IMG/VR virus record: IMGVR_UViG_3300001200_000012 | Location: 1,483-65,482 of that record | Length of the DNA stretch: 64,000 nucleotides | DNA from: a virus | Strand: one strand, 5' to 3' | Shown here: positions 1 through 64,000 of the stretch, piece by piece | How positions within the stretch are numbered: position 1 is the stretch's first letter | How the letters are laid out: every line of letters starts with the position of its first letter | The notes under the pieces: generated by a model | Seen by the model: the letters and a program-made list of their open reading frames with translations, nothing else | The model's database searches: none | Told to the model about the DNA's origin: nothing | Made by a program: the position numbers and the translations under genes

Positions 1-154
1 ATTCACCATCAGTAATACAATCCCAACGCCGCACATCCAATGTGGATGTATCAATTGTTAGGCGTGCTGAAGCAGTCAATGATATGATATCATCGTCAGC
101 TAGTGTCGTTAGTGCAGAATAATTCTGGTCTGTATTAACTGTTATTGTTGCCAT
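1..154 (-). CDS. 5' part of a probable virion structural/fibre-like protein (runs off the window; not in the ORF track)
   Basis: ATG at 154 overlaps the end of 135..380; open frame MATITVNTDQNYSALTTLADDDIISLTASARLTIDTSTLDVRRWDCITDGE to the window edge. Confidence 0.6.
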   Translation of the reverse strand, partial: MATITVNTDQNYSALTTLADDDIISLTASARLTIDTSTLDVRRWDCITDGE

Positions 155-380
155 CAGCTACTTCCTTGATTATGGCACCCAATCCCTCGTAATGAGTTGG
201 AAGCATATCTAGTTCACGGGAGATGGGCTCAAATATAAGCCAATGTTTTTTAATGAAGATGTGAGTGATATCATTAGAGTCTTCTAAATCAATCGCAGGT
301 GTAGTGCGGCTCGCTATCTCGTCAGCAGCATATAACAACGCTTTAAATATTTCATCTTTCCTAGAATAACTTTTTGACAT
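135..380 (-). CDS. hypothetical protein in the virion module
   Basis: 81 aa ORF coupled to both neighbours. Confidence 0.6.
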   Translation of the reverse strand: MSKSYSRKDEIFKALLYAADEIASRTTPAIDLEDSNDITHIFIKKHWLIFEPISRELDMLPTHYEGLGAIIKEVADGNNNS

Positions 381-1096
381 CAGTCTGCCTCCGAATATGT
401 TAATGTAAGACGATTAGGCCAAGCCTGATTCAAAGAAGAATGTGCAGAGTTGTTTGTAGCATTAGCGTATGTACTGGAGCTGTCTTCTTGTATCTGCTTA
501 AAGATAAGCCAGTTGCCATTACCATCACTATTCCAGCCGAAGTAAAACACACCAGCATTGTCCTCATCGAACTCATCTGGCAGTCCTAGATTATCGGAGA
601 ACCCGCCGCCGGAGTTACCAACAGCAGCATCAACCATCGCTTGTACTTGGGCTTCAGTGAGATTAGTTGTATTGACGAACACAACGTCAGAAATAGGGAG
701 CTGGGTAAAGACAACTGTGTCCGTAATACCACAATGGAGCGTATAGGTGGCTGAAGCCGGGTCACGTTGAACGCGCCGGACGATGCCCCGCTCAAATTCG
801 AATTGTACTTCATCACCTATCCGGGGAACGAACCCCGCCGGGAGAGACTTGCCCAAGACAAGAGCCTTTCGGAACCCGTCCTTGACGTGAACTCCGTCTA
901 TGTCTTTGTGGTCATAGTCTTCCCACATGCCGTGAGCGTTGTAGTTATATTCCGTGCGTTGAGGTCCGGCAGACAAGTCATTATCATCGCGCGCGCCTTC
1001 GACAATGCGAATGACGTAACCATCTAGCAAGCCGCCAGCGCCCTTTATATTGTCGTGGATTAAACCAGCAATGTCTAAGCCGAATAGGTCACTCAC
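380..1096 (-). CDS. head-tail joining/closure-like protein with a ~115 aa C-terminal extension
   Basis: N-terminal ~122 aa resembles head-closure proteins (IDGVHVKDGFRKALV...PRIGDEV...VQRDPASATYTLHC); position after the adaptor. Confidence 0.55.
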   Translation of the reverse strand: MSDLFGLDIAGLIHDNIKGAGGLLDGYVIRIVEGARDDNDLSAGPQRTEYNYNAHGMWEDYDHKDIDGVHVKDGFRKALVLGKSLPAGFVPRIGDEVQFEFERGIVRRVQRDPASATYTLHCGITDTVVFTQLPISDVVFVNTTNLTEAQVQAMVDAAVGNSGGGFSDNLGLPDEFDEDNAGVFYFGWNSDGNGNWLIFKQIQEDSSSTYANATNNSAHSSLNQAWPNRLTLTYSEAD

Positions 1097-1665
1097 AACG
1101 TTATCCCGTACTCACGTTCAGAGCTGTCATCAGCCTCTGCACCGCTCACGTAAGCTCCGCACCCTATCCCGGCTCCCGCCGATGTAGTGTCAGAAGTCTT
1201 GAGCCATGGTCGGAGTAAAGCCCAAACAGAGTCAGGCACAGGCCGGGTCTGTTGTCCCGCCGCTGCGAGCTGCGATGCTGTTGGGCTGTCGAACGTAACC
1301 TTGGCGCTCCCGGCTTCCACCTTGATAACGGCTCCCTTAGCACGCTCTGCTTTGAACGTCTCAATAAGGCTCGTATCTCCAGACACGTCTGATGCGAGAA
1401 TGTAAGCTGCCGAGATGACCCCAGGCGGTGTCTGGCTAGTGCCGTCAATCGTCCGGGGCCAAGGGGCGCTCGCGCTATCTGCTTCGCCAATCCAGTTCAG
1501 CGTTTCAAAGAAACGGAACACAGCAACAGCAGACAAATTCTTATTAGCAGCTGTTACGCTGCCCCAAGTCGTTCCGCGAGTTATGTCTGCGGCGAGAAAC
1601 GAGTCATGGTCAGCGATAGACGCCATGACTTCATAATCGGTCCCGCCAATATCGACAACAGGCAT
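1093..1665 (-). CDS. head-tail adaptor/connector protein
   Basis: Adaptor-like pattern (WPRT...KVEAGSAKVTF...VWALLRPWL); downstream of portal. Confidence 0.55.
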   Translation of the reverse strand: MPVVDIGGTDYEVMASIADHDSFLAADITRGTTWGSVTAANKNLSAVAVFRFFETLNWIGEADSASAPWPRTIDGTSQTPPGVISAAYILASDVSGDTSLIETFKAERAKGAVIKVEAGSAKVTFDSPTASQLAAAGQQTRPVPDSVWALLRPWLKTSDTTSAGAGIGCGAYVSGAEADDSSEREYGITL

Positions 1666-1666
1666 A

Positions 1667-1822
1667 TTACTTCAGCTCTGTATTGCGCCCATCGTCAGCG
1701 GGATTTCCCCCGCCACCGCCGCCGGACCCAGACCCTTTAGGGCGGTTACGAGACGCCTTGATGCGCGTGTAAATGAAATATCCAAATGCTGCAAGAACAG
1801 CTAATGTGAATAAAGTTTCCAT
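1667..1822 (-). CDS. 51 aa single-pass membrane protein (below the ORF-track cutoff)
   Basis: METLFTLAVLAAFGYFIYTRIKASRNRPKGSGSGGGGGGNPADDGRNTELK; ATG overlaps the portal stop (TGATG) and it fills the gap to the next gene. Confidence 0.7.
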   Translation of the reverse strand: METLFTLAVLAAFGYFIYTRIKASRNRPKGSGSGGGGGGNPADDGRNTELK

Positions 1823-3351
1823 CACTTCTTCTCCTTTGGTTTCTTCTTGTTATCGTCCGGCTTCGGTTTTTCTTCCGGCTTGTTCGGGTCTGGTTTATTG
1901 TCCCCTGGTTTCGGTTCAGGGTCGTTAGGGTCCGGCTTTGGTCTAGCGCCTGATAACAATTCACCTGTTATTGGGTCAACCTTACCTGTTAGAGATAGCG
2001 CCGGGTCAGTCCAGTCTTCTTCCTCACGCTCCGGCGGGGTAAGACCTAGCATGTTGAAGAACTCTTCAACTAACTTATCGTGGCCGCGTAAGTCAACTCC
2101 AGACGCAGAGATGTCCCGGAGAATGCCAGCTAGCACTTCGGCAGAGCGGTTGCTAATCTCCTCAACCTTGAGTTTAGGCTTCAGCTCATCGTCCCAACCA
2201 TTCAAGCGCCATATAGGTCCAAGCCATTGCTTTTCAAAGTCTTCGGCTAAGTCCTGAAGGACCGCGTTGACGTTGAGAAGGAAATTGTCTGTCTTGTCTT
2301 TAGACAGAGCCAGCGAACCGGACCCGTCAGTGCCCGTCAGGAGATGGTCCACGCCCATAGCAATAGCTATCTCCCGGACAACGCGCTGAATAGCCTTGGC
2401 GACTTCGCCTGTTGATGTCGTGGCGGCAGTAAGCAGTTCCAGGTCCCACTTTTTTGAACTGCCGCCAACAGTTCCCGTCTCACCCTTCGCAAAGTAGGGG
2501 GAACTATCTAAGAGAACCGCTGTTGAACGGTTCCGCATATGACTGGTCATGAACTTCTTAATTGAAGCCAGCATCTTCTCCGTGGTTCCTTTCGGAAGGG
2601 TTCCGGCGTCTTCTGCTGCTTGTGTCTCTGTAATCGGCGCGCGCCCAATCGGAATGCCTCGCAGGTCAGTCTGATAGCCCAACAGCTCAAGGTCTTGGAA
2701 CTCGCGCAAGCGGTCACAAAGCTCAACGATGGACCTGAATATGCCCTGCCCTTCGGGGCTATCGGTTACGCTATCATCAACACTGTAAATGATTTTCTTC
2801 ATCGGCAAATAAGCCTCTGATGAATCCTGTGGAATGCGTTGAACGACACCTTCCAATATACCGTACTTGTTCCGGTCCCACCGCTCAATAGTCGATTGAG
2901 GACGCTGTTCAACAGTTGCCATTCCGATAGTGCCGTCATCCCGGCGTTTGGCAATCCACTCTTGAATAGCGAAGCCGTGAAACTTATACATGCCTTGACG
3001 TCGGACTACCCGGTGCCACGGTGTATCCATATCACGCATCATCTCCTCAACCAGCTCTGCCTTTTCTTCCTGCTCCGGGGTAGCGTCTTCAGGCGGTTCA
3101 ACGGTCCACTTAGCCTTAGACAGCATATTCATGAAGTGTCTTAGACCTGCGGCGACAATCGCAATATTCGCAATATTCTCGTTGTAGGTTGTGAACTTGC
3201 GGCGTTCGACAAGCTTAGGGTTCTTCTCTCGCTCTTCAACGAAGCCGGAGAAGATGACTGTCTGCGGACCGCCTACATGCTTTGTAGGTGCTGCTGACTT
3301 AGTACCAACAAACGTTGTAACGCTGTTAATCAATCGGGTGCGAAGGCTCAT
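1822..3351 (-). CDS. portal protein
   Basis: 509 aa directly after terL; portal-like motifs (GMYKFHGFAIQEW, SPEGQGIFR, GSGSLALSKDKTD). Confidence 0.85.
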   Translation of the reverse strand: MSLRTRLINSVTTFVGTKSAAPTKHVGGPQTVIFSGFVEEREKNPKLVERRKFTTYNENIANIAIVAAGLRHFMNMLSKAKWTVEPPEDATPEQEEKAELVEEMMRDMDTPWHRVVRRQGMYKFHGFAIQEWIAKRRDDGTIGMATVEQRPQSTIERWDRNKYGILEGVVQRIPQDSSEAYLPMKKIIYSVDDSVTDSPEGQGIFRSIVELCDRLREFQDLELLGYQTDLRGIPIGRAPITETQAAEDAGTLPKGTTEKMLASIKKFMTSHMRNRSTAVLLDSSPYFAKGETGTVGGSSKKWDLELLTAATTSTGEVAKAIQRVVREIAIAMGVDHLLTGTDGSGSLALSKDKTDNFLLNVNAVLQDLAEDFEKQWLGPIWRLNGWDDELKPKLKVEEISNRSAEVLAGILRDISASGVDLRGHDKLVEEFFNMLGLTPPEREEEDWTDPALSLTGKVDPITGELLSGARPKPDPNDPEPKPGDNKPDPNKPEEKPKPDDNKKKPKEKK

Positions 3352-3401
3352 AGAGATTGCCTTTAAAGACCTTTAAGTCAAAAAGCAATCTTGAATTATT
3401 G

Positions 3402-4991
3402 TTACAGAGCGTAGGGGTTATACTCACTCCCGTCATTCGGGGGCGTCTCCGTATCACTCTGCGCCGTTACTAGCACGGCTCCCGTAGGCACGACAATCTC
3501 TGGTAGCTTCACGACACGAGCATAAGCGCGGCTAAGAGCGTCCACTTGGTCCTTGTATAGACCTGCCGGGAAGACTGCTGCTTCATCTAAGAACGCCGCA
3601 TTCCATGGGGCAATAACCATATACACGCGCCCCCCTTCTGCCTGTGCTGCTATCGGCGTGGCGCGCAGAGCCTTGTCACCGCTCTCTGTTGAGCTGAAGA
3701 CCGGATAAGCCGCGAGCATTTCTAAGAACGTAACCTTTTGATGCTTACCTGCCTGCCCTGGGTCTTGGGGGAAGTCCTGAATGCAGTGAAGTCCGTCAAC
3801 CTTCGCCGTAGCCTTAAGCAAGCGATTGAGACCAGCTGGGGTGCGGCGCTTACGGAGAGCGTGAAGGATATACGTGTCACCGTTGACGCGCTTGATTTTA
3901 ACTCCGGCGGTATAGGGAGATGTCTTTTGGGTACTTGTCGCGAAGTCCCAACCACGAACGGGTTGACCGCCCGACGGGACGTTGTGCGCTTCAATAGGAA
4001 TAAAGTCCTCTTTAGAGAACATGCCGCCGCCGCGTGGAGCAGGACGCTGCTGGAGCTGTCCAGCTACGGCGTAACTGCCGCCCCAAGAGGAGAGTTCTGC
4101 CTTGAGTGTCTTAACGCCCTTCGCAGAGAACCGGGCAGGAGCCATCAGCTCTCCGTCCTCGGTTCTAGGGTCTTGCCAACCAATGCTTGTGTAGCACTTC
4201 CGCTCCGGTTCGAACTCCATGGGTATCATTAAGATTTCATAGTTGAGGTCTTTGTTGTGCGCGATAATATGCCCAGACACGTCACCCTCGTGCACGCGCT
4301 GCATAATGACGACACGTGCTGAAGTCTCCAGGTCGTTGACCCGTGTAGGGACAACTTCAGAAAACCAAAACACAGCGTCTTCTCGCTTTGTTTCGCTCTC
4401 GCCTTCTTTCACGTTGTGCGGGTCATCGACAATGAACCTATCGCCCCGCTCACCTGTCGCGGTCCCGGAGACTGATGTTGCTATACGAAAGCCCCGCTCA
4501 CTGTTCTCATACTTCTCTTTGGCGTTCTGGTCCCCCACGAGCTTAACGTGAGGCCAGTGCTTTTGATAGACGGGTGATTCAATAAGCATACGGCAGCGGC
4601 GATTATCCCGGAGCGTAAGACTGTGCGCATAGGCGGCGCTAACATATCGGAGCCATGGCATCTTACGCGGTCCCCATTCCCACGCTGGCCATAACACGTT
4701 TGTCAACAAGCTCTTCATTGTCCCCGGCGGGACGTTAATCAGCAGCCGGGTAAGCTCTCCGTTGGTGACCGCTTCTAGGTGTTCACATATAGCTTCGAAG
4801 ACCCAACCATCAGCGAGCTTTCGCCCCGGCTCCAGAACAGGCCACATCATCTTAGTGAAAGCCCAAAGGGACTGTTCCGCGTCCGCAACGTCTAGCTTCT
4901 CTTCAAACGTATCCAGGTCAAGCAGAGCCATATTAAGGCTCGCACTATATGACCTGCTTTCAGCAGCTGTGTTTCCGAATTTGTAGCTCAT
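3402..4991 (-). CDS. terL: terminase large subunit
   Basis: Walker A-like NVPPGTMKS, Walker B FIVDDPH, coupling motif VIMQR, RNase H-like GWDFA and KDQVDALSRA. Confidence 0.95.
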   Translation of the reverse strand: MSYKFGNTAAESRSYSASLNMALLDLDTFEEKLDVADAEQSLWAFTKMMWPVLEPGRKLADGWVFEAICEHLEAVTNGELTRLLINVPPGTMKSLLTNVLWPAWEWGPRKMPWLRYVSAAYAHSLTLRDNRRCRMLIESPVYQKHWPHVKLVGDQNAKEKYENSERGFRIATSVSGTATGERGDRFIVDDPHNVKEGESETKREDAVFWFSEVVPTRVNDLETSARVVIMQRVHEGDVSGHIIAHNKDLNYEILMIPMEFEPERKCYTSIGWQDPRTEDGELMAPARFSAKGVKTLKAELSSWGGSYAVAGQLQQRPAPRGGGMFSKEDFIPIEAHNVPSGGQPVRGWDFATSTQKTSPYTAGVKIKRVNGDTYILHALRKRRTPAGLNRLLKATAKVDGLHCIQDFPQDPGQAGKHQKVTFLEMLAAYPVFSSTESGDKALRATPIAAQAEGGRVYMVIAPWNAAFLDEAAVFPAGLYKDQVDALSRAYARVVKLPEIVVPTGAVLVTAQSDTETPPNDGSEYNPYAL

Positions 4992-4994
4992 GTA

Positions 4995-5603
4995 TTAGCG
5001 CGGCACCACCGGGTCCCAACGGTCATAGGTCTTCTTATCGTACCACGTTGGCTCTGCGCACCCGCTTCGAATAGCGAGCTGGTTGACGTTTACAGAAGGC
5101 TCCGTGGTGCTCCAGATAATCACCAGCGGCCTTCCGAACTTCCCTGCGCCATCGTCTAGCATGCCTTGAATGATGACATCTAGGGGCGGGTCAATAGGAT
5201 GGTACTTTGCTTTGTAGGGGAGCGGGTCACCTGTATAGCCCAACCAGTCCAGGAGATAGTCCCGGCACTGGAAGCCATACTGAACCTCTTGCGCTGTTGT
5301 CCCGCCGCGCCGGGTTACTTCATAGCCGTTCAGTCCCGCGAGCCGGGAGCGGATATTGGTGCGCTGTACGTCCTGGCCGAACTTATACGTCAGCTCTAAA
5401 GTATCCACGTCATATATGCTCGTGAGCGAGCCGTTGTAAACGTTGCTAGGAACTACGGGAGCCGGGTCAATCGCTCGCCCCTGGTCATAGTTCTCTAACA
5501 ACTCTATAGGCGCTGCTGAATTAGTGTTAAACTCCGGCGGGGGCGTTACGGTTGCGCATGCGGCGAGAATAAGGCAAGCGGCTGCTAATATGAAATGTCT
5601 CAT
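4995..5603 (-). CDS. lipoprotein with thermonuclease (SNase-like) domain
   Basis: Lipobox MRHFILAAACLILAAC; SNase motifs IYDVDT, SRLAGLNGYE, GKFGRPL, NVNQLAIRSGCA; start placed at the ATGA overlap at 5603. Confidence 0.65.
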   Translation of the reverse strand: MRHFILAAACLILAACATVTPPPEFNTNSAAPIELLENYDQGRAIDPAPVVPSNVYNGSLTSIYDVDTLELTYKFGQDVQRTNIRSRLAGLNGYEVTRRGGTTAQEVQYGFQCRDYLLDWLGYTGDPLPYKAKYHPIDPPLDVIIQGMLDDGAGKFGRPLVIIWSTTEPSVNVNQLAIRSGCAEPTWYDKKTYDRWDPVVPR

Positions 5604-5833
5604 GCTGTTAATCCTCTGACTGCCCACATAGAGGCTTCTTCAAGTTTCGTGATTGCTATAGAGCGCTCACGGCTAGGGGGAAGGCTATCAAGTAGCTTGC
5701 CGAAGTCATGCGTGGCGTCCTTGACTGCTGACACTTGTTGCTTTTCTTCGTCTGATAAGGCACGATATTGATGCCTGCCGTAGTTGTTAGAGGTTCGTTC
5801 ATCCTCTGTTGCTGATACTTTATCATCACTCAT
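5600..5833 (-). CDS. Acb2/Tad1-like helical hairpin protein (candidate cyclic-nucleotide sponge)
   Basis: YRALSDEE resembles the Acb2 N-terminus; SRERSIAITKLEEASMW resembles the Tad1 C-terminal helix. Confidence 0.6.
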   Translation of the reverse strand: MSDDKVSATEDERTSNNYGRHQYRALSDEEKQQVSAVKDATHDFGKLLDSLPPSRERSIAITKLEEASMWAVRGLTA

Positions 5834-6627
5834 GATTTAGGCTCCTGTTCTATGATTTGAGCGTCTTCAACATCGTCTTCTGGCGTGATGTCCTTAGCCA
5901 TGTCCGCGCTAATCACTTCGCGAATTTCTGTAAGCAGTCCCCGGACCTTGTTCCGTCCTTCTTGACTCAGCTTATCTAAATTGATTTGACTTGTCTCGCT
6001 CTTAGCCTTCTGTTCTGCGTGATAGTTCTGACGAAACTCTTCTGGACTAAGAGATTCAGCGAGCATCTTCAATAGACCGTCTGACTTCTTGTTGACGTAG
6101 CCTACAACACGTCCTTTATGAAACTTCGGTTCTGGTTGGCCTACAACGGCGCGGTTAACAACCTCATCATAGACCTTCTCCTTGAACGCTATCCTTGCTT
6201 GGTCCCAAGCAGCTTGTACTTCAGGGTCACGCTCACAGAACTCATCGAACGTAATAGGATGAAAACCAACCATCTTAGCAGCACGTCCCTTAGTGCCGAA
6301 CATCTCAAACAACTCGCAGACCCGGAAAGCGTCTTCACGCGTCATCTTCTTCTTACTGGGTTCCATATAACCCGGTCCGACAATGACCTCGCATAATCGT
6401 TTATCAATCATAGCGATGTTGGTAGCTCTGCCGGAGCGATAAAGCTCTTCACGAAACGCCTCAAATGTTTCTTCGTCTAAAGCAAGTGACGTATGAAACT
6501 GGCGCGCGAGAATATCAATCCACTCTGCTTGAGGCTGCGGGAGCTTGGACCAATCGGACGTAGGGTTATAGGCAGAGAGTGACTGACCCATCTTTGGTTT
6601 ATGTTGATGTGGTTTAGGTGTCGGCAT
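5830..6627 (-). CDS. terS: terminase small subunit
   Basis: HTH region then RAVVGQPEPKFHKGRVVGYVNKKSDGLLKML typical of TerS; upstream of terL; start placed at MPTPK. Confidence 0.75.
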   Translation of the reverse strand: MPTPKPHQHKPKMGQSLSAYNPTSDWSKLPQPQAEWIDILARQFHTSLALDEETFEAFREELYRSGRATNIAMIDKRLCEVIVGPGYMEPSKKKMTREDAFRVCELFEMFGTKGRAAKMVGFHPITFDEFCERDPEVQAAWDQARIAFKEKVYDEVVNRAVVGQPEPKFHKGRVVGYVNKKSDGLLKMLAESLSPEEFRQNYHAEQKAKSETSQINLDKLSQEGRNKVRGLLTEIREVISADMAKDITPEDDVEDAQIIEQEPKS

Positions 6628-6764
6628 ATTTTCTTTGATAATTTGCAAAATCAAAAAAGTAAAGCTTGACCTACTGTTTAGCGTTTTACTGACAGGGGGG
6701 TCTAGGGTGTGGCTGCGTGCGCAATAGCCCAAAACAGGGGCGCTCCCCTACCACAAATGTGCGT

Positions 6765-7002
6765 CCACATAAGTAACACAAGTAATTTACTTACGTGACC
6801 ACAAACCAAAAACCCTTATAAAACAACCAGATACTTATGTTACTTATGTTACTTATGTAAAAAAGAAGGAGTAAGGAAAACGGGGCATTTACCTAAGAAC
6901 TAGAAAACCATACAAGTACACAAGAGCATAAGTAAGTCCTTGTTTCTTTGGGATAACCACATGAACCACCACATAAGTAACACAAGTAATTTTACTTACG
7001 TG
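6765..7002. repeat. 9-mer repeat element A (11 copies of a TTACTTRYG-type 9-mer in both orientations, bounded by a ~33 bp direct repeat)
   Basis: ccacataagtaacacaagtaatt(t)tacttacgtg at 6765 and 6969; internal tandem atacttatg-ttacttatg-ttacttatg; homologous to 43231..43462. Confidence 0.9.
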
Positions 7003-7047
7003 GGCAAAAGCTCTAAAGTCAAGAACTTAAGCAACTCTTATCGTTTA

Positions 7048-7260
7048 TCAATGTAAAACGCGGGGACGCCAATGAGTAGGACCAGCTCCCCGTGACGCGT
7101 CCCAAGTGAAACTCTCATCAGGCGCTACCCAACAACCAGGTCCGATGAACCTGGTAACAAAATCAGGGTCCCAGTACATTAAGAACTCTCCGGCTTCAGC
7201 AGCAGTGACCCATACCAAAGTCTTATCTTTCGGAGCTGTTTTTATATCTCTCCAATTCAC
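7048..7260 (-). CDS. small phage protein (WRDIKTAPKD family)
   Basis: WRDIKTAPKD...PTHW pattern common in small phage proteins. Confidence 0.7.
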   Translation of the reverse strand: MNWRDIKTAPKDKTLVWVTAAEAGEFLMYWDPDFVTRFIGPGCWVAPDESFTWDASRGAGPTHWRPRVLH

Positions 7261-7394
7261 TTCTTACTAGCCTCCATCAGCAGCTCTTCAGCGCGTTTCC
7301 GGCGCTTCTTTGATTCTTCTTTATCGCCCCACTCAAGATATTTGAGAGCATCGCAAAGATAGGCTACCGCCCTCAATAGTTTATCCTCATCCAA
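7257..7394 (-). CDS. hypothetical 45 aa protein (not in the ORF track)
   Basis: TTG start with GGAG SD; fills the gap; stop overlaps the next start. Confidence 0.5.
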   Translation of the reverse strand: MDEDKLLRAVAYLCDALKYLEWGDKEESKKRRKRAEELLMEASKK

Positions 7395-7641
7395 GGCCGT
7401 TCTCCTTATCGAATATCCAAGCCGCGATAGCATCCCACTCGTTCATCATAGCGTCCCAAAGCTCTCTCGCGTTCGGACCGCCCCACTCGCCGGAGCGCCG
7501 CCATTCCCGGTCTAAGCGCCTTAGTTCTTTCTTTTGTTCTCGCCCCGCGAGCGGCCAGTGCTTTCCGCATATGAACTTCGCCCAGGGCTTACGGCTCCGG
7601 CCACGACAACCAAACACCCCGCACTCCGTTCCTTTGCTCAT
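7387..7641 (-). CDS. hypothetical protein with Cys/His zinc-finger-like N-terminus
   Basis: CGVFGC...CGKHW; start at the ATGA overlap with the upstream gene. Confidence 0.6.
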   Translation of the reverse strand: MSKGTECGVFGCRGRSRKPWAKFICGKHWPLAGREQKKELRRLDREWRRSGEWGGPNARELWDAMMNEWDAIAAWIFDKENGLG

Positions 7642-7925
7642 ACCAATCCTAAAGCGTCTCGCAGCGCGCTCCTTTTCGTAACAGAACAGGAGAGCTTGCG
7701 CCCGGACATATTCTTGAAAGTCGCATCCCCCATCCACTCCAACCAGAGCTGTGCTGCTCCCGCTGTCGCGAAGCGAAGTGGGAGCACGCTAAACTTCCGA
7801 TAGCAACGCCAATTCTTACGCGCAGAAGTCCGGGAGAACCCCCGGCGCTCTAAACGCTTCGCCATCTCCGGGTTAAATGGAGCGCGTTGTTGGTAAACAA
7901 TCAGCCAATCCCTACTCATGAACAT
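7638..7925 (-). CDS. hypothetical protein
   Basis: Tiles in the minus-strand operon. Confidence 0.55.
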   Translation of the reverse strand: MFMSRDWLIVYQQRAPFNPEMAKRLERRGFSRTSARKNWRCYRKFSVLPLRFATAGAAQLWLEWMGDATFKNMSGRKLSCSVTKRSALRDALGLV

Positions 7926-8256
7926 ACTTCCCGTTCAAGTGGTCCACCATACTCTTCAGCTCCCCGTATCTCTGACGCCTATGATGCATATCCCGCGCAG
8001 CATCATCTGTTACTCGTACAATGAGCTTCACGCCTCGCAACTTCATGATATTATCGTCAATCGACATCCACTCAATTGTTCTCTGTCCGTTAGAAGCGCG
8101 CAAAGCTTGTCCGTCCGTGAACCATCTCGCAGAATGACTTCGCATATGTTCCTTGAAATCATACTCAGCTTCATTCCTAGACCTACAAACAATCATAGTG
8201 GAATTAACTTCTTCCCGGCGCATCATAGCACGCGTGTTTCGTCTTCCAGCACTCAA
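7912..8256 (-). CDS. hypothetical protein
   Basis: Tiles in the minus-strand operon. Confidence 0.6.
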   Translation of the reverse strand: MSAGRRNTRAMMRREEVNSTMIVCRSRNEAEYDFKEHMRSHSARWFTDGQALRASNGQRTIEWMSIDDNIMKLRGVKLIVRVTDDAARDMHHRRQRYGELKSMVDHLNGKYVHE

Positions 8257-8531
8257 TTTGTATATTCCTTATCAACAGTTGTAAATCCGTTATCTTCAAG
8301 CAATGTTCGGAGCGCCGCCACGCATGGGTCGCATAGGTCTTCTAGCTTCCAGCCCCTCCAATCCTGAAAATCGGGATAGTTATCTCCAGCCATAAACTCT
8401 AATTCAAAGTCAACTGACTCATACATCTTTTCATCAGGTATCTCGCACCCGCACTTGTCGCAGTTCGCGCCTATCTCCCGTTGTTCAACTTTAGCAGGCA
8501 CCTCAACGTCTTTATACCGCTTAACCATCAA
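8253..8531 (-). CDS. hypothetical protein with two CxxC pairs
   Basis: CDKCG...LCDPC zinc-ribbon pattern. Confidence 0.65.
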   Translation of the reverse strand: MMVKRYKDVEVPAKVEQREIGANCDKCGCEIPDEKMYESVDFELEFMAGDNYPDFQDWRGWKLEDLCDPCVAALRTLLEDNGFTTVDKEYTN

Positions 8532-8805
8532 ACAACTCCACGTCCAATTCTATTTCGGTCTTCACCTTCCCGATACATTCCCGGTTCCTCATAACATGAG
8601 AGCCGTAACGCCCGGACGAAACAACATGACCATCTATATTCAACCCAAGCAGGCAATGCGTACCGCCGCCGGGAGACATGGCAACAAGCACCCAATACTT
8701 CGTACCCCCGCCGTGACCCCTGTATAGGTTCCCAATCTCCGGCTCCGATGGTCTGTTGGGCTTATCCTCTGGGACGTTAAACCTCATACTTACCCTCGTA
8801 CACAT
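8521..8805 (-). CDS. hypothetical protein
   Basis: Tiles in the operon; true start may be slightly downstream. Confidence 0.55.
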   Translation of the reverse strand: MCTRVSMRFNVPEDKPNRPSEPEIGNLYRGHGGGTKYWVLVAMSPGGGTHCLLGLNIDGHVVSSGRYGSHVMRNRECIGKVKTEIELDVELFDG

Positions 8806-9046
8806 GCCACACCAAGCCCCCGGCGTAAAGCACGGTGCCTAAGAAACGTTTTTCAGTCCCGTCCAGCGGGTGACCTGTTCCCCGGATATAGAACTGTCTG
8901 GGCTGCTTAGACAACGCTGTATCAACCTCTGCCCAAACAACTATCTTGTTGCCTTGGACGCCAACGCTTAAAACATTCGCCTTGAACGGCATCTCAATAA
9001 CGGGATCATCAGTCAGCTCCAGCTCATATTTATATATTGTCTTCAT
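8777..9046 (-). CDS. conserved phage hypothetical protein
   Basis: MKTIYKYEL...GTGH...FLGTV...LVWHVYE pattern widespread in phages. Confidence 0.7.
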   Translation of the reverse strand: MKTIYKYELELTDDPVIEMPFKANVLSVGVQGNKIVVWAEVDTALSKQPRQFYIRGTGHPLDGTEKRFLGTVLYAGGLVWHVYEGKYEV

Positions 9047-9246
9047 TCTTCTTCCTCTGTTTCAATTATCTCGCCCTCAAGGAACGTTGTTTTGACTCCG
9101 CAGTCCGTACCATCACAGGTATGGACCATCTCTATGTTCCAGTGTGCAATAATATAGACCGACAAGCCGTGAAGCTTACCACAGATACACTTCCAAAGCT
9201 CCCCGGCTTCTATATGGTCCCCCACTTGTCTTACATGCTTACTCAC
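9043..9246 (-). CDS. hypothetical zinc-finger-like protein
   Basis: CICG...HTCDGTDCG. Confidence 0.55.
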   Translation of the reverse strand: MSKHVRQVGDHIEAGELWKCICGKLHGLSVYIIAHWNIEMVHTCDGTDCGVKTTFLEGEIIETEEEE

Positions 9247-9664
9247 CCCAAGCCCCTTCCGTATAGGATATACTTACCCGGTCAAGCCCATACACGGCAA
9301 TGCCGCTTATCTTTCTCCGGCTCGCAGGTTCATTGATAACATCATCAAGCCTAACGCCCTTAGCGGCCAAATCATCCGCAGCATTAAAGTCTAACGGGTC
9401 GCCTTTCCACTTGTATGACCGCTTGGGAAGTTCGCCGCGCAAACACTGCTCTTTTAAATCATACACCCACCATGAATCATAACTCCAAGAGTTACGCATA
9501 CCATTATTGACTTGATGTCTTTGAACGAAACGTAACCAGACCCAACCACCAACTTGTAGCTTAACAGGACGCCAAGCAAACCATCTTTCAGTTCTGCTTA
9601 AAAGCGTTCGACTAAATACGTGTGGACGTTCGCTCATGCCTTCGCCTTCCTCATTGCGCCCCAA
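9239..9664 (-). CDS. hypothetical protein
   Basis: RWFAWRPVK...WVWLR motif seen in small phage proteins. Confidence 0.6.
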   Translation of the reverse strand: MGRNEEGEGMSERPHVFSRTLLSRTERWFAWRPVKLQVGGWVWLRFVQRHQVNNGMRNSWSYDSWWVYDLKEQCLRGELPKRSYKWKGDPLDFNAADDLAAKGVRLDDVINEPASRRKISGIAVYGLDRVSISYTEGAWGE

Positions 9665-10014
9665 TACGTTAACCGGGTCACGGTCCCGCCATCAGCGCGT
9701 TCGTAACTCCAACCAAGGCGCTCGCGCTTCACGTGCGCAATCAGGTTCCCCGGCTCATCCTTATAGATGTAGCAAATCTCTTGACCGTGACGCGAATAGC
9801 GATAGCCAGCGTGAGGGTCCAGGCGCTTCTTGAGCATCCGGCGCGCGGTCCGCTTCGCCATCCATTCGAACGGCTCCCACTCGCTCCGCTCTAGGGTCTT
9901 GCCGTCTGTATTACGAACGAATATCTGCCAACCCCAACGCTTCGAAGGCATCCACTCAGCATGAATATTACATTGCTTCGTATCAACACAGTAACCGTCT
10001 CTTGTCTCTATCAT
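9634..10014 (-). CDS. hypothetical protein
   Basis: Preceded by the GAGAAAAGGAG SD motif at 10021. Confidence 0.7.
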   Translation of the reverse strand: MIETRDGYCVDTKQCNIHAEWMPSKRWGWQIFVRNTDGKTLERSEWEPFEWMAKRTARRMLKKRLDPHAGYRYSRHGQEICYIYKDEPGNLIAHVKRERLGWSYERADGGTVTRLTYWGAMRKAKA

Positions 10015-10065
10015 AACAATCTCCTTTTCTCAAAACAACAATACTCGTTAATTGTTTCTAAGTCA

Positions 10066-10350
10066 TTAATGTCTTTTAGTTACTATAAATTCCCACTCCA
10101 GACCTTCCGGCGGGGCTTCGTTTACCCACCTGAAAAAGTCTCCGTCTTCCTTCGGTCCAGACCACTTCATGCGTTGGAAGCGTCCTTTGCCCCATGTCGG
10201 TTGAGCCGCCTTCTTATAGGGCACCCATTTATAGGTATGACCCCCGGCGCGGAACTTCTGCCCTGTTGTTGGGTAATCACTCACTTCACTATCGCTCCAA
10301 TAATCAAGACCCAAAAGGCGAGCGAGCAGAACACCGCCGCAATCCAACAT
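10066..10350 (-). CDS. hypothetical protein
   Basis: Minus-strand ORF in the early region; start uncertain. Confidence 0.5.
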   Translation of the reverse strand: MLDCGGVLLARLLGLDYWSDSEVSDYPTTGQKFRAGGHTYKWVPYKKAAQPTWGKGRFQRMKWSGPKEDGDFFRWVNEAPPEGLEWEFIVTKRH

Positions 10351-10376
10351 TTGCCTCTGTAGCTAATCTTTCTCAT

Positions 10377-10583
10377 TTAAAACTCCTCAGACGCAGCAAA
10401 TTGTAGCCGCACTAAACGGTCCCGCGTAAACTTCAATAATGTAGCATCCATATTCCCAACGCGCTTCAAGCGTTTCTCCCGGCGTTCAGCCTTAGCTTGT
10501 AGCTCGTCAATGAGGGCTATTGCTTCAGCGAATGTGGGTGGATATTTTTTAAGGTTCCTCATGACTTCTCCTCTGGGAAACAA
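10377..10583 (-). CDS. hypothetical protein
   Basis: Tiles in the operon; start probably MRNLKK at 10562. Confidence 0.55.
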   Translation of the reverse strand: MFPRGEVMRNLKKYPPTFAEAIALIDELQAKAERREKRLKRVGNMDATLLKFTRDRLVRLQFAASEEF

Positions 10584-10828
10584 CCCAACAACGCTCTAAT
10601 CACTAACCGCCAAACATTATAAGATAGCCGGGGGTAGTCTCTCACGTCAGCTTCTCTCAACGGCTTGTCGTTTATTCTATTCCAATCTCCAGACACGGCA
10701 TCAGTCTTCCGTCCAACCTTGGCTTCATAGTTTCCTCGCTTCGCGGTCCCACCAACATTGCTTATAGTCATAGCTCCAAGGCGCTCAACGCCCCGCTTCG
10801 ATACTAAGTCAACACGAACGATAATCAT
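10559..10828 (-). CDS. conserved phage hypothetical protein
   Basis: MIIVRVDL...ISNVGGT...GNY...YPRLSYNVWRLV pattern. Confidence 0.65.
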   Translation of the reverse strand: MIIVRVDLVSKRGVERLGAMTISNVGGTAKRGNYEAKVGRKTDAVSGDWNRINDKPLREADVRDYPRLSYNVWRLVIRALLGCFPEEKS

Positions 10829-11070
10829 GCCGCCATCTCCACTGCTCTATATTGAGAGCCGGAACCGCCTACACTGACTGAATACTCACTAAGGTCGCGC
10901 CAGAACGCCAAGCGTTTTTCAACACGTTCTTCCGGCAGCTCTGTTTCTAACCAATCCCACTCAGTCCACTGCTGCTCTGATTTAGCCATACAGCCGTTAT
11001 AGACGCGCCGTTGCGGGTCAGTTAAGACAGTCACTCGTTTACGGGTCTCAATTTTAAATAGTTTAGTCAT
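10825..11070 (-). CDS. hypothetical protein
   Basis: ATGA overlaps with both neighbours. Confidence 0.6.
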   Translation of the reverse strand: MTKLFKIETRKRVTVLTDPQRRVYNGCMAKSEQQWTEWDWLETELPEERVEKRLAFWRDLSEYSVSVGGSGSQYRAVEMAA

Positions 11071-11282
11071 CTCATCACTCCCGCCATAATTGCCGCCATA
11101 GTTACGAAGCTTTCGCGTTGTCTCAATATTGCCCTACGTTGCGGCGTTCGTTTCTTGGGCGTCTGCACTCTATTCTGCCAAGACATAAAGACCTTCGCTG
11201 CTTCACGCCTTGACTTAGCCCTACGTTCGCACGCGTGACGTTTCGCCATCCGGCTTCTGAATTGTTTAGTTGCTTTTCGCAT
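11067..11282 (-). CDS. basic hypothetical protein
   Basis: Arg/Lys-rich; start shortened to avoid a long overlap with 11266..11613. Confidence 0.45.
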   Translation of the reverse strand: MRKATKQFRSRMAKRHACERRAKSRREAAKVFMSWQNRVQTPKKRTPQRRAILRQRESFVTMAAIMAGVMR

Positions 11283-11613
11283 CAAGCCAATCCTCAATAG
11301 TTCCGATACGTTCAAAGTTAGATAGGTATTGGAAGGTGGTAGCAGAACTTGCTTCACGGCGTCCGCTCTTATAGACCCGGTAACACCAAAGGACTAATGT
11401 AGGTCTGCCTTTGCCCCAGTTAAACCAACCAGAACCTTTATCAATACGGTAGCATGCGCCCGTGTCCTTGTCTCTGATAACATCGTCTTTATTCCACTCA
11501 CAACAACTCATTATTGCTTCAGACAAAGCCTTATCAGCGGCGTCTTTCTCAACACCTGCGGCTCTCGCACGCTCAATAATGTCTTTCGGTATTGCTTTAA
11601 TATCTAAACTCAT
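11266..11613 (-). CDS. hypothetical protein
   Basis: Tiles in the operon. Confidence 0.6.
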   Translation of the reverse strand: MSLDIKAIPKDIIERARAAGVEKDAADKALSEAIMSCCEWNKDDVIRDKDTGACYRIDKGSGWFNWGKGRPTLVLWCYRVYKSGRREASSATTFQYLSNFERIGTIEDWLDAKSN

Positions 11614-11622
11614 CCCAACCCC

Positions 11623-12810
11623 CTAAAACGGAATTTCATCGTCACGGGCTTCGTCCGCGAAGTGTTCCTTGGTACTGACGTCAAGTATGATACAAGCCAT
11701 CTGATGTTGAACACTTCCGCGCCCCTCGTTCAATCGTAACGTCTCCTGGAGCAGAGATGTCGCCAGATATTTAGCACCGTATTCTAGCACCCGGACTTGA
11801 TAGACGAAGCGGCCTGAACGGTTCTCCATCTCGCGATTGCCTGGAATACTATCAACAAAGACAACCTCAACCGGGACGGAGTAACCCGCCGCACCGCAAA
11901 GCTCTCTCGCTTTAAGCAGCACCGCCTCTTGGGCAGTTGTTAGTCCAACCCGGACCCGTTCCGTTACTTCAGTCGTTTGTTGAACGCGCTTACTATTAAA
12001 CAGACCTTTTGCGGCTTTCGATAGGTCTTTGCGGTTTTCCACTAACAGCTCCAGCAACATATCGGACGGCACCACGCCGCTGATATCCATATCAACGCTA
12101 TGTTCCCAAGTTCCTTCGCGAGCCGTAATGAACTCTCGCAAGAATTTCCGATTGTCTGACTTTAGAATAGCTCTGACTATATCTTGGCGCGCCCAAGAAC
12201 CGTACTTGATTGTGCGGTCTTCGGTGAGGTCTATTTCACCAAGCAAGTTATAAGTGAACATCATGTCTTGACTTTGACCGTCTAGCGCTCTAATGCCGCG
12301 ATAATAGATTGAGGACGAACGCTTGAATTGTATTTCAAGACCGTCCAACTCCACGTCAACGGCTCCAACTAACACAGTTCGGTAGCGGTCAGCGTAAGCT
12401 TCATTAATTGCTTTACCTTCAACCTTGATAATGGTATGACCCGCAACGCCGGACACGCTATCATCTTCGAATATCGTACCACCTTCGTCTTTCGTATTAC
12501 ACCACAGCTCGCGGAATGCTTGCCAAGCTTCCCAGGTCTTACCTAGTTCCGTTGTGAAGCCTAAAGGCTCGCCATTCATGTGTACGATGTCAAAACTTTT
12601 GCCGCGTATCTTTTGACCTTCAGCCGTAAACACGTAACGCTTCGCGCCTCTATATAAGACCACTTCACACTCAAGCCGCAACAGGACCGCAATAGCGTAC
12701 TTCAACCCGGTCCCGAAGAAGCCAATGGCGTTCGGATTGTCCTTGACGTTCACTCCCATAGTCGTGACCGCCGCTAGGGGCACAAGCCCTTCGTTCTTGA
12801 ATATAATCAT
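11623..12810 (-). CDS. GHKL-type ATPase with permuted motif order
   Basis: G2-like IGFFGTGLK at the N-terminus; N-box-like FRELWCNTKDEGG after it; acidic DDEIPF tail. Confidence 0.65.
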   Translation of the reverse strand: MIIFKNEGLVPLAAVTTMGVNVKDNPNAIGFFGTGLKYAIAVLLRLECEVVLYRGAKRYVFTAEGQKIRGKSFDIVHMNGEPLGFTTELGKTWEAWQAFRELWCNTKDEGGTIFEDDSVSGVAGHTIIKVEGKAINEAYADRYRTVLVGAVDVELDGLEIQFKRSSSIYYRGIRALDGQSQDMMFTYNLLGEIDLTEDRTIKYGSWARQDIVRAILKSDNRKFLREFITAREGTWEHSVDMDISGVVPSDMLLELLVENRKDLSKAAKGLFNSKRVQQTTEVTERVRVGLTTAQEAVLLKARELCGAAGYSVPVEVVFVDSIPGNREMENRSGRFVYQVRVLEYGAKYLATSLLQETLRLNEGRGSVQHQMACIILDVSTKEHFADEARDDEIPF

Positions 12811-13010
12811 TCGTCTTCTCCCTCAAGCATAGCGTAAATCTCTTCAGGCGTCTCAACAACCCAGAGCGGATAGCGTTGCCCGTCTATATCGACAACGGTC
12901 ACGGTGTTCTCACGGACCCGGCGCGCGTCTCCCATCTCGCGGACCCTGACAAGCTGCTTGGGTCGCACCTCACCTTCCTTGTCCACTGGTGTCAGTAGTA
13001 TATGTGTCAT
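12807..13010 (-). CDS. hypothetical protein
   Basis: Strong SD motif; VVETPEEI pattern. Confidence 0.65.
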   Translation of the reverse strand: MTHILLTPVDKEGEVRPKQLVRVREMGDARRVRENTVTVVDIDGQRYPLWVVETPEEIYAMLEGEDE

Positions 13011-13029
13011 TACAGTTCTCCTTTTCTCA

Positions 13030-13065
13030 ATTCAATCTATACCCCTAACCGGGGATAAGTCCAAG
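13030..13065 (-). promoter_or_regulatory. sigma70-like promoter containing a TTATCCCCG box
   Basis: Minus strand TTGGAC-17 bp-TATAGA; same spacer motif at 16429 and 35857. Confidence 0.55.
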
Positions 13066-13072
13066 CGTTAGT

Positions 13073-13972
13073 TTATGTCTCCGGCTCCTTGAGCCATTCC
13101 ATGGCCTGAAGGATTTGTCCCTTTTCTTCAACCTCACGAAGCAACGAGCTGTCCCACACGTCCGGGTCGCGGACCATCTTGACGTTGTCTTCAATAAGCT
13201 TCGCAATATAGTCGATGTCCAGCGCGTCTAGCTCCCAGCTCTCATCACCAAACTCACGTTGATAGGCTTCGAAGCGGCTGTCAGTTGACTTCGCCGGATT
13301 GGGTGGTGGCTTCAGCTCCTCAATCTGGTCATAGTTCAGCGCGAGCCTTTGGACAATAACCGGAACCCCGGCGAACATCTCCAGGCGCTCCCGGTTGTCG
13401 CGCGTCATGTCAATCCCGGACGGGTCGTGGTCCCCTAGGTGGAAGACGATAGGACGCTGGCCCTTCTTCACGTAGTTCGCAAATCTCTGCCCCGCTCGCC
13501 ACTGTTCGCTCTGGCTGTTGTATCCTTTACAGGCGAAGAAGTCCACGCGCAGCTTATTACAGGCCTGACCGATAACGCCTGACAGCGCTTCCTTCTCAAC
13601 CCAGACTTCAGGACGCCATCGTTGGTCAGCCCAAAGGTCGCGGCGGTAGCTATCGTGCGCAGCTTGTATCGCCTGCATAGGGTGAATGAAAGTGTTCAAG
13701 CCGCGAAGGTTCCGGGTCCGGTCCGCAATCGCGCTCCAGCTCACTAATCCGGCCAAGCGTCCGTTGCTGATTATCTTACCCAGGCGATTATAGGATGACT
13801 CCGTGTTGGGTAGCCAGTCCCGTCCTATGAACTGATAATAGAGCTGGCGCAGAGTGAGGTCATAGCCCCGGCTCTGGTAGTCAGCAATAATCGCGTTCGA
13901 AGCCTGAATGATGTCCAGCGTATCTTTTCTGAAGTTAAAGTCTTGATACTTTCTGAATGTCCCTTGGGTCAT
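13073..13972 (-). CDS. Topo VI-A/Spo11-like protein (mini-A type)
   Basis: Winged helix LTLRQLYY (putative catalytic Tyr); TOPRIM motifs EVWVEKEAL, CKGY, GDHDPSG; WELDAL. Confidence 0.8.
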   Translation of the reverse strand: MTQGTFRKYQDFNFRKDTLDIIQASNAIIADYQSRGYDLTLRQLYYQFIGRDWLPNTESSYNRLGKIISNGRLAGLVSWSAIADRTRNLRGLNTFIHPMQAIQAAHDSYRRDLWADQRWRPEVWVEKEALSGVIGQACNKLRVDFFACKGYNSQSEQWRAGQRFANYVKKGQRPIVFHLGDHDPSGIDMTRDNRERLEMFAGVPVIVQRLALNYDQIEELKPPPNPAKSTDSRFEAYQREFGDESWELDALDIDYIAKLIEDNVKMVRDPDVWDSSLLREVEEKGQILQAMEWLKEPET

Positions 13973-14970
13973 CCTAGTCTCCCTGTCTTCCCGCGTCCGT
14001 CTCCGGTCTGTGGGTCGATACCAATGCTACTCCCAGCGCTCTCTCCCGCACTAAACGCGCCCCAATCCGTATTGTCGCGTGGTCCGCTAGAACGGCGTCC
14101 ACCCCGGCGGCGTGCCCAATAGCGCTCGTTTTCTTCTTGGCGCTTCTTCTCTTCAGCAGCCGCCTCTTCAGGATTAGCCGCAGCCCACGCCGCGTACTCT
14201 GCTTCAGCCTTGGCTGCTGCTTCGGCTCTTTCTTGAGCCTTGCGTCTTTGTTCAGCACTCCAACCCTCGCCGTATATATGGTCATAGTTCGCGTCACGCT
14301 CATTCTTCTTGACATCGCCCAAAGAGAGTGCCGTGCCTGATGACGCGCCGGACGCCGCAGCGCGCTCTTGAGCCTCTTTTAGCTTCTGGGCTTGCTCTGA
14401 CTCAATCTGCTTCCGGCGTTCGATTAGTTTCCTGATAACCTCTGCGGCAGCTCCCTTACGATAGCTGACAGCCCAGTTCGAAAAGCGTTGGTTATTGTCT
14501 TGACCAAGACGGTCCATCAATACGCGCTCAATCGCTTGCTCAAGGTAATCGGCTAACACTTCGGTTGCTTTTACGTTCACCGTGCGTCCTACAACGCGGT
14601 GTTGGTACTTGATTGACCAGAACGTATGGTTGACCATGTCGCCGTACCAATCCCGCTTCCGTCCTTTACGCGATACCCACTTGCTAGATGTCCAGTACAG
14701 ACAGAAGTTCAATTCAGCGCAAGCTCTCCAAAGGTCGCGTTGATAGACGTAATTGCCACCTTTGCGCTTCTTGTCTTCGCGCTTCCCGCTGCTGCTACTC
14801 CCTTGCTCAATCATAGCCATATCAAGGTTATATTCAGCGAGCATCTTCTGTGCCTTGGCTGCGGCCACGGCGGCTTCTGCCTCGTTGCCCTTCTTCCGGT
14901 TCGCCATAGCCAGGAGCTTTTCAACCCGGCCAATAACCTTCTGCTGTTCTGGTGATAGTTCTTGTGTCAT
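13969..14970 (-). CDS. DUF2786-like domain protein
   Basis: N-terminal KVIGRVEKLLAMA...NEAEAAVAAAKAQKMLAEYNL; start placed at MTQELS. Confidence 0.75.
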   Translation of the reverse strand: MTQELSPEQQKVIGRVEKLLAMANRKKGNEAEAAVAAAKAQKMLAEYNLDMAMIEQGSSSSGKREDKKRKGGNYVYQRDLWRACAELNFCLYWTSSKWVSRKGRKRDWYGDMVNHTFWSIKYQHRVVGRTVNVKATEVLADYLEQAIERVLMDRLGQDNNQRFSNWAVSYRKGAAAEVIRKLIERRKQIESEQAQKLKEAQERAAASGASSGTALSLGDVKKNERDANYDHIYGEGWSAEQRRKAQERAEAAAKAEAEYAAWAAANPEEAAAEEKKRQEENERYWARRRGGRRSSGPRDNTDWGAFSAGESAGSSIGIDPQTGDGRGKTGRLG

Positions 14971-14996
14971 GATGTTTCTTTCAATAGAGTAAAATT

Positions 14997-15599
14997 CTAG
15001 TAATAGTCGCGGTCTTTTTCGCACCGTTTCCTATACCAACTTGCCTGATTATCGCAACGGCGTCCGTACTTGCGATGGAGTTTATGCATATCCGGTAAAT
15101 TATCCGCTCCGATTGTATCCCAAATGTTGTGTCATACGAAATTCCAACGTCTTCCTTTAGGCGGTGTCCAAGTAAACGCATCAGCATTTATGGTAGTTAT
15201 TTTATCGTGTAAACAATGCTGTAGCATATCAATTAACTTCTCATCAAGTTCTATAACGGTGACGCTAGTAACGTCTTCTTTCAACGCAATAGAATGCGCA
15301 AGAAGGGCCATCCCTAATCCGTTTATGAGTACATCTCCAGTCGCGTCTTTTAAGGCCCGATAATTGGAAACTAATTCCATAGGTGTATTACTCATTACAA
15401 CAGTGTCCCCGCGCCGCAGAACTTTATAATGTCCAGGTGGCGCGTAGTCTTCTGGATATCCACTCCAAATCGCTCTAGTTCGCTCAAGGGGCGCATCTTC
15501 CTCTTTATGGAAATCAACTAACTTCCAATCACCGGATTCAAGTTCACCGCCATACTCTGGGAGCGTGTATGACTTCTTTATCCAATTGAAACGTCCCAT
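14997..15599 (-). pseudogene. class I SAM methyltransferase/spermidine-synthase-like gene interrupted by an in-frame TGA at 15132-15134
   Basis: VLINGLGM, VIELD, ADAF motifs; frame continues FV*HNIWDTIGADNLPDMHKLHRKYGRRCDNQASW to TAG at 14997. Confidence 0.7.
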
Positions 15600-15835
15600 T
15601 ATGAATCCTCTCCATTTTGCTTCTTGAAAGCTGCTAACGCATCTTCATACGTTGGATGATATTCGCGCTCTATAACTCCGCACAAATCATTTCCTTTAGG
15701 GTCTGTAGCAAAGAAGTACCAAGACCATCCTGCTTCTGTACGGTGAATATTGCTTTTGGGCCACCATTTGAATCTAACTTTTACGCCAGGACTTCCCTCA
15801 ACGTCAAAGACTACTTCTTTTATTGATATATTCAT
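15599..15835 (-). CDS. hypothetical protein
   Basis: GAGAAAAGGAG SD at 15842. Confidence 0.7.
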   Translation of the reverse strand: MNISIKEVVFDVEGSPGVKVRFKWWPKSNIHRTEAGWSWYFFATDPKGNDLCGVIEREYHPTYEDALAAFKKQNGEDS

Positions 15836-15987
15836 AATGTTCTCCTTTTCTCAATTTAGGACTGCTTGCCGGAAAGCTCTTGCTTTCGGGGAAACAGTCC
15901 CGGCGGGGATGTCCGGGATGTTCCGTGGGGGTCTTTAGTCCCCGATGTTCATAACGCTCTCCTGTGTGGTCCGTTATCGTCTCCTTA

Positions 15988-16386
15988 TTAGTGAGCCATA
16001 CTCATCAAGTTCGATACTGCGCCTTCAGAAGCTACACGCAATGTTGATAAGTTCAACTTAGCGTATGACGAACCTAACTTGACCTTTAATTTGTCTTTCG
16101 CTTCAGCTTCGTTTTTCGCCATTACAGTATTCCAACCACTGTCTTTGAAGTTGACTAACCACTCTTTGTTTTGAGTTGAAGCTAGAGCGAGATTAACTAG
16201 ATTGGAAGCGGTCACCCAAAAGCCTGTATCAGTTAATTGACCTTCATGTTTTTGATAAAGACTAACACTCACGCCGTGATTTTCGCCGTTACCGTTCAAC
16301 GAGTGAGCTATGGCGTCAGGACAGTTATCAAATAGGAAGTCCATTTGTTCTACAGTGAGGTCAACTATGATTGCTTGCTTGGTCAT
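15988..16386 (-). CDS. hypothetical protein
   Basis: SD motif at 16394 places the start at MTKQAI. Confidence 0.7.
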   Translation of the reverse strand: MTKQAIIVDLTVEQMDFLFDNCPDAIAHSLNGNGENHGVSVSLYQKHEGQLTDTGFWVTASNLVNLALASTQNKEWLVNFKDSGWNTVMAKNEAEAKDKLKVKLGSSYAKLNLSTLRVASEGAVSNLMSMAH

Positions 16387-16409
16387 TTCGTATCTCCTTT
16401 TCTCAGATG

Positions 16410-16444
16410 ACCTATTACTAGGGCCAGACCGGGGATAAGTCAAG
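16410..16444 (-). promoter_or_regulatory. sigma70-like promoter containing a TTATCCCCG box
   Basis: Minus strand TTGACT-17 bp-TAGTAA. Confidence 0.6.
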
Positions 16445-16497
16445 AACTAAATTGCCTTAAAAGTCAACTATTTGCTTATTGGTTGTTTTTATTGCTT

Positions 16498-16725
16498 TTA
16501 TTCTGCTAGTGCTTCGCTACAAGCTTCCACAATTGTTGCTTCTTGACTACTCGTCAATTCAAACGGTTCCGTGCCGTACCAGTCATCAATACTCCAGTCA
16601 TCTAACTCATTCGGACCGCCCCCGCCTACGTCCGTGTTGTCGTAACCCGTCCGTGAGCAGGAGATGTGAAGCACAATCTCTTCATCACTATCCGCGTGAT
16701 ATGTAGTAACGTCCAGAAACATCAA
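16498..16725 (-). CDS. acidic hypothetical protein
   Basis: Overlaps the stop of the exonuclease gene. Confidence 0.55.
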   Translation of the reverse strand: MMFLDVTTYHADSDEEIVLHISCSRTGYDNTDVGGGGPNELDDWSIDDWYGTEPFELTSSQEATIVEACSEALAE

Positions 16726-17354
16726 CCATCACGCTTCAAAATATCTTCAGCAGTCTCCTTCACCATAGCTTCAGCTTCTTGCTTTTCCGTAGCAAGGTCT
16801 TTTATATAGGACGCACGTTGCTGGTAGCACTTCTGAACGAATAGTGCTTGGGCAATCGCATCGCTCTCGCCATCGTGTTTAATCTCCGGTTCAACCTTCG
16901 GCACTGATGGGTGAAGCGCCTTTATAGTACGCACGCAACGGCTCGCGCTATAATGTCCTGGCATCTTCATCCTGTTCGTCCGGTAAAGGTTCGACAAAAT
17001 AGGCTCATCAAAGTTCGCCCCGTTCCCCCAAATGTTCGTTTTGGACTGCGCGTGAGTGTCCCAGGCCTTATCGAAGACCTTAAGAGCTTGAGGGATGGTA
17101 TTAGTGCCTAACAGGAGCTTGCGGAACAAGTCCGGGTTCTGGGTCAGCCACCAAGCCCAAGTCTCCGGGTCCAGGCTCCGTCTTTGGGCTACCTGATGAG
17201 GCATGGAGAATAGAACCTGACCTGTTGAATACACTTCGGCGTTCGGGGGACTTTCTGCATCAAAGAACGCCCAACCAAGCTGAAGCACTACCGCGTGAGG
17301 CACCGTGTCCAGCGTTTCAAAATCAATCATGACGTCAGTATATTTACGCGACAT
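16722..17354 (-). CDS. DEDDh 3'-5' exo(ribo)nuclease (Rv2179c-like)
   Basis: DVMIDFETL, WGNGANFD, HDGESDA motifs. Confidence 0.85.
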   Translation of the reverse strand: MSRKYTDVMIDFETLDTVPHAVVLQLGWAFFDAESPPNAEVYSTGQVLFSMPHQVAQRRSLDPETWAWWLTQNPDLFRKLLLGTNTIPQALKVFDKAWDTHAQSKTNIWGNGANFDEPILSNLYRTNRMKMPGHYSASRCVRTIKALHPSVPKVEPEIKHDGESDAIAQALFVQKCYQQRASYIKDLATEKQEAEAMVKETAEDILKRDG

Positions 17355-17811
17355 GTTTCCAACTCCTTCTGTTTCTTATATCAATTATTGTTTGAGAACT
17401 TACGCTGTAGTCTTTAGCTACAAATCGCGGCCAACGTTTGTCGTTCCTTATAGCCACCACGTCCGCTTCAGTTAATTTAGCCTGACTATGTGACGCACCT
17501 ATTTGCGTTTTCGTCTTAGCTTTTACTTGGTCGTCGCAATTAGATTGTTGAGACTTCCAATCCAGATGTTTATGATTTATACAGCCGGGATTATTACAAA
17601 TTAGAGGTTCGTGACAAGCGTATGGTTTGCCTCCAGGAGCTGGCCCTTTAACTCTTTTCAGAACAACTCTATGAGCTAGGCTAGATTCACCAGGTATATT
17701 TATCAGAGGGTAGCCTGATGGATTAGTTGCGTAGGGCCAAAGGATACATTCATCAGTATTCGAACGTACAGCTTGTTCTAGGAACTCTCTTGCTTCGTTT
17801 CTCCTAGTCAT
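17344..17811 (-). CDS. HNH endonuclease
   Basis: CILWP...GYP...AHRVV...ACHEPLICNNPGCINHKHL...N. Confidence 0.85.
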   Translation of the reverse strand: MTRRNEAREFLEQAVRSNTDECILWPYATNPSGYPLINIPGESSLAHRVVLKRVKGPAPGGKPYACHEPLICNNPGCINHKHLDWKSQQSNCDDQVKAKTKTQIGASHSQAKLTEADVVAIRNDKRWPRFVAKDYSVSSQTIIDIRNRRSWKHVA

Positions 17812-18290
17812 TTCATTCTCCCAGGCAAGCGCTTGGGTGGTGTGTGTTCATAGCTCGCTTTCCCAGTCCGGGTCTTTATATAACAACCAGCTCCATGGCT
17901 TGCGCAATACGAACCGCGTTCAACGGGACGCCCACAATACAACTCCCCTATCATATAGCGGCAATCGTTCTCACCTAAGTCCATAAGAGTACGCAGGGGG
18001 AACGGTTGGTCACTTCCGTAATAACGCTTAACGGGTTTTGGAATTGACTGTATAGCGGGTTGGCGAGATACCGCGCGCCGCCGCGCTGGATTAGCAGCTT
18101 TGCGCGCTCCCGGCTTAGAAAGTTGTTTTGTTTTTGATTTTACAACGCCTTCAAAATAATCAGGATTGCGGTGAACTAATCCAGAAACGGTTCCAACGGA
18201 CAAGCCAAGAGACTTGCCCGCTGCTCTTTGGGACCCAAGGCGCTCAATCGCGTCCCTCAGAGGTTTCAGACGTGGGTCAGTCTTCGACAA
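17808..18290 (-). CDS. gcrA: GcrA-like cell-cycle regulator homolog
   Basis: N-terminal HTH (SQRAAGKSLGLSVGTVSGLVHR) and C-terminal TLMDLGENDCRYMIG..YCG...SYCASH; TTG start inferred. Confidence 0.7.
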   Translation of the reverse strand: MSKTDPRLKPLRDAIERLGSQRAAGKSLGLSVGTVSGLVHRNPDYFEGVVKSKTKQLSKPGARKAANPARRRAVSRQPAIQSIPKPVKRYYGSDQPFPLRTLMDLGENDCRYMIGELYCGRPVERGSYCASHGAGCYIKTRTGKASYEHTPPKRLPGRMK

Positions 18291-18594
18291 CGTCAACCCC
18301 CACTTCACCGAACGCAAACTGATATTCATATTCCAAAATGTCGTCAGCACGGTCACCCGAATAGCGCCACTTGCCCCCGGCGAAGTCACCTTCAGCGTCA
18401 ATATTAGTTTCAGTTGTTATTGACTTCTCCGGCAGTCCTAGACGTAACTCCAGATTGCGTGCGCCCAGGACAACGCCACGGTCCGCTTCTTCCCGCGTCA
18501 ATTTCCTATCGCCGCCGGGTGATTGCGTAGCGTTCAAGAACCCTTCGCAAGTATGAGCTACTGTTTTAAATAGCTCTGGTGTAATCTTAAACAT
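18277..18594 (-). CDS. hypothetical protein
   Basis: SD GGAG upstream; tiles in the operon. Confidence 0.6.
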   Translation of the reverse strand: MFKITPELFKTVAHTCEGFLNATQSPGGDRKLTREEADRGVVLGARNLELRLGLPEKSITTETNIDAEGDFAGGKWRYSGDRADDILEYEYQFAFGEVGVDVVED

Positions 18595-18643
18595 ATCAAT
18601 GCTCCTGTGGCGCTTGTTAATTATAACGAGCTGATGCGCCTGG

Positions 18644-19030
18644 TCAGTCCGTTATTACGTCCGTGATAACGTAGCTTGTAGCGCGTCCGCAGATGTCCGG
18701 CAATATAAACTCTCCATAGGTGAGAGTGACAACTTCAGCACTCCGTTGGGCGGTCTTTATTTTATTCACCACTGTTTCATCAGTGACCGAAAATTCAAAG
18801 ATGTTAGCCACGACACTCGTTGAAGTGCTGGTATGTCCGTCTGAATCAGTGTTGGTTGACTTTTTCGTCTTCAAGCCACCCAAGAGCATTTCGCCTTCCC
18901 AGGTCTTACAGAGCAGACCTTTGTTGGAGAGCTTATTCACCACTCCAGTCCGTTCCCCGTCCGAATAAACGCCGCACGCGGTAAGCATCGGGATAACCGC
19001 TGCCATCATTAATAGTTTACGCATTTTCAA
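18644..19030 (-). CDS. conserved phage lipoprotein
   Basis: Lipobox MLTAC; YSDGERTGVVNKLSNKGLLCKTWEG family pattern. Confidence 0.7.
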   Translation of the reverse strand: MKMRKLLMMAAVIPMLTACGVYSDGERTGVVNKLSNKGLLCKTWEGEMLLGGLKTKKSTNTDSDGHTSTSTSVVANIFEFSVTDETVVNKIKTAQRSAEVVTLTYGEFILPDICGRATSYVITDVITD

Positions 19031-19232
19031 CTCCTGCGATTAGTTTCATTGTTCCGATATAATCCCAAAACCAAGGCGCTGCTATCGGCTTCACCACCAT
19101 GTTATTCGTTGCGTCATACCAACGCCCCTCAAGGAAGAAGGCACGCATGGTACCAACTTCCCCAGAGCAGGAGACGGTGTAACAGTCATCCGGTTGTTCT
19201 TCGCTGGTAAATTTAACCGCCACTAAGAACAC
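19017..19232 (-). CDS. hypothetical protein
   Basis: Tiles in the operon. Confidence 0.5.
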   Translation of the reverse strand: MFLVAVKFTSEEQPDDCYTVSCSGEVGTMRAFFLEGRWYDATNNMVVKPIAAPWFWDYIGTMKLIAGVENA

Positions 19233-19698
19233 TCTGGATGTCTGCTGGCCGGAAGTCCTTTGACTTCACCACCCGGCCTGAATCGTCAATGATGGGCTTC
19301 CCATCTTCTAGCTTAGACATATTGGCGCGGTGTATTTCGTCCGCAGCAGCTTCGCGATAGTCCTGAAGCCCGTAGCTTAGAAACGTCCCCTTGACTACAT
19401 AGTCCAGGTCCGTCAGCTCTGCTAGAAGTCTCGCTGGGTTAAACCCTGTTGCCATCTCGTGAATAACTTCTGCTAGTTCTTCAACCATAAGTTGAGCGCG
19501 TACTATCACCAAGCCTTCCTCTGTTCGTCCAGCTTTATTACTTCTGGCGGCTTCAAGCTTCAATTGTTTAGCGTTCGCTTCCAGGTCTAACTTTACGTTC
19601 AAGAGCAACTGGGAAGCCGCTGTATGTGTATCCAACATGCGCGGCTTGGGTTCGATATGACAACCGAACACTTCATGAAATTCTCTTACGCGGTCCAT
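19213..19698 (-). CDS. MazG/HisE-like nucleoside triphosphate pyrophosphohydrolase (candidate dUTPase)
   Basis: VREFHEVFG, LMVEELAE, LTDLDYV, EIHRANMSK, GRVVK. Confidence 0.8.
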   Translation of the reverse strand: MDRVREFHEVFGCHIEPKPRMLDTHTAASQLLLNVKLDLEANAKQLKLEAARSNKAGRTEEGLVIVRAQLMVEELAEVIHEMATGFNPARLLAELTDLDYVVKGTFLSYGLQDYREAAADEIHRANMSKLEDGKPIIDDSGRVVKSKDFRPADIQSVLSGG

Positions 19699-20027
19699 TA
19701 CATTAAACCCCCGCCACCACCAAGGATAGCTCCCAGAATGCCGCCTAAGCCGCCGCCGGGTCCGTGGTGTCCGTCTTCTTCGATAACTACCAATCCCGTA
19801 GCCTCAAACAATTCGTGATTAGAACAGCAACACTTCTTGCCGTCCAACAAAGGATTGATTTCAGCTTCCAGCGCGTTAGCTTCGTCCCGGAACGTCTTAG
19901 CCGCCGCCTTATGCTCACGCGCGTGGCGCTCGCTCATCTCTGCCATTACGCGCTTGGCGCTCTTCTGCATCTTCAGACGCTCAACCGCGAGTTTGTACGC
20001 TGGATGGTCTTCCTTAATATGAATCAT
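19698..20027 (-). CDS. hypothetical protein
   Basis: SD motif at 20034; Gly-rich hydrophobic C-terminus. Confidence 0.65.
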   Translation of the reverse strand: MIHIKEDHPAYKLAVERLKMQKSAKRVMAEMSERHAREHKAAAKTFRDEANALEAEINPLLDGKKCCCSNHELFEATGLVVIEEDGHHGPGGGLGGILGAILGGGGGLM

Positions 20028-20081
20028 GTTTAACTCCTTTTCTCTATTCCTACTTATCCCCGGTTGCTATCCCCGTCTAGT

Positions 20082-22442
20082 CTAAAAAGGTGATTCACTA
20101 TCATCGTCTATTGTTTCAACCTGCGGCGGCGCGTTCCAATCGGTCTTCGTCCCAAATGTCTTGTCCCATATCTTGCGACAATCCTCAAGAGACGGGAACA
20201 GATAAACGTATGGCCTGACGTTCTTCTCTCGCGTCATTCCCGTTGCTGGGTCTTGCTCCTCAATCGTCATAGCGATTTGCTTGCTTTGTAATCCTGGGAT
20301 TGAACCCCGAAGGAATTTGCCCAAAGCAGGGGGTGATGCGCGGTGGAAGTACCTTTGGGCATCACAGAACGCTATATAATCCTTAAAGACTGCCTTGGTA
20401 GTGACGTTCCGTTCCCACTCATCGAATTTATCAATCTGGGTCCCTTCAACAAGGCGAGAATACCACCATGTTTGCTCCGGCGATAGGCTCAACATTTTTT
20501 GGTCGCCCAGGGCTTCGGTCTTCGGAACGTCCCGGACGTTGAAGTTGGATATGTCTAACGTCATGAGGTAATGAAGCAATGCCTCATAGCCGCCGCTCTC
20601 CATTTCCTTTTTCACAGAGCTGAAGTAAGCCGTGTTCTGCATCTTCTCATTAGATACATCCAATACAAAATAGCGTCTTTCTTCCTGGTTAGCCGGAACA
20701 ACCCAATCGGAGTTAGACGCCATCAAGATGTGAGTGAAGTTCGGACCCGGCGCGGCGTCCACGCCCTTCCGTTCAACCATCAACATACTCTCTGTTACGA
20801 GCGCCTTCAGTACGCCTTCGTGAGCCTTGTCTCCGGCGAAGAACGCCTCATCAGCAAACAGTACAATACAATCACGCAAGTGGTAATTGAATTGACCGAC
20901 AAGATGCTTGGAGTTGGAAACTTGAAGGAAGTGTCGCCCCCAAAGCTTACCGAAGGCGTTGATGAACGTACCTTTACCCGTCCCCTGCTTTCCGCGAAGT
21001 ACAACAGCAACCTCACCTTGGGTAGCTGGTTTTTGGACGCAACGCGCGAGCCACTGTATTAAGTAATTGTAATACTCTTCATTGCCGTTACATATAATTG
21101 TTTTGAGGTGGTTGAGGAACTTCTCACACTTCCCTGGCAATGGTTGGAAGTTAAATCCTTGCCAGAGGTTGTAGCTGTTATCAATCTCCCGGTTCGGAGC
21201 GAATATGATGTTGTCGTATTGACGCCGGAGCGGATGCTTCAACCACCACTTCCCGGCGGGTTCGTATATTGGACGCCCATCCTTGTCAGAGCCAATCTCA
21301 ACCTTTTGATTCATATAGCGGTTTCTGAAGTCTTCGAAGGTCTGCATTGATATACGCGAACGCTCCAACACTTCATCGTACACTTCAGAGATAACGCGAC
21401 ACTTGCCACCTATATCAGAGATGACAGCGAACTTTTCATTCAAAAGACGCAACCAGGGTTCCTCAACTTCTTCCTTGGCACGCTGTATTTGACGCGCAGC
21501 ATAGTTCCGGGACCGCTTCTGCTTCCGGGTATGCTCACTGATACCAAAGTCAGGGTCTAAGATAATTGACGCAATCGTATCATCATCCACGCCAGCGCGA
21601 ATAAGCATACAACAGACGCCAAAGACAGCTTCTGACTTGCTGGAATATCTTGTTGGGTCTTCCGGGTCATCCCCTTGAACTATAATCGCCTTCAATCGAA
21701 GGTTGACACCTTCGGGCAGGTCTTCTAAGTCAACAGGCGCGAGATTGCCCGACAACTCAACTTTAGCGCTACCGCCGGGTGTATCTTTCGTTTGGATACG
21801 TGGCGCACAAACGAACGAAGCAAGCGGGTGTACAGCTTCTTCTTCCCAGACAGTCTCTGCAAGGATGGTTGTCCGCTCCGGGTTCTTCTTCAGCTTCTTC
21901 TCACCGGGAATATTGTATGTGCCGGGGAGACGCATAATGCGGTCCAGGTTGTGGCAGTTATCGCCCCCGGTCTGTTGGGCCACCTGTATGTTGTAACCTT
22001 CCAGCTCTTCAATAGCGCCTAAGTCCCCGCCCACGAAGACAGGAGCATCCAAGCGCCAAAAAGCTTGATAGCCGCCGCCGGAGAATATAACACAAGACGG
22101 ACGCGGCTTGAAGTCTTCAAGGGTCTTCAATATCCGGGTCTGTTCGTCCGCGAACTTCTCACCCTTAGCCGGGTCCACGTCAACGTGAAGCCAAGCCATC
22201 TCTTCAACGTCTGTCTTCTTCGCCTTGCTTTTAATTTCGGACCGAGGCGGGTTGACCATAAAGTAAAGGTTGTTTTTACCGTTATGTTTATCAATCCATT
22301 CGCACATAGCCTTTTCGGTCTTTGGTTCAAAATACGCGGTCCAGGTCTTCCCCCCATCCGGCGGGATAGCGGTCAGGACCCAAGGACCTTTCGGCGCGAA
22401 GTAGCGAAGGAAGCGGCGTGCTGTTTTTGTTTCGTCTTTCAT
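20082..22442 (-). CDS. primase-helicase (RepB-like primase plus SF3/NrS-1-type helicase)
   Basis: WLHVDVDP, FSGGGYQAFW, RIMRLPGTYN; Walker A GKQGTGKG; LFADEA. Confidence 0.9.
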   Translation of the reverse strand: MKDETKTARRFLRYFAPKGPWVLTAIPPDGGKTWTAYFEPKTEKAMCEWIDKHNGKNNLYFMVNPPRSEIKSKAKKTDVEEMAWLHVDVDPAKGEKFADEQTRILKTLEDFKPRPSCVIFSGGGYQAFWRLDAPVFVGGDLGAIEELEGYNIQVAQQTGGDNCHNLDRIMRLPGTYNIPGEKKLKKNPERTTILAETVWEEEAVHPLASFVCAPRIQTKDTPGGSAKVELSGNLAPVDLEDLPEGVNLRLKAIIVQGDDPEDPTRYSSKSEAVFGVCCMLIRAGVDDDTIASIILDPDFGISEHTRKQKRSRNYAARQIQRAKEEVEEPWLRLLNEKFAVISDIGGKCRVISEVYDEVLERSRISMQTFEDFRNRYMNQKVEIGSDKDGRPIYEPAGKWWLKHPLRRQYDNIIFAPNREIDNSYNLWQGFNFQPLPGKCEKFLNHLKTIICNGNEEYYNYLIQWLARCVQKPATQGEVAVVLRGKQGTGKGTFINAFGKLWGRHFLQVSNSKHLVGQFNYHLRDCIVLFADEAFFAGDKAHEGVLKALVTESMLMVERKGVDAAPGPNFTHILMASNSDWVVPANQEERRYFVLDVSNEKMQNTAYFSSVKKEMESGGYEALLHYLMTLDISNFNVRDVPKTEALGDQKMLSLSPEQTWWYSRLVEGTQIDKFDEWERNVTTKAVFKDYIAFCDAQRYFHRASPPALGKFLRGSIPGLQSKQIAMTIEEQDPATGMTREKNVRPYVYLFPSLEDCRKIWDKTFGTKTDWNAPPQVETIDDDSESPF

Positions 22443-23032
22443 TGTTCCCAGTACCAGATGAGGTCATTGACACTCAAGTTCTCATTTTCTTGTCCCATTT
22501 CCACGTCTAAAATATCGCTAGGATAATAGACCCGCCCATTGAGAAAATTATCCTGAACAATATCCATAGGCGTCTTCATACTCCGAACGCGCATCCAACG
22601 ACACTTCTGTGCTGCCGTCATAGCGTCCAGGTCTTCCGTAAGCCAGGGGAGCATTTCTTTTATAACGTCTTTCACTAATCCTCTATGGTGAACGAGTGCT
22701 AGGGACTTCAACGTCAAATAATTTTCTCTGCCTACGTGATGGAACGCAGTAAAAGCATCGAACAGCATCCAGTCATGCTTCACCTTCAGCATAAGGAGAG
22801 ACACACCGCCAGCGTGCCAGCGCCGGAAGCCCCAAGTGCGTTGCTGTTGAGTGTAGTGGTCTAATTGAAGCACCCCGCCACGAACAGGCCAAGTGCGTGC
22901 AAACTTTAATTCAACCCAACCCCCGATATATTCAACATCAGGTATTCCATCCGGTTCCCGCGTCTCAACCCGGACCGGGTCAAGCTTCCGCATCTGGGGA
23001 CGGATTTGAGACCACATATTGTTCTCACTCAC
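22439..23032 (-). CDS. PD-(D/E)XK nuclease, Holliday junction resolvase-like
   Basis: E...GIPDV...WVELK...QQ..W motif. Confidence 0.7.
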   Translation of the reverse strand: MSENNMWSQIRPQMRKLDPVRVETREPDGIPDVEYIGGWVELKFARTWPVRGGVLQLDHYTQQQRTWGFRRWHAGGVSLLMLKVKHDWMLFDAFTAFHHVGRENYLTLKSLALVHHRGLVKDVIKEMLPWLTEDLDAMTAAQKCRWMRVRSMKTPMDIVQDNFLNGRVYYPSDILDVEMGQENENLSVNDLIWYWEQ

Positions 23033-23508
23033 GACCTCGCCTCTTGTGGACCGTATTCTTGATTTTGGTATTTACCGTCATAGGGTTTATCAACAGGTTC
23101 GTCAGTGCGGTGAAATATGACTTGGGCTATTCCCTGACCTTCAATCAACTGAATTAGTTTATCACCAATATTCTTAATTTCAAGTGTCAACCAACCTTCC
23201 CAACCCGGCTCAATAACTGTGTTTTGTACAGTGACGCCACGGCGTGCCCATGAAGATTTATCGTGAACAATCCCCACTACGTCAGTTGGCATCTTGAACC
23301 GTTCTTTTGTCGCGGCTAGTATAAATTCCCCCGGCGCGAGATTGTAGTGGCGTGGTTGGTCTTCAGGCTTATAACCTTGCTCGCCCAAGACAAGGCGTAC
23401 ATCATACCCCGCCGGACCTATACCGAACGTTGTGCCGCTTTCCTTCGTCCGCTCTGCGAAGGGTTCAAGTATATTAGACTTGCGAATTGTTTGACCTGAT
23501 AATATCAT
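23029..23508 (-). CDS. dcd: dCTP deaminase
   Basis: PAGYDVRL, HDKSSWARRG, IEPGWEGWLTLE, GIAQVIF; start at the ATGA overlap. Confidence 0.9.
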   Translation of the reverse strand: MILSGQTIRKSNILEPFAERTKESGTTFGIGPAGYDVRLVLGEQGYKPEDQPRHYNLAPGEFILAATKERFKMPTDVVGIVHDKSSWARRGVTVQNTVIEPGWEGWLTLEIKNIGDKLIQLIEGQGIAQVIFHRTDEPVDKPYDGKYQNQEYGPQEARS

Positions 23509-24110
23509 TTTGCTCTGCTCCATTTCTGTAACGTCCATTTAACTTCAAGACTTTTATCGTACACAATTAAAAATCTCTGCTTTTGACTTCTGGGACGCCA
23601 CTCACCATCCACGCCTTTCGTCTTCCCTCTTTGATGTTTTACGAAAGTTCCGTCTTTTTGTTTTATCCAAAAGTCTTTCTTTGGTGTTGTTAATCCGTAG
23701 TAGCTGAAATTAGAAGCGGCATAAACAATTCCTTGGTGATGTTCACAATCTGCGTAACTTAATACAGCTCTTACTTTTTCGTTTCTCCGTAAAGTCTTTA
23801 TAGCTTTTGATATAAACCAACTTGCTAAATTATGCTCATAATTCTGAACAACAGGGTCTAGTACCAATCTTGATAATTCCCAAAAACCTTCCTGTTCTGT
23901 TCGGTCTAAACCAAAGCATCCTTTCACTAATTCAGGCACAGGGAACCCCGTAAATATACAAACGCCAACCAAAGCGTCCCCTAGATACAATCCGCAGTTC
24001 ACTCCGCTTTTGAAGTTTCCCGTCTTTCTAGTTATGTAGTGAAAAGACTTCAATAAGCCCCTACATTGTTTCTGACTTACTAATTTTATACGATAGTCAG
24101 ATTTACTCAT
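23505..24110 (-). CDS. Mom-like GNAT-fold DNA-modification protein
   Basis: FHY, WELSRL, LSYADCEHHQGIVYAASNFSYYG match the Mom-family pattern; visibly AT-rich. Confidence 0.75.
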   Translation of the reverse strand: MSKSDYRIKLVSQKQCRGLLKSFHYITRKTGNFKSGVNCGLYLGDALVGVCIFTGFPVPELVKGCFGLDRTEQEGFWELSRLVLDPVVQNYEHNLASWFISKAIKTLRRNEKVRAVLSYADCEHHQGIVYAASNFSYYGLTTPKKDFWIKQKDGTFVKHQRGKTKGVDGEWRPRSQKQRFLIVYDKSLEVKWTLQKWSRAK

Positions 24111-26086
24111 TCTTTAATCTCCCCCCAGCTAGGTCCCAATCCAACGTCAACCGCTGATGGGACGCCTAAGTTGTATGCGCCGCGCATAATCTCTGCGCCA
24201 AGGTTCGCTTGCGCTTCACTCTCCGCAGAGAAGTCAAATTCATCGTGAACCTGTAGTTGCAGCGGAATGCCGGCAGCATCCATCTCAACCATAGCGCGTT
24301 TCGTCTGGTCTGCGGAACTTCCTTGGATAAGACGATTCAAGCCTTTGTGAGCCCAATCGAAGTTTCCGAAGTCATCTTTGGGGAACCTACAACGCCGCCC
24401 GGAGAGCGTCTTCACATATCCCTTCTCCTTAGCACGTTTCTCCAGAGCCTTAGCCATAGCGCGCACGTAAGGCACGTTACGGTCAACCTTATCCAACATA
24501 GCCTGTCCTTCGGCTCCGGCGCGCTCGTACATATAGCCCCGCTTGTGCTTAACGACATCAACAGGCAGTCCGATTGAGCGGCATAGCTTAGGACCGCCCA
24601 TGCCATAGCAAATCCCCAGAAAGATATTCTTACAGCGGTCACGCGCTTGTTTAAACGTCTTACCGCCTGTAGCTTCGTCCCCGGCAATCATAGCGTCCAC
24701 AGCTTCATCTCCGTACACGAGACGGGTGAACATCGTATGATTATCCATTGTAGGGTCAGCATGGAAGCGCGCTTGGGCCACCAAGGCTCTATCGTGGGCT
24801 TGAATACCAATCCACTTCCGCGCCAACACGGCGAAGTGGAGCAGCATGCGCGGCTCTTGTTGGGAGTAGTCTAGCTGTGCCCAGATAGCGTCCTGGTCTG
24901 ACACGTATATCGAACGCCACATGGGTCCAATCTCCGGGTCACGAGCAGGTTGCTGTTGTAAGTTCGGGTTGGAACAAGAAAGACGCCCATAAGCAGCTCC
25001 CTCTGTTGCTGTTTCATCATCGTCCTTTTGCCGCCGGAGCTGATTGAAGGTACAATGTATGCGGCCATTGACTGAGTGACGCCGAACACTATTAACGAAC
25101 GTAGTACGAAGCTGGCTCATCTTCCGCGCGCGCCGGAGAATGTCAGCGGCTGGGTGGTCAATCTGTGCCATAACGTCTTTGGTGATAGACCACTTACCAG
25201 TTGCGGTTGTTGGTAAGTTAATCCCAACAGCGAGAAGCGCCGGAGCTACCACGTTGACTTTCATCGTATCGCCTTGCTTCACGCGGACACCAGTATGTCT
25301 ATGAAGTTCGGCTAGGGCTTTAGTCTCTTCAGCAATCGCCCAGTTCTCAACTTTGTCTAGCCTGTCAGAGTCAATAGCTACGCCCCTGCGTCTCATCTTA
25401 ACGAGAACGGGCAAGCAATCACTCTCTAAGTCGTAAACCTCATTCAGATTATAGCGGGACAGCTCTGCTTCCTGCTTCACTATAACCCGGAGCGGCATTG
25501 CCGCGTCTTCTTCCGCGTAGGGTCCAACATAGCGCGCCGGGAGCTTCCAGAGATATTTTTTATATTCATTCGGCTTGAAGCCGTAAGCCGCGCACGCCTT
25601 CTTGAATAACACTTCTTCCTTACCTTCTTCACCCCACGTCTGCGATATGCGTTGAAGACTGTAGCTCATCTGAAGTTCGTCAATTAAAGGTTCAGCAACT
25701 TGAACGTCCCGGAAGCGCTTCACGTTTCTGAAAACAATTCCGTCTTCAGCCAGCATGTCTATATCGTATTGAAGATTAGCTCCGACAATCTCACCATCGT
25801 AATGATAGGCTTGGTAGCGCAGATATTCCAAGACCTTCTCCGGGTCCATATTGTCGCCACCCAGGTGTCTTATCGGGAGATAAAACTTGGTGTTGTCGTC
25901 AAACGCAAAGGACGTGCCAACCATATAGGCATCTTTCCGGCGCGCGCCGCAACCTAATTGTTTCAGCTTTTCGTCCCTTGTTTCCGTGTCCAATCCCACT
26001 CGCGGAATACCACGCCAGTCAGGAAGGTCAGAGAGTGAAGGAGAACGCCAAGTTGATTCAGGTGGAAATAGTGTTCCTTGAAGCAA
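24107..26086 (-). CDS. family A DNA polymerase with 3'-5' exonuclease
   Basis: ExoI LDTET; GRLSCSNPNLQQ; motif A DYSQQEPR; motif B RCKNIFLGICYG; motif C QVHDE. Confidence 0.95.
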   Translation of the reverse strand: MLQGTLFPPESTWRSPSLSDLPDWRGIPRVGLDTETRDEKLKQLGCGARRKDAYMVGTSFAFDDNTKFYLPIRHLGGDNMDPEKVLEYLRYQAYHYDGEIVGANLQYDIDMLAEDGIVFRNVKRFRDVQVAEPLIDELQMSYSLQRISQTWGEEGKEEVLFKKACAAYGFKPNEYKKYLWKLPARYVGPYAEEDAAMPLRVIVKQEAELSRYNLNEVYDLESDCLPVLVKMRRRGVAIDSDRLDKVENWAIAEETKALAELHRHTGVRVKQGDTMKVNVVAPALLAVGINLPTTATGKWSITKDVMAQIDHPAADILRRARKMSQLRTTFVNSVRRHSVNGRIHCTFNQLRRQKDDDETATEGAAYGRLSCSNPNLQQQPARDPEIGPMWRSIYVSDQDAIWAQLDYSQQEPRMLLHFAVLARKWIGIQAHDRALVAQARFHADPTMDNHTMFTRLVYGDEAVDAMIAGDEATGGKTFKQARDRCKNIFLGICYGMGGPKLCRSIGLPVDVVKHKRGYMYERAGAEGQAMLDKVDRNVPYVRAMAKALEKRAKEKGYVKTLSGRRCRFPKDDFGNFDWAHKGLNRLIQGSSADQTKRAMVEMDAAGIPLQLQVHDEFDFSAESEAQANLGAEIMRGAYNLGVPSAVDVGLGPSWGEIKE

Positions 26087-26366
26087 TTGCTTTCCTCATG
26101 TTCAGTATTTTTGTTTTGAATGTTTCGTCATATGACTCTTGAGCGTTTACTTGCTCAACAGCGTGCCTGACGGTTGTTCGGTCCCGTTTGAAAACTTCTC
26201 CAGTCTTCGTGAGGTTCCTTGAATTACACCAGTGAAGATACATCGCAATGCGTCTCTGTTGGGCGTGTTCAGACGTCCCTCGCGTGTCTGAAAGAATATC
26301 AGAAAAGGACCCGCCCCCGGTCCGCTCTAATACTACTTCAAGCAGGTTCTTTAGTTGTGGTGTCAC
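26058..26366 (-). CDS. DnaA domain IV-like helix-turn-helix protein
   Basis: RRIAMYL...LTKTGEVFKRDRTTVRHAVEQV resembles the DnaA C-terminal signature; GTG start at the overlap. Confidence 0.7.
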   Translation of the reverse strand: MTPQLKNLLEVVLERTGGGSFSDILSDTRGTSEHAQQRRIAMYLHWCNSRNLTKTGEVFKRDRTTVRHAVEQVNAQESYDETFKTKILNMRKAIASRNTIST

Positions 26367-26752
26367 GCTTTCTCCTGTTCGAAAATAAACTTGGTGAGAA
26401 GCGTGTGAGCACCTTGCCAATCAATCGGTTCAGTACAGTACATCAAGATGTGAACAATCTCGCGTTCTGGCTTCGTCAGCTCTGGGTAACCATCTAGCAA
26501 TTGCTGTATTAGTTTAATCCGCTCTGCGCCATCAATTCGGAACGTAGCTGATTCATCATTCTCAATCGCCTTCTGAATATAGTGAATTGACTTCTTTAAA
26601 TCCTCAAGCCCGTTCTTACGTCTCCAGCGGACAATATACTTTGTAGCGCAGCCCAACAGATACTCCGGGCCATACAAATCAACCATTGCGTCCCAGTGTT
26701 GGTATTCTGTCTTGTAGTGTTCGCCACCTACTTGAATATCATTCGCCTTCAT
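26363..26752 (-). CDS. DUF3310/SaV-like protein (putative nucleotide kinase family)
   Basis: QVGGEHYK...ATKYIVRWRRKNGLEDLKKSIHY. Confidence 0.8.
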   Translation of the reverse strand: MKANDIQVGGEHYKTEYQHWDAMVDLYGPEYLLGCATKYIVRWRRKNGLEDLKKSIHYIQKAIENDESATFRIDGAERIKLIQQLLDGYPELTKPEREIVHILMYCTEPIDWQGAHTLLTKFIFEQEKA

Positions 26753-27297
26753 GCGTCTAGCTCCGTTAATGATTCAGTCAACCGGAGCGCTTTGCCGTCC
26801 CGGTAGCGGCTCCAAACGTCCGTAAAGACTTGAGGCCAATCTTGTTTTGATGCCCAGCCCTCAACGTCCGATAAAAGCTGTTGGGCGGCATAGTTTCCTT
26901 GCTGCATAGTTTCTTCGTATGCCCAAAGGAGAAGTTCGAGGACGTCACACCAGTATATCCACTGTGCTTCTTCATCTGTAAGTTCGTAATCCGTACCCAT
27001 GGCGTTATGAACTGATTCCTCATGATGGTTTATAACGTTACGGGATACAACGCCGGACTTTTTCACTTGAGACGGAATGTCTCCAACAAGGCGCTCCGGC
27101 GTATCGTGAAAGATAGCAGCGGCGATAACTTCCGCACGCGGCAACTCTCCGTGATGCTCCATCCACGTTAGGATAACTAAGCCGGAAACATCTTGCGAGT
27201 GATGTCCAACGGGATAGGGACGCTGATGCGGCACCATATGGCACCGCTCAATTCGGTTCGCTTCCCGGAACAGCTGAACCTTAACTGGAAGCTTCAT
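26749..27297 (-). CDS. HD-domain 5'-deoxynucleotidase (YfbR-like)
   Basis: RCH...VGHHS...AIFHDTPE...GDIP...CDVLE. Confidence 0.8.
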   Translation of the reverse strand: MKLPVKVQLFREANRIERCHMVPHQRPYPVGHHSQDVSGLVILTWMEHHGELPRAEVIAAAIFHDTPERLVGDIPSQVKKSGVVSRNVINHHEESVHNAMGTDYELTDEEAQWIYWCDVLELLLWAYEETMQQGNYAAQQLLSDVEGWASKQDWPQVFTDVWSRYRDGKALRLTESLTELDA

Positions 27298-28378
27298 GAT
27301 TCACTCCGTCATCAGCCGCAGCAGCCCATTTATTATAGCGGCGTTGTATCCATTCTTCTCCGGCGCGCCGCCAATCGTTCTTGTCGGGCATCTGACGAAG
27401 AATTTCAAGAGCGCCTTCATAACGTTCGCGCCCCCGGTTCTTCTTGTAATGGCGGTGAGCATTCAACATTGGACGCGCTATCTTATTAAGGAATGACCAG
27501 TTAATGTCCGGCGCGTTAATATCCTCTTCAAAGAACAATCCAAGGTCTGTCGTAATAGATGCCAGGTCAGCGTCTTCCATCGGTCCGAACATCGGTTGTA
27601 CTTCAACGGAGCCTTCGCTGTACGGGTCCGTTGTCCAACCTACGGGCCAAGTATGGTCAACCAACTTACCATCTTCCTGCGGCATCGTTGAGTGGTAGCC
27701 GTGAAAGTTGTTACTGACTTGATAATACTTCCCAACCGGGACGCCGATACATTCTGCCATCAGCTCTTGAATGAAGCTGAAGTGGACAGCGTTCGCGCCG
27801 TAACAACCCCAAATAATATCGTTGGAACGATTGAACACAGTGAGGTCTAAAGCTCCGTTTACGATTGACGGGAGCATCATAAGATTACAGGGAACATCTT
27901 TGCCTTGTTCGTCCGCATACGCTTGGTCAACTGAAGCATCATACATTTGAATAGCAACGCGGCGGTCATCCGGGTTCGCCTTTAATTTATTGATAGCCCA
28001 AGCGAGCTGGTCACGCTGATGCGAAGCTCCCTTTGCGGCCTTGAACCATTTGCGCCAACGGTAGCCGTAAGCTCCGTGTTGGGTAACTCCCCCATCATCA
28101 GAGAAGTTCGCCATGTTCTTAACAATTGGTGTTAGGTGCTTCAACTCATTAGACCCGTACACCATCCATAGCGCTTCGATAAGGTGAAAGAATGGGTTGG
28201 CATCTCGCCAAGGGAAGAACAAGACGCGCTCTGAAGGCTTCTCATATGTTGTCGTGACGGGTCCGGGAATTAGCCGAACAGGTCCGTTGCGGCTATCGCG
28301 GTCCTGACCAAAGTCGATAAGGTCCCGAACAGCTGTTCCAAGTGCCCAGTGCACGTTGCGTGCTTGAATTAAATGCAT
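27281..28378 (-). CDS. thymidylate synthase family, probable dUMP hydroxymethylase
   Basis: DRDSRNG, GAYGYRWR, DVPCNL, NRSNDIIWGCYGANAVHFS, SNNFHGY; lies in the hypermodification cluster. Confidence 0.85.
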   Translation of the reverse strand: MHLIQARNVHWALGTAVRDLIDFGQDRDSRNGPVRLIPGPVTTTYEKPSERVLFFPWRDANPFFHLIEALWMVYGSNELKHLTPIVKNMANFSDDGGVTQHGAYGYRWRKWFKAAKGASHQRDQLAWAINKLKANPDDRRVAIQMYDASVDQAYADEQGKDVPCNLMMLPSIVNGALDLTVFNRSNDIIWGCYGANAVHFSFIQELMAECIGVPVGKYYQVSNNFHGYHSTMPQEDGKLVDHTWPVGWTTDPYSEGSVEVQPMFGPMEDADLASITTDLGLFFEEDINAPDINWSFLNKIARPMLNAHRHYKKNRGRERYEGALEILRQMPDKNDWRRAGEEWIQRRYNKWAAAADDGVNHEASS

Positions 28379-28932
28379 GATAATTTCCTTTGTTGGTGTT
28401 GTTTTCTAGCGCGTTCCGCTGCTGCTTTTCGTCTTTCGGGTGTCCAAGCTTTCTTACAAGCTTCACTTAAACGTTTCTTTGTTTCAGGCGTCCATACTTT
28501 ATCATAGGAACCTTCCAGCCATTTCTTCTTCAATCTTTTTGAATGAGCTTTCCTCCAGCTAGGTCTGTTAGCTCTACTCGAAGCTGATTTACTCATATTT
28601 TGTTTCGTCTCTTCAGAGTGTTTATAACCCAAACAGGAATTAGCTTTCTCCGTTAAATTAAATCCTGTTTCGCGAGATAGAGAATTCAAGTGTTTCATGT
28701 AAAATTCCTCACGTGAATTTAACAAGCCTTTAGTACATTCTTCAATCAGTTGGAAATTAAATTCAGTTTCTCCGTATTTATTCCAGGCGTTTTGAAGTCT
28801 TTTGTTGGGGTGTATATTAACTCGTAATTCAGCACGATGTTCGTTCCACCTTCGATTCACGTCAATTGATTGACCAACGTAAATACGTTTATTAATTAAA
28901 CATTCAATTTTATAAATACCACAAGCCATCAA
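28369..28932 (-). mobile_element. free-standing GIY-YIG homing endonuclease with NUMOD3-like repeat
   Basis: GIYKI...IYVGQS; GYKHSEETKQNMS; AT-rich; overlaps both neighbours. Confidence 0.85.
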
Positions 28933-29960
28933 TAACCCCGTCCCGCGACATACTTCGCTCTTGGGCGTCCATCACCTGACCTTACACGCATAATTTTATC
29001 GAACTCGCAGCAGCAGTTTTGGACGTCACTTAATTCAATATGGGGAACCCAATCAGCTTTATACGTATTTTGTGAATGGGATAATTCAATTAATTCCCTT
29101 AGACCATTTTGTTGGTTCAAAGGAGTATTTACGTCACGCCCGTATAATCTATTCAACCCTCTGCGAGAACCTGGACCAAGCGCAGTCCAAACCTCAATGT
29201 CCGCTGCGTTATTCAAATATCTTGAATGTCTTAAATCTGTTACAACTTGTCCCGCCATAAACGGACCCCAGCCAATATAACGTTTATCTTGCAACCAATT
29301 CCAAACGTCTTTTAATTCCGTGAATTCAGGAACCACATCACCAGGTCCCCTGTGAACTGGCATTGGTTTATCCATATCGGTAAACCGTTCACGGTCTTCC
29401 CAAAGACGCCCAAGGACAATCTTGGCGACATACTGCTGCTTAGTCCAGCTGTACCATTCTGCCTTTGGATTGCTTTCAGCTCGTATCATATACGCACCTG
29501 TGTAAACCTTTTCACCCGAAGCTTTGTAAGCGTCTAGTGCTGCACCTAAGTTGTCCAGAGAGAAGTCGCTATGAGAAGGCCAAGCTCCCGGCGTGTCTAT
29601 TAAGTGCTGAAGCGTCCCAGGCCAGTTAATCGTTCGGGCTATCGCAAGCATAAACCAAAGATGTTCGTGGTCCGCAAACGGCTCCTGAATGTTCTTCCTA
29701 ATCCAGACTGTTACGCGGTCCAACTCCCGGAAGACGTTACAGAAACGATATGTCTTCATGACTTCATCGTGAGTGAATGGAGCGCTGATGTTTCTATTAT
29801 TAGCGAAGTGGTGAGGGTCGCACTGTTCGTAATCAACCTTATCGTTGAAGCCGTACATCTCACCTATGTCACCACCTTCGCGCAGATATTTGCGAATGTA
29901 TATTGCGTGGCGTTCGTTTACGAAGTCCCAGAACTCTTTAATGTTGGGTGGCGCTGACAT
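28929..29960 (-). CDS. aGPT-Pplase clade 1 family, probable 5-hmdU DNA kinase
   Basis: ERHAIY, YRFCNVFRELD, YTGAY, GWGPFMAGQVVTD, GPGSRRGLNR, QNCCCEFDK. Confidence 0.85.
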   Translation of the reverse strand: MSAPPNIKEFWDFVNERHAIYIRKYLREGGDIGEMYGFNDKVDYEQCDPHHFANNRNISAPFTHDEVMKTYRFCNVFRELDRVTVWIRKNIQEPFADHEHLWFMLAIARTINWPGTLQHLIDTPGAWPSHSDFSLDNLGAALDAYKASGEKVYTGAYMIRAESNPKAEWYSWTKQQYVAKIVLGRLWEDRERFTDMDKPMPVHRGPGDVVPEFTELKDVWNWLQDKRYIGWGPFMAGQVVTDLRHSRYLNNAADIEVWTALGPGSRRGLNRLYGRDVNTPLNQQNGLRELIELSHSQNTYKADWVPHIELSDVQNCCCEFDKIMRVRSGDGRPRAKYVAGRGY

Positions 29961-30243
29961 TGCTTGCTCCCGCTATAACTTCTCTCAATTCTTGAACAAG
30001 CGTATTGCCCAAAGCGATACGGCCACCCTCACTTAGATGAGGCGTGCTTTCTAGCATGCGTGGCACCATCTTGAAGAACAACCAAATGGTTGCGGCATGC
30101 GGCTCCATACCCGGAACCGCGTCACACAACGCCTCAACCTCATCCGTTCGGATTAGAGCGTTAGCAAAGAGTGCGTTGAACCGCTCCTCAAATAGCTTGA
30201 CGCCATCGGTGATTATCTTTTCATCAACTTCAGCCATTAGCAA
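29938..30243 (-). CDS. hypothetical protein
   Basis: Tiles between the two kinase genes. Confidence 0.55.
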   Translation of the reverse strand: MLMAEVDEKIITDGVKLFEERFNALFANALIRTDEVEALCDAVPGMEPHAATIWLFFKMVPRMLESTPHLSEGGRIALGNTLVQELREVIAGASNVSATQH

Positions 30244-30851
30244 TCACCTAGTAAATATTGAGGTGAGCCTGACAGTATGTCGCGAACCGCTTCCACGGCG
30301 GCGTCCCCGTGAGGTATTCCGTAAACCTTGAGACCTGCTTCAATCATCTTGTCCCGGCGGCGGCGTATGCTTTTCCATTTTCCTTCAACCTGGTCCACTT
30401 TAATATCGCGAACCTTCCCAGACGCTTCTTGGCGTGAACGGATATTCTTGAGACACTGCTCAAGTGGCGTGTCCAGATAACCAAAGCGAAGGTCAACGCC
30501 TTCTTCCTTGGCCCAGTCATGATAGCGTTGAAAGATAGTCGAAACAACCACACCTTCGAATATGACATGGGCGTCCGGGAATTTCTGTTGAGCGCCTTCA
30601 GTCGCCTTACGAACAAGGTCTTGAGTTGGGACGCCATCGCATCCCCCAGACGCAACGCCGGGACGATAGGGACCCACCGCAATAATTTTCTGGCCGTTAG
30701 GAAGCGTGCCCCCCACACCTTCAACGAACTTCCGGCGGTCCTTCTTGTCTTGGTACTCGCAGAGGTCAATTGGATTGTAGTCTGGTCCGGTGAGCGCTCT
30801 CGCAAGCGTGGTCTTACCGGACCCATTGGTGCCTGAAATGTTTAACAGCAT
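30237..30851 (-). CDS. P-loop kinase of thymidine-hypermodification clusters
   Basis: Walker A ISGTNGSGKT; GGCDG; IFEGVVVS; LDTPLEQCL; SD at 30857. Confidence 0.8.
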   Translation of the reverse strand: MLLNISGTNGSGKTTLARALTGPDYNPIDLCEYQDKKDRRKFVEGVGGTLPNGQKIIAVGPYRPGVASGGCDGVPTQDLVRKATEGAQQKFPDAHVIFEGVVVSTIFQRYHDWAKEEGVDLRFGYLDTPLEQCLKNIRSRQEASGKVRDIKVDQVEGKWKSIRRRRDKMIEAGLKVYGIPHGDAAVEAVRDILSGSPQYLLGDC

Positions 30852-30877
30852 GTTATCTCCTTTTCTCAAATATGTAT

Positions 30878-32392
30878 TTAGACTTTATCCCCGGCGGGGG
30901 CAACTGGTAAGAAGTGATTAAACTCCGAAGCTGTTGATGAAACTTTTGTCCACTCATCGCAACCCTTACGAATTTCATTCAAGTCGTTGTAGAGCGGATA
31001 GTGTCCGTTCATATGAGACTTCCATTTACAAAGAACCGTCTCAACTTCTTGAAAGCCTATTGAACGGTCATAGAGCGGCGGGGCTGCGTGTTCTTCGAAG
31101 TGTGAGCGAAGGTGAGCAACAACTTCATCAATTGCTTTCTTCTCATCCTTCAACTTCATCCCATCAGGTATTCCCGCGCGGTCCCGGTATAGTTTCAATG
31201 CGGCCTTCTTCGGGTCTTTAAACATAAAGACATCTGATTGTTCAAAGTCAATTGGAGCGATTGCAAGACGTTCTAACATATCAGCTATCTTGAACGCTAT
31301 CCAAGGACCAAATCCCTTGAAAGTCATCGCACGATTATAGACCTTTGAATATTCAGTCTCCATCAATATTTCAGTTCCGTTCGGACCTTGTGTTTTACTT
31401 TCACTCAACATTTGAATTATCTCCCTTGGGGTTCCAAAGTCCCGGAGAGATTTAAATGAAGCAATCGCATTAGCTCCGCGCCAGTGCCGTCTTTCAGCAG
31501 CTCTAGGCCACCGTCCACCCAAAGGAGTTTCAGTGTCATTATGCGCGGCAAGTTCTAACATACCCCAGAAGTCATCCTGTTCGGATAAGTAAGATGCTAC
31601 GCCGGGATGGTACAAGCACCAATAAGCGATAAGCCAGTTGGCTAGTTTGTCCTCATCCATCTCCATCTTATGAAGTGCGATATAGACCGGGTCCAGGTCC
31701 CCGGAGCTGATTAGTTTTTCTCCGAAGTCCTCTATACTTAATTTTTCGTATGTCATATAAACGCTTTCTTTTCCATGAGTGATTGTTTTGTATTCCCCTT
31801 TCTCTAATTTACCAGGTTTTGGGTAAGGTAGTTCTTTCGTTTTCAAAATTTCTAGACAACGAGATTTGGAAAGTAATCCTGGCATAAGGTAACGGTATTT
31901 CGTTTTGGGTATATAGGCACTCCATTTCGGAAACTTTCCTAGAATGATGGGAACAGATTGTGTTCCATATCTTGCGTAAACAGTTCTGGGGTGAATATGA
32001 TTCCCTAGTTCATCTATAAAAGTTCTATTACATCCAGATTTCTGTTCTGTGAATATCCAATTAGTTGCTTGATAAATACCTCCATGATGGGCTTGGTTGG
32101 GGTCAGCCCAAGAGAGAATAGCCGGAACATTCTTTCTCATAATCTTCAAAGTTTTTGCTAGGAATTGCGAAAGGATGAAATTAGAATTTTCTGATTTCAC
32201 TAATCTTCGTAACTCCACCCAATCCTTGGGAACGTGCCTAGAGACACAAGGGCCGTAACACGCCGCAGCTACACATTCATCATCTATAAACAATCCATAA
32301 TTTATTGTCACATTTGAAGGCAAATTTTTACTGTAGTGAAAATTTTCTACTAAGTATTTTGCTGTGTTTATATCTACAAGCCGAATATCCAT
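30878..32392 (-). CDS. fusion: N-terminal Mom-like GNAT domain plus C-terminal amino acid:DNA transferase (aGPT-Pplase clade 2)
   Basis: aa ~1-212: FHYSK, ELRRL, LSWADPNQAHHGGIYQATNW; aa 213 on: GDLDPVY, WPRAAERRHWRG, GFGPWIAFKIADM, QEVETVLCKWKSH; no stop between them. Confidence 0.8.
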   Translation of the reverse strand: MDIRLVDINTAKYLVENFHYSKNLPSNVTINYGLFIDDECVAAACYGPCVSRHVPKDWVELRRLVKSENSNFILSQFLAKTLKIMRKNVPAILSWADPNQAHHGGIYQATNWIFTEQKSGCNRTFIDELGNHIHPRTVYARYGTQSVPIILGKFPKWSAYIPKTKYRYLMPGLLSKSRCLEILKTKELPYPKPGKLEKGEYKTITHGKESVYMTYEKLSIEDFGEKLISSGDLDPVYIALHKMEMDEDKLANWLIAYWCLYHPGVASYLSEQDDFWGMLELAAHNDTETPLGGRWPRAAERRHWRGANAIASFKSLRDFGTPREIIQMLSESKTQGPNGTEILMETEYSKVYNRAMTFKGFGPWIAFKIADMLERLAIAPIDFEQSDVFMFKDPKKAALKLYRDRAGIPDGMKLKDEKKAIDEVVAHLRSHFEEHAAPPLYDRSIGFQEVETVLCKWKSHMNGHYPLYNDLNEIRKGCDEWTKVSSTASEFNHFLPVAPAGDKV

Positions 32393-32395
32393 GAG

Positions 32396-32608
32396 TCATC
32401 CCGCCTCACGAACGAGAACAGCACTCAATTTCATTCTCTTTAGTTCTCCGTTGTTGAACCAAATACAGAGCAAGTCGTCATCACCCCAAGTTTCTTTCTC
32501 CGGGTCACCTTCTGCAATATCTTTTTTAGATGCTATTGACACAGTCATTCGTGGACCGCCTGATTTCAGTTCAACGGTATCGCCTTTTGCGAATGTTGTT
32601 TTAGCCAT
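32396..32608 (-). CDS. YodC/DUF2158 family protein
   Basis: FAKGDTVELKSGGPRMTV...CIWF. Confidence 0.8.
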   Translation of the reverse strand: MAKTTFAKGDTVELKSGGPRMTVSIASKKDIAEGDPEKETWGDDDLLCIWFNNGELKRMKLSAVLVREAG

Positions 32609-32622
32609 TGTGTTCTCCTTTT

Positions 32623-34023
32623 CTAAATATCTAACACAGTTGATTTTTTAGGTGCGTCATATACACCCACTTTATAATCCTTGAGCTTCAGCGCCGGAGC
32701 AGACCCGAATAATTCAGAACCGCAACGCGGCTTCCCGCCGTTGTCTTCAGCGCACGAGAGGCAACCCGTAGGGGCACACTCCTCGACTTCCCGGAACGGT
32801 TGGTCAAGACTATCGCGCGTAAACATAGGGACGCGCTGGCCGTGACATTGGTCAGACGTCATAAAGTCTTTTCCGATACTGACGCCAACCTTGCTTGTAA
32901 TCTCTCCTTGGGCGTCACGCTTGTATTTATATTCATAGCAAGTCGAATAGGTTAACCCCAGGCGCGTTGCGGCGTCCCGGAATATAGGATGAGCCGCCAA
33001 GCGATACTCCTCATCAACGGTTCTCTGTCCACCCATATTATCAACGAATAGCTCTGCAAACGCTGCTGCGCGGTTCGCGCCGAAACGCTTTGTGATACGC
33101 TCCACCATAGTAGGTGCCCATGAGTAACCCGCCTCAACGAACTTCGTGATGACGTGATTAGCTCCAGCGTCTTTCAACATACCGAATAGCTCAACAATCT
33201 CTTCATTTGTTGTCACTCCAGCAATAATAGGATTGACTTGAATTGAGACGTAAATGCCTGCCTTAGATAGCGCTCTAATCTCGTTGAGGTGGTCTTCCAG
33301 AGACAGCGCACCGGGTGAGAGCTTCTTCCAGTCTTGGGCGTCTGGTGTATTGATTGACTTCTGGGCGTAGCTGTATTGATTTTGTTTTAACTGGTCGAAA
33401 GCCCAACCAGGGTAGCGGTTCCGCGACAAGAAGAAAACTGGCAAGCCGCGATTGACGAACTCTTGAGCCGCCTGTTGCGTGTTGTGGTAATAATCCTCAA
33501 TCGGTAAGAAGGGGTCAGTGAAGCTGCTAAAATATCCGGCGGCGCTAGTCTTCATTGTATCCAGTTGCTTCCCTACCTGCTCGCCGTAATTTAGTGGCAC
33601 GGTAATGAGGCCAGAGCCGCGATAGCCCCTGAACCCGGAGTTGATATAGCAGAAGGCGCAGCCCACCGTACAATATCCACCATACGGCTCCGTCAATACG
33701 GCGTCCGTGAAACAGGGGCGGGGGCGCTTACGTCCCGTGGGGTCGTCCTTCGCTTGATACCAACCTTGTAGCTGCTTCGCTTTTGAGATACGAATATGGG
33801 GGAGTGGGTCAAGCCAAATCTCAACTTCCTTCTTCTCCTTAGCGTTGCGGACCATTCCAATTAGTCCAGTCCGCTTGCGCATAGTTCGTCCGGTGAATTC
33901 ATCCTCAACGGTCTCAATCGGTCCCAGGCCTTCTTTCGGCTCTGGGCGCATGAAATATTGATACTTGTCTGCGGCGGGTTCCTCACCCTTCAGTTCATCT
34001 GCTAACCAAGCTGCGTGGTCCAT
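32623..34023 (-). CDS. radical SAM enzyme (candidate glycyl-thymine isomerase)
   Basis: CxxxCxxC motif CTVGCAFC; position in the hypermodification cluster. Confidence 0.85.
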   Translation of the reverse strand: MDHAAWLADELKGEEPAADKYQYFMRPEPKEGLGPIETVEDEFTGRTMRKRTGLIGMVRNAKEKKEVEIWLDPLPHIRISKAKQLQGWYQAKDDPTGRKRPRPCFTDAVLTEPYGGYCTVGCAFCYINSGFRGYRGSGLITVPLNYGEQVGKQLDTMKTSAAGYFSSFTDPFLPIEDYYHNTQQAAQEFVNRGLPVFFLSRNRYPGWAFDQLKQNQYSYAQKSINTPDAQDWKKLSPGALSLEDHLNEIRALSKAGIYVSIQVNPIIAGVTTNEEIVELFGMLKDAGANHVITKFVEAGYSWAPTMVERITKRFGANRAAAFAELFVDNMGGQRTVDEEYRLAAHPIFRDAATRLGLTYSTCYEYKYKRDAQGEITSKVGVSIGKDFMTSDQCHGQRVPMFTRDSLDQPFREVEECAPTGCLSCAEDNGGKPRCGSELFGSAPALKLKDYKVGVYDAPKKSTVLDI

Positions 34024-34277
34024 TATTTCATCCTTTGTTTTATTTTCATTTCACCAAGAGCAGTTCCAACCATCATTTTGAGAACATTCATAGCCGCCGA
34101 TTCAAACTCATAATAACTTACCGTTTTCATCACTGACTTCTCGCCCAGTTCTATCTTAATATGGAACGCGGTGTTGTCGCATATAATAGAACCTTTTGGC
34201 CAACCCGGAGATTGATTTAATGAACCATTTAGAAGTTCAGAAGCGTCCGTTAAATATTGTATCAACCTATCAGCCAC
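34023..34277 (-). CDS. hypothetical protein
   Basis: Tiles between the PLP and rSAM genes; AT-rich. Confidence 0.5.
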   Translation of the reverse strand: MADRLIQYLTDASELLNGSLNQSPGWPKGSIICDNTAFHIKIELGEKSVMKTVSYYEFESAAMNVLKMMVGTALGEMKIKQRMK

Positions 34278-35116
34278 AACAAAGCCTCTCCATGACGTTC
34301 CCGGCCTTGCTCATTCCACCAGTTGATAGCTTTCATATCGTAGTAGTGATTGGCAGGAAAAGGTAAATCAATGATGTTCTTAGATTTGTCTTTGTAGTTG
34401 TAACCTTCATCAATCAGGCTTATAGCGTCACCCCGAAGACCTTTGACCCCGTGTTGAACGCTGATGTATTTCTGAATGGCGTCCCGGCTCCGGGAGTAAC
34501 CCATATGGAGTAGGAATTGCGGCAGGGTCTTTACAGACGCGCCTTGTGACTCATAGAACTGTGCGAAGCCGCGAATTACTCCGGCGGCGATTGTAGCAGA
34601 GCTGACAGAGATAAGAACGGGGCGAGATATTAAATCAGTCACAGCGCCTTCAAGCGTCACCATAACTTCCTTGGCAGTCTCCTCAACCATCTCCGGGAGC
34701 TTCAGCGCATTGGGCATCATGTAATGAGTCCCTTCAGCGTGATTCTCTCTCAAGTGTTTCTTAGCACCGTGATATAGTACGGCAGAACGTCCGGCGGGAA
34801 GCCCAACCAGTTTAGCGCCTAATGCAAGCGAAAATTCTTGCGGCTCTCTATATCCCGGTTCATATTTATACTCCGGGTAATAGTTGACGCATTGCTTGCC
34901 TAGAAGGTGACAGGCGGCAGCTACGGCTTGACCGCCTTGGCTGTGGTATGTATCCAACACGCCGATAATCTTTTCAGAACGCTTCTCAATATGAGCGTAC
35001 ACGCCCCGCGTCTTACTGAACGGGGGACCCGGCGGTGGGCATGAAAGGTCTTCTCGCTTGACCAGTAAGCCAAGCGAGCTAAGATGATTTTCAACGGGAG
35101 TGTTATGTCGCAGCAC
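34262..35116 (-). CDS. PLP-dependent enzyme, fold type II (candidate decarboxylase of the modified base)
   Basis: TPVE...VKREDL...FSKTRG; SVSSATIAAG; YDMKA. Confidence 0.8.
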   Translation of the reverse strand: MLRHNTPVENHLSSLGLLVKREDLSCPPPGPPFSKTRGVYAHIEKRSEKIIGVLDTYHSQGGQAVAAACHLLGKQCVNYYPEYKYEPGYREPQEFSLALGAKLVGLPAGRSAVLYHGAKKHLRENHAEGTHYMMPNALKLPEMVEETAKEVMVTLEGAVTDLISRPVLISVSSATIAAGVIRGFAQFYESQGASVKTLPQFLLHMGYSRSRDAIQKYISVQHGVKGLRGDAISLIDEGYNYKDKSKNIIDLPFPANHYYDMKAINWWNEQGRERHGEALLWLIG

Positions 35117-35792
35117 GATGGTCTTCCGCTTCGATTAACATGATGTGAGTGCCGTTGAACTTTAAGCCGTAACCCTTCTGGGAGACGAAAAGATAATTCA
35201 ACTGGGACCACATATTTGAAGGCGTCCACTTCACGTTTGCGTTCGGTGAGAATGCGTTAGTGTCTTCACAGAACTTCTCTGCCGTTACACCAACGAGATT
35301 TCCTGAACGGGTCCGCGTCAATAGCTTCATCATCTTCTCCTGAAGGGAGTTTTTGCGGGGAGCGTAAGATGTCTTCCCCGGCGCGGTGTACTTCTCACGC
35401 CGCCAGCGTTCTTTCGGAACGGGCTTGCCTGCTACAACGGGAGACGGACGAACGCCGCTTTGTTGTTTAGGCTTCTTTGCATTCTTTCCGACAACCGTGA
35501 CGTTAATTTTCTCGCCGCCTTCTTGAAGGCCGGAAAGGTTAACACACATGCTATCGAACCGCTTAAAAGCTGCGGCCTTTGTCGCGAACCTATTGACTGT
35601 TTTAAATAGTTCCGGTTCTTGTTCAGCAACGACATTCCACGCCGCTACTAATTCAGACGCCGCGAAGTGTTCCGCGTTAGAAGCGTCAATAACTACGCCG
35701 TTATTCTCGTTCGCAAAATTAACGGCTGATAACATATCGTGCGCGAACACGACACTAAGTGACGCAGCTGCGCCTATAAGAATTGCTTTCAT
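35103..35792 (-). CDS. hypothetical (possibly DNA-binding) protein
   Basis: Strong SD and upstream promoter; basic central region. Confidence 0.65.
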   Translation of the reverse strand: MKAILIGAAASLSVVFAHDMLSAVNFANENNGVVIDASNAEHFAASELVAAWNVVAEQEPELFKTVNRFATKAAAFKRFDSMCVNLSGLQEGGEKINVTVVGKNAKKPKQQSGVRPSPVVAGKPVPKERWRREKYTAPGKTSYAPRKNSLQEKMMKLLTRTRSGNLVGVTAEKFCEDTNAFSPNANVKWTPSNMWSQLNYLFVSQKGYGLKFNGTHIMLIEAEDHRAAT

Positions 35793-35837
35793 TGGGTTCT
35801 CCTTTTCTCTAAAAGCTGAAGCGAATTACCACTTCAG

Positions 35838-35872
35838 CTTCTCCCTTAAACTACAACCGGGGATAAGTCAAG
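35838..35872 (-). promoter_or_regulatory. putative promoter with TTATCCCCG box heading the modification operon
   Basis: Minus strand TTGACT followed by tatccccgg; the -10 is weak; followed by hairpin aagctgaag/cttcagctt. Confidence 0.5.
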
Positions 35873-35880
35873 TGTTTATT

Positions 35881-37860
35881 TTACCTAACCGGACAAACAC
35901 CCGTCTTACAATCATCATCCAATAATTCCGAATCAACCGCACCGCCTAGCTCTTTGTCCCAGTCAATAGGGGTAAGACCGGAAGTGTATTCAACGTAAGC
36001 GTCTTTGCTTACTACTTCTTGCGGGAGATATGCCGCGCCGAAGTCTTCAGCGGTCTTCGTTGGGTCAGTTCTAAACGCCCAAGACACGCCGACATAGCTG
36101 TCCCAGTATCGCTCCATCCAGTTAATAATGGCAGGAACTTCTTCAGGTCCGTATGATACGGTCAAAGATACGTTCTGATCACACCAGTTATCCATCAACA
36201 GGCGATAGCGTTCAAGCTGGTCAATCGCTGATTCAAGATTTACCGGAGTGCCTTGGAAGTCATCGAACGGGATGCCGTCAAATTCCATCGGAAATTTAAT
36301 CAACACGGAAGTCTCTGATGTAGGATGAGGCTTCACTTCATATCCCGCCTTTTTGAGAATATCAATCAGAGGGTCAGAGCGCTGATAAACAACGTTGTTG
36401 AAGATATAACGCCCAAGCGGGAGATGTGCCCCTTCAGTTGTATCCATAACCTTACCAATTGTCCCGGAAGGCTTGACGCAGGTGACGTTCTTCGGCTTGG
36501 GTGTACCTAACTCATCAGCCATAGACCAAGCACCTTGTTGCGCCGCAATACGCATCATCTTATAGTCATGACCGCTCAAGTCCGGGCGGCGAGCAATCCC
36601 GGTTAAGGAGACGCCGCACAGATGTAAGAATTGATTATTCTCGTGCCAAGTGCGTTGTAGTATTCCGTCATCCAGGTCAACAAGCGTCTGGCGATAGTTC
36701 GCGCGCGATACGAGCCGCAGTGCTTCTAGTAAGTCGTTGAACTGTTCGAACTTAGCAACATCTGTCTCAACGAGATTACAAAAGCCTTTATCAGCCAGCA
36801 GGATTTCAACGCAAGGGTTCGCGGTATCAAACCAAGGCGCTCGTTTGCGAGCAGCGGCGGCGTTTATGAAGCCGGGTTCATTACCCCCTGTGCTAACAAT
36901 GCGTTCAAATATATCCTCAAGCTCTGCGCGCGTAGGTTGCTCCCAGAACAATATAGAGTTGTTAGATTGAGCGCGGTGAAACTTCTTTGGGTCCCCGTAA
37001 CAATTCTGCTTGAAGCGCATGAAGTGGTCAATCTCCGGGTCGTCCCAATCCATGAGAAGAATTTCAGCGCCGCGTCTCCCGGTCTGGATAACGCCAAGAT
37101 GGTTTACAATATCCGCAATATCCATCTTACGAAGAAGTTGCCCGGCTCTCCGGGAAAGAATACCACAAATTGCCGGAAACTCTTGTGAAATGACCGTATC
37201 TCCAGCAGACTTCCAGCCGTAACGCGAAAGCCTTGAACCCTCTGGACGTAACTGCGAGAAATCCAACACGAGCTTCTTAGCTGGATATTTACCCGCCAAT
37301 AATTTACCTACAGCCTTAGCCCAAGCCTCGCCGCTATCGCCAACGCGGATTGTCCAAAGTTTCTTCTTTGGGTCCCACGTCTCTGTGTTGTGTTCTTCGC
37401 CGCCCTTCCCGGTCCGTTCGGAGCGGATGACTTCAATGTCCGTGATTGGGTTCATAAACCCGGATAGGTTCCCGGCTTCGGGACGTGCGCCAACACCGCA
37501 GCCGTTTAAGAGTAGCCAGAGCAGGTCAACGAAGTCGTAAACCGTCTTGACGATAAGGCCTGAACAATTAAATTGACTGACTTCCCGCTCTTTAGATAGA
37601 GGGGTGCCGCCCAACCAAAGCGTCCGGCCTGCAGGCATACACTGGCGCGCAAGGAATAATTCTTGGAGCTGTTCAAGCTCCTTATTCTCTGTAGCTGTCA
37701 GCGGCTTCCCTTTCGCGCGCTCCCAGAGCCAACGTTGGTGAGCAATCACCCGGTCTATAATATCCGGGATAGTTTCGAACTGGTCTTCACTATCACCAAT
37801 GGGGCGGGAGTAAGTGCGCATAGCAACGGCTAAGGCACGGGCTGACATACTTTGTAACAT
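35881..37860 (-). CDS. nrdJ: class II (B12-dependent) ribonucleotide reductase
   Basis: PAGRTLW, FNCSG, NPCVEI, VKPSGT, QNVSLTV, C-terminal CKTGVCPVR. Confidence 0.9.
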   Translation of the reverse strand: MLQSMSARALAVAMRTYSRPIGDSEDQFETIPDIIDRVIAHQRWLWERAKGKPLTATENKELEQLQELFLARQCMPAGRTLWLGGTPLSKEREVSQFNCSGLIVKTVYDFVDLLWLLLNGCGVGARPEAGNLSGFMNPITDIEVIRSERTGKGGEEHNTETWDPKKKLWTIRVGDSGEAWAKAVGKLLAGKYPAKKLVLDFSQLRPEGSRLSRYGWKSAGDTVISQEFPAICGILSRRAGQLLRKMDIADIVNHLGVIQTGRRGAEILLMDWDDPEIDHFMRFKQNCYGDPKKFHRAQSNNSILFWEQPTRAELEDIFERIVSTGGNEPGFINAAAARKRAPWFDTANPCVEILLADKGFCNLVETDVAKFEQFNDLLEALRLVSRANYRQTLVDLDDGILQRTWHENNQFLHLCGVSLTGIARRPDLSGHDYKMMRIAAQQGAWSMADELGTPKPKNVTCVKPSGTIGKVMDTTEGAHLPLGRYIFNNVVYQRSDPLIDILKKAGYEVKPHPTSETSVLIKFPMEFDGIPFDDFQGTPVNLESAIDQLERYRLLMDNWCDQNVSLTVSYGPEEVPAIINWMERYWDSYVGVSWAFRTDPTKTAEDFGAAYLPQEVVSKDAYVEYTSGLTPIDWDKELGGAVDSELLDDDCKTGVCPVR

Positions 37861-37863
37861 AGG

Positions 37864-39072
37864 TTATCCTTGAACTATGGTTAGACGCTCTTGGGCGCGC
37901 GTGATGCCTGTGTACAACCACTCCTTCCGGGAACCCCGGTGAGTCCAGTCGTCAAACAGCATAACATTTTGCCACTGCGAGCCTTGAGATTTATGAACAG
38001 TGAGACAATAGCCCCAGGTGAATACTTCCCCGTTGGGGAAACGCGGCATAGTGTCTTCGTCAATGAAAGCTTCTTCGCAAATCGGGACACCTTGTTTGTA
38101 TCCGTCTTCATCTTCGATAGCGAGAACACCGCCTTGGTAGTCTTCCGTAACGCTCCAAATTGTACCATTGAGCAATCCTTTATCGTGGTTGTTGCGCAGA
38201 CAAACAATCTTTTCTCCGTTGGTTGGAAGTTCGAACCCAGACAATCCTTTTAGGTCCCGGATGCGTTTATTTATAGCCTTCCTCTTTTGATTTCTGCCGC
38301 ATAATATTTGATCTGCCAACAGAGCGTCAGCGGGGTCAATCTTTGAGACAACTTTCGCCAAGCCGTAATCGCCCAAAACAAGGGAGCGTCCTTCACGCAC
38401 GTCAGTTGCTAGACGTATGATTGGGTTGTCGGCGGCTTGTCTATGAATTTCTGTTAACAACATATCCGGCGTCCGGTTCGTAAACGCTCCACCACCCTTA
38501 ACTGGGGGGAGTTGTGCCGGGTCGCCAAGGACCAGTATGCGTACACCGAAGCTGCACAGGTCTTCCATCATGCGTTGGTTGACCATAGATATTTCGTCAA
38601 TGACGACAAGTGAGGCGCTGTTCAAGTCCGAATACTCTTTCAATCCGAACTTCAGCTTGCCAACGTCTTCCTCTGCCTCTTTAATCGCGCGCCGAACGGC
38701 GACAAGGCGTTGACGGACACCGTGGGGCTTCGGTTCAATCGCCATGAGGTGTTTTAATTCTTCGTTCAGCTTAACCAAGTGTTTGTCGCTATTGACTAGC
38801 GGCGTATATATAAGCTGGTGAATAGTCTTAGCGCCGTGACAGCCGGACTTGCGCATTACACTCGCCGCCTTTCCGGTATAGGCGGCATATAGGATTGTCC
38901 CGGATATATCTTCAGCCAAATGTAGGGCTAGTGTTGTTTTACCCGTTCCGGCATATCCGGCGAGATAAAAGACTTGAGGTCCATCAGCGTCTTTCAACCA
39001 GGCGCTACAAAGCTTCAGAGCCTTGTCTTGTTGAGGACTCCACTTCACGATGCTGCCTTCCGCGCAGCCCAT
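37864..39072 (-). CDS. Dda/RecD-like SF1 helicase
   Basis: GYAGTGKT, DEISMV, GDPAQLPPV, YCLTVHKSQGSQW, YTGITRA. Confidence 0.9.
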   Translation of the reverse strand: MGCAEGSIVKWSPQQDKALKLCSAWLKDADGPQVFYLAGYAGTGKTTLALHLAEDISGTILYAAYTGKAASVMRKSGCHGAKTIHQLIYTPLVNSDKHLVKLNEELKHLMAIEPKPHGVRQRLVAVRRAIKEAEEDVGKLKFGLKEYSDLNSASLVVIDEISMVNQRMMEDLCSFGVRILVLGDPAQLPPVKGGGAFTNRTPDMLLTEIHRQAADNPIIRLATDVREGRSLVLGDYGLAKVVSKIDPADALLADQILCGRNQKRKAINKRIRDLKGLSGFELPTNGEKIVCLRNNHDKGLLNGTIWSVTEDYQGGVLAIEDEDGYKQGVPICEEAFIDEDTMPRFPNGEVFTWGYCLTVHKSQGSQWQNVMLFDDWTHRGSRKEWLYTGITRAQERLTIVQG

Positions 39073-39578
39073 TGAGCCTTCGCTAGTGCTGATAGTTTCG
39101 CTTTATGTTCTGGAGTATGTATTGAAGCTAATCGTTTCGATTGCTTACGTCTATAAGCAGGGTCGCGCCAACGGTCTTTCATTATTTCGGTTTGTCGTTC
39201 TTTTTGTTTGGGTTGCTTATATCTCTCCAGAGCTGCTTTAGACATATTCTGTCTCGCTTCATCAGTATGTTTATAACCTAAAGGAGACGACAAAGCTGGT
39301 TGTATATTAAATCCTTTGATGGGGTCGAGCGCGTTTAGTTCCTTAACCCAAAACAGTTCACGTTCAAGTAAAACTTCGGTAGAACAATATTCAATTACCT
39401 CAAACACTAAATTGTCTTCACCATGTTTATTGAAAGTTCTTTGAAGAATTGAATTACAGTGCTTGGAATTACGAAGCTGGTGACGATGATGAGACCATCT
39501 TTGTCTCACATTCACAGATTGACCAACGTAAATCTTACCATTGTATTTAGATACTATCTTATAAATCCCGGACTTCAC
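39045..39578 (-). mobile_element. free-standing GIY-YIG homing endonuclease with NUMOD3-like repeat
   Basis: SGIYKI...IYVGQS; GYKHTDEARQNMS; paralog of 28369..28932. Confidence 0.85.
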
Positions 39579-39675
39579 GTCAGGCTCCTTTTCTCATTGT
39601 AGTGGTTTGCGCCCCGCTGGGAGGGGGGAATTACAGGGCGCAAACCTACCGTTTTAATTCAAAGGGGAGGACGAA

Positions 39676-40533
39676 TTAAAACGGAATTTCCTCATCATCT
39701 TCGTCACCTTTGACGGGTGCGGCATCGCGTTTCGTGGCTGTGCCCCGGTCCGCGTTGTCGTGGTCCGCTTTCATAGTTCCGGCACTGATGCCATCCATGA
39801 CTGCACGAGCCTCTTGATAAAGTTCTGAGTCAGGCGCTAGACGCGCTTCAACAGCATTGGCTCCGTCATATTCCACTGTGGTGAATTTATACCAGCTCTG
39901 TTTACCTTTCGTTTGATGAATGGTCTTGAGCTTATAACGGTGAGCGAATAGAGGCGGGTTGATGCGGCGTGTAGGCGTCTTAATCATTACTGATTTAGCG
40001 CGGAACATCCAATCTTTATATGCCTTGATATTCGTTGAAGCCATAGGCATTACTGCCGGCATGAATGAACCGTCCGGGAGTACCAGCAGACCGTAAACGT
40101 AAAACGTCTCAATCAATTCATTACCGCCCTCAAGCTCGTATTTACCAAGCGGTTGTTCGGACTTACATTTGAGGACAACTGGGTCATCAATTTCATAGTC
40201 ACCAACGTAGCCGCCACCGTCATCAACTTTAATCCATTCCACATACTTGTGGTCAGTGATGGAAGGAATGAAAACAATCTCGTCATACAATTCCCCGGTA
40301 GTTCGGTTAATAATTTGACCAGCTTGGATATTCTTATCCTTAAAGTCCTGCTCATTCATTTCAGCGCTGTTGCTCTGAACGATTGAGATGAACGGAATTG
40401 CGATGTCATCAGATGTCTGGTTTTGAAAACCACCACCTACATCATCGCCGTAGTCATAAACACCAAGCTTGGCGTCTTCTTTAATTGCGACATCAGTTGT
40501 GTCGCCTGATTTGTTACCCATAATAGGCTCCAT
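39676..40533 (-). CDS. probable single-stranded DNA-binding protein
   Basis: DIAIPFISIVQSNS family pattern; acidic tail DEDDEEIPF; replication context. Confidence 0.6.
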   Translation of the reverse strand: MEPIMGNKSGDTTDVAIKEDAKLGVYDYGDDVGGGFQNQTSDDIAIPFISIVQSNSAEMNEQDFKDKNIQAGQIINRTTGELYDEIVFIPSITDHKYVEWIKVDDGGGYVGDYEIDDPVVLKCKSEQPLGKYELEGGNELIETFYVYGLLVLPDGSFMPAVMPMASTNIKAYKDWMFRAKSVMIKTPTRRINPPLFAHRYKLKTIHQTKGKQSWYKFTTVEYDGANAVEARLAPDSELYQEARAVMDGISAGTMKADHDNADRGTATKRDAAPVKGDEDDEEIPF

Positions 40534-40616
40534 TTAAATGCGCGGACCTTTTACATGTTCCGGGCTTCCATGTTTGAACTTTCCCAACAGTCAGGCCGTG
40601 TCCCCGGCCAACGGTA

Positions 40617-41186
40617 TTACTTTGCTATTTTGATAGCAGCAGCTGTTTGAATATGACCGCCAAATAAAGGCAGTGGGACATCTTCACCCCCGGCGATAAG
40701 CTCCTTGAGCGTTGACGCCAACGTCCCCGGATGAACGGAGAGCTTATCAGCGGGAAGGAACCCGGCCTTGACTAGCGTGTCGTATGCTTCTTGGGCTTTC
40801 TCATTCTCATCACGTCCGAACTTCAAGCCGAACTCGCGCTTCACGATAGCGGCTTGGTTGTGGTCAGTAAGCCACTTGACAGCTTCAGCTAATTTGTCTT
40901 TTGGAATAGACGCGCGCAACGTCTCTTTAATTGTAACCCGGTCCCCGTCTAAGGTCTTCAAGTCATCTTGTGCCGCCTTAGCCATCAACTGCGGGAGCGT
41001 ATCTTCAAGCAGTGTTTTCTTCTGCGTAGTTAAGACCTTCAAAGCGGCTTCGGCTTCCGCTATCTTATCCGACAAGTCATGATACTCGCGAACGGTATTT
41101 GTAATGCGTGATAAAACATTGTCCGAATTTACGGACGCTTGAGCGTCTTCCTGGTATTGGGCAGCTACGTCATCTTGGGTTGACAT
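40617..41186 (-). CDS. conserved phage replication-region protein
   Basis: Coiled N-terminus; VHPGTLAS..KE motif; SD at 41193. Confidence 0.7.
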   Translation of the reverse strand: MSTQDDVAAQYQEDAQASVNSDNVLSRITNTVREYHDLSDKIAEAEAALKVLTTQKKTLLEDTLPQLMAKAAQDDLKTLDGDRVTIKETLRASIPKDKLAEAVKWLTDHNQAAIVKREFGLKFGRDENEKAQEAYDTLVKAGFLPADKLSVHPGTLASTLKELIAGGEDVPLPLFGGHIQTAAAIKIAK

Positions 41187-41225
41187 TGGGTTCTCCTTTT
41201 CTCATTTGTCAATCGGGGATAGCGT

Positions 41226-41573
41226 CTAACTATCGTTTGGTAAATCTAAATCTAGTGATACAAGCTTATAACCTTTGATTGTCCTATCCCACTGAAGAAA
41301 ATTCATTTGAGATGTATGCTCTGCCCAAAACAGGACGGTCAGCGCCAACACAATCGGGTTCCCGGTCAAGATGAGATAATCACCTGGCTGGGGTTGAAGT
41401 TCGTTGATACGTTCCTCAAGTTCCTTTGCTACAATTTCGGGAGCTGTTGTTATATTAACATTGGACGTCATTATCTCAACCAGTTCGCCGTAGCGCTCTG
41501 CCGGGGTGAAGTCCATGTATTGCCGTCCACCGTAAGATGTCGGCTTGCTTGCTATGAAAACTTTGTTAGCCAT
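41226..41573 (-). CDS. conserved hypothetical protein (small alpha/beta fold)
   Basis: GDYLILTGNP motif; coupled to the helicase. Confidence 0.65.
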   Translation of the reverse strand: MANKVFIASKPTSYGGRQYMDFTPAERYGELVEIMTSNVNITTAPEIVAKELEERINELQPQPGDYLILTGNPIVLALTVLFWAEHTSQMNFLQWDRTIKGYKLVSLDLDLPNDS

Positions 41574-43015
41574 TCTTTTATCTCATCACCTAATACTGTG
41601 TTGGCCACTTCCCGTTTCGCTCGTAAAGCGTTCAGAATATAACCGTCAATTGTATTCTCCGCAATCAAGTCCGTATAGATCACTGATTGGTTTTGTCCTA
41701 TACGGTGGTTGCGGTCTTCGCTTTGAAGCCTGTGCGTTAAATTAAAGCTGTTGCTATAATAGAACGTTGACTTGGCTTCGATTATCGTCAAGCCTTCTCC
41801 GGCAGCAGCTGGGTTCGCTATAAAGTCATCAGCGTCCCCGTTCTTCATCGCGTCCAGAGCTTCGCCGCGCGCTGTTTCGCTAGTCCGTCCGTCATACGTC
41901 ACGGGTCTTCGTCCAGCCATGCGGCTCGCTTCGGCTGCGGCGTCTATATCATATTGAAACCTAGCCCAAACAATAGAAGGGTGCGGCAGGTCAGACAAAT
42001 GCTCCTTCAACAGATTCACGCGCGGGTTCTTCTTCAGAGGGACGATTGGAACAACCTTATCATCAACCGAAACAAAGCCAGACGTTATCTGTTGAAGCCG
42101 AAGCAATCTAACGATAGCCATTTCAGCCGTTATCAATTCGCCGCTATCTAGCAGCATCATGAATTCATCCTTAACGCTTCGGTAGTGCTGCTTCTGTGCG
42201 TGCGTTAATTCTAGGTTGGAGACAGAGTAGAGCTTTTCAGGAAGGTCCAAAACGTCTTCCTTCAATATCCGGTCCGATATTTTCTTCAATACTTCATTCA
42301 ACTGGTCCAGGTTCCGATACGCAACAAGCTTGTTGAACTTCCCCCCGGTCTGTAATTGGACCTGAACGAACTCCGCAAAGTGAGACTTGAAAGCCGCAAA
42401 GCTTCCCAGTCCAAGTTCCCTAATCCAAAATTCAGGGTCAAGGAAACGCACTTGTGAATATACATCGAACGGCGAGTTGGCCACAGGCGTTCCGGTCAAT
42501 AGGCGTCTATAGGGTGCATACACCGAAGACGCTATTGCGGTCCGGGTTCGTTTTGCTCCAGGCGATTTAATTCGCGCGGACTCATCTAAAACATACATGC
42601 GTTCGTGCTTCCGTAAGAAGTCCCAGGCAGCTTTCTTCCCTCGCTTCGTTTGCATAGCGTCATACGATATAGAGAAGACCTTGAAGCCATCATGCTTCTT
42701 GAACTCTGTATAAGCTTTCTGAAACCACTTGGCGTCAGCTTTATCGCTATACCAGCAGAACAATTCCGCTTCCGGCGCGTCATGCGGCCAATGCTTGGGC
42801 ATCTCCTCAACAATCCAATTACGGTGAACCCCCGGCGGCGCTACAACTAATATACCATCTATGAGCTTCTGGTCAGCGAGTTGAGCTGCCGTATCAATAG
42901 TGGTCTTAGTCTTCCCGGTTCCCTGCTCATGGAAGTGTCCCCACGCAGCAGTGAAGCCATACGTGTCAACACAATGCTTCTGGTGGTCAAACGGTTTTAG
43001 TCTTGGGGTTACCAA
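41552..43015 (-). CDS. SNF2-family SF2 helicase
   Basis: HEQGTGKT, LDESARIK, LLTGTP, GEGLT, QSEDRNHRIGQ; TTG start with SD at 43022. Confidence 0.9.
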   Translation of the reverse strand: MVTPRLKPFDHQKHCVDTYGFTAAWGHFHEQGTGKTKTTIDTAAQLADQKLIDGILVVAPPGVHRNWIVEEMPKHWPHDAPEAELFCWYSDKADAKWFQKAYTEFKKHDGFKVFSISYDAMQTKRGKKAAWDFLRKHERMYVLDESARIKSPGAKRTRTAIASSVYAPYRRLLTGTPVANSPFDVYSQVRFLDPEFWIRELGLGSFAAFKSHFAEFVQVQLQTGGKFNKLVAYRNLDQLNEVLKKISDRILKEDVLDLPEKLYSVSNLELTHAQKQHYRSVKDEFMMLLDSGELITAEMAIVRLLRLQQITSGFVSVDDKVVPIVPLKKNPRVNLLKEHLSDLPHPSIVWARFQYDIDAAAEASRMAGRRPVTYDGRTSETARGEALDAMKNGDADDFIANPAAAGEGLTIIEAKSTFYYSNSFNLTHRLQSEDRNHRIGQNQSVIYTDLIAENTIDGYILNALRAKREVANTVLGDEIKEWLTKFS

Positions 43016-43230
43016 TTGTATCTCCTTTTCTCAACGTGCTATGAGCGGCTTCATTAGCTACCAGCCCCCGTTCTCCGCTACTCGCTTAGACCCGGCAAAA
43101 GGCCGTACACTTCCACAAGATACTGCCATGAAGGCGAAGTGGTGGACTTGAACCACCCAATCTCATATCACGAAACGTATCTAGGGAAAGACGCCCAATA
43201 GGGCAAGGGTCATCTGTTGCTGTGGTTTTG

Positions 43231-43462
43231 CGTAAGTAACATAAGTAATTTACTTACGTGACCAAATTCAAATTATTCCAGAATTTCAATTAGATACTTA
43301 TGTTACTTATGATACTTATATAAAAATAGAGGGAATACATATAAAGGGAGTTTACCTAAGAATATTTTTTCACGTAAGTACACAAGAGCGTAAGTAAGTC
43401 TTTGTTATTTTGGGACTTTTCAATGAATTCACATAAGTAACCACACAAGTAAAATACTTATG
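43231..43462. repeat. 9-mer repeat element B, homologous to element A
   Basis: Same 11 9-mers and blocks (gtgacca, agatacttatg, tttacctaagaa, aagtacacaagagc, taagtaagtc) in the same order as 6765..7002. Confidence 0.9.
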
Positions 43463-43826
43463 GGCCTTCGGGGTCTTGAGACACTTTGATTCCCGCTCCC
43501 AGTCCTTCAACCCAACCAACGAGCTTCGCTTTACCCAAAGCGCATTCATAATACTGCGGTGCCCATCCATTGAGAACAACGCCCATAACGATAGCGGGGT
43601 CTATAACTTCACCGTCAACCGGGACCGGACTATTGGGGAGTGTCGCTGGACACAATTGGAGATATTCCGATGGCGGCTGGGGCAGGGGACGCTCCAACTT
43701 CTCCGGTTCCTCTTGCGGTACTTCGTCCGGGAGCCGCACCCCCATTTGCGATAGGGTTGAACACCCCGACAATAAACTCACGGCTAAAACCATAAGTGCC
43801 ATCAGCAGCACACGTGTTGGGGACAT
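43458..43826 (-). CDS. outer-membrane spanin (Rz1-like lipoprotein)
   Basis: Lipobox LLSGC; Pro-rich; overlaps the i-spanin 3' end. Confidence 0.75.
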   Translation of the reverse strand: MSPTRVLLMALMVLAVSLLSGCSTLSQMGVRLPDEVPQEEPEKLERPLPQPPSEYLQLCPATLPNSPVPVDGEVIDPAIVMGVVLNGWAPQYYECALGKAKLVGWVEGLGAGIKVSQDPEGP

Positions 43827-44148
43827 ATTCGCTCACCTTCTTTCCCAGGTCTTTAATTTGATTTAGATATGCTCTGCGTTCAGCTCTGAACTCTGTATTG
43901 AGTGTAGCATTCTTCTCGCGTTCAAGGCCAAGGTCTTCTATTAGCTGCGTGTTGTGATCATTAACGGCTTTAACCTTCTTGTTGAATTCTTCTTTCTTCA
44001 GCAGCTCTCCGGCAAGAACCCGTTGGGACCATACGCCGCGTTCAGACTTAACCCCCTTAGCATGCCCAAGAGACATTCCATACAATAGAGTTATCCCGGA
44101 CGCAACAACACCAATCCCGGCGGTAGCTAGTAACGCACGGATGCTCAT
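43630..44148 (-). CDS. inner-membrane spanin (Rz-like)
   Basis: N-terminal TM segment then coiled coil; follows the endolysin. Confidence 0.75.
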   Translation of the reverse strand: MSIRALLATAGIGVVASGITLLYGMSLGHAKGVKSERGVWSQRVLAGELLKKEEFNKKVKAVNDHNTQLIEDLGLEREKNATLNTEFRAERRAYLNQIKDLGKKVSEYVPNTCAADGTYGFSREFIVGVFNPIANGGAAPGRSTARGTGEVGASPAPAAIGISPIVSSDTPQ

Positions 44149-45032
44149 AGCTTGCGCTCAACGGGGAATTGTTGCCAGTCAAGTTCGAAGTGTCCGAAGT
44201 CCCAACCCCAATCACCACCCCAAGTTATTTTATAGCCAAGCTCGCGCGCCGCTTCTTTTACAGCGCGTCCAATCTCATGATAGAGGCTTTCAGGCTTCCA
44301 CACTCCGGTTGAACCGATATAAGCCATCACGTCAACAGCATGGCTCCGGCGGTAACGCCGCCCCTTCCAACGACACCAACGCTTGAGATGGCGACTGTTG
44401 AGGGTCTTACTAGAACCCAGGCGCAAATATTCTTCTTGCTGTTCCATAGTGCGAGCGCACTGAACAATTCCAAAGTCCACGTTAGTTTTCTGAATTGCCA
44501 ATTCCATAATCTCAATAATGGCTGGATGTCCTTCCGATAGGCGAGCCTTGGACCTACGCCCAAGAACGAAGGATTTGGGACGCGGTACAGAGCTGGCAGT
44601 GGAACGGGAAGGAACTTTGCGCCACAACACGCCTTCATCTAAGCAAGATGTCTCAACCAAAGTATGTACACAACGGTCAACCGGGACGGGCTTGCCCTCG
44701 CTGAACGTATCGCCAACGATATATCTGCGGCCTGAATTAACTTCAACCATGCCAACCATATGGTCAATATAGTCGTTCGCTCCGGCTTGGGGAGACTTTA
44801 CGACAACGCGCCAGAGCTTATCCAACGGAACCCCGGAGATTGCTAGTAACTCCAATACGGTGCTGGCTAGGCCATCACAATCATCCCGTAGGTGGAACTT
44901 AGGGTCATCCAACATAGCGCGAGCAGAGCTGCGCCAATTCTCAACTTTATCGGCTGTGTAGGTGAATCGCTTAGGGGCAACGTAACGGTCCCAGTGTACC
45001 GCGTTAGCGTGTGTATTTATCTTGGACACCAT
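44145..45032 (-). CDS. endolysin: N-terminal transglutaminase-like C93 protease domain plus C-terminal M15 (L-Ala-D-Glu) peptidase
   Basis: DDCDGLA / DHMVGMV / VGDT putative Cys-His-Asp triad; M15 motifs RTMEQQ, SRHL, HAVDV, WGGDW, HFEL. Confidence 0.75.
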   Translation of the reverse strand: MVSKINTHANAVHWDRYVAPKRFTYTADKVENWRSSARAMLDDPKFHLRDDCDGLASTVLELLAISGVPLDKLWRVVVKSPQAGANDYIDHMVGMVEVNSGRRYIVGDTFSEGKPVPVDRCVHTLVETSCLDEGVLWRKVPSRSTASSVPRPKSFVLGRRSKARLSEGHPAIIEIMELAIQKTNVDFGIVQCARTMEQQEEYLRLGSSKTLNSRHLKRWCRWKGRRYRRSHAVDVMAYIGSTGVWKPESLYHEIGRAVKEAARELGYKITWGGDWGWDFGHFELDWQQFPVERKL

Positions 45033-45217
45033 TCATACTCCGGGTCAGCATCGCAAGCGCGTTGACACCAGATGACTTCCGGCTGGGCCAGGCATTGTTC
45101 CTTATCTTGCGGATAGGATTTAACTTCAGTAGGTTCTTCGGGAACCGGGACTGGAGCTGTTACGCAACCGCTTAATACGATTGCTACTGAAGCTGCTATG
45201 AGGAACGTGCGCTTCAT
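45017..45217 (-). CDS. small Cys-rich lipoprotein
   Basis: Lipobox VLSGC; four further Cys. Confidence 0.7.
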   Translation of the reverse strand: MKRTFLIAASVAIVLSGCVTAPVPVPEEPTEVKSYPQDKEQCLAQPEVIWCQRACDADPEYEWCPR

Positions 45218-45564
45218 TTCTTTTTACTCACTTTGGGCGGGTTTTCGCGTACCCAATCGTCGTAAAGCTCTTGCTTTTTACGTTCTTCCGCTTCAGCGGC
45301 CTGTTGGACAACTAATGCCGCTGCGTTGGCAGCTCTTTGCTCATCTGACATAAATAAAGTTTTCTTTATACTGGAAATAACTTTAATTGATCCATCCACC
45401 AAGTTCACCTTCGCGGATATTAAACCTTCAGTTGCGTAAACTTTACGCAATTCAACAAGCGCTTCAATTAAGTCTCCATCACCACCGTAAGCTTTTTGAA
45501 CAGCGACTTCAGCTGCTTCAATATTCGCAAGTTGTTCAGGCGTCATACCAGTCTCCATATTCAA
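45214..45564 (-). CDS. hypothetical protein
   Basis: Tiles between the tail chaperone and the lysis genes. Confidence 0.6.
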   Translation of the reverse strand: MNMETGMTPEQLANIEAAEVAVQKAYGGDGDLIEALVELRKVYATEGLISAKVNLVDGSIKVISSIKKTLFMSDEQRAANAAALVVQQAAEAEERKKQELYDDWVRENPPKVSKKK

Positions 45565-45595
45565 TTTTTGTCTATAATACTTGAAGCAACAAAAA

Positions 45596-45910
45596 TCAAC
45601 TGTTGGGTGTTGACTCAGGCCACTTCACTTTGTTGGGGTCTTTCCCATCTTCCATATCATCCACGATACGTCTTAACGCTTCACGATAAGGTTTGTATTG
45701 GGCTGCTTTCCCTGGACGTGCGTCAGGCATTTGGGTCCAATCCGTCTCACCCAATAATTTCCGCGCTTTGGCAATAACATCTCCACTGGTGATAGCTACT
45801 CTCATAACTTTTTTACGAGCGACTTCAGGGCGGCATTTATCGCAATCATTTTCACCCAAACAAAAAACAGGGCGTTCTCGAAAGCAATTTTTACATTTTA
45901 CTTTTTTCAT
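45596..45910 (-). CDS. tail fibre assembly chaperone-like protein
   Basis: LLGETDWTQMPD...YREALR...WP motif; follows the tail tip gene. Confidence 0.75.
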   Translation of the reverse strand: MKKVKCKNCFRERPVFCLGENDCDKCRPEVARKKVMRVAITSGDVIAKARKLLGETDWTQMPDARPGKAAQYKPYREALRRIVDDMEDGKDPNKVKWPESTPNS

Positions 45911-45911
45911 A

Positions 45912-48900
45912 TTAGCTTACCAAGTTAATAGGTTTGACGCGTGTAGTTGAGGTTTCAGCGCCTGGGGTAGCGGTCCGCGTACCTGATGATGTTTGAGTAG
46001 AGAATTTCACAGAGTTTAAATTTGTTATAGTGAAGTCTCCCCCTTCATCCAATCCGAAAGTTCCAAGAGTGGCGCTGTCTCTTATAGTACCTGTATGGTT
46101 GACTTGACCAATCTTTTTGTTAGTAAAACTATATGTTTGTGTACCACTGGTATGTCCAGGTATAATACCAACCGTACTATGACTGAACGTAATTTGAGGA
46201 CCTTCCACCCAAGAGGAGCCGTCATGGAACCAAGTTGTGGCAAATCCAATACCCAGATAGGAATAAATGCCGCCACCTTCATCAATCGCAAATACAGATA
46301 TAGAGCCTGTAGCGTAAAAAGAGTAAATATCATTGTAAGCATCATCTGTGTTAGCTTTAGCAACCATTTGTTGAGGTCCGGCGGGACTTGTAGCATTGGT
46401 TGATTCAGTTATCGACGTTGTACCTCCAGGAGTAATAATTTTCAACTCTGACGTAAAACCAGTACCACTTTTGTTAATAGCTCGCAAACGATAAGTCTCT
46501 CCGGCAGCGAGAGGGTCCAGACCCAAAGAAGAAAATTCAACATCATAATCTCCGATATCAATACCAAAATTAGTTACATCGCCATCAGACAAACTATATT
46601 CAGCGTCTTGTAACGCCAGTGGCCATCTTCCAGTTCCAGAGCTAAGGAATATTTGAGCACCAACTTCTAAGTCACCATAAACTTTAACGTTACCGCCAGA
46701 CACTTCAAGTGCCTTTATGAGTGAACCGTTCGCAGTATTATAGACGTGGAACTGTTCAGCACCGATAGCAACTGTGGATGCTGCATTGCCTCCAGGCATA
46801 AGGTCTGCTTGGGCACGTATAAACGCATCAGCTCCTGGAACAGATGTTTCAACGGACCAGTGAGCTTGAAGTCGTCCCTCGTTGATTGCGATTGCACTTT
46901 GGTTAACCGCGACTGTTGCTTCAATATCCACAATTCTTCCGGCATCAATTTCCATTTGGGTAGCAGCTCTAACACTCACTCTATGGAACTGTATTCTATT
47001 CTCTTGGGTTGTATCCCCTAATGATGACCAATGCCCTGCCACCCACAAAGCGATATTGTCAATAGCGGGATTGGTTGCATCTATTAAAACAGATACTGAT
47101 GACCTTTCCCCTATAACGCCGCTACCTATTACAGCGCCATTAGCCTCTTGTTCTGTTATTTTAATTTTCTTATCACCGAGATATACATTTAATTCATCAG
47201 TGTATCGCAAGCGGAAGCCTGCACCATCGTAAGACCCTTGTTGCAGTACAACGTCAAAACTCAAGACAAGCCAACCACGCGTTGTGATGTTAACAGCTAT
47301 GCCTCGATTGCTGTTGGCGGGGCTTGTTAAATCATAACAATTATCAGATATTAAACCTTGTGAGCGTGTACCTATATTACCAGACTGCGTCCCGCCGAAT
47401 AAATCCAACCATTGCGGGGGGATGCCACCACTATAATCAGCAAATGTTGAGTTCTCATTCAATGCTGCGTTAGCTATTTTAGCGGTAACATTTTTAATAT
47501 CTTCCGCTACAACAGCACTAGCGTCAGCTGATGCTGCGCTTGTGGAGCTTGCCGCAGCACTTCCCGCCGCCGCTGTCGCTTGATTAGTCGCTGTGGTAGC
47601 GCTAGCTGCGACATCTCCTGCTGAAACGGATGATTGAGAAGCGAAAGTTGATGCATTGCTTTCAGATGTCGCCGCATTTGTGGCGGACGTACTAGAAGCT
47701 GCGGCAAATGTTCCTGCGTCGGTAGCTGATACCGCCGCATTTGAGGCGTTAGTGGCAGCAGCAGTTGCGCTTAAATCTGCTAGATTTGACTCTGTTATGT
47801 CTCGTATCTTTAAGCTATAAACATGAGACACTGTAGAGGTGTCGTTACTCCTGTGACCCCCAGATATTTGGAAGCCTACAGCATCGGCAAATCTTGGGTG
47901 TTGAGTTGACCCTGCTGGCGCAGGGTCTAATCCCGTCAATAGAGCTGTATATACCTCTCTCGTTCCGTGGGTGCGAGGAGAGCCAAAGGGGGCAAACACT
48001 CCAAAGGCGGGAGGGGAGCCTGTTAAAAAGTTGCCAGCGGCGTCAACAGCATATACGACAATTTGCGGCACGATGTCACCAGCAGTTCCTGATATATATT
48101 CTATATCTAAATCAATTTTGTAAAGACGGTCTGGGGCATACGTTTTCTTAGCACCTGCGGCCTTGAAATTACCAGTTACAATTGCCTTCCCATCAACTAT
48201 AGGGAAGGTCATGTTAGGTCTATTTGCCCCTACTTGAACATCCGTCCACCCCGTTTCTGTAGGAAAGTCAAAATCAACGAAGGCTAACGAAGCAGTAACC
48301 TCTTCGTTAGAAGTCGCAGCAGCAGATGCAGACCCAGCCGCATTAGTTTCCGATACCGCAGCATTGCCTTCTGAAACACTAGCCGCTGCAGCGTCAGTAG
48401 CGGCTTGCGTGCTTGAGTTTTGTGCCGCTGTTGCGTGCTGTCCCGCGCTAGTATCTGATAAAGTCGCACTAGCTGCGGATGCAGCAGATGCAGCTTCTGA
48501 TGCAGCGGCTAAAATCTGATAGCTTTCCGCACCACTCTCTGCAGCCTCTGCTGCGGTCTGTGATGCCAGAGCAGAGGCGGCGCTTTGGGCAGCGGAGGCC
48601 GTTGTTCCGTAAGTCGTAACAAGGTCCGCTACTCCTTGAGTATTAGCTGCAATAATGGCACTAGCAGCAATATCTAAGTCGCCTAGACTGGTTGGGCGGT
48701 TATCAACACGGCTCCACTCAGGGTTCGGTAGCTCTGAGGCCTGTATTTGAATGGACGGAGGAGACGGAGAGCGAGTAGCCATGAATGCCGTTTCCACCCA
48801 ATAGAAACCTTCTTCAGATACTGTAAATTCGTTTACATCCGTATCACCTAAATATTCAGCAGAAGTAAAATCATTTGTTGTGTTTCTGTATATGCGATAC

Positions 48901-51788
48901 CTGAACGGACGCACGTCAATAGGGATAGCCCAACGAAGGACAGTCTGTAATGCTACGTTATCGCGATTATAAGTCAATCCCGTAACGTCCGGGAGTATCG
49001 CCGTAGGTCCCTCTAAGACAAAATCAACACTTTGTTTCCAAGGTCCTTTCTGCGCTAGTGCGTTAATACTTCTAACGCGGAACCGATACGTGCCGCTTAC
49101 TACATTATTCAGCTCCCGGCTAAGGGGTTCCGGTCCGTTTATGGGTTCCCAGGCGTCATCTTCTAATTGGTATTGACAATCATAATCGCTAACGCGAGGG
49201 TCATCGGCTCCCGTCCAGCTTACTCTCAACGCAGGGACTGCGCTGTTGCCCTGCTCTCGTAAAAACTCTTTAACTAGAACCGTAGCTGGGGGCGGTAATA
49301 CACCGGATGGGATGCCAACATACTCTGGCGGCTCTAAATCTATGTTTTGTTCGACGCGAGCGTATTTGTTTGGGTCGTGTATAAGACCCGTTAATTGATA
49401 TTCGTTTACATCAACTTCGGATATTGACATAATACGGAATTGACGCGCCGCGACTGTAGTTGTTTCAATAACCCAGATAGCTCCGGCCTTCGGTGAGGAA
49501 GGGAGAGCAGCAACAGTAACCGTGCTAATACCGTCTGTAGTGTTGACGCTGGATATAGCTCTTGACTTAACGTTTCCATCAGACATAGTCACATTAATAG
49601 ATGTACCGCCGATTGCGGACACGTCCCCATCCAGAACAATGTTCGTTGTTGTACTCCCAGTCCCACATCGTCCAGTCCGGCGGTCCGCAGTAAATAGAGG
49701 GTCAGAGACTTTAACGATTTGGCCGGGGTAGTGTTGTATGATATCAGCACCAACAACACAACTCATTTGTTCATTGGAGAACTGTTGGTCATCTCTTAAC
49801 CAGCGCCCAAAGCGCGCTGCTTGACCGCGTGAAGAACAACCGAAGGCAGAGACTTCGCTAGGCTTCCATCCCAATTCTCGTATCAAGTCCGCGTCTTCAA
49901 CAATCTCAAAATTCTGTTTATAGCCCTCGCTTGGGTCATTCCACGTAACTACCCAAGCGGAGAAGTCATTGGAGCGGGACCGCGTACTGTAATCAATTTT
50001 ACCATCAACTGTATTAGACGGACCTAGTAACTGAACAGCGTCTTCCGGCGCGTCTTGATGTACTCGTAAATTTTGAGTATTCCAGAACGTCATTGCGCGG
50101 AAAGAGGATGATAACGCTCTTAGGACTTGAAGTGCCTGGGTTCTCTTGTTGATTACGAGATTACAAGTGAAGCGCGGCTCTTGTCCGCCAAGTCCGTCAT
50201 CAACTAACTGGTCACAATATTTAGCTATTGTATAGAGTGCCCATTTATTAGGATGACCAGAAAGTGTTGAACCTAATCCGTACCGCCTATTGACGCACAA
50301 GTCGAAAAACACCCAAGCAGGGTTATCAGTCCAAGCAGTCTTGAACGTACCATCCCACTCACCGTTACTTGTTCCCGGACCTGACGTAGCATACACTTTC
50401 GTTATCGGGTCATAGTTAGTTGGAATACTTATCTTCAAGCCTTTCCAGATGTAGGAACGCTTAGGAATTTTGGTGCCGAACTGGCGCGCTGAGACAGTAA
50501 GACCTACACCAGCTGTATAAGGATACATTAACGGAGCGTCAACAATCTCCGTCAGGAATTTCCAATTGGTATCGTTGGAGATAGTCGCCGCAGTACCATC
50601 GGCTGTTAGGCGCGTCACCTTGATATCCCAAGGCGCTCCCCCTTCCGGGAGATTGATAGCGAAGTCTCTCAAATAAGGCGCAACTGTTTTCTGATTTACG
50701 AAGTTGGCGCGGTCATTCCCAACTCCTGAATAAATAGTCGTGAAACCACCCCCTGCGCTTTGAAGTTCGATGCGAACAGCTACAGAGCTTTTTAACAAAT
50801 CTCCGTTCTCTGTATCTTGTCTCCAGAGTGAGGGAATTTCCAATGTGACTTTCGCGCGAGTGGTATCAGGGTCAGTCACTGTTCTAATGACAGCACCCCC
50901 GGCTATACTTACCGGAACATTGACGCTGGTTGTTACAGCAGCAGAATTTTGTCCGGGAACAACGTGCTGGGTTGGATGACCTAATACAGTCTGGATATCA
51001 GCGCCGTGGAAGTTGTATGTACCATCGTCATTTTCTAGGGGGGTATCATTAAACTTAACCCAACGAAGGCCAGGGAGTGCCGGACCTTCACACTCACCTT
51101 CAGAGATAATATCAAGTATGCGTGCTGTGCTCTCGCTTTGAAGAGTGTTGGGGTCTTCTTGAGCCGCACGTTGTGAGCCACCGCCTTTACCCCCGCCCTC
51201 CAATAACCAGTTAACACTTTGTTGTGCGAAGCCACCAGTTGAACCGGAGCCGAACTTTCCACCATCAGACGGTAAACCGTTTGTGCCTCTGATATCGCCG
51301 CTCTCCAGAGACGAAGAAGCAACAATTGAACCCGTCTCCATAGTTCCGTAAACAAGCGGAACTGGATGACCTTGCTCAATCTGATTGACCGGACCGGAGA
51401 ATACAAAGCTGGCCTTTTCTTCTTCCCGCGCGTTAGGGTCTTGACCTACTGGCGGTATAGATAAACCAATGATGACACCAACTGCGGCAAGTAGGAACCC
51501 GCCCAAGATGATGAGTTCAATACCAGCGGCTTGGGCTGTTGGGATAAAATGAAGTTCTTTCGCACGTCCTATAGGAAATTGTAGATTGGGGCGAATAACA
51601 GCTTCACCCTTTTTGCTTCTCGCTGTTCGGCGCGTAACCAATTTCCAATTATGTTTTACTAAGTCCGCATTGAAGTCGGGAAAGCGCGCACACATAGCAG
51701 CACAAGCTTCGGCAGGGGTCCGAATATCTAACTTATGGTGAGTACCGTACTTCTCAGCCAGCTTTCCGTGTAGTCTAATCGTCTTCAT
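45912..51788 (-). CDS. tail tip/central fibre protein (lambda gpJ-like) with fused N-terminal gpI-like domain
   Basis: N-terminal IRLHGKL..KYG...PVPLVYG (gpI-like); GGKGGG, DIISEGE, WTDNPAW, EPRFTCN, FN3 segments, Ala/Ser coiled coils. Confidence 0.9.
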   Translation of the reverse strand: MKTIRLHGKLAEKYGTHHKLDIRTPAEACAAMCARFPDFNADLVKHNWKLVTRRTARSKKGEAVIRPNLQFPIGRAKELHFIPTAQAAGIELIILGGFLLAAVGVIIGLSIPPVGQDPNAREEEKASFVFSGPVNQIEQGHPVPLVYGTMETGSIVASSSLESGDIRGTNGLPSDGGKFGSGSTGGFAQQSVNWLLEGGGKGGGSQRAAQEDPNTLQSESTARILDIISEGECEGPALPGLRWVKFNDTPLENDDGTYNFHGADIQTVLGHPTQHVVPGQNSAAVTTSVNVPVSIAGGAVIRTVTDPDTTRAKVTLEIPSLWRQDTENGDLLKSSVAVRIELQSAGGGFTTIYSGVGNDRANFVNQKTVAPYLRDFAINLPEGGAPWDIKVTRLTADGTAATISNDTNWKFLTEIVDAPLMYPYTAGVGLTVSARQFGTKIPKRSYIWKGLKISIPTNYDPITKVYATSGPGTSNGEWDGTFKTAWTDNPAWVFFDLCVNRRYGLGSTLSGHPNKWALYTIAKYCDQLVDDGLGGQEPRFTCNLVINKRTQALQVLRALSSSFRAMTFWNTQNLRVHQDAPEDAVQLLGPSNTVDGKIDYSTRSRSNDFSAWVVTWNDPSEGYKQNFEIVEDADLIRELGWKPSEVSAFGCSSRGQAARFGRWLRDDQQFSNEQMSCVVGADIIQHYPGQIVKVSDPLFTADRRTGRCGTGSTTTNIVLDGDVSAIGGTSINVTMSDGNVKSRAISSVNTTDGISTVTVAALPSSPKAGAIWVIETTTVAARQFRIMSISEVDVNEYQLTGLIHDPNKYARVEQNIDLEPPEYVGIPSGVLPPPATVLVKEFLREQGNSAVPALRVSWTGADDPRVSDYDCQYQLEDDAWEPINGPEPLSRELNNVVSGTYRFRVRSINALAQKGPWKQSVDFVLEGPTAILPDVTGLTYNRDNVALQTVLRWAIPIDVRPFRYRIYRNTTNDFTSAEYLGDTDVNEFTVSEEGFYWVETAFMATRSPSPPSIQIQASELPNPEWSRVDNRPTSLGDLDIAASAIIAANTQGVADLVTTYGTTASAAQSAASALASQTAAEAAESGAESYQILAAASEAASAASAASATLSDTSAGQHATAAQNSSTQAATDAAAASVSEGNAAVSETNAAGSASAAATSNEEVTASLAFVDFDFPTETGWTDVQVGANRPNMTFPIVDGKAIVTGNFKAAGAKKTYAPDRLYKIDLDIEYISGTAGDIVPQIVVYAVDAAGNFLTGSPPAFGVFAPFGSPRTHGTREVYTALLTGLDPAPAGSTQHPRFADAVGFQISGGHRSNDTSTVSHVYSLKIRDITESNLADLSATAAATNASNAAVSATDAGTFAAASSTSATNAATSESNASTFASQSSVSAGDVAASATTATNQATAAAGSAAASSTSAASADASAVVAEDIKNVTAKIANAALNENSTFADYSGGIPPQWLDLFGGTQSGNIGTRSQGLISDNCYDLTSPANSNRGIAVNITTRGWLVLSFDVVLQQGSYDGAGFRLRYTDELNVYLGDKKIKITEQEANGAVIGSGVIGERSSVSVLIDATNPAIDNIALWVAGHWSSLGDTTQENRIQFHRVSVRAATQMEIDAGRIVDIEATVAVNQSAIAINEGRLQAHWSVETSVPGADAFIRAQADLMPGGNAASTVAIGAEQFHVYNTANGSLIKALEVSGGNVKVYGDLEVGAQIFLSSGTGRWPLALQDAEYSLSDGDVTNFGIDIGDYDVEFSSLGLDPLAAGETYRLRAINKSGTGFTSELKIITPGGTTSITESTNATSPAGPQQMVAKANTDDAYNDIYSFYATGSISVFAIDEGGGIYSYLGIGFATTWFHDGSSWVEGPQITFSHSTVGIIPGHTSGTQTYSFTNKKIGQVNHTGTIRDSATLGTFGLDEGGDFTITNLNSVKFSTQTSSGTRTATPGAETSTTRVKPINLVS

Positions 51789-52521
51789 GTCTTAAAAACA
51801 TCGGGTTGTAGTTCATCCACCTTGATAGAGGGTCGCGGCGGGAGAGCTTGGTTGGGTCGTAATACTTAGAGCTTGAGGCATGATGCCCTAAAAGTCCTGG
51901 CGAGTCAATAACGCCGCCATGATTAAAGACAGCAGACCGCACCGTGAAGAGGACAACGTCACCTTCACGGGCTTCCTCAGCCGGGACTTGGTGGAAGCGC
52001 GCCTTGGGGAACCCGTCTTGATACAAGTTCTTTCCCTTGGCCCACCATCCCCAGTCGCGAGAAAATTGCGGCAATCTGCGTCCCCTATTTATCCAATGCC
52101 AGTCGCGGATAAATTCATAACAATCCGTTATTCCATGGTGGAACGTTCTTCCGTATAACGGGACAGGTTCCAATTGGTCGCCCCAAATACAAACTGGGGT
52201 ACAACCCTTACCGTCTGTTGCGCACATCAAGAAAGGTAAGGCAACAGCTTCTTGGGCTTCCATATCAGTAGCCGTTATTGCGAAAGGGTGATCAGGATGC
52301 GAATGGAAAACAGCAGCCACCTTATCGTCCACGACAAGCGCGTCCCACTCATCGGGGCAAACGCTCGCACGTTCTGTTGAGAATATACCCGCGTTATTCT
52401 TCATGCGCTTATACGTCCCATCACGCAACACTACGCCAATCGCTTCGTTGGGGAAATCATCCAACGCGTGCTGTTGCATAGCTCTAACCAGCTCCGGCTT
52501 GAGAAGTTCTTCGCGCGTCAT
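51775..52521 (-). CDS. tail assembly protein K-like (JAB plus NlpC/P60)
   Basis: PNEAIG, FHSHP (JAB); DCYEFIRDW, NHGGV (NlpC/P60). Confidence 0.9.
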   Translation of the reverse strand: MTREELLKPELVRAMQQHALDDFPNEAIGVVLRDGTYKRMKNNAGIFSTERASVCPDEWDALVVDDKVAAVFHSHPDHPFAITATDMEAQEAVALPFLMCATDGKGCTPVCIWGDQLEPVPLYGRTFHHGITDCYEFIRDWHWINRGRRLPQFSRDWGWWAKGKNLYQDGFPKARFHQVPAEEAREGDVVLFTVRSAVFNHGGVIDSPGLLGHHASSSKYYDPTKLSRRDPLSRWMNYNPMFLRHEDD

Positions 52522-53237
52522 TTTACGCGCACCCTAGCCACGCCGGGAAAGCCGCCAAACGGAAGCTCACCAGATGGGAACCTAACCTTACAACACGTCC
52601 CTAACTTCTTACTATACTTCTCATCCTGGGGGTTTGTTACAGTGTCTCCATTCTCATCAAAATAATTCGAACCCGTATAGGGGCAAGTTGTATGCTCGTA
52701 ATCAAATGAAGTTCCATTCCAAGTCCGCGTAACGAAAGGACAAAACTCACGCATGATTTGCCGCCCCGGCAGCTTTCTATTCTCCTGGTCTAAGTAAGAC
52801 GCTAGTTCAAAGCTCACCACTTCATTATTTAATCCGGTGCGCTGGTTGATGAGGTAAGTTTCAATTGGATAAGTTTGACTTGTATCAGCTTCTGCCTCTC
52901 CATCCAAATAACGCTCATACGTCCTGATGCGCTTGACGACACAGCCCAATAGATTATTATTGTTGACTACAATCGGCGTAAGAATAGCTGACGTATTGCC
53001 TAAAGCAATAGAAGGTCTTGGATTGGGACCTTGACCGTTTATCTCCCAACCTTCCGTCTGTATAGGCCAAGGACTATAAACGTTACCGTCCCACGTCACT
53101 GCGTGAACCGAAGCACCCTCATCACCTTTTATTATCCGAAAGTAACCCGCATCATATTTAGTGAGGTCAAATTCGAATAATTCAATGAAACCGCCCAAGT
53201 CAGGGGTTTGTATCAGCTCTGGAATATCAGGCATCAA
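52518..53237 (-). CDS. minor tail protein L-like
   Basis: IELFEFDL, RIRTYERYLD, LPGRQI...C...CPY...CC..RF...PFGGFPG. Confidence 0.9.
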   Translation of the reverse strand: MMPDIPELIQTPDLGGFIELFEFDLTKYDAGYFRIIKGDEGASVHAVTWDGNVYSPWPIQTEGWEINGQGPNPRPSIALGNTSAILTPIVVNNNNLLGCVVKRIRTYERYLDGEAEADTSQTYPIETYLINQRTGLNNEVVSFELASYLDQENRKLPGRQIMREFCPFVTRTWNGTSFDYEHTTCPYTGSNYFDENGDTVTNPQDEKYSKKLGTCCKVRFPSGELPFGGFPGVARVRVK

Positions 53238-53565
53238 ATTCCTCTATTGCTGTGACTTGGCAATTGCGTAAGTCGTATGATGGCGCACCCATGGTGAAAT
53301 TATTAGCTGAAAACTTTTTAGAAGCGGTTGAGCCTTCAGGAACCCAATCAAAAGTTCCCGTGCCTTTCAATCCATCAAAGAAGTCCTTCAGTTGTTGTGC
53401 TTCGGCTCTTGTCACGTTACTCCACACTAACGTCCACTGCTGACGCACGGGGTTAATCTGCGTTGAGGAGCGCTGCGAATATCCATCACCGAATTGAGTA
53501 CGTTTTACGTTATACGTCTGCTGAAGCTGAACTCCATACGATAACACCACAGGGAAATTAGCCAT
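53227..53565 (-). CDS. minor tail protein M-like (distal tail)
   Basis: QFGDGYSQR...INP...W.L...FDW. Confidence 0.9.
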   Translation of the reverse strand: MANFPVVLSYGVQLQQTYNVKRTQFGDGYSQRSSTQINPVRQQWTLVWSNVTRAEAQQLKDFFDGLKGTGTFDWVPEGSTASKKFSANNFTMGAPSYDLRNCQVTAIEEFDA

Positions 53566-56500
53566 TTAACTTCTCCAATTTACCGCCTTGACGCATCTGT
53601 TTATTGATAACCTTCATTACTCCGGCTTCAAATTCTTTCGCAGCAGTCTGACCTGCTCTTTTCGCGTCTTCTTGATTTGTAGTACCGTGAAGGTGAATAT
53701 TAGTATCACCCATCTGTATAGACATGGGTTGCTGCTGACCCATAGAGAGATTGCCGAATGAACGGGGAGCGGAACGCCCAACACGTCCCCCGGTGGCGAA
53801 CTTGTCAGCGTTAATTGCTTCTAATAGCGGGAGATATTCCGATGTGGATTTAGCGTTGACGACAAACTCCCCATCCGATAGGCGTGCGAGAATACTGTCA
53901 GACGTACCGGAGCCAGGACCGTGTACTTGACCCCCGTCCGCGAATTTAAGGGCCACTGCCTGTATGTTAGATACGATGGATGCTGCTTGGGCAGCTACGC
54001 CAGCCGCCGCCGCGATATTCGCCGGGAACGGAAGCGCTAAGGCGTTTGCTATACCTTGCTGAATTTTAATAATTGAATCAGCAATAGCAAATGCTTTGCT
54101 GACTGCAAACATAGCTTTATATATGCCAGACTGCTCGCCAGCAAAGCTCTTAGCAATATCAGCTAGACTTCCAAAAGTATCTTCAGCAGATTGAAGCGCA
54201 AGAGAATATTGAGCAGCCTCCAACTCCCTTAATTGTCGTTGACGGTCTTCCTCAATCTCAAGCGAACGTTCCTTGTAACCTTCTTCGGATATGAGACGGG
54301 CTTCAAGAGCCTCATCTAAGAGCTGTTGACGCGAAGCGTATTGGTCTATAATCAATTGAGTTTCTGCGTCTTGGCCGAACTGACCACCAAGCTGTTGGTC
54401 TAGGTTATTCAATCCTTGCGCCAAAGCAGTATTATTTAATTCAAGGTTATACTCACGTTGAGTAATTAAACCCGCCGCCATTAATTGATTCAAAGCCGTT
54501 TGCTTCTGTAAGAACGAATCAATGGAACCGTTCAAGTCATCTAGTATCGTGGCGCGCCGTTCACTCTCTAATCTCTCTTGGGTTAGAACCTCAACGCGAG
54601 CACGTTCAGCATCTGTTAGCTTGCTCATCGCCGTTATTTGGGCTTCTGTCAAATTCAAATCAGAGTTTCTTAGCTTATCGGCTATCTGGTCTTCAATATT
54701 CAATACAGTGAGGTAGCGTTCACGCTCATCGCCCCGAAGAGATAAGGCTTCAGTTTGTTTAATAATAGATTGTGTGGTGTCGTCAATAAGGGCTTGACGT
54801 TCTTTGTCGATATTAAACTGCGCAACATCAGTACCTGTATTGCTTAGACCTACCCCGGTTCCGGCGATACTAGAATTGGCAGCAGCCGCTTCGGACGCAT
54901 TACGAGCGGCAGCGCGCGCTTCAGCACCTTCAAATATACCGTCAACAAATCCTTGTACGCCACTGAACTCCATACCGTCCCGGATGCCGTCTGATAAGGC
55001 TTGAGAGAACCTTTGACCTGCTCCTTCATATCCATTCTCCAATCGCCCAAGGGAGACATCCTGGATACGAGCGAAGTCTGACTCAAGGCTTTGCGGCAGG
55101 AAGAACTTTTGAACGTTTTCTGCTGCTGATACAATAGCGTTGATACCGTCCACAATCTTTTGAATCATGTACTCAACTGCGGTGATAGTAGCATTGACTG
55201 CTGATATCATAACGCTACCAAGAGCGCTACCCATATTGTTCCAAGTAGCTAATATGACGTTACCAGCTGAAAGGAAAGCGCCGATAATAAAATCAATACC
55301 AATAGCTATTCCTTTGATGACTCCAGCAAAACTAAATTCAAGGTCACCGAATATCTCTGACCCTTTCGCACCCATGCCGTCAAATACGGAGCCGAAGAAA
55401 GCGCCCACTTGGGTAAGAAGGTCTATGATAGCTCCGAACGTAACCACAGCAAAGTCTTCTAACGTTCCCAGGCGGTCAGCACCCAGGCTAATTTTGTCAG
55501 CGAAGCCTATGAGTAACACAACAGCAGTTGTTAGCGCCGTAACCACGAAGCCGATAGGGTTGGCAGCTATTACAAGCGTGAGGGTCTTTATAGCGCTTAT
55601 AGCTGCGGGAACGGCACCGAGAGCAAGGCGAACGCCTATGAGGATAACAAGACCTTGGAACACGTCAAATATCTTATCCGCGTTTGCTGTAAGAAAGCGG
55701 AAGAACTCTGTCAGGCCAGCAATAGCTCCCTTGAGCGCGGCTACAATTCCCTGGTCACCTAACTCCAATACAAGACCTTGGACCGCCGAACGGAAAGCCA
55801 ACGCAGCACCGTTGAGATTATCGTCCATAATCAACGCCATACGTTCGGCGGTCCCGGCGGCGTTATTTAGTTTCTCCTCAAGTGTCTCAACGTTCGGAAT
55901 TGATGAAGCGAGAACGGCGAAGGCTGGACCGCCGCGTTGACCGAATATCTCAAGCGCTTGTGCTGTAGTCAGTCCGGCATCAGTGAGGGCTTTTAATGCT
56001 CCGGTTAATCCCGCTGATGAGGGTCTAACCTGGTCCATACTGACGCCCAAGGCTCCGAATATCTCCTGCGCGCGCGTACCGGGTGATTCAAGCTCTGCCA
56101 GTACGCGACTTAATCCGGTCCCGGCGCGACTTCCTTGAATACCAGCATCACTTAGTGCGCCAATAGCGGCGGTGGTTTGTTCAAGGCTTATATTAAGACC
56201 TGCTGCCACGGGAGCAACGAACGAGAGCGCTTGACCTAACTGTTCAACAGAAGTGTTGGAGCTGTTACTAGCCTTGGCTAATACGTCAACGACACGTCCG
56301 GTCTGGTCCGTTTCCAAGCGGAACCCCTGAAGGACGTTAGACGCAATGTCCGCAGACCGCGCCAAGCCTAAGTTACCTGCTTGGGCTAGTTGTAACGTCC
56401 CTGGTAGCGCTTCATAAATCTCCTGTACTTCGAAACCCGCACGCGCCAAGAACGTCATACCTGATGCCGCTTCAGCAGCACTGAAACGAGTTGATTGACC

Positions 56501-56773
56501 TAATTCCTTAGCCTGGTCATTCAGTAATTCGAATTGTGTACCTGTCGCGCCCGTAACAGCACGCACAGTTGACATCTCTTGTCCATAGTCGCGAAGAAGG
56601 CGAACAGAAGCCCGGACGCCAGCCACAAGCGCCGCGCCACCAAATAATCCCGCTACGTTACGCTTGACCCGGTTCGCAACCTTGTCAATATCTAATAACG
56701 CACCTTCAACTTGGTCCCCACCGGACTTAGCGCCAGTGGGGTCAATTTTGACTTGGATATTATAATCAACCAT
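53558..56773 (-). CDS. tape measure protein
   Basis: 1071 aa; TP901-type repeats (AKELGQSTRFSAAEAASGM); C-terminal FADGGQVHGPGSGTSDSI. Confidence 0.95.
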   Translation of the reverse strand: MVDYNIQVKIDPTGAKSGGDQVEGALLDIDKVANRVKRNVAGLFGGAALVAGVRASVRLLRDYGQEMSTVRAVTGATGTQFELLNDQAKELGQSTRFSAAEAASGMTFLARAGFEVQEIYEALPGTLQLAQAGNLGLARSADIASNVLQGFRLETDQTGRVVDVLAKASNSSNTSVEQLGQALSFVAPVAAGLNISLEQTTAAIGALSDAGIQGSRAGTGLSRVLAELESPGTRAQEIFGALGVSMDQVRPSSAGLTGALKALTDAGLTTAQALEIFGQRGGPAFAVLASSIPNVETLEEKLNNAAGTAERMALIMDDNLNGAALAFRSAVQGLVLELGDQGIVAALKGAIAGLTEFFRFLTANADKIFDVFQGLVILIGVRLALGAVPAAISAIKTLTLVIAANPIGFVVTALTTAVVLLIGFADKISLGADRLGTLEDFAVVTFGAIIDLLTQVGAFFGSVFDGMGAKGSEIFGDLEFSFAGVIKGIAIGIDFIIGAFLSAGNVILATWNNMGSALGSVMISAVNATITAVEYMIQKIVDGINAIVSAAENVQKFFLPQSLESDFARIQDVSLGRLENGYEGAGQRFSQALSDGIRDGMEFSGVQGFVDGIFEGAEARAAARNASEAAAANSSIAGTGVGLSNTGTDVAQFNIDKERQALIDDTTQSIIKQTEALSLRGDERERYLTVLNIEDQIADKLRNSDLNLTEAQITAMSKLTDAERARVEVLTQERLESERRATILDDLNGSIDSFLQKQTALNQLMAAGLITQREYNLELNNTALAQGLNNLDQQLGGQFGQDAETQLIIDQYASRQQLLDEALEARLISEEGYKERSLEIEEDRQRQLRELEAAQYSLALQSAEDTFGSLADIAKSFAGEQSGIYKAMFAVSKAFAIADSIIKIQQGIANALALPFPANIAAAAGVAAQAASIVSNIQAVALKFADGGQVHGPGSGTSDSILARLSDGEFVVNAKSTSEYLPLLEAINADKFATGGRVGRSAPRSFGNLSMGQQQPMSIQMGDTNIHLHGTTNQEDAKRAGQTAAKEFEAGVMKVINKQMRQGGKLEKLNG

Positions 56774-57094
56774 CCTTAATCGCTTTCAGTGTCCAGTCCA
56801 AATAGACAACGTCCATTTCCCTGATAACCCTTTGCAGCGTTGAGGCCGTAGCCGGGTCCAGTTGATGAGCACCAGCCCAAAGATGAACTGATGTCCACGA
56901 GATGGGACCCGGCACCTGTCCTATTTGACGGGTGGTTGTTAGCTCCCAAAAGGCTTCCATGAACCACAAGTCAACACTTTCGACTTGTGGTTCATCTAAA
57001 TACCACTGTGGCAGCGGCCTTCCTTTTGCTAGTCCCGATTGAATAGACCATCCGTCACGTTGGTGACGCAGGTCCCATTCTAATCGGTTGGCAA
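56766..57094 (-). CDS. -1 frame extension of the tail assembly chaperone (G-T-like)
   Basis: Open -1 frame from the slippery site: KLANRLEWDLRHQRDGW...LWFMEAFWEL...KDG*. Confidence 0.75.
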
Positions 57095-57559
57095 GTTTCC
57101 CGCCAAGTCCGCTTCTTCTTCATCGGAATAATTCCCGGAGAAGTTTAGCGGGTTGGAGCAAAAACGGACTAGGGAGTTTGTCTGACCAGAAGGGTCATCA
57201 AACATGTAATCAGGAATGGCATTCAAAAAGCCTTCGCAATTCTCTTTAGAGAACTCAACAGGCTTCCCGTTGCTATCGACTGGCGGTGTAGGCCAACCAA
57301 CTACCACGTGTTGAGCAAACAAGTCAGCAAGCAACGCAATCGCTTTCGCGTCCGCTGTTGAGCCACCTTGTCGCTGAATGCGTTTGAGCTGTGGAGTCAC
57401 CTTTTTAGCCGCAGCAGCATAAGCTAGATTATGTTTTGTGGCCGGACGGACTTCCAACGTGGGTAGTCCTTCCAAATCAAGAAAGGTGAATTGCTCAGTT
57501 TTATCAGCCTGGACTTTCCGGGCTGCGTAGTTACCAAAGTCAGGGCGCTTACCTGTCAT
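57080..57559 (-). CDS. tail assembly chaperone
   Basis: Between tail tube and tape measure genes; contains the slippery site. Confidence 0.8.
   Translation of the reverse strand: MTGKRPDFGNYAARKVQADKTEQFTFLDLEGLPTLEVRPATKHNLAYAAAAKKVTPQLKRIQRQGGSTADAKAIALLADLFAQHVVVGWPTPPVDSNGKPVEFSKENCEGFLNAIPDYMFDDPSGQTNSLVRFCSNPLNFSGNYSDEEEADLAGNLPTD
57095..57101 (-). promoter_or_regulatory. programmed -1 frameshift heptamer G GGA AAC
   Basis: XXXYYYZ heptamer just before the chaperone stop, as in lambda G/T. Confidence 0.8.
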
Positions 57560-57583
57560 CAGTGTCTCCTTAAATTATGTCCT

Positions 57584-59152
57584 TTAACAGACGTGGGTTG
57601 TTGGAAGATGGGGGAACAGCGACAATCCGATTGAATACGGGAAGTCACTGGCCGCATCTAAGAAAGCTTGAGCCGTTGTATTAAGCAACACGCTTTCATT
57701 CTGCGGAAGTTCCTTATCACCACCAGAAAGCGTCATGTTCGGAATATCCACTACAAGACCACCGTCAGCGTTCGCCAAAGCGAAGTCCATTGTGACAGTC
57801 GTGTTACAGCGAATAGCGTCAATGACAGCTGCTTCTGTGAAGATGACTTGGGCTTCTATATCGACATTCAAAATGCCAACATTCATAAACGCCGGACCTA
57901 ATGTGCCAAGCTTCTTCTCACCACTGACGTTATTGTTAATCGTCATTGTAAGTGATTTGAAGTCTGTAGTTAGACCGGAGTTGTCAATGTTATCCAAACG
58001 GAGCCGCGCAATGTCAGCCGTTGTATTAAACGGAGCCGTGGACAAAGGAGCCTTAGCAGCTCCCGCCCCAGCTTCTCGCGTGGCGCTAGGCTTATCGGTT
58101 GTAGTTCCTTCAAAGCCGAAAGATACCGTGGATTTATCTGTGAGCGGAATATTGAAGCTCATAGTATTACAATAATTGCCTCGTGAATACTCGTACATGT
58201 CCGTACCAACACCACCCAAGTCAGGGAGTGCTAATTCAAAGGCGTAGCTGCGCTCAAGGAACGCGGCGTCATCAACCGATACAGTACGAATAAATTGACT
58301 GAAAAGAATATCCAAATCAGTTGTTGGCGCATCAGCATCGTTGAACTGAAGGCGTACATCAACCTTATCGAAGACAAGAGCAGCCGGGGTGATGGATACA
58401 ATACGAGCAAGTCCATACATATCATTTGCTTCAGAATTTTCGAAAGCGTTGACTACTTCAGTGCCTGATAAAGAACCTACGTGGACTGACTGCCCAACAG
58501 AAAGACCTAGCGTGGCGAAGTCTGCCGAACTAGCTGCCGCTGTTAACGTAGCACGCTTTGCCGTGGCGTCCCAACTCCAGGTAAATGCTGCTTGTCCTGC
58601 TAATCCGCGAACACCAGCCAATTCAACTTTCGAGTTAGTTAGACCTGTCTGGGCTACTGTAGTCCCATCTAAATCTAGCGTGGTGTTAGTGTCAGCAGGT
58701 TGTGTATTGAGCGGATACAATCCGTCAGTGGAAGCTCCGAAGCCCCGGAGTACGAACAATGAAGATGTCTTAGCGTTCTTCAATAGCTTTCCAGCCTGGG
58801 TTGCGTTAAGAGCGGCAACAGTCACTAGACCTGCGGCATCAATCGCCGTAGCTTCAAGCATCAGGTCATCGTTGGTAGCGTTCGACATGACGAAGCTTTC
58901 CGCGAAGTCCCGAACATGAGACAGTGTCGTGTCAGCTTCAAACTCAACGCCGCTATCCTGGTCTGTGATAGTACCTTTGCGGCGCTCACGCTGAAGTGAA
59001 ATAGGGGTTCGCGCGACTGTCGAAACAGAAGCGCCGAAACGGTTGATAGAGTTAGGCTCAAGCTGCTGCCAGGCCGGAGAGCCGGGGAGTGTTGCGAGAG
59101 AAGTTTCAACGGCATATGACATGCCAGTTTTATTTGTAGCTACGCGTGCCAT
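57584..59152 (-). CDS. major tail (tube) protein
   Basis: YAVETSL...LEPNS...RKGTITD; position before the chaperone. Confidence 0.8.
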   Translation of the reverse strand: MARVATNKTGMSYAVETSLATLPGSPAWQQLEPNSINRFGASVSTVARTPISLQRERRKGTITDQDSGVEFEADTTLSHVRDFAESFVMSNATNDDLMLEATAIDAAGLVTVAALNATQAGKLLKNAKTSSLFVLRGFGASTDGLYPLNTQPADTNTTLDLDGTTVAQTGLTNSKVELAGVRGLAGQAAFTWSWDATAKRATLTAAASSADFATLGLSVGQSVHVGSLSGTEVVNAFENSEANDMYGLARIVSITPAALVFDKVDVRLQFNDADAPTTDLDILFSQFIRTVSVDDAAFLERSYAFELALPDLGGVGTDMYEYSRGNYCNTMSFNIPLTDKSTVSFGFEGTTTDKPSATREAGAGAAKAPLSTAPFNTTADIARLRLDNIDNSGLTTDFKSLTMTINNNVSGEKKLGTLGPAFMNVGILNVDIEAQVIFTEAAVIDAIRCNTTVTMDFALANADGGLVVDIPNMTLSGGDKELPQNESVLLNTTAQAFLDAASDFPYSIGLSLFPHLPTTHVC

Positions 59153-59556
59153 TATTTTACCTCGTAATAAGTGAACACGATTTCAACTGTTGAATTGTAC
59201 CACACGCCTTCAACCGTGGCAGGTTTAGGGAGCGCGGACTGGAAGCAAATTGTCGTGCCGGCAATACGCTTTCCTTCAAATATTTCAAGCACCCTCTCAA
59301 CGAGAGCACCCATTTCTTTTGTACCCTTGTGGACGGGGGTGAATAACTGAATGAAGACAACACCTGTTCTTTTGAAACTTCTGTTGTTTTCAGGTCCCAA
59401 AGTATCTTGTTGACTATCGCGAGGTTGAACTGTGCAGCGCGCCCAAGCGTTTTCGTCAGGTTCAAAATTTTCATTAGCCAGAGTAAAGCGAGTAAGATTG
59501 TCCCAACCCGTTTTCCAACTCCTGTAAATCCTTTCGCGTGCTTCTGCATACTTCAT
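59152..59556 (-). CDS. tail terminator-like protein
   Basis: GVVFIQLFTP..KG motif; position. Confidence 0.7.
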   Translation of the reverse strand: MKYAEARERIYRSWKTGWDNLTRFTLANENFEPDENAWARCTVQPRDSQQDTLGPENNRSFKRTGVVFIQLFTPVHKGTKEMGALVERVLEIFEGKRIAGTTICFQSALPKPATVEGVWYNSTVEIVFTYYEVK

Positions 59557-59912
59557 ATCGTCCTAACAGCCTTTACAATTTCGATTTGAACAAATCCCGC
59601 CGGAGCTTGTTGGCTGTGTCCTTCGTTCAGTCTTCGAATATAAGGAACGTTGTTTGTAATATAAACGGGACCTTGATTCAAACTGAAGTTTATGACTTCG
59701 GCTTCGCCTGTACTTCGCCGGACTTCCGCTATAGACAATTCAGCTTCTGGGTCCACGTCAGTCAAGTCAACTAAGAATGGTTGACCTAAACTTGGAACCC
59801 AATTCGCCTTAGCCCAACCAATATCAACGGGCGTCTCCGTGACTAAGTTGCGAGTGACAGCGAGAGTGAGCTGAATAATCTTTTGTTCAGTGAACCTCTC
59901 AAGGTCCTTCAT
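59553..59912 (-). CDS. neck/tail completion protein (HK97 gp10-like)
   Basis: TPVDIGWAKANW, YITNNVPYIRRLNEGHSQQAPAGFV. Confidence 0.85.
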   Translation of the reverse strand: MKDLERFTEQKIIQLTLAVTRNLVTETPVDIGWAKANWVPSLGQPFLVDLTDVDPEAELSIAEVRRSTGEAEVINFSLNQGPVYITNNVPYIRRLNEGHSQQAPAGFVQIEIVKAVRTI

Positions 59913-59938
59913 TATGGCGACAATATCCGGGTTGGTTG

Positions 59939-60220
59939 TTATTCTTCCTCATCCTTCTTCGGAGCAGCTTTCTTAGGGGCTTCTTTAACCACTGTTTTGG
60001 CTGCTGGTTTTTTCTGTTCCGTCTTCTTGGACGGAGCGGCTTTTTGTTCTTCGCCATATGTAGCTTTATTGGTCATCCATAAACGTCTTCGGACGCCGTG
60101 ACCAACTTCGCTAGGGATTGGGTCCCCGGACTTAATAGGCTTGCCCATGATAGTCGTATCTTTTGTTGACACCAAAGGCTTCGTGTAATCAAACTTCCCG
60201 GCGTTTCTGCGGCGGTCCAT
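59939..60220 (-). CDS. hypothetical head-associated protein
   Basis: SD AAGGAG before MDRRRN; Lys/Ala-rich tail. Confidence 0.6.
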   Translation of the reverse strand: MDRRRNAGKFDYTKPLVSTKDTTIMGKPIKSGDPIPSEVGHGVRRRLWMTNKATYGEEQKAAPSKKTEQKKPAAKTVVKEAPKKAAPKKDEEE

Positions 60221-60233
60221 ATCGTTCTCCTTC

Positions 60234-60264
60234 AAAAAAGGGTGGCGGCTGTAACCACCACCCT
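60234..60264 (-). terminator. Rho-independent terminator after the major capsid gene
   Basis: Minus strand gggtggtgg-ttaca-gccgccaccc then T6. Confidence 0.75.
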
Positions 60265-60290
60265 CGCTAGGTTAATGCGTGAATTAAATC

Positions 60291-61352
60291 TTAAGCGACA
60301 ATACCACTCATGAAATAACCCAAGTCAGCGCCAATCAGCTTCTGATCAAAGCTCTGTTGTGCTTCGATACGGTCTGATTCAATCGGCTCCATACGGAAAC
60401 GCTTGATGCGAAGACCATTTGCTGATGCTCCAAGGAAGCCGTTCCAGCTAAAGGTATAACCCGCTGAAGGCGTCATGAGACCAGGCGTTGGTGCGCTGTA
60501 TGCCAACAAGACATTCTTGCCGCCGATGAACTGATGTACACCAGTCTGGCGTCCGTCTCCAGCTGCACCATCTGTTGGGGCGACAGTCTTTTTAGCGCTG
60601 TTGTAGATAGCGTCCATGACGACAACGCGGTCAACTTCAAGCAGAGCTGCGATTGAATCACGGTTCGCTGTAGCTGTACCAGATGTCTGGCCACGGTCTA
60701 GGCGTCCAACAACGTCCGGGTGGTCAACCAAGATGTCATAGACCTCGCGACCCATAACAACGGTATTCGGACGGAAGCCCGTTTCACCGTGAACGCGAGT
60801 AAGACCCGCACGCATATTTTCGATAGGTTTAGACGCGCCATCGTTCCACTGTAGCAACTTGTTGTCCGTTGCTGACGTAGGGTCAAACGAAGCTTCGGCG
60901 GTAGCGCCTGTGGCGACACCAGCTGCGTTGAAGGACCACTTGCCTAAAGTGAAGAACTTATTGACCCAGAGACGTTCCCGGCGAATAAGGGCTTTGTGAG
61001 TGACGTAAATCGCCGCTTCACTATCCATATTCAGAGGCGCATCTGTATTGGCGCGAATTTGGTCTGGAACGTCCTTGTGGAAGGCCGCAACCGGACAGTA
61101 GTATGTCGGTGTGCTATCCACAGTGTAGGAACCGCCAGCGCTTTCCGTTCCCGGTGCGCGTTCGGTCATTTCGTCCCGATTAAACTCACCACGGTCATAA
61201 GTGAAGTAGCGGTCAGACTGTTTCTGAACTGGAATGTTCGGGAACACTTTGTCTGCTACAAAACCTTCTTGTGACTGAAAGTAAGCAATTGAGATGTTGG
61301 TCAACGGACGGTTGACGTGGACATCACCTGCTGTTGGGCTAAATTGTGACAT
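60291..61352 (-). CDS. major capsid protein
   Basis: 353 aa; LTNISIAY...VADKVFP..PVQKQS; follows scaffold and cement genes; terminator downstream. Confidence 0.9.
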   Translation of the reverse strand: MSQFSPTAGDVHVNRPLTNISIAYFQSQEGFVADKVFPNIPVQKQSDRYFTYDRGEFNRDEMTERAPGTESAGGSYTVDSTPTYYCPVAAFHKDVPDQIRANTDAPLNMDSEAAIYVTHKALIRRERLWVNKFFTLGKWSFNAAGVATGATAEASFDPTSATDNKLLQWNDGASKPIENMRAGLTRVHGETGFRPNTVVMGREVYDILVDHPDVVGRLDRGQTSGTATANRDSIAALLEVDRVVVMDAIYNSAKKTVAPTDGAAGDGRQTGVHQFIGGKNVLLAYSAPTPGLMTPSAGYTFSWNGFLGASANGLRIKRFRMEPIESDRIEAQQSFDQKLIGADLGYFMSGIVA

Positions 61353-61386
61353 TTCTTATTGTCTCCTGTTCTGAAGCGAACCGCGA

Positions 61387-61764
61387 TTAAGCGGCATCGC
61401 CTTTATAGTTGAATTGAACTGGGACAACTTCGTCTGCTGCCCCGGCTTCCAGAGCAACACCGTAAATCGGATTGCCTGCTGTAGCCGTGATAGCTTTCCC
61501 GTTGGCATCGGACATTACCTTGGCTCCTGCGGTGACCGTAGCACCTAAGATAACCATTGCAACGCCGCCATCAGGGACAACCATTGTCGCTGCGCGGTCT
61601 GCTGCTTCAGCAGGATGGCCGATGATACCGTCAACGGCTCCACCCGAAGATGAAACAACATTTACCTTGCCTGCGTTATCAAACGCAGCAAAGTGATAGT
61701 TTTTGCCTGTCAGCGCAGCAGCCGCAATAACGGTGATGGCCTTACAGCATTCCTTATAAGCCAT
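61387..61764 (-). CDS. capsid cement/decoration protein (DUF2190-like)
   Basis: AGAKVMSDANGKA..A...GVALEAGAADEVVPV. Confidence 0.75.
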   Translation of the reverse strand: MAYKECCKAITVIAAAALTGKNYHFAAFDNAGKVNVVSSSGGAVDGIIGHPAEAADRAATMVVPDGGVAMVILGATVTAGAKVMSDANGKAITATAGNPIYGVALEAGAADEVVPVQFNYKGDAA

Positions 61765-61808
61765 GATAGCTCTCCTTAGAAAAGGTAACGTGTTTTAAGA
61801 CGTTCCGT

Positions 61809-62930
61809 TTAGTTGCGAACTGACTGCGCGTATAGCTTCTGACCAGCTTCCGATTGAAGAGCTGTCGTATAGGCTTGAGCATGAGTGACGCTATCGCGCT
61901 TCATGATATCCTGGGCCATATTCTCCAACTCATCTTCAGCAGTCAGCGCAGACGCAGACTTTCCAATGTCGGACGTACCTTTGCGCGTGAACGCATCAGC
62001 TGCGGCATCATTTGCCGACTTCAAACTATCCATTGCGCTTTTACGCACTGTTTCGTCCTCAATCGACTCAACCGATTTAAGCATGGCGACACGTCCGGCG
62101 TCATCGCCACCCAAATTAGGAATAAGTTCTGCGGCACGCTTTGCGATGTCAGCGTCATCCGCTTTCTTCTTAAGCTCCGCATTATCCTTAGCCATTTGAT
62201 CATTCCGCTTGGCCATATCAGCAAGCTTCTGACCATCACGCTTCGTAAAGACCGTGCCGTCATCAGCTTTGTAGATGATTGTGTCGTCATCGTCAGGCTT
62301 ATTCGCTTTCGCGATTTCAGCGTCACGGACGTCATCAGTCATTTTGAGGAAGTCAGCTTGACCCGCTTCGTCCAAAGACTTGTAATGAGCCTTCTGAACA
62401 TCTGTCATTAGAGCTAGACTTTCAGCCTTGGCTACGTCAACAGTTGGAGCCGGAGCGGATAGAGCCGCTGGCAGCATGTTTTCCATATCGAGAGTTTTAG
62501 CAGCTTTCTTGATGTCGTCTGCTTGTGACGTATCACCACCAATGTATTTAGTGATAGCGTCAATGAGTTGTTGCTTGTCCATTGCTTTCGCTCCTTTGAC
62601 AATTACAGTTTCTTCGTAATGGGTGTGACCATCGGCCATCCCAATTGTGATAGTCCCGTCTGGGTTACGAACCCAGGGGTGGGAGTGGTCGTGGTCAGAA
62701 CCAGGAGCCTTAGCCCAACGAGTCATTCCACTCTGCATCTCCCCATCACCGTGATCAGTAATAAGGATATGTTGGTGACCTTTCGTGACGGTCAACATTT
62801 TACCGCCCTTCATAATGTCGTCACCATCATCAGCACGCTTCATGATGACCGAATTAGCCCCCTTTTGGGCCGGGTCATCAACTGTGCTAACTTCCGTGAT
62901 ACGGAACTTTTTAAGGATGCGTTTAGCCAT
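61809..62930 (-). CDS. capsid scaffold-like protein
   Basis: ITEVSTVDDPAQKGA N-terminus; His-rich segment; coiled coil; start at the MAKRIL overlap. Confidence 0.65.
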   Translation of the reverse strand: MAKRILKKFRITEVSTVDDPAQKGANSVIMKRADDGDDIMKGGKMLTVTKGHQHILITDHGDGEMQSGMTRWAKAPGSDHDHSHPWVRNPDGTITIGMADGHTHYEETVIVKGAKAMDKQQLIDAITKYIGGDTSQADDIKKAAKTLDMENMLPAALSAPAPTVDVAKAESLALMTDVQKAHYKSLDEAGQADFLKMTDDVRDAEIAKANKPDDDDTIIYKADDGTVFTKRDGQKLADMAKRNDQMAKDNAELKKKADDADIAKRAAELIPNLGGDDAGRVAMLKSVESIEDETVRKSAMDSLKSANDAAADAFTRKGTSDIGKSASALTAEDELENMAQDIMKRDSVTHAQAYTTALQSEAGQKLYAQSVRN

Positions 62931-63366
62931 CCACTGTCTCCGTCTCAATACGTTTGCCGCCGATACTGAACCCGGTATAAACACCTGATTCAAACTTGGC
63001 GAGAATATCTTCACTGTGCGGCTTAACCGCAATCATCCATCCGGTCTTATCGGTAGTGACACCGAACGCCTTAGCAATCTCTGCCGTCACAGGCATAGAG
63101 AAAATGACATCACCTTCCTGGATTGGTTTATTGTCAGCGTCTCGCGTATGCATATCACCCATGACCATAGACTTAGCAAAGTCCGTAGTGGCCTCAAGCA
63201 TAGCGTCTTCCGGGATATGGTCACCTTGAACATCAAAGTAGTCTTCACCTTTGTTCTTACAGATGATAGCCCAACCGAAGACTAAGCCAAGTGACTTATC
63301 AACCTTTGTAATTTCGCTGTCAGTGATTTTGTCCATGCCTTCGGTCTTTGTCTTAATATGAGACAA
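62923..63366 (-). CDS. XkdF-like putative prohead serine protease
   Basis: LVFGWA, DVQGD, DMH, GWMIAVK, YTGFSIGG. Confidence 0.75.
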   Translation of the reverse strand: MSHIKTKTEGMDKITDSEITKVDKSLGLVFGWAIICKNKGEDYFDVQGDHIPEDAMLEATTDFAKSMVMGDMHTRDADNKPIQEGDVIFSMPVTAEIAKAFGVTTDKTGWMIAVKPHSEDILAKFESGVYTGFSIGGKRIETETVDG

Positions 63367-63438
63367 AAATCAAGCCCTGACCTTTGATTTATCCCCGTAA
63401 AAACAACGGCTTGTTGAATTATGATGACTTATCCCCGA

Positions 63439-64000
63439 TTAGAACGTGACCTTGCTTGAAGTGGAGCAGCGACACTGAATAATCTCTTCAGCTGGAGCCG
63501 CCGGGTCCCCAGGATACATTAAACGGTTCCCGGCTATCGTCACCCAAGGTTCATCAAACTTCACTTCCACCTCATTTATATCCTCATGAGTCAATCTTGT
63601 GCGTCCATCTCCGGTTTGCGCGTGCCACATACGGGTAACGGTCTTGACCTTACCTTGTTCCAAGGCTTGTCTATACAGTTCCCGGTTCCCCTCGTGAACC
63701 GCCCGGAGCGATTGGGTGCGAGATATAACCCGGCTTCTGTAATCCACGTAGCGGACCGCGTACCTTGACACCATCTTATCTATCTGGGATTGAGTAAGTT
63801 GGCGGCGTCCTTCAACGGATGCCCGAACGCTCGCGTCAAATCTCCGGTCCCGCAAAGCGCGGTTCAAAGCTTCCCGGTTCCCCTCTTCCAACAAGCGTCT
63901 ATAGTTGGCTACGGCAGCTTGTTGTTTCGGCGTCAGTCCTATACTGTCCCGGAAGACGCGCGCTGTTGTCGTTGGATTAAGTCCCCGGCGCAATCCGTCT
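63439..64000 (-). CDS. head morphogenesis protein (Mu gpF/SPP1 gp7-like), 5' truncated
   Basis: RVISRTQS, RMWHAQ..DGRTRLTH, MYPGDP..PAEEIIQCRC; open to the window edge. Confidence 0.85.
   Translation of the reverse strand, partial: DGLRRGLNPTTTARVFRDSIGLTPKQQAAVANYRRLLEEGNREALNRALRDRRFDASVRASVEGRRQLTQSQIDKMVSRYAVRYVDYRSRVISRTQSLRAVHEGNRELYRQALEQGKVKTVTRMWHAQTGDGRTRLTHEDINEVEVKFDEPWVTIAGNRLMYPGDPAAPAEEIIQCRCSTSSKVTF

What the first reader, a model, noticed from the sequence alone, without database searches (positions are those of the whole stretch)
6765..7002. Twin 9-mer repeat elements with fixed spacing head each half of the genome (copy A; copy B at 43231-43462)
Seen: two ~235 bp non-coding elements in direct orientation about 36.5 kb apart. 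Each has 11 copies of a TTACTTRYG-type 9-mer in the same order and orientations, plus shared blocks such as tttacctaagaa. Spacers are unrelated in sequence but nearly identical in length (27/27, 29/29, 14/13, 16/14 nt). A lies just upstream of terS, the start of the virion module. B lies just upstream of the helicase, the start of the replication module, and contains the o-spanin stop codon. Inference: conserved geometry without conserved spacer sequence points to a phased nucleoprotein complex. Options are paired replication origins, pac or ejection signals, centromere-like sites or module-level transcription switches. I know of no described phage system with this twin architecture.
Basis: partly seen in the sequence, partly recalled or inferred. 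Interest (0 to 1): 0.85.

Follow-up and report, generated by a model that had tools for sequence, protein, structure and literature searches.

The report
Twin box arrays heading phage operons
This phage has two matching non-coding regions of about 235 bp, one before its packaging and virion genes and one before its replication genes; related phages, including YuA, Pam3 and RHph_I65, keep the same pair but with their own 9-base word, so the regions are docking arrays for a phage protein that controls transcription, DNA replication or both.

Summary
All 16 exact TTACTTRYG sites in the window lie in element A (6765-7002) or element B (43228-43464), against 2 expected by chance.

Each element has 12 boxes in four triplets. 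The spacings are almost the same in A and B: 35/35, 31/30, 9/9 and 36/34 nt. Boxes are 88% identical between copies and spacers 64%, so the spacers are diverged rather than unrelated.

A and B are the two largest gaps in a 69.6-kb genome whose genes all lie on one strand.

The pair is conserved. I found it in metagenomic relatives R1 and R4, Rhizobium phage RHph_I65, cyanophage Pam3 (225 bp, 91.6% identical) and Pseudomonas phage YuA. Each carries its own box variant. One relative (R2) lacks the array before the helicase.

In YuA, the only two sigma-70 promoters found by promoter trap lie inside the two elements. In RHph_I65, Pam3 and YuA the elements hold the two easiest-to-melt stretches of the genome. 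In this phage B ranks first and A fourth.

My best reading (0.45) is two operon-head control regions: a promoter embedded in an operator array for a phage protein. The best candidate binder is a winged-helix protein (35103-35792).

The main rival (0.35) is a pair of SPP1-type replication origins.

This scan has already noted similar twin elements in other phage families.

The parts
6765..7002 (-). Element A: a 12-box array in the 316-420 bp gap between the stop of ORF 7048-7260 and terS.
6768..6795 (-). A, triplet nearest terS (module IV in gene direction): CATAAGTAA CACAAGTAA t TTACTTACG.
   Evidence: It is 93% identical to its counterpart in B.
6831..6857 (-). A, three abutting direct 9-mers (module III). 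With their flank they are among the least stable DNA in the genome.
6889..6900 (-). A, shared block: TTCTTAGGTAAA on the gene strand. It lies four 9-bp periods (36 bp) from the far box of module II, i.e. in phase. It matches the family box CTTAGGT and the annotated -35 (TTAGGT) of both YuA promoters.
6910..6935 (-). A, triplet of degenerate boxes (module II).
6972..7000 (-). A, distal triplet (module I).
6736..6749 (-). GC hairpin AGGGGAGCGCCCCT followed by GTTTTG, between array A and terS. It could be an attenuator or part of the proximal promoter. Its role is unresolved.
   Evidence: Read. The terminator scan did not call it.
43228..43464 (-). Element B: a 12-box array between the stop of ORF 43458-43826 (inside the last box) and the SNF2 helicase.
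43231..43258 (-). B, triplet nearest the helicase (module IV).
43294..43320 (-). B, three abutting direct 9-mers (module III). This is the centre of the least stable 40-bp and 80-bp windows of the whole genome.
43351..43362 (-). B, shared block TTCTTAGGTAAA on the gene strand.
43372..43397 (-). B, module II triplet.
43432..43462 (-). B, distal triplet (module I). It contains the stop codon of the upstream ORF.
43179..43207 (-). Proximal promoter-like site CTTGCC-N17-CTAGAT downstream of array B. It has the same form as the phage's CTTGAC-TTATCCCCG-type promoters.
   Evidence: This is a sequence match only.
5830..6627 (-). terS, the first gene after A. The start codon is uncertain: ATG at 6627 or 6591, or TTG at 6732.
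41552..43015 (-). SNF2-family helicase, the first gene after B.
35103..35792 (-). Best candidate box reader: a 229-aa protein with a C-terminal DUF3489-type winged-helix domain. It is transcribed from a TTATCCCCG-type promoter.
20082..22442 (-). Second candidate box reader: the SF3 (DUF5906/VapE-like) primase-helicase. Its last ~150 residues are the most divergent part.

Best explanation
Each element is the control region at the head of one of the phage's two long, same-direction gene blocks. Block 1 is packaging, virion and lysis genes. Block 2 is replication, nucleotide-metabolism and small genes.

Each region combines three things:
- host-type (sigma-70) promoter activity;
- a phased array of 12 nine-base boxes in four triplets;
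- the easiest-to-melt DNA of the genome.

A single phage-encoded sequence-specific DNA-binding protein occupies the boxes. My best candidate is the winged-helix protein at 35103-35792. The inverted triplets on either side of the promoter and AT-rich core let bound protein bridge or wrap about 235 bp of DNA. Because both copies carry the same array, the same protein switches both transcription units together as it accumulates. The most likely effect is shutting off or re-timing the host-RNAP promoters.

What is shown:
- the arrays, their matched geometry and their statistical significance;
- conservation of the pair in five relatives, with lineage-specific boxes;
- annotated promoter-trap activity in both homologous YuA regions;
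- extreme duplex instability.

What is inferred:
- that a protein binds the boxes, and which protein it is;
- looping or wrapping of the DNA;
- the direction of regulation;
- where the promoter lies in this phage's own elements.

The same complex may also serve as a replication origin (see the first rival explanation). The two roles do not exclude each other.
For: **Position**
- A and B are the two largest gaps, and each lies directly before the first gene of a module.
- Relatives RHph_I65 and R4 have strong terminator hairpins just upstream of the terS-side copy, so a new promoter is needed there.

**Promoters**
- The YuA record annotates its only two promoter-trap-positive sigma-70 promoters at 489-568 and 33014-33160 ("medium activity (1000 MU)"). 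Both lie inside the two homologous elements, and the annotated -35 (TTAGGT) is on a family box.
- This phage keeps TTCTTAGGTAAA at the same place in both copies.
- B also has CTTGCC-N17-CTAGAT just upstream of the helicase leader.

**Protein-site behaviour**
- Boxes are 88% identical between copies and spacers 64%, with spacer lengths kept.
- Box words by lineage: TTACTTRYG here; TWACTCGAC in R1; GCTTACCTT in R4; TCTTAGG/TCTTAAC in RHph_I65 and Pam3; CTTAAC/CTTACC/CTTAGG in YuA. The triplet layout stays the same.
- The family box CTTANNTT is concentrated in the elements: 16 of 21 in RHph_I65, 5 of 8 in Pam3 and 10 of 13 in YuA.

**Replacement in R2**
- Relative R2 lacks the helicase-side array. 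It has an 86-bp gap with a plain TTGTCG-17-TAAATT site, as if one promoter region had replaced another.

**Candidate reader**
- The winged-helix protein is present at the same place in all seven phages examined.
- Its C-terminal domain folds with pLDDT of about 80-87 in a helix-strand-helix-helix-hairpin topology.
- It is among the most diverged orthologues between this phage and R1: 35%, against a typical 55-77%.
- Its third helix follows box class, not phylogeny. YuA groups with RHph_I65 and Pam3, while this phage, R3 and R1 each differ.
Against: - No promoter could be placed with confidence inside this phage's own arrays. Element A has no good -35, and the consensus scans are at chance level.
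- It is odd for a replication block and a virion block to share one control design, because phages usually time these blocks differently.
- Twelve sites around the genome's least stable DNA is more than most operators need and looks like an origin.
- The YuA evidence comes from a distant relative (about 46-50% protein identity). I read it from a GenBank annotation; the paper itself was not held.
- The fold search for the candidate binder gave no significant match (best E about 1).
- The helix-versus-box correlation rests on seven phages.
Confidence: 0.45

Rival explanations
1. The elements are a pair of replication origins of the iteron plus unwinding-element type. An initiator binds the triplets, melts the AT-rich core between inverted triplets and loads the replisome. 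The initiator would be the C-terminal domain of the phage's own SF3 primase-helicase, as in P4 alpha or SaPI Rep, or the winged-helix protein acting as an organiser like SPP1 gp38. The embedded host promoter fires through the core and activates or primes the origin, as at T7 and T4 origins. The second copy is either a second origin or a fork-stalling site, as proposed for SPP1 oriR.
For: - There are 12 direct and inverted boxes in about 235 bp.
- The elements hold the least stable DNA genome-wide. They rank first and second in RHph_I65, Pam3 and YuA. In this phage B ranks first and A fourth.
- R1 has about 45 bp of pure A/T next to the triple boxes, and YuA has microsatellites there.
- In YuA the annotated promoters lie upstream of, and point into, that core.
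- The design is identical whichever genes follow.
- The phage encodes a DUF5906/VapE-type primase-helicase. Its last ~150 residues are 32-46% identical to R1, against 56-88% for the rest.
- None of the proteins I scanned matched another initiator family. I scanned about 40 of roughly 96 ORFs.
- R2's loss of one copy fits redundancy.
- Precedent: SPP1 oriL and oriR have a similar organisation and are bound by one protein (PMC6316719).
Against: - There is no sign change or consistent inflection of GC skew at either element in four genomes. Single-strand coding may mask such a signal.
- The putative recognition stretch of the primase C-terminal domain (SPxALGKFLxR) is nearly unchanged between phages with very different boxes.
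- In R4 the spacer between the inverted triplets is not AT-rich.
- Both copies always sit exactly at operon heads. A promoter function explains that without further assumptions.
- There are no replication data for any family member.
Confidence: 0.35
2. The elements are packaging signals (pac or cosB-like). The small terminase oligomer binds the repeated boxes, and copy B is a second packaging start or a TerS autoregulation site.
For: - Copy A is directly upstream of terS, the classic place for pac or cos.
- Arrays of short repeats with fixed spacing resemble SPP1 pacL/pacR and P1 pac (my own knowledge).
- TerS is one of the most diverged orthologues between this phage and R1, at 32%.
Against: - The same twin architecture occurs in phages with two unrelated TerS families: {this phage, R1, R4, YuA} and {Pam3, RHph_I65}.
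- The second copy is always next to the helicase, half a genome from terS.
- The shared contig ends in three metagenome assemblies are explained by assembly breaks at the repeat: the abutting contigs overlap by about 39 bp inside the AT-rich part.
Confidence: 0.06
3. The elements act as RNA or single-stranded DNA. The inverted triplets would fold into a large nested hairpin in the 5' leader, serving as a processing site, attenuator or antiterminator, or would form a cruciform.
For: - Modules I/IV and II/III can pair.
- The minimum-free-energy folds are -70.3 and -51 kcal/mol, with z-scores of -2.2 and -2.0.
- If the YuA promoters are used, modules III and IV are transcribed.
Against: - The z-scores are modest and are expected from any set of inverted repeats.
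- Abutting direct triplets, and R4's all-direct module IV, are not needed for a hairpin.
- There is no Rfam match, even at E of 1 or less.
- Box changes between lineages affect direct and inverted copies alike, so they do not show pairing-specific compensation.
Confidence: 0.05
4. The elements are module-junction recombination sequences. They would be shared non-coding linkers that promote exchange of the virion and replication halves between co-infecting relatives, with no dedicated binding protein.
For: - The copies lie exactly at the two module boundaries.
- The virion modules differ across the family (the Pam3 myovirus, the YuA siphovirus, two TerS families) while the replication module is conserved.
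Against: - Box words differ between lineages, so the linkers would not be homologous between the phages that would need to recombine.
- Stronger conservation of boxes than spacers, with preserved spacer lengths, points to site-specific recognition rather than plain homology.
Confidence: 0.04

Closest known systems
Bacillus phage SPP1 oriL / oriR bound by gp38 (PMC6316719)
   Same: - Two distant regions in a genome transcribed from one strand.
- The two regions have a similar organisation of repeats plus an AT-rich region.
- One phage protein binds both.
- One copy lies in a non-coding gap among late genes.
   Different: - SPP1 oriL lies inside gene 38, not at an operon head.
- The SPP1 copies are about 13 kb apart, not half a genome.
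- SPP1 uses a DnaB-type helicase with a loader, not an SF3 primase-helicase.
- No replication data exist for the present family.
Twin intergenic regions of Pseudomonas phage YuA (NC_010116: 413-839 and 32840-33498), with annotated promoter-trap sigma-70 promoters
   Same: - They are homologous by position: before the SNF2 helicase and before terS.
- They share the layout: box triplets, a TTAGGT box and a low-stability core.
- The two YuA copies are 67% identical to each other.
   Different: - Different box word (CTTAAC/CTTACC/CTTAGG).
- Microsatellites, (AAG)n or (TATC)n, next to the triple boxes.
- The YuA regions are longer.
- The YuA record annotates them only as promoters, not as a matched pair of arrays.
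SaPI ori with Rep, and phage P4 ori/crr with alpha protein (my own knowledge; not checked in papers here)
   Same: - Short lineage-specific iterons in both orientations around an AT-rich stretch.
- They are read by a self-loading primase-helicase.
- P4 needs two separated iteron regions.
   Different: - Binding by the primase-helicase is untested here.
- The boxes here are 9-mers in abutting triplets.
- The copies are about 33-36 kb apart, each at an operon head.
Multi-site phage operator or switch regions: Mu O1-O3 and its enhancer, phi29 p4/p6 complex, lambda OL/OR (my own knowledge)
   Same: - Many short sites over about 200 bp around early promoters.
- The sites are bridged into a higher-order complex.
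- In lambda, two separated site clusters are bound by one protein.
   Different: - Those systems control divergent or lysogeny promoters.
- Here the same array heads two same-direction blocks half a genome apart, in an apparently virulent phage.

Membership tests
Iteron-type replication origin (SPP1 ori, SaPI ori, P4 ori/crr, plasmid oriV) | A cluster of short direct and/or inverted repeats specific to the replicon. | tested here: met
   There are 12 boxes per element. All 16 exact TTACTTRYG hits are in A or B. Relatives carry lineage-specific words.
Iteron-type replication origin (SPP1 ori, SaPI ori, P4 ori/crr, plasmid oriV) | An adjacent, easily melted AT-rich unwinding element. | tested here: met
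   Nearest-neighbour stability scan. In this phage B ranks first; A ranks fourth with 80-bp windows and is outside the top eight with 40-bp windows. The elements rank first and second in RHph_I65, Pam3 and YuA. In R4 the spacer is not AT-rich.
Iteron-type replication origin (SPP1 ori, SaPI ori, P4 ori/crr, plasmid oriV) | A cognate initiator binds the repeats. | not testable with these tools
   There are candidates only: the primase-helicase C-terminal domain and the winged-helix protein.
Iteron-type replication origin (SPP1 ori, SaPI ori, P4 ori/crr, plasmid oriV) | Replication starts there (marker frequency, autonomous replication, strand-skew switch). | tested here: inconclusive
   Only skew could be tested. 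There is no sign change at A or B in four genomes. The one feature is a ramp that peaks just upstream of A in this phage.
Operon-head promoter/operator control region | It lies upstream of the first gene of a transcription unit, after the end of the previous unit. | tested here: met
   Gene map. Terminator hairpins lie before the terS-side copy in RHph_I65 and R4. This phage shows no clear terminator before either copy.
Operon-head promoter/operator control region | It contains an active promoter. | tested here: inconclusive
   Promoter-trap activity is annotated for both homologous YuA regions. In this phage there is only a sequence match: CTTGCC-N17-CTAGAT below B. Nothing convincing was found for A.
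Operon-head promoter/operator control region | Regulator sites overlap or flank the promoter. | tested here: inconclusive
   In YuA the annotated -35 is itself a box and inverted triplets flank the promoter. Binding itself was not testable.
pac / cosB terminase recognition site | It is recognised by the phage's TerS, so the architecture should follow the TerS family. | tested here: not met
   Two TerS families with no detectable similarity share the twin architecture.
pac / cosB terminase recognition site | Virion DNA ends or packaging-series starts map to the site. | not testable with these tools
   No read data were available. The recurrent contig ends in R1 assemblies are explained by repeat-induced assembly breaks.
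DnaA-box cluster (oriC-like) | 9-mers matching TTATCCACA. | tested here: not met
   TTACTTATG shares 4 of the 9 positions (read directly from the sequence). The DnaA-box-like word in this genome is TTATCCCCG. It lies in promoter spacers elsewhere and not in A or B.
Known structured RNA (Rfam) or tRNA | A match to a covariance model. | tested here: not met
   No Rfam hit at gathering threshold across the window, and none at E of 1 or less around B. No tRNA was found.
Plasmid or phage partition centromere (parS/parC) | A repeat array together with ParA/ParB- or ParM/ParR-type genes. | not tested
   None of the roughly 40 proteins scanned hit a partition family. Not every ORF was scanned.

The most novel reading that the evidence does not exclude
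One phage protein reads both arrays and uses them as combined origin and promoter hubs. On this reading a large, host-diverse phage group (YuA- and Pam3-type phages of Pseudomonas, Rhizobium and cyanobacteria, plus many uncultured relatives) coordinates replication and transcription of its two genome halves through a matched pair of nucleoprotein complexes at the two module junctions.
Probability: 0.25. Interest if true: 0.7.

Novelty: new variant of a known kind. Interest (0 to 1): 0.5.

Why it matters
- The pair is a conserved hallmark of a widespread phage group, and three members can be grown in the laboratory: YuA, Pam3 and RHph_I65. The question of what the twin arrays do can therefore be tested directly.
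- I found no description of the matched-pair architecture or its lineage-specific boxes in the papers I could search or open. The YuA paper itself was not held. Only the promoter activity in YuA is on record.
- If the arrays are origins, they give this group its first mapped origins and a second example of the SPP1 two-origin layout.
- If they are operators, they reveal a single switch acting on both halves of a genome whose genes all face the same way.
- There is a practical consequence. The repeats break metagenome assemblies of these phages into two half-genome contigs. This happened in four contigs from three samples of relative R1 (the two 3300029924 contigs total 66.9 kb). It biases completeness estimates.
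- The box and reader pairs could also serve as orthogonal DNA-binding parts.

Tried and rejected
**Searches that led nowhere**
- DNA similarity search of the terS region against isolated phages: no match.
- Exact-pattern scans for the arrays. The tandem-box pattern gave 118 or more unrelated hits in viral contigs, and the palindromic module gave none.
- The triple-box pattern gave 27 metagenome hits, none related to this phage. No close relative with the same word was found.
- Scans of viral contigs with the helicase or the primase found no usable relatives.
- The YuA 2008 paper and the supplement of the ONT-cappable-seq paper are not held. I could not read the YuA start-site coordinates.
- The ZC01 paper says nothing on termini.
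- Genome records reached through the look-up of encoding contigs cannot be searched whole.

**Ideas rejected or left weak**
- tRNA or tRNA-like gene: the helicase leader contains GGTGGTTCAAGTCCACC, but ARAGORN and Rfam find nothing.
- Physical genome ends at the R1 contig breaks: rejected, because the abutting contigs overlap by about 39 bp inside the repeat.
- DnaA-IV-like protein as box reader: rejected as the leading candidate.
- TerS as reader: rejected as the leading candidate.
- GC skew as an origin indicator: uninformative.
- Placing -35/-10 hexamers inside this phage's own arrays by eye or with the consensus scanner: no reliable result.
- Fold search for the candidate reader: no significant match.

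Full report
**1. The observation**

They align at 78% identity. TTACTTRYG occurs 16 times in the 64-kb window, and every hit is in A (6765-7002) or B (43228-43464). The expectation is 2.07, and no shuffle of 100 reached 16. The looser TACTTRYG gives 23 hits, 20 of them in the elements. The rest of the 69,601-bp genome adds none.

I read each element as four triplets of boxes, 12 in all. The shared block tttacctaagaa lies between triplets 2 and 3, in 9-bp phase with triplet 3. The spacers between triplets are 35/35, 31/30, 9/9 and 36/34 nt in A/B. Boxes are 88% identical between the copies and spacers 64%. So the geometry claim holds, but the spacers are diverged homologues, not unrelated sequence.

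**2. Context**

All genes lie on the minus strand, and A and B are the two largest intergenic gaps. In the direction of transcription the order is:
- A;
- terS (phrog_4044), terL, portal, virion genes, a 1958-aa protein, lysis genes;
- B;
- SNF2 helicase, Pam3 gp32/33/34-like genes, a Dda-like helicase, class II ribonucleotide reductase, thymidine-modification genes, a DnaA-domain-IV-like protein, DNA polymerase A, an SF3 primase-helicase, a GcrA-like protein, small genes;
- back to A.

The stop codon of ORF 43458-43826 lies inside the last box of B.

**3. Relatives keep the pair**

*R1.* This relative has terL and helicase about 70% identical to ours. On ENA scaffold_255 it has an element before terS (L172:7100-7450) and one before the helicase (L167:9625-9935). 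The two align at 74%. The triplet order is the same, but the box is TWACTCGAC, and about 45 bp of pure A/T follows the triple boxes. Four contigs of this virus from three samples end or start inside these elements, and the abutting contigs overlap by about 39 bp. These are repeat-induced assembly breaks, not genome ends.

*R4.* This is a 63.7-kb contig with helicase 52% identical to ours. It has both copies, with GCTTACCTT-type boxes.

*Isolated phages.*
- Rhizobium phage RHph_I65 has both copies. They share a 44-bp stretch at 98% identity plus boxes TCTTAGG/TCTTAAC.
- In cyanophage Pam3 the two copies are its only internal repeat: 225 bp at 91.6% identity.
- In Pseudomonas phage YuA the two copies are 67% identical.

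*Family box.* Read in one register, the family box is CTTA-NN-TT(A). It is concentrated in the elements: 16 of 21 in RHph_I65, 5 of 8 in Pam3 and 10 of 13 in YuA.

*The exception.* In R2 (helicase 72% identical to ours) only 86 bp separate the spanin-like gene from the helicase, and that gap holds a plain sigma-70-like site.

The feature is therefore old and selected, and it behaves like a set of protein-binding sites whose word drifts together with its reader.

**4. Evidence on function**

(a) *Promoters.* The YuA GenBank record annotates its only two sigma-70 promoters recovered by promoter trap at 489-568 and 33014-33160. Both are described as "medium activity (1000 MU)". Both lie inside the two elements, their -35 (TTAGGT) is on a family box, and they point towards the triple boxes and the genes. 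A later long-read study confirms sigma-70-like and phage-specific promoters in YuA, but its coordinate tables were not available to me. In our phage the same TTAGGT lies in the conserved block of both copies. B also has CTTGCC-N17-CTAGAT just above the helicase leader. I could not place a convincing promoter in A.

(b) *Terminators.* Terminator hairpins precede the terS-side copy in RHph_I65 and R4.

(c) *Duplex stability.* With nearest-neighbour energies in 40-bp and 80-bp windows, the elements hold the first- and second-least stable DNA in RHph_I65, Pam3 and YuA. In our genome B ranks first. A ranks fourth with 80-bp windows and is outside the top eight with 40-bp windows. The minimum sits on the triple boxes and their flank.

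(d) *GC skew.* There is no sign change at either element in four genomes. Our phage shows a ramp that peaks just upstream of A.

(e) *RNA.* Folding is only modestly better than shuffles (z about -2), and no RNA family matches.

**5. Who reads the boxes?**

A second motif, CTTGAC-TTATCCCCG(G)-N7 followed by a -10, marks internal promoters. It is conserved in our phage, R3 and Pam3, and corresponds to YuA's 28-bp repeats annotated as "putative sigma70 promoter requiring phage-encoded cofactor". It stays constant while the twin boxes change, so its likely reader, the DnaA-IV-like protein, is probably not the box reader.

TerS falls into two unrelated families among phages that share the twin layout. 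That weakens both TerS as reader and the pac reading.

Two candidates remain.

- *The winged-helix protein.* This 229-aa protein lies after the reductase (35103-35792). It has positional homologues in all seven phages examined, and two of them match Pfam DUF3489. Its C-terminal domain is modelled with pLDDT of about 80-87 in a winged-helix topology. Foldseek gives only non-significant hits, mostly winged-helix DNA-binding domains. It is 35% identical between our phage and R1, where typical orthologues are 55-77%. Its third helix groups YuA with RHph_I65 and Pam3, which share a box class, although YuA is equidistant by helicase and primase. The helix differs among our phage, R3 and R1, whose boxes also differ.
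- *The SF3 primase-helicase.* It is 63% identical to R1 overall but only 32-46% over the last ~150 residues. However, its putative recognition stretch barely changes between phages with different boxes.

With seven phages this comparison gives a lead, not a result.

**6. Reading**

Position, the YuA promoters and R2's replacement by a simple promoter favour an operon-head control region with an operator array. I put this at 0.45.

The number of sites, the extreme instability, the promoter pointing into the core, the SF3 helicase and the identical design before two unrelated gene sets favour a pair of origins like SPP1 oriL/oriR (PMC6316719). I put this at 0.35. The two readings can both be true.

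The remaining options are minor:
- packaging signal, 0.06;
- RNA or cruciform structure, 0.05;
- module-junction recombination sequence, 0.04.

**7. Novelty**

Repeat arrays at phage origins and operators are well known, and a two-copy layout is described for SPP1. I found no description of this pair, or of its family-wide conservation with lineage-specific boxes, in the Pam3 genome paper, the YuA record or the searchable literature. The YuA paper itself was not held.

Earlier notes of this scan report similar twin elements in Bacteroides phages, 9NA-like phages and the YuA/M6 terS-upstream region. Most were read as twin origins. I used those notes as leads only.

My classification is a new variant of a known kind, of moderate interest. 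It can be tested directly in three culturable phages.

Noticed in passing
window 13058, 16438, 35866, 41222 (gene strand); reverse-orientation copies near 20062, 20075, 30893, 63397, 63437: There is a second, separate regulatory word. CTTGAC-TTATCCCCG(G)-N7 followed by a -10 lies upstream of genes that carry a conserved GAGAAAAGGAG ribosome-binding site. It is identical in Pam3 and R3 and corresponds to YuA's 28-bp repeats annotated as promoters needing a phage cofactor. The DnaA-domain-IV-like protein (26058-26420) is the likely reader.
   Followed up: partly
window 43139-43158: The leader of the helicase gene contains GGTGGTTCAAGTCCACC, which looks like a tRNA T-arm. ARAGORN and Rfam find no tRNA or known RNA there.
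   Followed up: partly
window 7000-15000: The coding-strand GC skew climbs steadily along the replication block to about +0.27 in the small-gene region just upstream of A, then drops to about +0.04 after A. RHph_I65 and Pam3 show a weaker rise. The cause is unknown.
   Followed up: partly
L119/G001, L168, L174, L175 (relative R1): Four contigs from three samples break inside the twin elements. The virus therefore appears as half-genome contigs: in sample 3300029924, two of 31.5 and 35.4 kb. CheckV rates the 31.5-kb half as 47% complete.
   Followed up: yes
L169:3887-3971 (relative R2): The helicase-upstream gap is only 86 bp. It holds AAATTGTC twice plus an inverted copy around a TTGTCG-17-TAAATT site, which may be a different small operator replacing the array.
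   Followed up: no
window 39045-39578: A GIY-YIG/NUMOD3 homing-endonuclease-like gene lies between the Dda-like helicase and the Pam3 gp34-like gene. No counterpart was detected in relatives R1 and R2.
   Followed up: no
window 6560-6735: terS lacks the strong GAGAAAAGGAG ribosome-binding site seen before other operon-leading genes, and its start codon is ambiguous (ATG 6627 or 6591, or TTG 6732). Our TerS is 265-300 aa, against 152-197 aa in relatives.
   Followed up: partly
L176:3067-3075, 3291-3300; L177:4876-4884; L181:16842-16850: In R4 and RHph_I65 the DnaA-box-like word (CGGGGATA, the reverse of TATCCCCG) lies inside the twin elements next to a box triplet. Our phage has no such word in A or B; A has only a degenerate CGGGGCAT on the opposite strand.
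   Followed up: no
L183:21850-22073 and L184:4201-4423 (Pam3): Pam3's twin elements also carry four copies of a second word, GAACTGCA/TGCAGTTC, arranged as long inverted repeats. This may be a second factor's site.
   Followed up: no

Follow-up and report, generated by a model that had tools for sequence, protein, structure and literature searches.

Does a single phage polypeptide that joins a Mom-family domain to an amino acid:DNA transferase (ADDT) carry out one new chemical step on DNA, or two separate ones? The chemistries of Mom (aminoacyl-tRNA to DNA) and ADDT (free amino acid to DNA) have recently been solved, in separate phages. In the window, the whole stretch of 64,000 nucleotides of viral DNA that was analyzed, both are found in one polypeptide, within a complete phage genome that holds a second Mom. 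The ORF encodes 504 aa and lies on the minus strand (30878..32392), as do all the features described below. The sequence-only reading had recognized it as a Mom domain followed by a transferase, and Pfam and PHROGs concur.

The fusion ORF begins at ATG 32392 behind the SD sequence GAGGCGGG and ends at a stop codon at 30878-30880. Its residues 3-192 (31817..32386) form a Mom-family GNAT-fold domain with the catalytic equivalents H19, Y20, R63, S75, D97 and Y107 and a C-terminal PYPK motif. A 20-residue linker, PGKLEKGEYKTITHGKESVY (31757..31816), follows, in which the end of the Mom gene, devoid of a stop codon, has been preserved, and residues 213-504 (30881..31756) constitute a complete glycine:DNA transferase (ADDT / aGPT-Pplase2 / PUGT-like; key residues D234, W364, K368, E451 and C455) that starts at its ancestral Met. 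In Pfam, PF25680 (Mom) matched residues 3-192 at 92.9 bits (cut-off, 27.1), the alignment extending over profile positions 4-202 out of 202, and PF18724 (ADDT) matched residues 230-463 at 93.5 bits (cut-off, 26.2); in PHROGs, the two halves matched phrog_1384, annotated as "Mom-like" (3.8e-41), and phrog_6364 (4.8e-87), respectively. An ESM Atlas model of the identical protein (pLDDT, 0.79) predicted a fold for residues 1-197 resembling a Mom cluster (TM-score, 0.74) and one for the ADDT half resembling an ADDT cluster (TM-score, 0.83). Base composition shifts at the domain boundary, with GC and GC3 of 0.371 and 0.302 in the Mom part and 0.454 and 0.451 in the ADDT part (median GC3 of the ORFs in the window, 0.516), in agreement with the AT-rich first part that had been noticed earlier.

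The Mom half was matched to Mu Mom with 99.3% probability by hhalign, and the alignment ran through Mu Mom residues 175-241, including the Mom-specific HTH-like insertion. R63 and S75 correspond to R111 and S124, the essential residues of Mu Mom (PMC13219725), and do not vary in alignments of 27 sequences, Mu Mom among them, with which the hhalign mapping agrees; a pairwise phmmer comparison with 8bv8 had presented S124 as non-conserved and was overruled by the family alignment and hhalign. H19/Y20, D97 and Y107, equivalent to H58/Y59, D149 and Y159 of Mu Mom, are also conserved, and the Mom motifs named in the sequence-only reading were found on family-invariant columns. Mu R151 is replaced by Asn99 and W181 by His132, and W48 is not conserved; all three columns vary across the family, and these residues look Mu-specific. 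The fused domain lacks the N-terminal leader of approximately 30 residues found in its closest relatives, and equally short N-termini, as well as equally long C-terminal tails, occur in natural members of the Mom family. No stop codon interrupts the 212 AT-rich codons of the N-terminal part. In the phylogenetic tree, the fused domain was placed within a clade of stand-alone Moms (support, 100/99) with a branch length ordinary for that clade and no accelerated evolution. Judged by these comparisons, the Mom half is intact. Its close relatives adjoin polymerase or primase genes in phage replication modules, and no ADDT was found near them in the recovered contigs, most of which are short. Because close Moms sit in contigs without an ADDT, the N-terminal half, as a putative adenine modifier, would be expected to act apart from the thymidine pathway.

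The transferase half is 46-48% identical to solved PUGT/ADDT structures, with full-length matches to 8z2m (1.8e-78) and 25qc (6.7e-80). Residues were compared on the basis of published work (PMC11472151, PMC8989533), and D24, Y47, Y51, E92, R94, H95, R97 and W146, as well as K150, F173, D175, E243, T244, C247, D262 and E265 (PUGT numbering), are all kept. The essential nucleophile C247 and the neighboring E243 of PUGT correspond to C455 and E451 (motif QEVETVLCKWKSH), the glycine-binding residues D24/W146/K150 to D234/W364/K368, and the DNA wedge R94/H95/F173 to R302/H303/F391. The half begins at Met213 (ATG 31756), the same point at which stand-alone relatives start, in line with the earlier description of an intact clade 2 transferase beginning at an internal Met. 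It is surrounded by an ADDT cluster comprising a radical-SAM (rSAM) glycinyl-thymine isomerase homologue (32623..34023; 61% identity to M6 gp53 over 98% of its length), a PLP-dependent decarboxylase homologue (34262..35116; 48% to M6 gp52 and 57% to Pam3), a P-loop 5-hmdU DNA kinase (30237..30869), an HMUDK_hel (formerly aGPT-Pplase1) protein (28929..29960) and a thymidylate-synthase-like dUMP hydroxymethylase, the supplier of 5-hmdU (27281..28378). Translation of the kinase probably begins in fact at the ATG near 30851, which follows an RBS motif at 30856-30866. The M6-type 5-NedU set of kinase, glycine transferase, rSAM isomerase and PLP decarboxylase is complete, and the M6-type context that the sequence-only reading had assigned to this locus holds.

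How the two halves came to share a frame is evident from a syntenic relative (L001), in which the rSAM stop codon overlaps the ADDT ATG and neither a Mom nor a DUF2158 gene is present. DNA homology to this relative breaks off at approximately 32671 and returns at approximately 31764, and between these points lies a low-GC cassette of approximately 0.9 kb at the rSAM/ADDT junction, made up of a DUF2158 gene and a stop-less Mom gene. The boundaries are marked by an 8-bp direct repeat, TATATGAC, which occurs only four times in the window, one of them at each boundary. The left copy (32656..32663) falls within the last part of the rSAM gene (..V Y D), where homology to L001 ends, and the right copy (31752..31759) covers Tyr212, Met213 and two bases of Thr214, with the ADDT start codon inside. 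The last 10 codons of the rSAM gene (APKKSTVLDI, 32626-32655) are new and derived from the insert. The DUF2158 gene (70 aa; 32396..32608) is preceded, within the insert, by the RBS motif of this phage lineage, and it ends at a TGA that precedes the fusion ATG by 3 nt in the same frame. On these alignments, the fusion is an in-frame insertion with mapped boundaries, so that what had been raised as a caveat turned out to describe the locus. An origin of the junction from a TAA/TAG stop point-mutated to TAT was considered and excluded, since the TAT is part of the duplicated target. A role for the DUF2158 protein as an analogue of Mu Com was also rejected: it has no zinc-finger pattern, does not stand beside other Moms and is absent from 84 other ADDT loci. 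With its target duplication, low GC and lineage-specific RBS, the mapped insertion provides a clean case of modification genes moving between phages and fusing.

The start of the fusion has a good SD (-8.0 kcal/mol). For the sequence upstream of the internal ATG at 31756, the value was -3.3 kcal/mol, equalled or bettered by 42% of 1010 control ATGs; the weak purine-rich stretch pointed out earlier at this position is no better than that of a random ATG. With no ribosome-binding site in front of the internal ATG, translation of the transferase would be maintained by the fusion. Nineteen of 59 ADDT starts abut an upstream stop codon, and most have a moderate SD of their own. A general dependence of ADDT genes on translational coupling, which would force fusion on any insert, found support in part only and fits just the L001-type lineage.

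The architecture is unique among the proteins searched. The sequence-only reading, which knew of no described Mom-transferase fusion, had proposed looking for others, and an exhaustive phmmer search detected none among 1.84 billion representative proteins. The fusion was also a singleton in 5.8 billion clustered proteins (word-indexed search with a long-length filter), no second copy was found by tblastn in 50,697 phage records, and the junction 25-mer had no independent copy in viral and metagenome contigs; the fusion is known from a single metagenomic assembly. Mom genes were absent from the other near-complete ADDT phage genomes (0 of 29). The present genome, rated 100% complete, has two, the second being a stand-alone Mom-family gene of 201 aa (P0293; 23505..24110; GC3, 0.34) with 29% identity to the fused domain and belonging to a different clade. 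The presence of two divergent Moms in one phage is not accounted for by independently acting halves alone; another phage (L012) carries several divergent Moms without a thymidine pathway.

Other partners are fused to ADDT elsewhere. Three metagenomic proteins (P0047, P0079 and P0083) join a Dam domain with a DPPY motif to an ADDT, with the ADDT Met at the junction in 3/3 and a divergence of 34-43% among the Dam halves. One Dam-ADDT fusion (L004) occupies the equivalent locus position, after the rSAM gene and a small ORF and before the kinase, and still has a strong SD within the ORF, ahead of the ADDT Met. Across 30 ADDT genomes, stand-alone Dam was absent, and Dam was present only as a fusion. 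A GIY-YIG homing endonuclease (P0219) and a glycosyltransferase-phosphatase are further fusion partners of ADDT. Compared at the level of domain order, the Dam-ADDT fusions repeat the pattern seen here and show a precedent for it. We found no publication on them. They point to the attachment of adenine modifiers to thymidine transferases as a recurring pattern, for which we found no description.

Taken with the reactions of characterized homologues, these features lead us to favor, with modest confidence, a bifunctional enzyme whose halves would mark adenine and thymine independently, the fusion reflecting mainly the site at which the cassette landed. A mobile low-GC cassette carrying the DUF2158 gene and a Mom-family gene entered an M6-type 5-(2-aminoethyl)-dU cluster at the rSAM/transferase junction, duplicating the target with the transferase ATG inside it, and the stop-less tail of the Mom gene reads into this ATG, giving a single polypeptide whose two active sites would work independently. 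The C-terminal half would use free glycine and 5-phosphomethyl-dU in DNA to form N-alpha-glycinylthymidine, the second step of the pathway, which the rSAM and PLP enzymes would convert to 5-NedU. Mu Mom, whose reaction is the sole Mom activity reconstituted to date, glycylates adenine N6 in dsDNA from Gly-tRNAGly (PMC13219725), and by homology we infer the same donor and target for the N-terminal half, which would yield a carbamoylmethyl-type adenine. No tRNA gene was found within the window; thus, a host tRNA would serve, as in Mu. With the stand-alone Mom added, the phage may hypermodify A as well as T in its DNA; the fusion itself does not point to a new chemical step.

A neutral recent accident, in which only the transferase matters, is unlikely; the Mom half would then have little or no activity and be tolerated as a passenger since the fusion keeps ADDT translated, to be lost or split off later. 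The singleton status of the fusion, the low GC3 indicative of a recent arrival, the missing leader and the GIY-YIG-ADDT protein, a fusion without enzymatic logic at this position, are consistent with such a passenger. However, every family-invariant catalytic residue is retained, the 212 AT-rich codons are free of stops, the branch length is normal, and the leader is also missing in other natural members of the family. The persistence of Dam-ADDT over the divergence of its Dam halves further argues that ADDT can retain an N-terminal adenine modifier.

We also consider it unlikely that the Mom domain either acts on a thymidine adduct or is coupled to the transferase such that the A and the T of one pair are both hypermodified per encounter. 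The first of these, in which the domain acylates the amine of 5-NedU or glycinyl-T from acetyl-CoA or Gly-tRNA to give a new thymidine derivative, is quite improbable taken separately. The domain is physically joined to an enzyme of the T pathway, the final product of the M6 route bears a free primary amine and the PaMx11 amine is capped by acetylation (PMC8989533), the separate stand-alone Mom could handle adenine, acetyl-CoA binding by Mu Mom in vitro has been reported (PMC7261163), and the pairing of Mom with ADDT is unusual among ADDT phages. Against this, the PaMx11 acetyltransferase gp48 (140 aa) matched PF00583 and related families of canonical acetyl-CoA GNATs, whereas Mom was the sole family matched by the fused domain at E <= 0.01, and no similarity between the two proteins was detectable (pairwise BLAST E = 3.7). 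The only reconstituted Mom reaction is on adenine, the fused domain branches within stand-alone Moms of ADDT-less contigs without accelerated evolution, multiple divergent Moms occur without a T pathway in L012, and Dam, at the equivalent fusion site, modifies adenine rather than T. Acetylation of the aminoethyl-dU amine by the fused GNAT, in the manner of PaMx11, is therefore not supported, given an unrelated gp48, the Gly-tRNAGly-dependent reaction of Mu Mom and the placement among stand-alone Moms; of the two options offered by the sequence-only reading, adenine modification joined to the T pathway is the better supported.

Mechanistic coupling on the base pair would mean that the transferase flips the modified T and that the tethered modifier (Mom or Dam) acts on the orphaned or a neighboring A, so that the marks are laid together. 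Two unrelated adenine-N6 modifiers, Mom and Dam, are joined to the same end of ADDT, Dam was seen in the 30 ADDT genomes only in fused form, and ADDT and Mom both work on dsDNA with the base flipped or modelled as flipped (PMC11472151, PMC13219725). This scenario nevertheless appears doubtful at best, being purely inferential: the GIY-YIG and glycosyltransferase-phosphatase partners do not fit it, the 20-residue linker carries no geometric information, and Mu Mom is efficient on intact A:T pairs in a context-specific manner (PMC13219725). That Mom and ADDT are truly two genes, the contig being chimeric or a stop or frameshift having been overlooked where the halves join, is very unlikely: the junction is known only from the contig of one metagenomic assembly, and the Tyr codon TAT directly before the ATG is one substitution from TAA/TAG, but TAT also stands in the left repeat copy within the rSAM gene, so that it did not arise from a stop by mutation, 8 bp of repeat would not suffice to produce an assembler chimera, the insert bears the lineage's own RBS motif, and the record is rated complete.

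Provided that both halves of the proposed bifunctional enzyme are functional, hypermodification of A and T, both members of one base pair, would be predicted here for the first time in a phage, which bears on the limits of the chemical disguise of phage DNA against restriction and other nucleases. Should coupling on the base pair prove true, the same principle would extend to the Dam-ADDT fusions. In practical terms, the protein offers a ready-made construct for tests of Mom-clade specificity and for dual DNA labelling with one enzyme.

Among known systems, Mu Mom (PDB 8bv8) shares with the fused domain the PF25680 family, the GNAT fold, the family-specific insertion and the C-terminal PYPK motif, whereas identity is only approximately 22% and the two belong to different clades. 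Unlike Mu Mom, the fused domain lacks both an N-terminal leader and a Com-like zinc-finger regulator and is joined to a second enzyme. The glycine:DNA transferases PaMx11 gp46 (PUGT, PDB 8z2m) and M6 gp51, at 46-48% identity, have all catalytic, glycine-binding and DNA-wedge residues in common with the ADDT half; their clusters contain a 5-hmdU kinase and a dUMP hydroxymethylase as here, and the rSAM and PLP enzymes are shared with M6. Both characterized proteins stand alone at about 290 aa, whereas the present ADDT carries 212 extra N-terminal residues that amount to another enzyme and, in contrast to them, has a start codon without an RBS. Mom domains are also found in the multidomain Mom-REase of jumbo phages (PMC7824862) and in GIY-YIG-Mom and Mom-RNase H (ESM Atlas clusters), in all of which the partner is a nuclease rather than a second base-modifying enzyme and none of which contains an ADDT; as domain architectures, they place Mom domains frequently in multidomain proteins and in association with mobile nucleases. 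The Dam (D12 methyltransferase)-ADDT fusions likewise place an N-terminal adenine-N6 modifier on a clade-2 ADDT, but Dam is a SAM methyltransferase of unrelated fold with a DPPY motif, and its fusions occur in several diverged phages, against one here. Consecutive hypermodification genes are similarly fused in 5-HMUDK-PLP and 5-HMUDK-PLP-aGPT-Pplase2 of viral metagenome contigs (PMC8989533); those fusions serve one pathway on the same base, whereas Mom-ADDT would, by homology, bring together two pathways acting on different bases.

The fusion and the genes surrounding it form an M6-type thymidine hypermodification cluster, all of it on the minus strand: a TS-like dUMP hydroxymethylase (27281-28378), HMUDK_hel (28929-29960), a P-loop 5-hmdU DNA kinase (30237-30869), the Mom-ADDT fusion (30878-32392), a 70-aa DUF2158 gene (32396-32608), a radical-SAM enzyme (rSAM; 32623-34023) and a PLP enzyme (34262-35116). 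The rSAM and the PLP enzyme share 61% identity (across 98% of the length) and 48% identity, respectively, with their phage M6 counterparts. In M6, the four enzymes kinase, ADDT, rSAM and PLP enzyme yield 5-(2-aminoethyl)-dU (5-NedU) via N-alpha-glycinylthymidine (PMC8989533). Two more low-GC insertions relative to L001, the nearest syntenic locus, were observed within the cluster: the hydroxymethylase gene is separated from HMUDK_hel by a GIY-YIG/NUMOD3 homing endonuclease gene (28369-28932; GC3 0.29), and the PLP gene from the rSAM gene by an 84-aa ORF (34023-34277; GC 0.38). The IMG/VR genome (69,601 bp; completeness rating, 100%) is distantly related to Bordetella CN1, Pseudomonas Yua/M6, and Pseudanabaena Pam3 phages (DNA polymerase, ~53%).

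Within the 504-codon fusion ORF, residues 3-192 matched the Mom family (92.9 bits; Pfam cut-off, 27.1) and residues 230-463 the ADDT family (93.5 bits; cut-off, 26.2). PHROGs assigned both halves in the same way, confirming the single Mom-transferase ORF described in the sequence-only reading. Alignments of stand-alone ADDT relatives begin at residue 213 or 214, indicating that Met213 (ATG at 31756), the internal Met already pointed out in that reading, is the ancestral transferase start. For this very protein, ESM Atlas includes a predicted structure (mean pLDDT, 0.79) in which residues 1-197 resemble a Mom cluster (TM-score, 0.74) and residues 213-502 an ADDT cluster (TM-score, 0.83). The transferase half is intact, as had been supposed: the nucleophile C247 of PaMx11 PUGT, E243, and T244, its glycine binders (D24, W146, and K150), its DNA wedge (R94, H95, and F173), and D175, Y47, Y51, E92, R97, D262, and E265 are all matched, and K261 (Asn here) is the sole difference among the residues highlighted in the PUGT structure (PMC11472151), a position that differs likewise in the second solved ADDT. 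M6 gp51 cannot do without the Cys and the Glu (PMC8989533). Since the rest of the pathway is also intact, the fused transferase is probably functional.

The Mom half is only distantly related to Mu Mom (phmmer E = 0.001), with R111 and S124, which are essential in Mu (PMC13219725), corresponding to R63 and S75, invariant in a 27-sequence family alignment and in register in a profile alignment (99.3% probability). Mu H58, Y59, D149, and Y159 likewise correspond to invariant H19, Y20, D97, and Y107 in both alignments, whereas R151, W181, and W48 are not kept, in columns that vary family-wide. The closest stand-alone relatives share up to 61% identity with the fused domain, which lacks their N-terminal leader of about 30 residues (M.NA.CP.D.S.PTD...AP; conserved before the GNAT core in P0137, P0183, P0198, P0213, P0239, P0268, and P0269); the natural Mom proteins P0271, P0275, P0278, and P0290 begin equally short. 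In a maximum-likelihood tree, the fused domain fell inside a clade (support, 100/99) of 16 otherwise stand-alone Mom proteins, and its ordinary branch length (0.62; 0.1-0.76 in the clade) gave no sign of decay or accelerated change. Mom genes of this clade adjoin DNA polymerase, primase, or SbcC-like genes, and ADDT was absent from their contigs, most of which are short, limiting the weight of this absence.

Comparison with L001, whose ADDT is 63% identical to the fused one, mapped the event that created the fusion and bore out the earlier caveat of an in-frame insertion. The L001 order is PLP, rSAM, ADDT, and kinase, with the ADDT ATG overlapping the rSAM stop, and neither a Mom nor a DUF2158 gene was found in that locus. 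DNA homology spans the rSAM gene, ends at ~32671, and restarts at ~31764, indicating an insertion of roughly 0.9 kb. The octamer TATATGAC, of which both strands of the 64-kb window together contain only four copies, occurs at both boundaries: at 32663-32656 within the rSAM end (..V-Y-D), beyond which the rSAM gains ten insert-derived codons (APKKSTVLDI) before its stop, and at 31759-31752 over Tyr212, Met213, and two bases of the Thr214 codon. The Mom frame retains a C-terminal tail resembling those of stand-alone relatives and stays open across the duplicated target, joining the ADDT frame at its ATG. The insert is low in GC: GC3 is 0.30 in Mom and 0.37 in DUF2158, compared with 0.45 in the ADDT part and a median of 0.52 for ORFs in the window. 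Neither promoter nor terminator signals exceeded chance within the insert. Because the ribosome-binding motif AGAAAAGGAGA, which occurs 14 times in the window (1.7 expected) and is also used by L001, precedes DUF2158 inside the insert, the cassette probably moved within this phage lineage. Minus-strand copies of AGAAAAGGAGA before genes include 32614-32624, 30856-30866, 35798-35808, 41192-41202, and 43021-43031; the copy at 30856-30866 implies that the kinase probably begins with the ATG near 30851 instead of the TTG at 30869.

The DUF2158 stop lies 3 nt ahead of the fusion ATG (32392), which is served by a good Shine-Dalgarno (SD) sequence (GAGGCGGG, -8.0 kcal/mol), whereas the internal ATG scores -3.3, a value equalled or beaten by 42% of 1010 other window ATGs. 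If the contig is right, the transferase would be produced mainly as the fusion. The DUF2158 TGA shares the frame of the fusion ORF (TGA CTC ATG, 32393-32398, minus strand), so that a DUF2158-Mom-ADDT protein would result from read-through; the shared frame, a one-in-three chance, is probably coincidental.

Adenine is the most likely target of the Mom half. For Mu Mom, the one reconstituted activity depends on Gly-tRNAGly and modifies adenine N6 in dsDNA but not in ssDNA (PMC13219725). Three metagenomic ADDTs (P0047, P0079, and P0083) carry an N-terminal D12-class (Dam-like) adenine methyltransferase with DPPY intact, a fusion for which no description was found in the literature searched; one of these Dam-ADDTs, at L004 (8001-9587), occupies the same locus position as Mom-ADDT. 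The ADDT Met is kept at the junction in all three, and their Dam halves (34-43% identical; ADDT halves, 48-83%) have diverged enough for the architecture to be either old or recurrent. Two unrelated adenine-N6 modifiers at the same end of ADDT point to adenine, and the phage is predicted to hypermodify both A and T. On balance we lean, by a modest margin of confidence, towards a bifunctional enzyme whose activities on A and on T would be independent of each other.

An attractive but less probable alternative is mechanistic coupling, in which the transferase would flip T and the tethered modifier act on the orphaned A. Further fusions were observed: P0219 (456 aa; L101, 593-1963) has a GIY-YIG endonuclease N-terminal to ADDT, P0187 (692 aa) joins a TAGT-like glycosyltransferase and a low-molecular-weight phosphatase to ADDT, and Mom-GIY-YIG and Mom-RNase H fusions occur among ESM Atlas clusters. 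Mobile genes thus seem to land at the 5' end of the ADDT gene, and some of the fusions formed there lack enzymatic logic. In the L001-type arrangement, where ADDT lacks an SD and depends on coupling to the rSAM stop, an insertion preserves ADDT expression only by reading into it; ADDT starts are coupled in 19 of 59 cases, so this rule is not general, and the Dam-ADDT of L004 argues against it by retaining a strong SD before the ADDT Met. Although the anatomy, novelty, and insertion caveat of the sequence-only reading held, its proposed acetylation of the 5-NedU amine is not supported. The PaMx11 analogy fails at the family level: PaMx11 gp48 is an unrelated PF00583 acetyltransferase (140 aa) whose sequence shows no recognisable resemblance to the fused domain. 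Mu Mom is reported to bind acetyl-CoA (PMC7261163), but Gly-tRNAGly was the donor in its reconstituted reaction.

The two-activity reading concerns a genome with two Mom genes, unlike the 29 other ADDT-bearing viral genomes of at least 50 kb (24 of them at least 90% complete), in which Pfam Mom was found in none. The second, P0293 (201 aa; 23505-24110, minus strand; GC3 0.34), is stand-alone, low in GC, 29% identical to the fused domain, and placed in a different clade with catalytic residues kept; it sits between DNA polymerase and dCTP deaminase, where L001 has an HNH endonuclease. A 17.8-kb phage contig without ADDT (L012) holds three Mom genes of different clades within 3 kb (5459-8417). 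Gathering several divergent Mom genes is therefore natural for phages and needs no thymidine pathway, and the trio suggests that the clades are not interchangeable in function, perhaps differing in sequence context or donor.

No Mom+ADDT protein besides the window's own was found in a word-indexed search of 5.8 billion clustered proteins or an exhaustive phmmer search of 1.84 billion representatives, none of 50,697 phage records had both Mom-like and ADDT-like matches, and a Mom HMM that recovered all positive controls found nothing in 84 ADDT loci (1.31 Mb). Other viral and metagenome contigs did not contain the exact junction, so the fusion rests on one assembly. These searches, with the lack of any Mom-ADDT fusion in the literature searched, bear out its supposed novelty. 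HMUDK-PLP and HMUDK-PLP-aGPT fusions (PMC8989533) and Mom-REase fusions (PMC7824862) have been described; beside them, Mom-ADDT is a singleton that combines two known kinds of enzyme in a new domain architecture.
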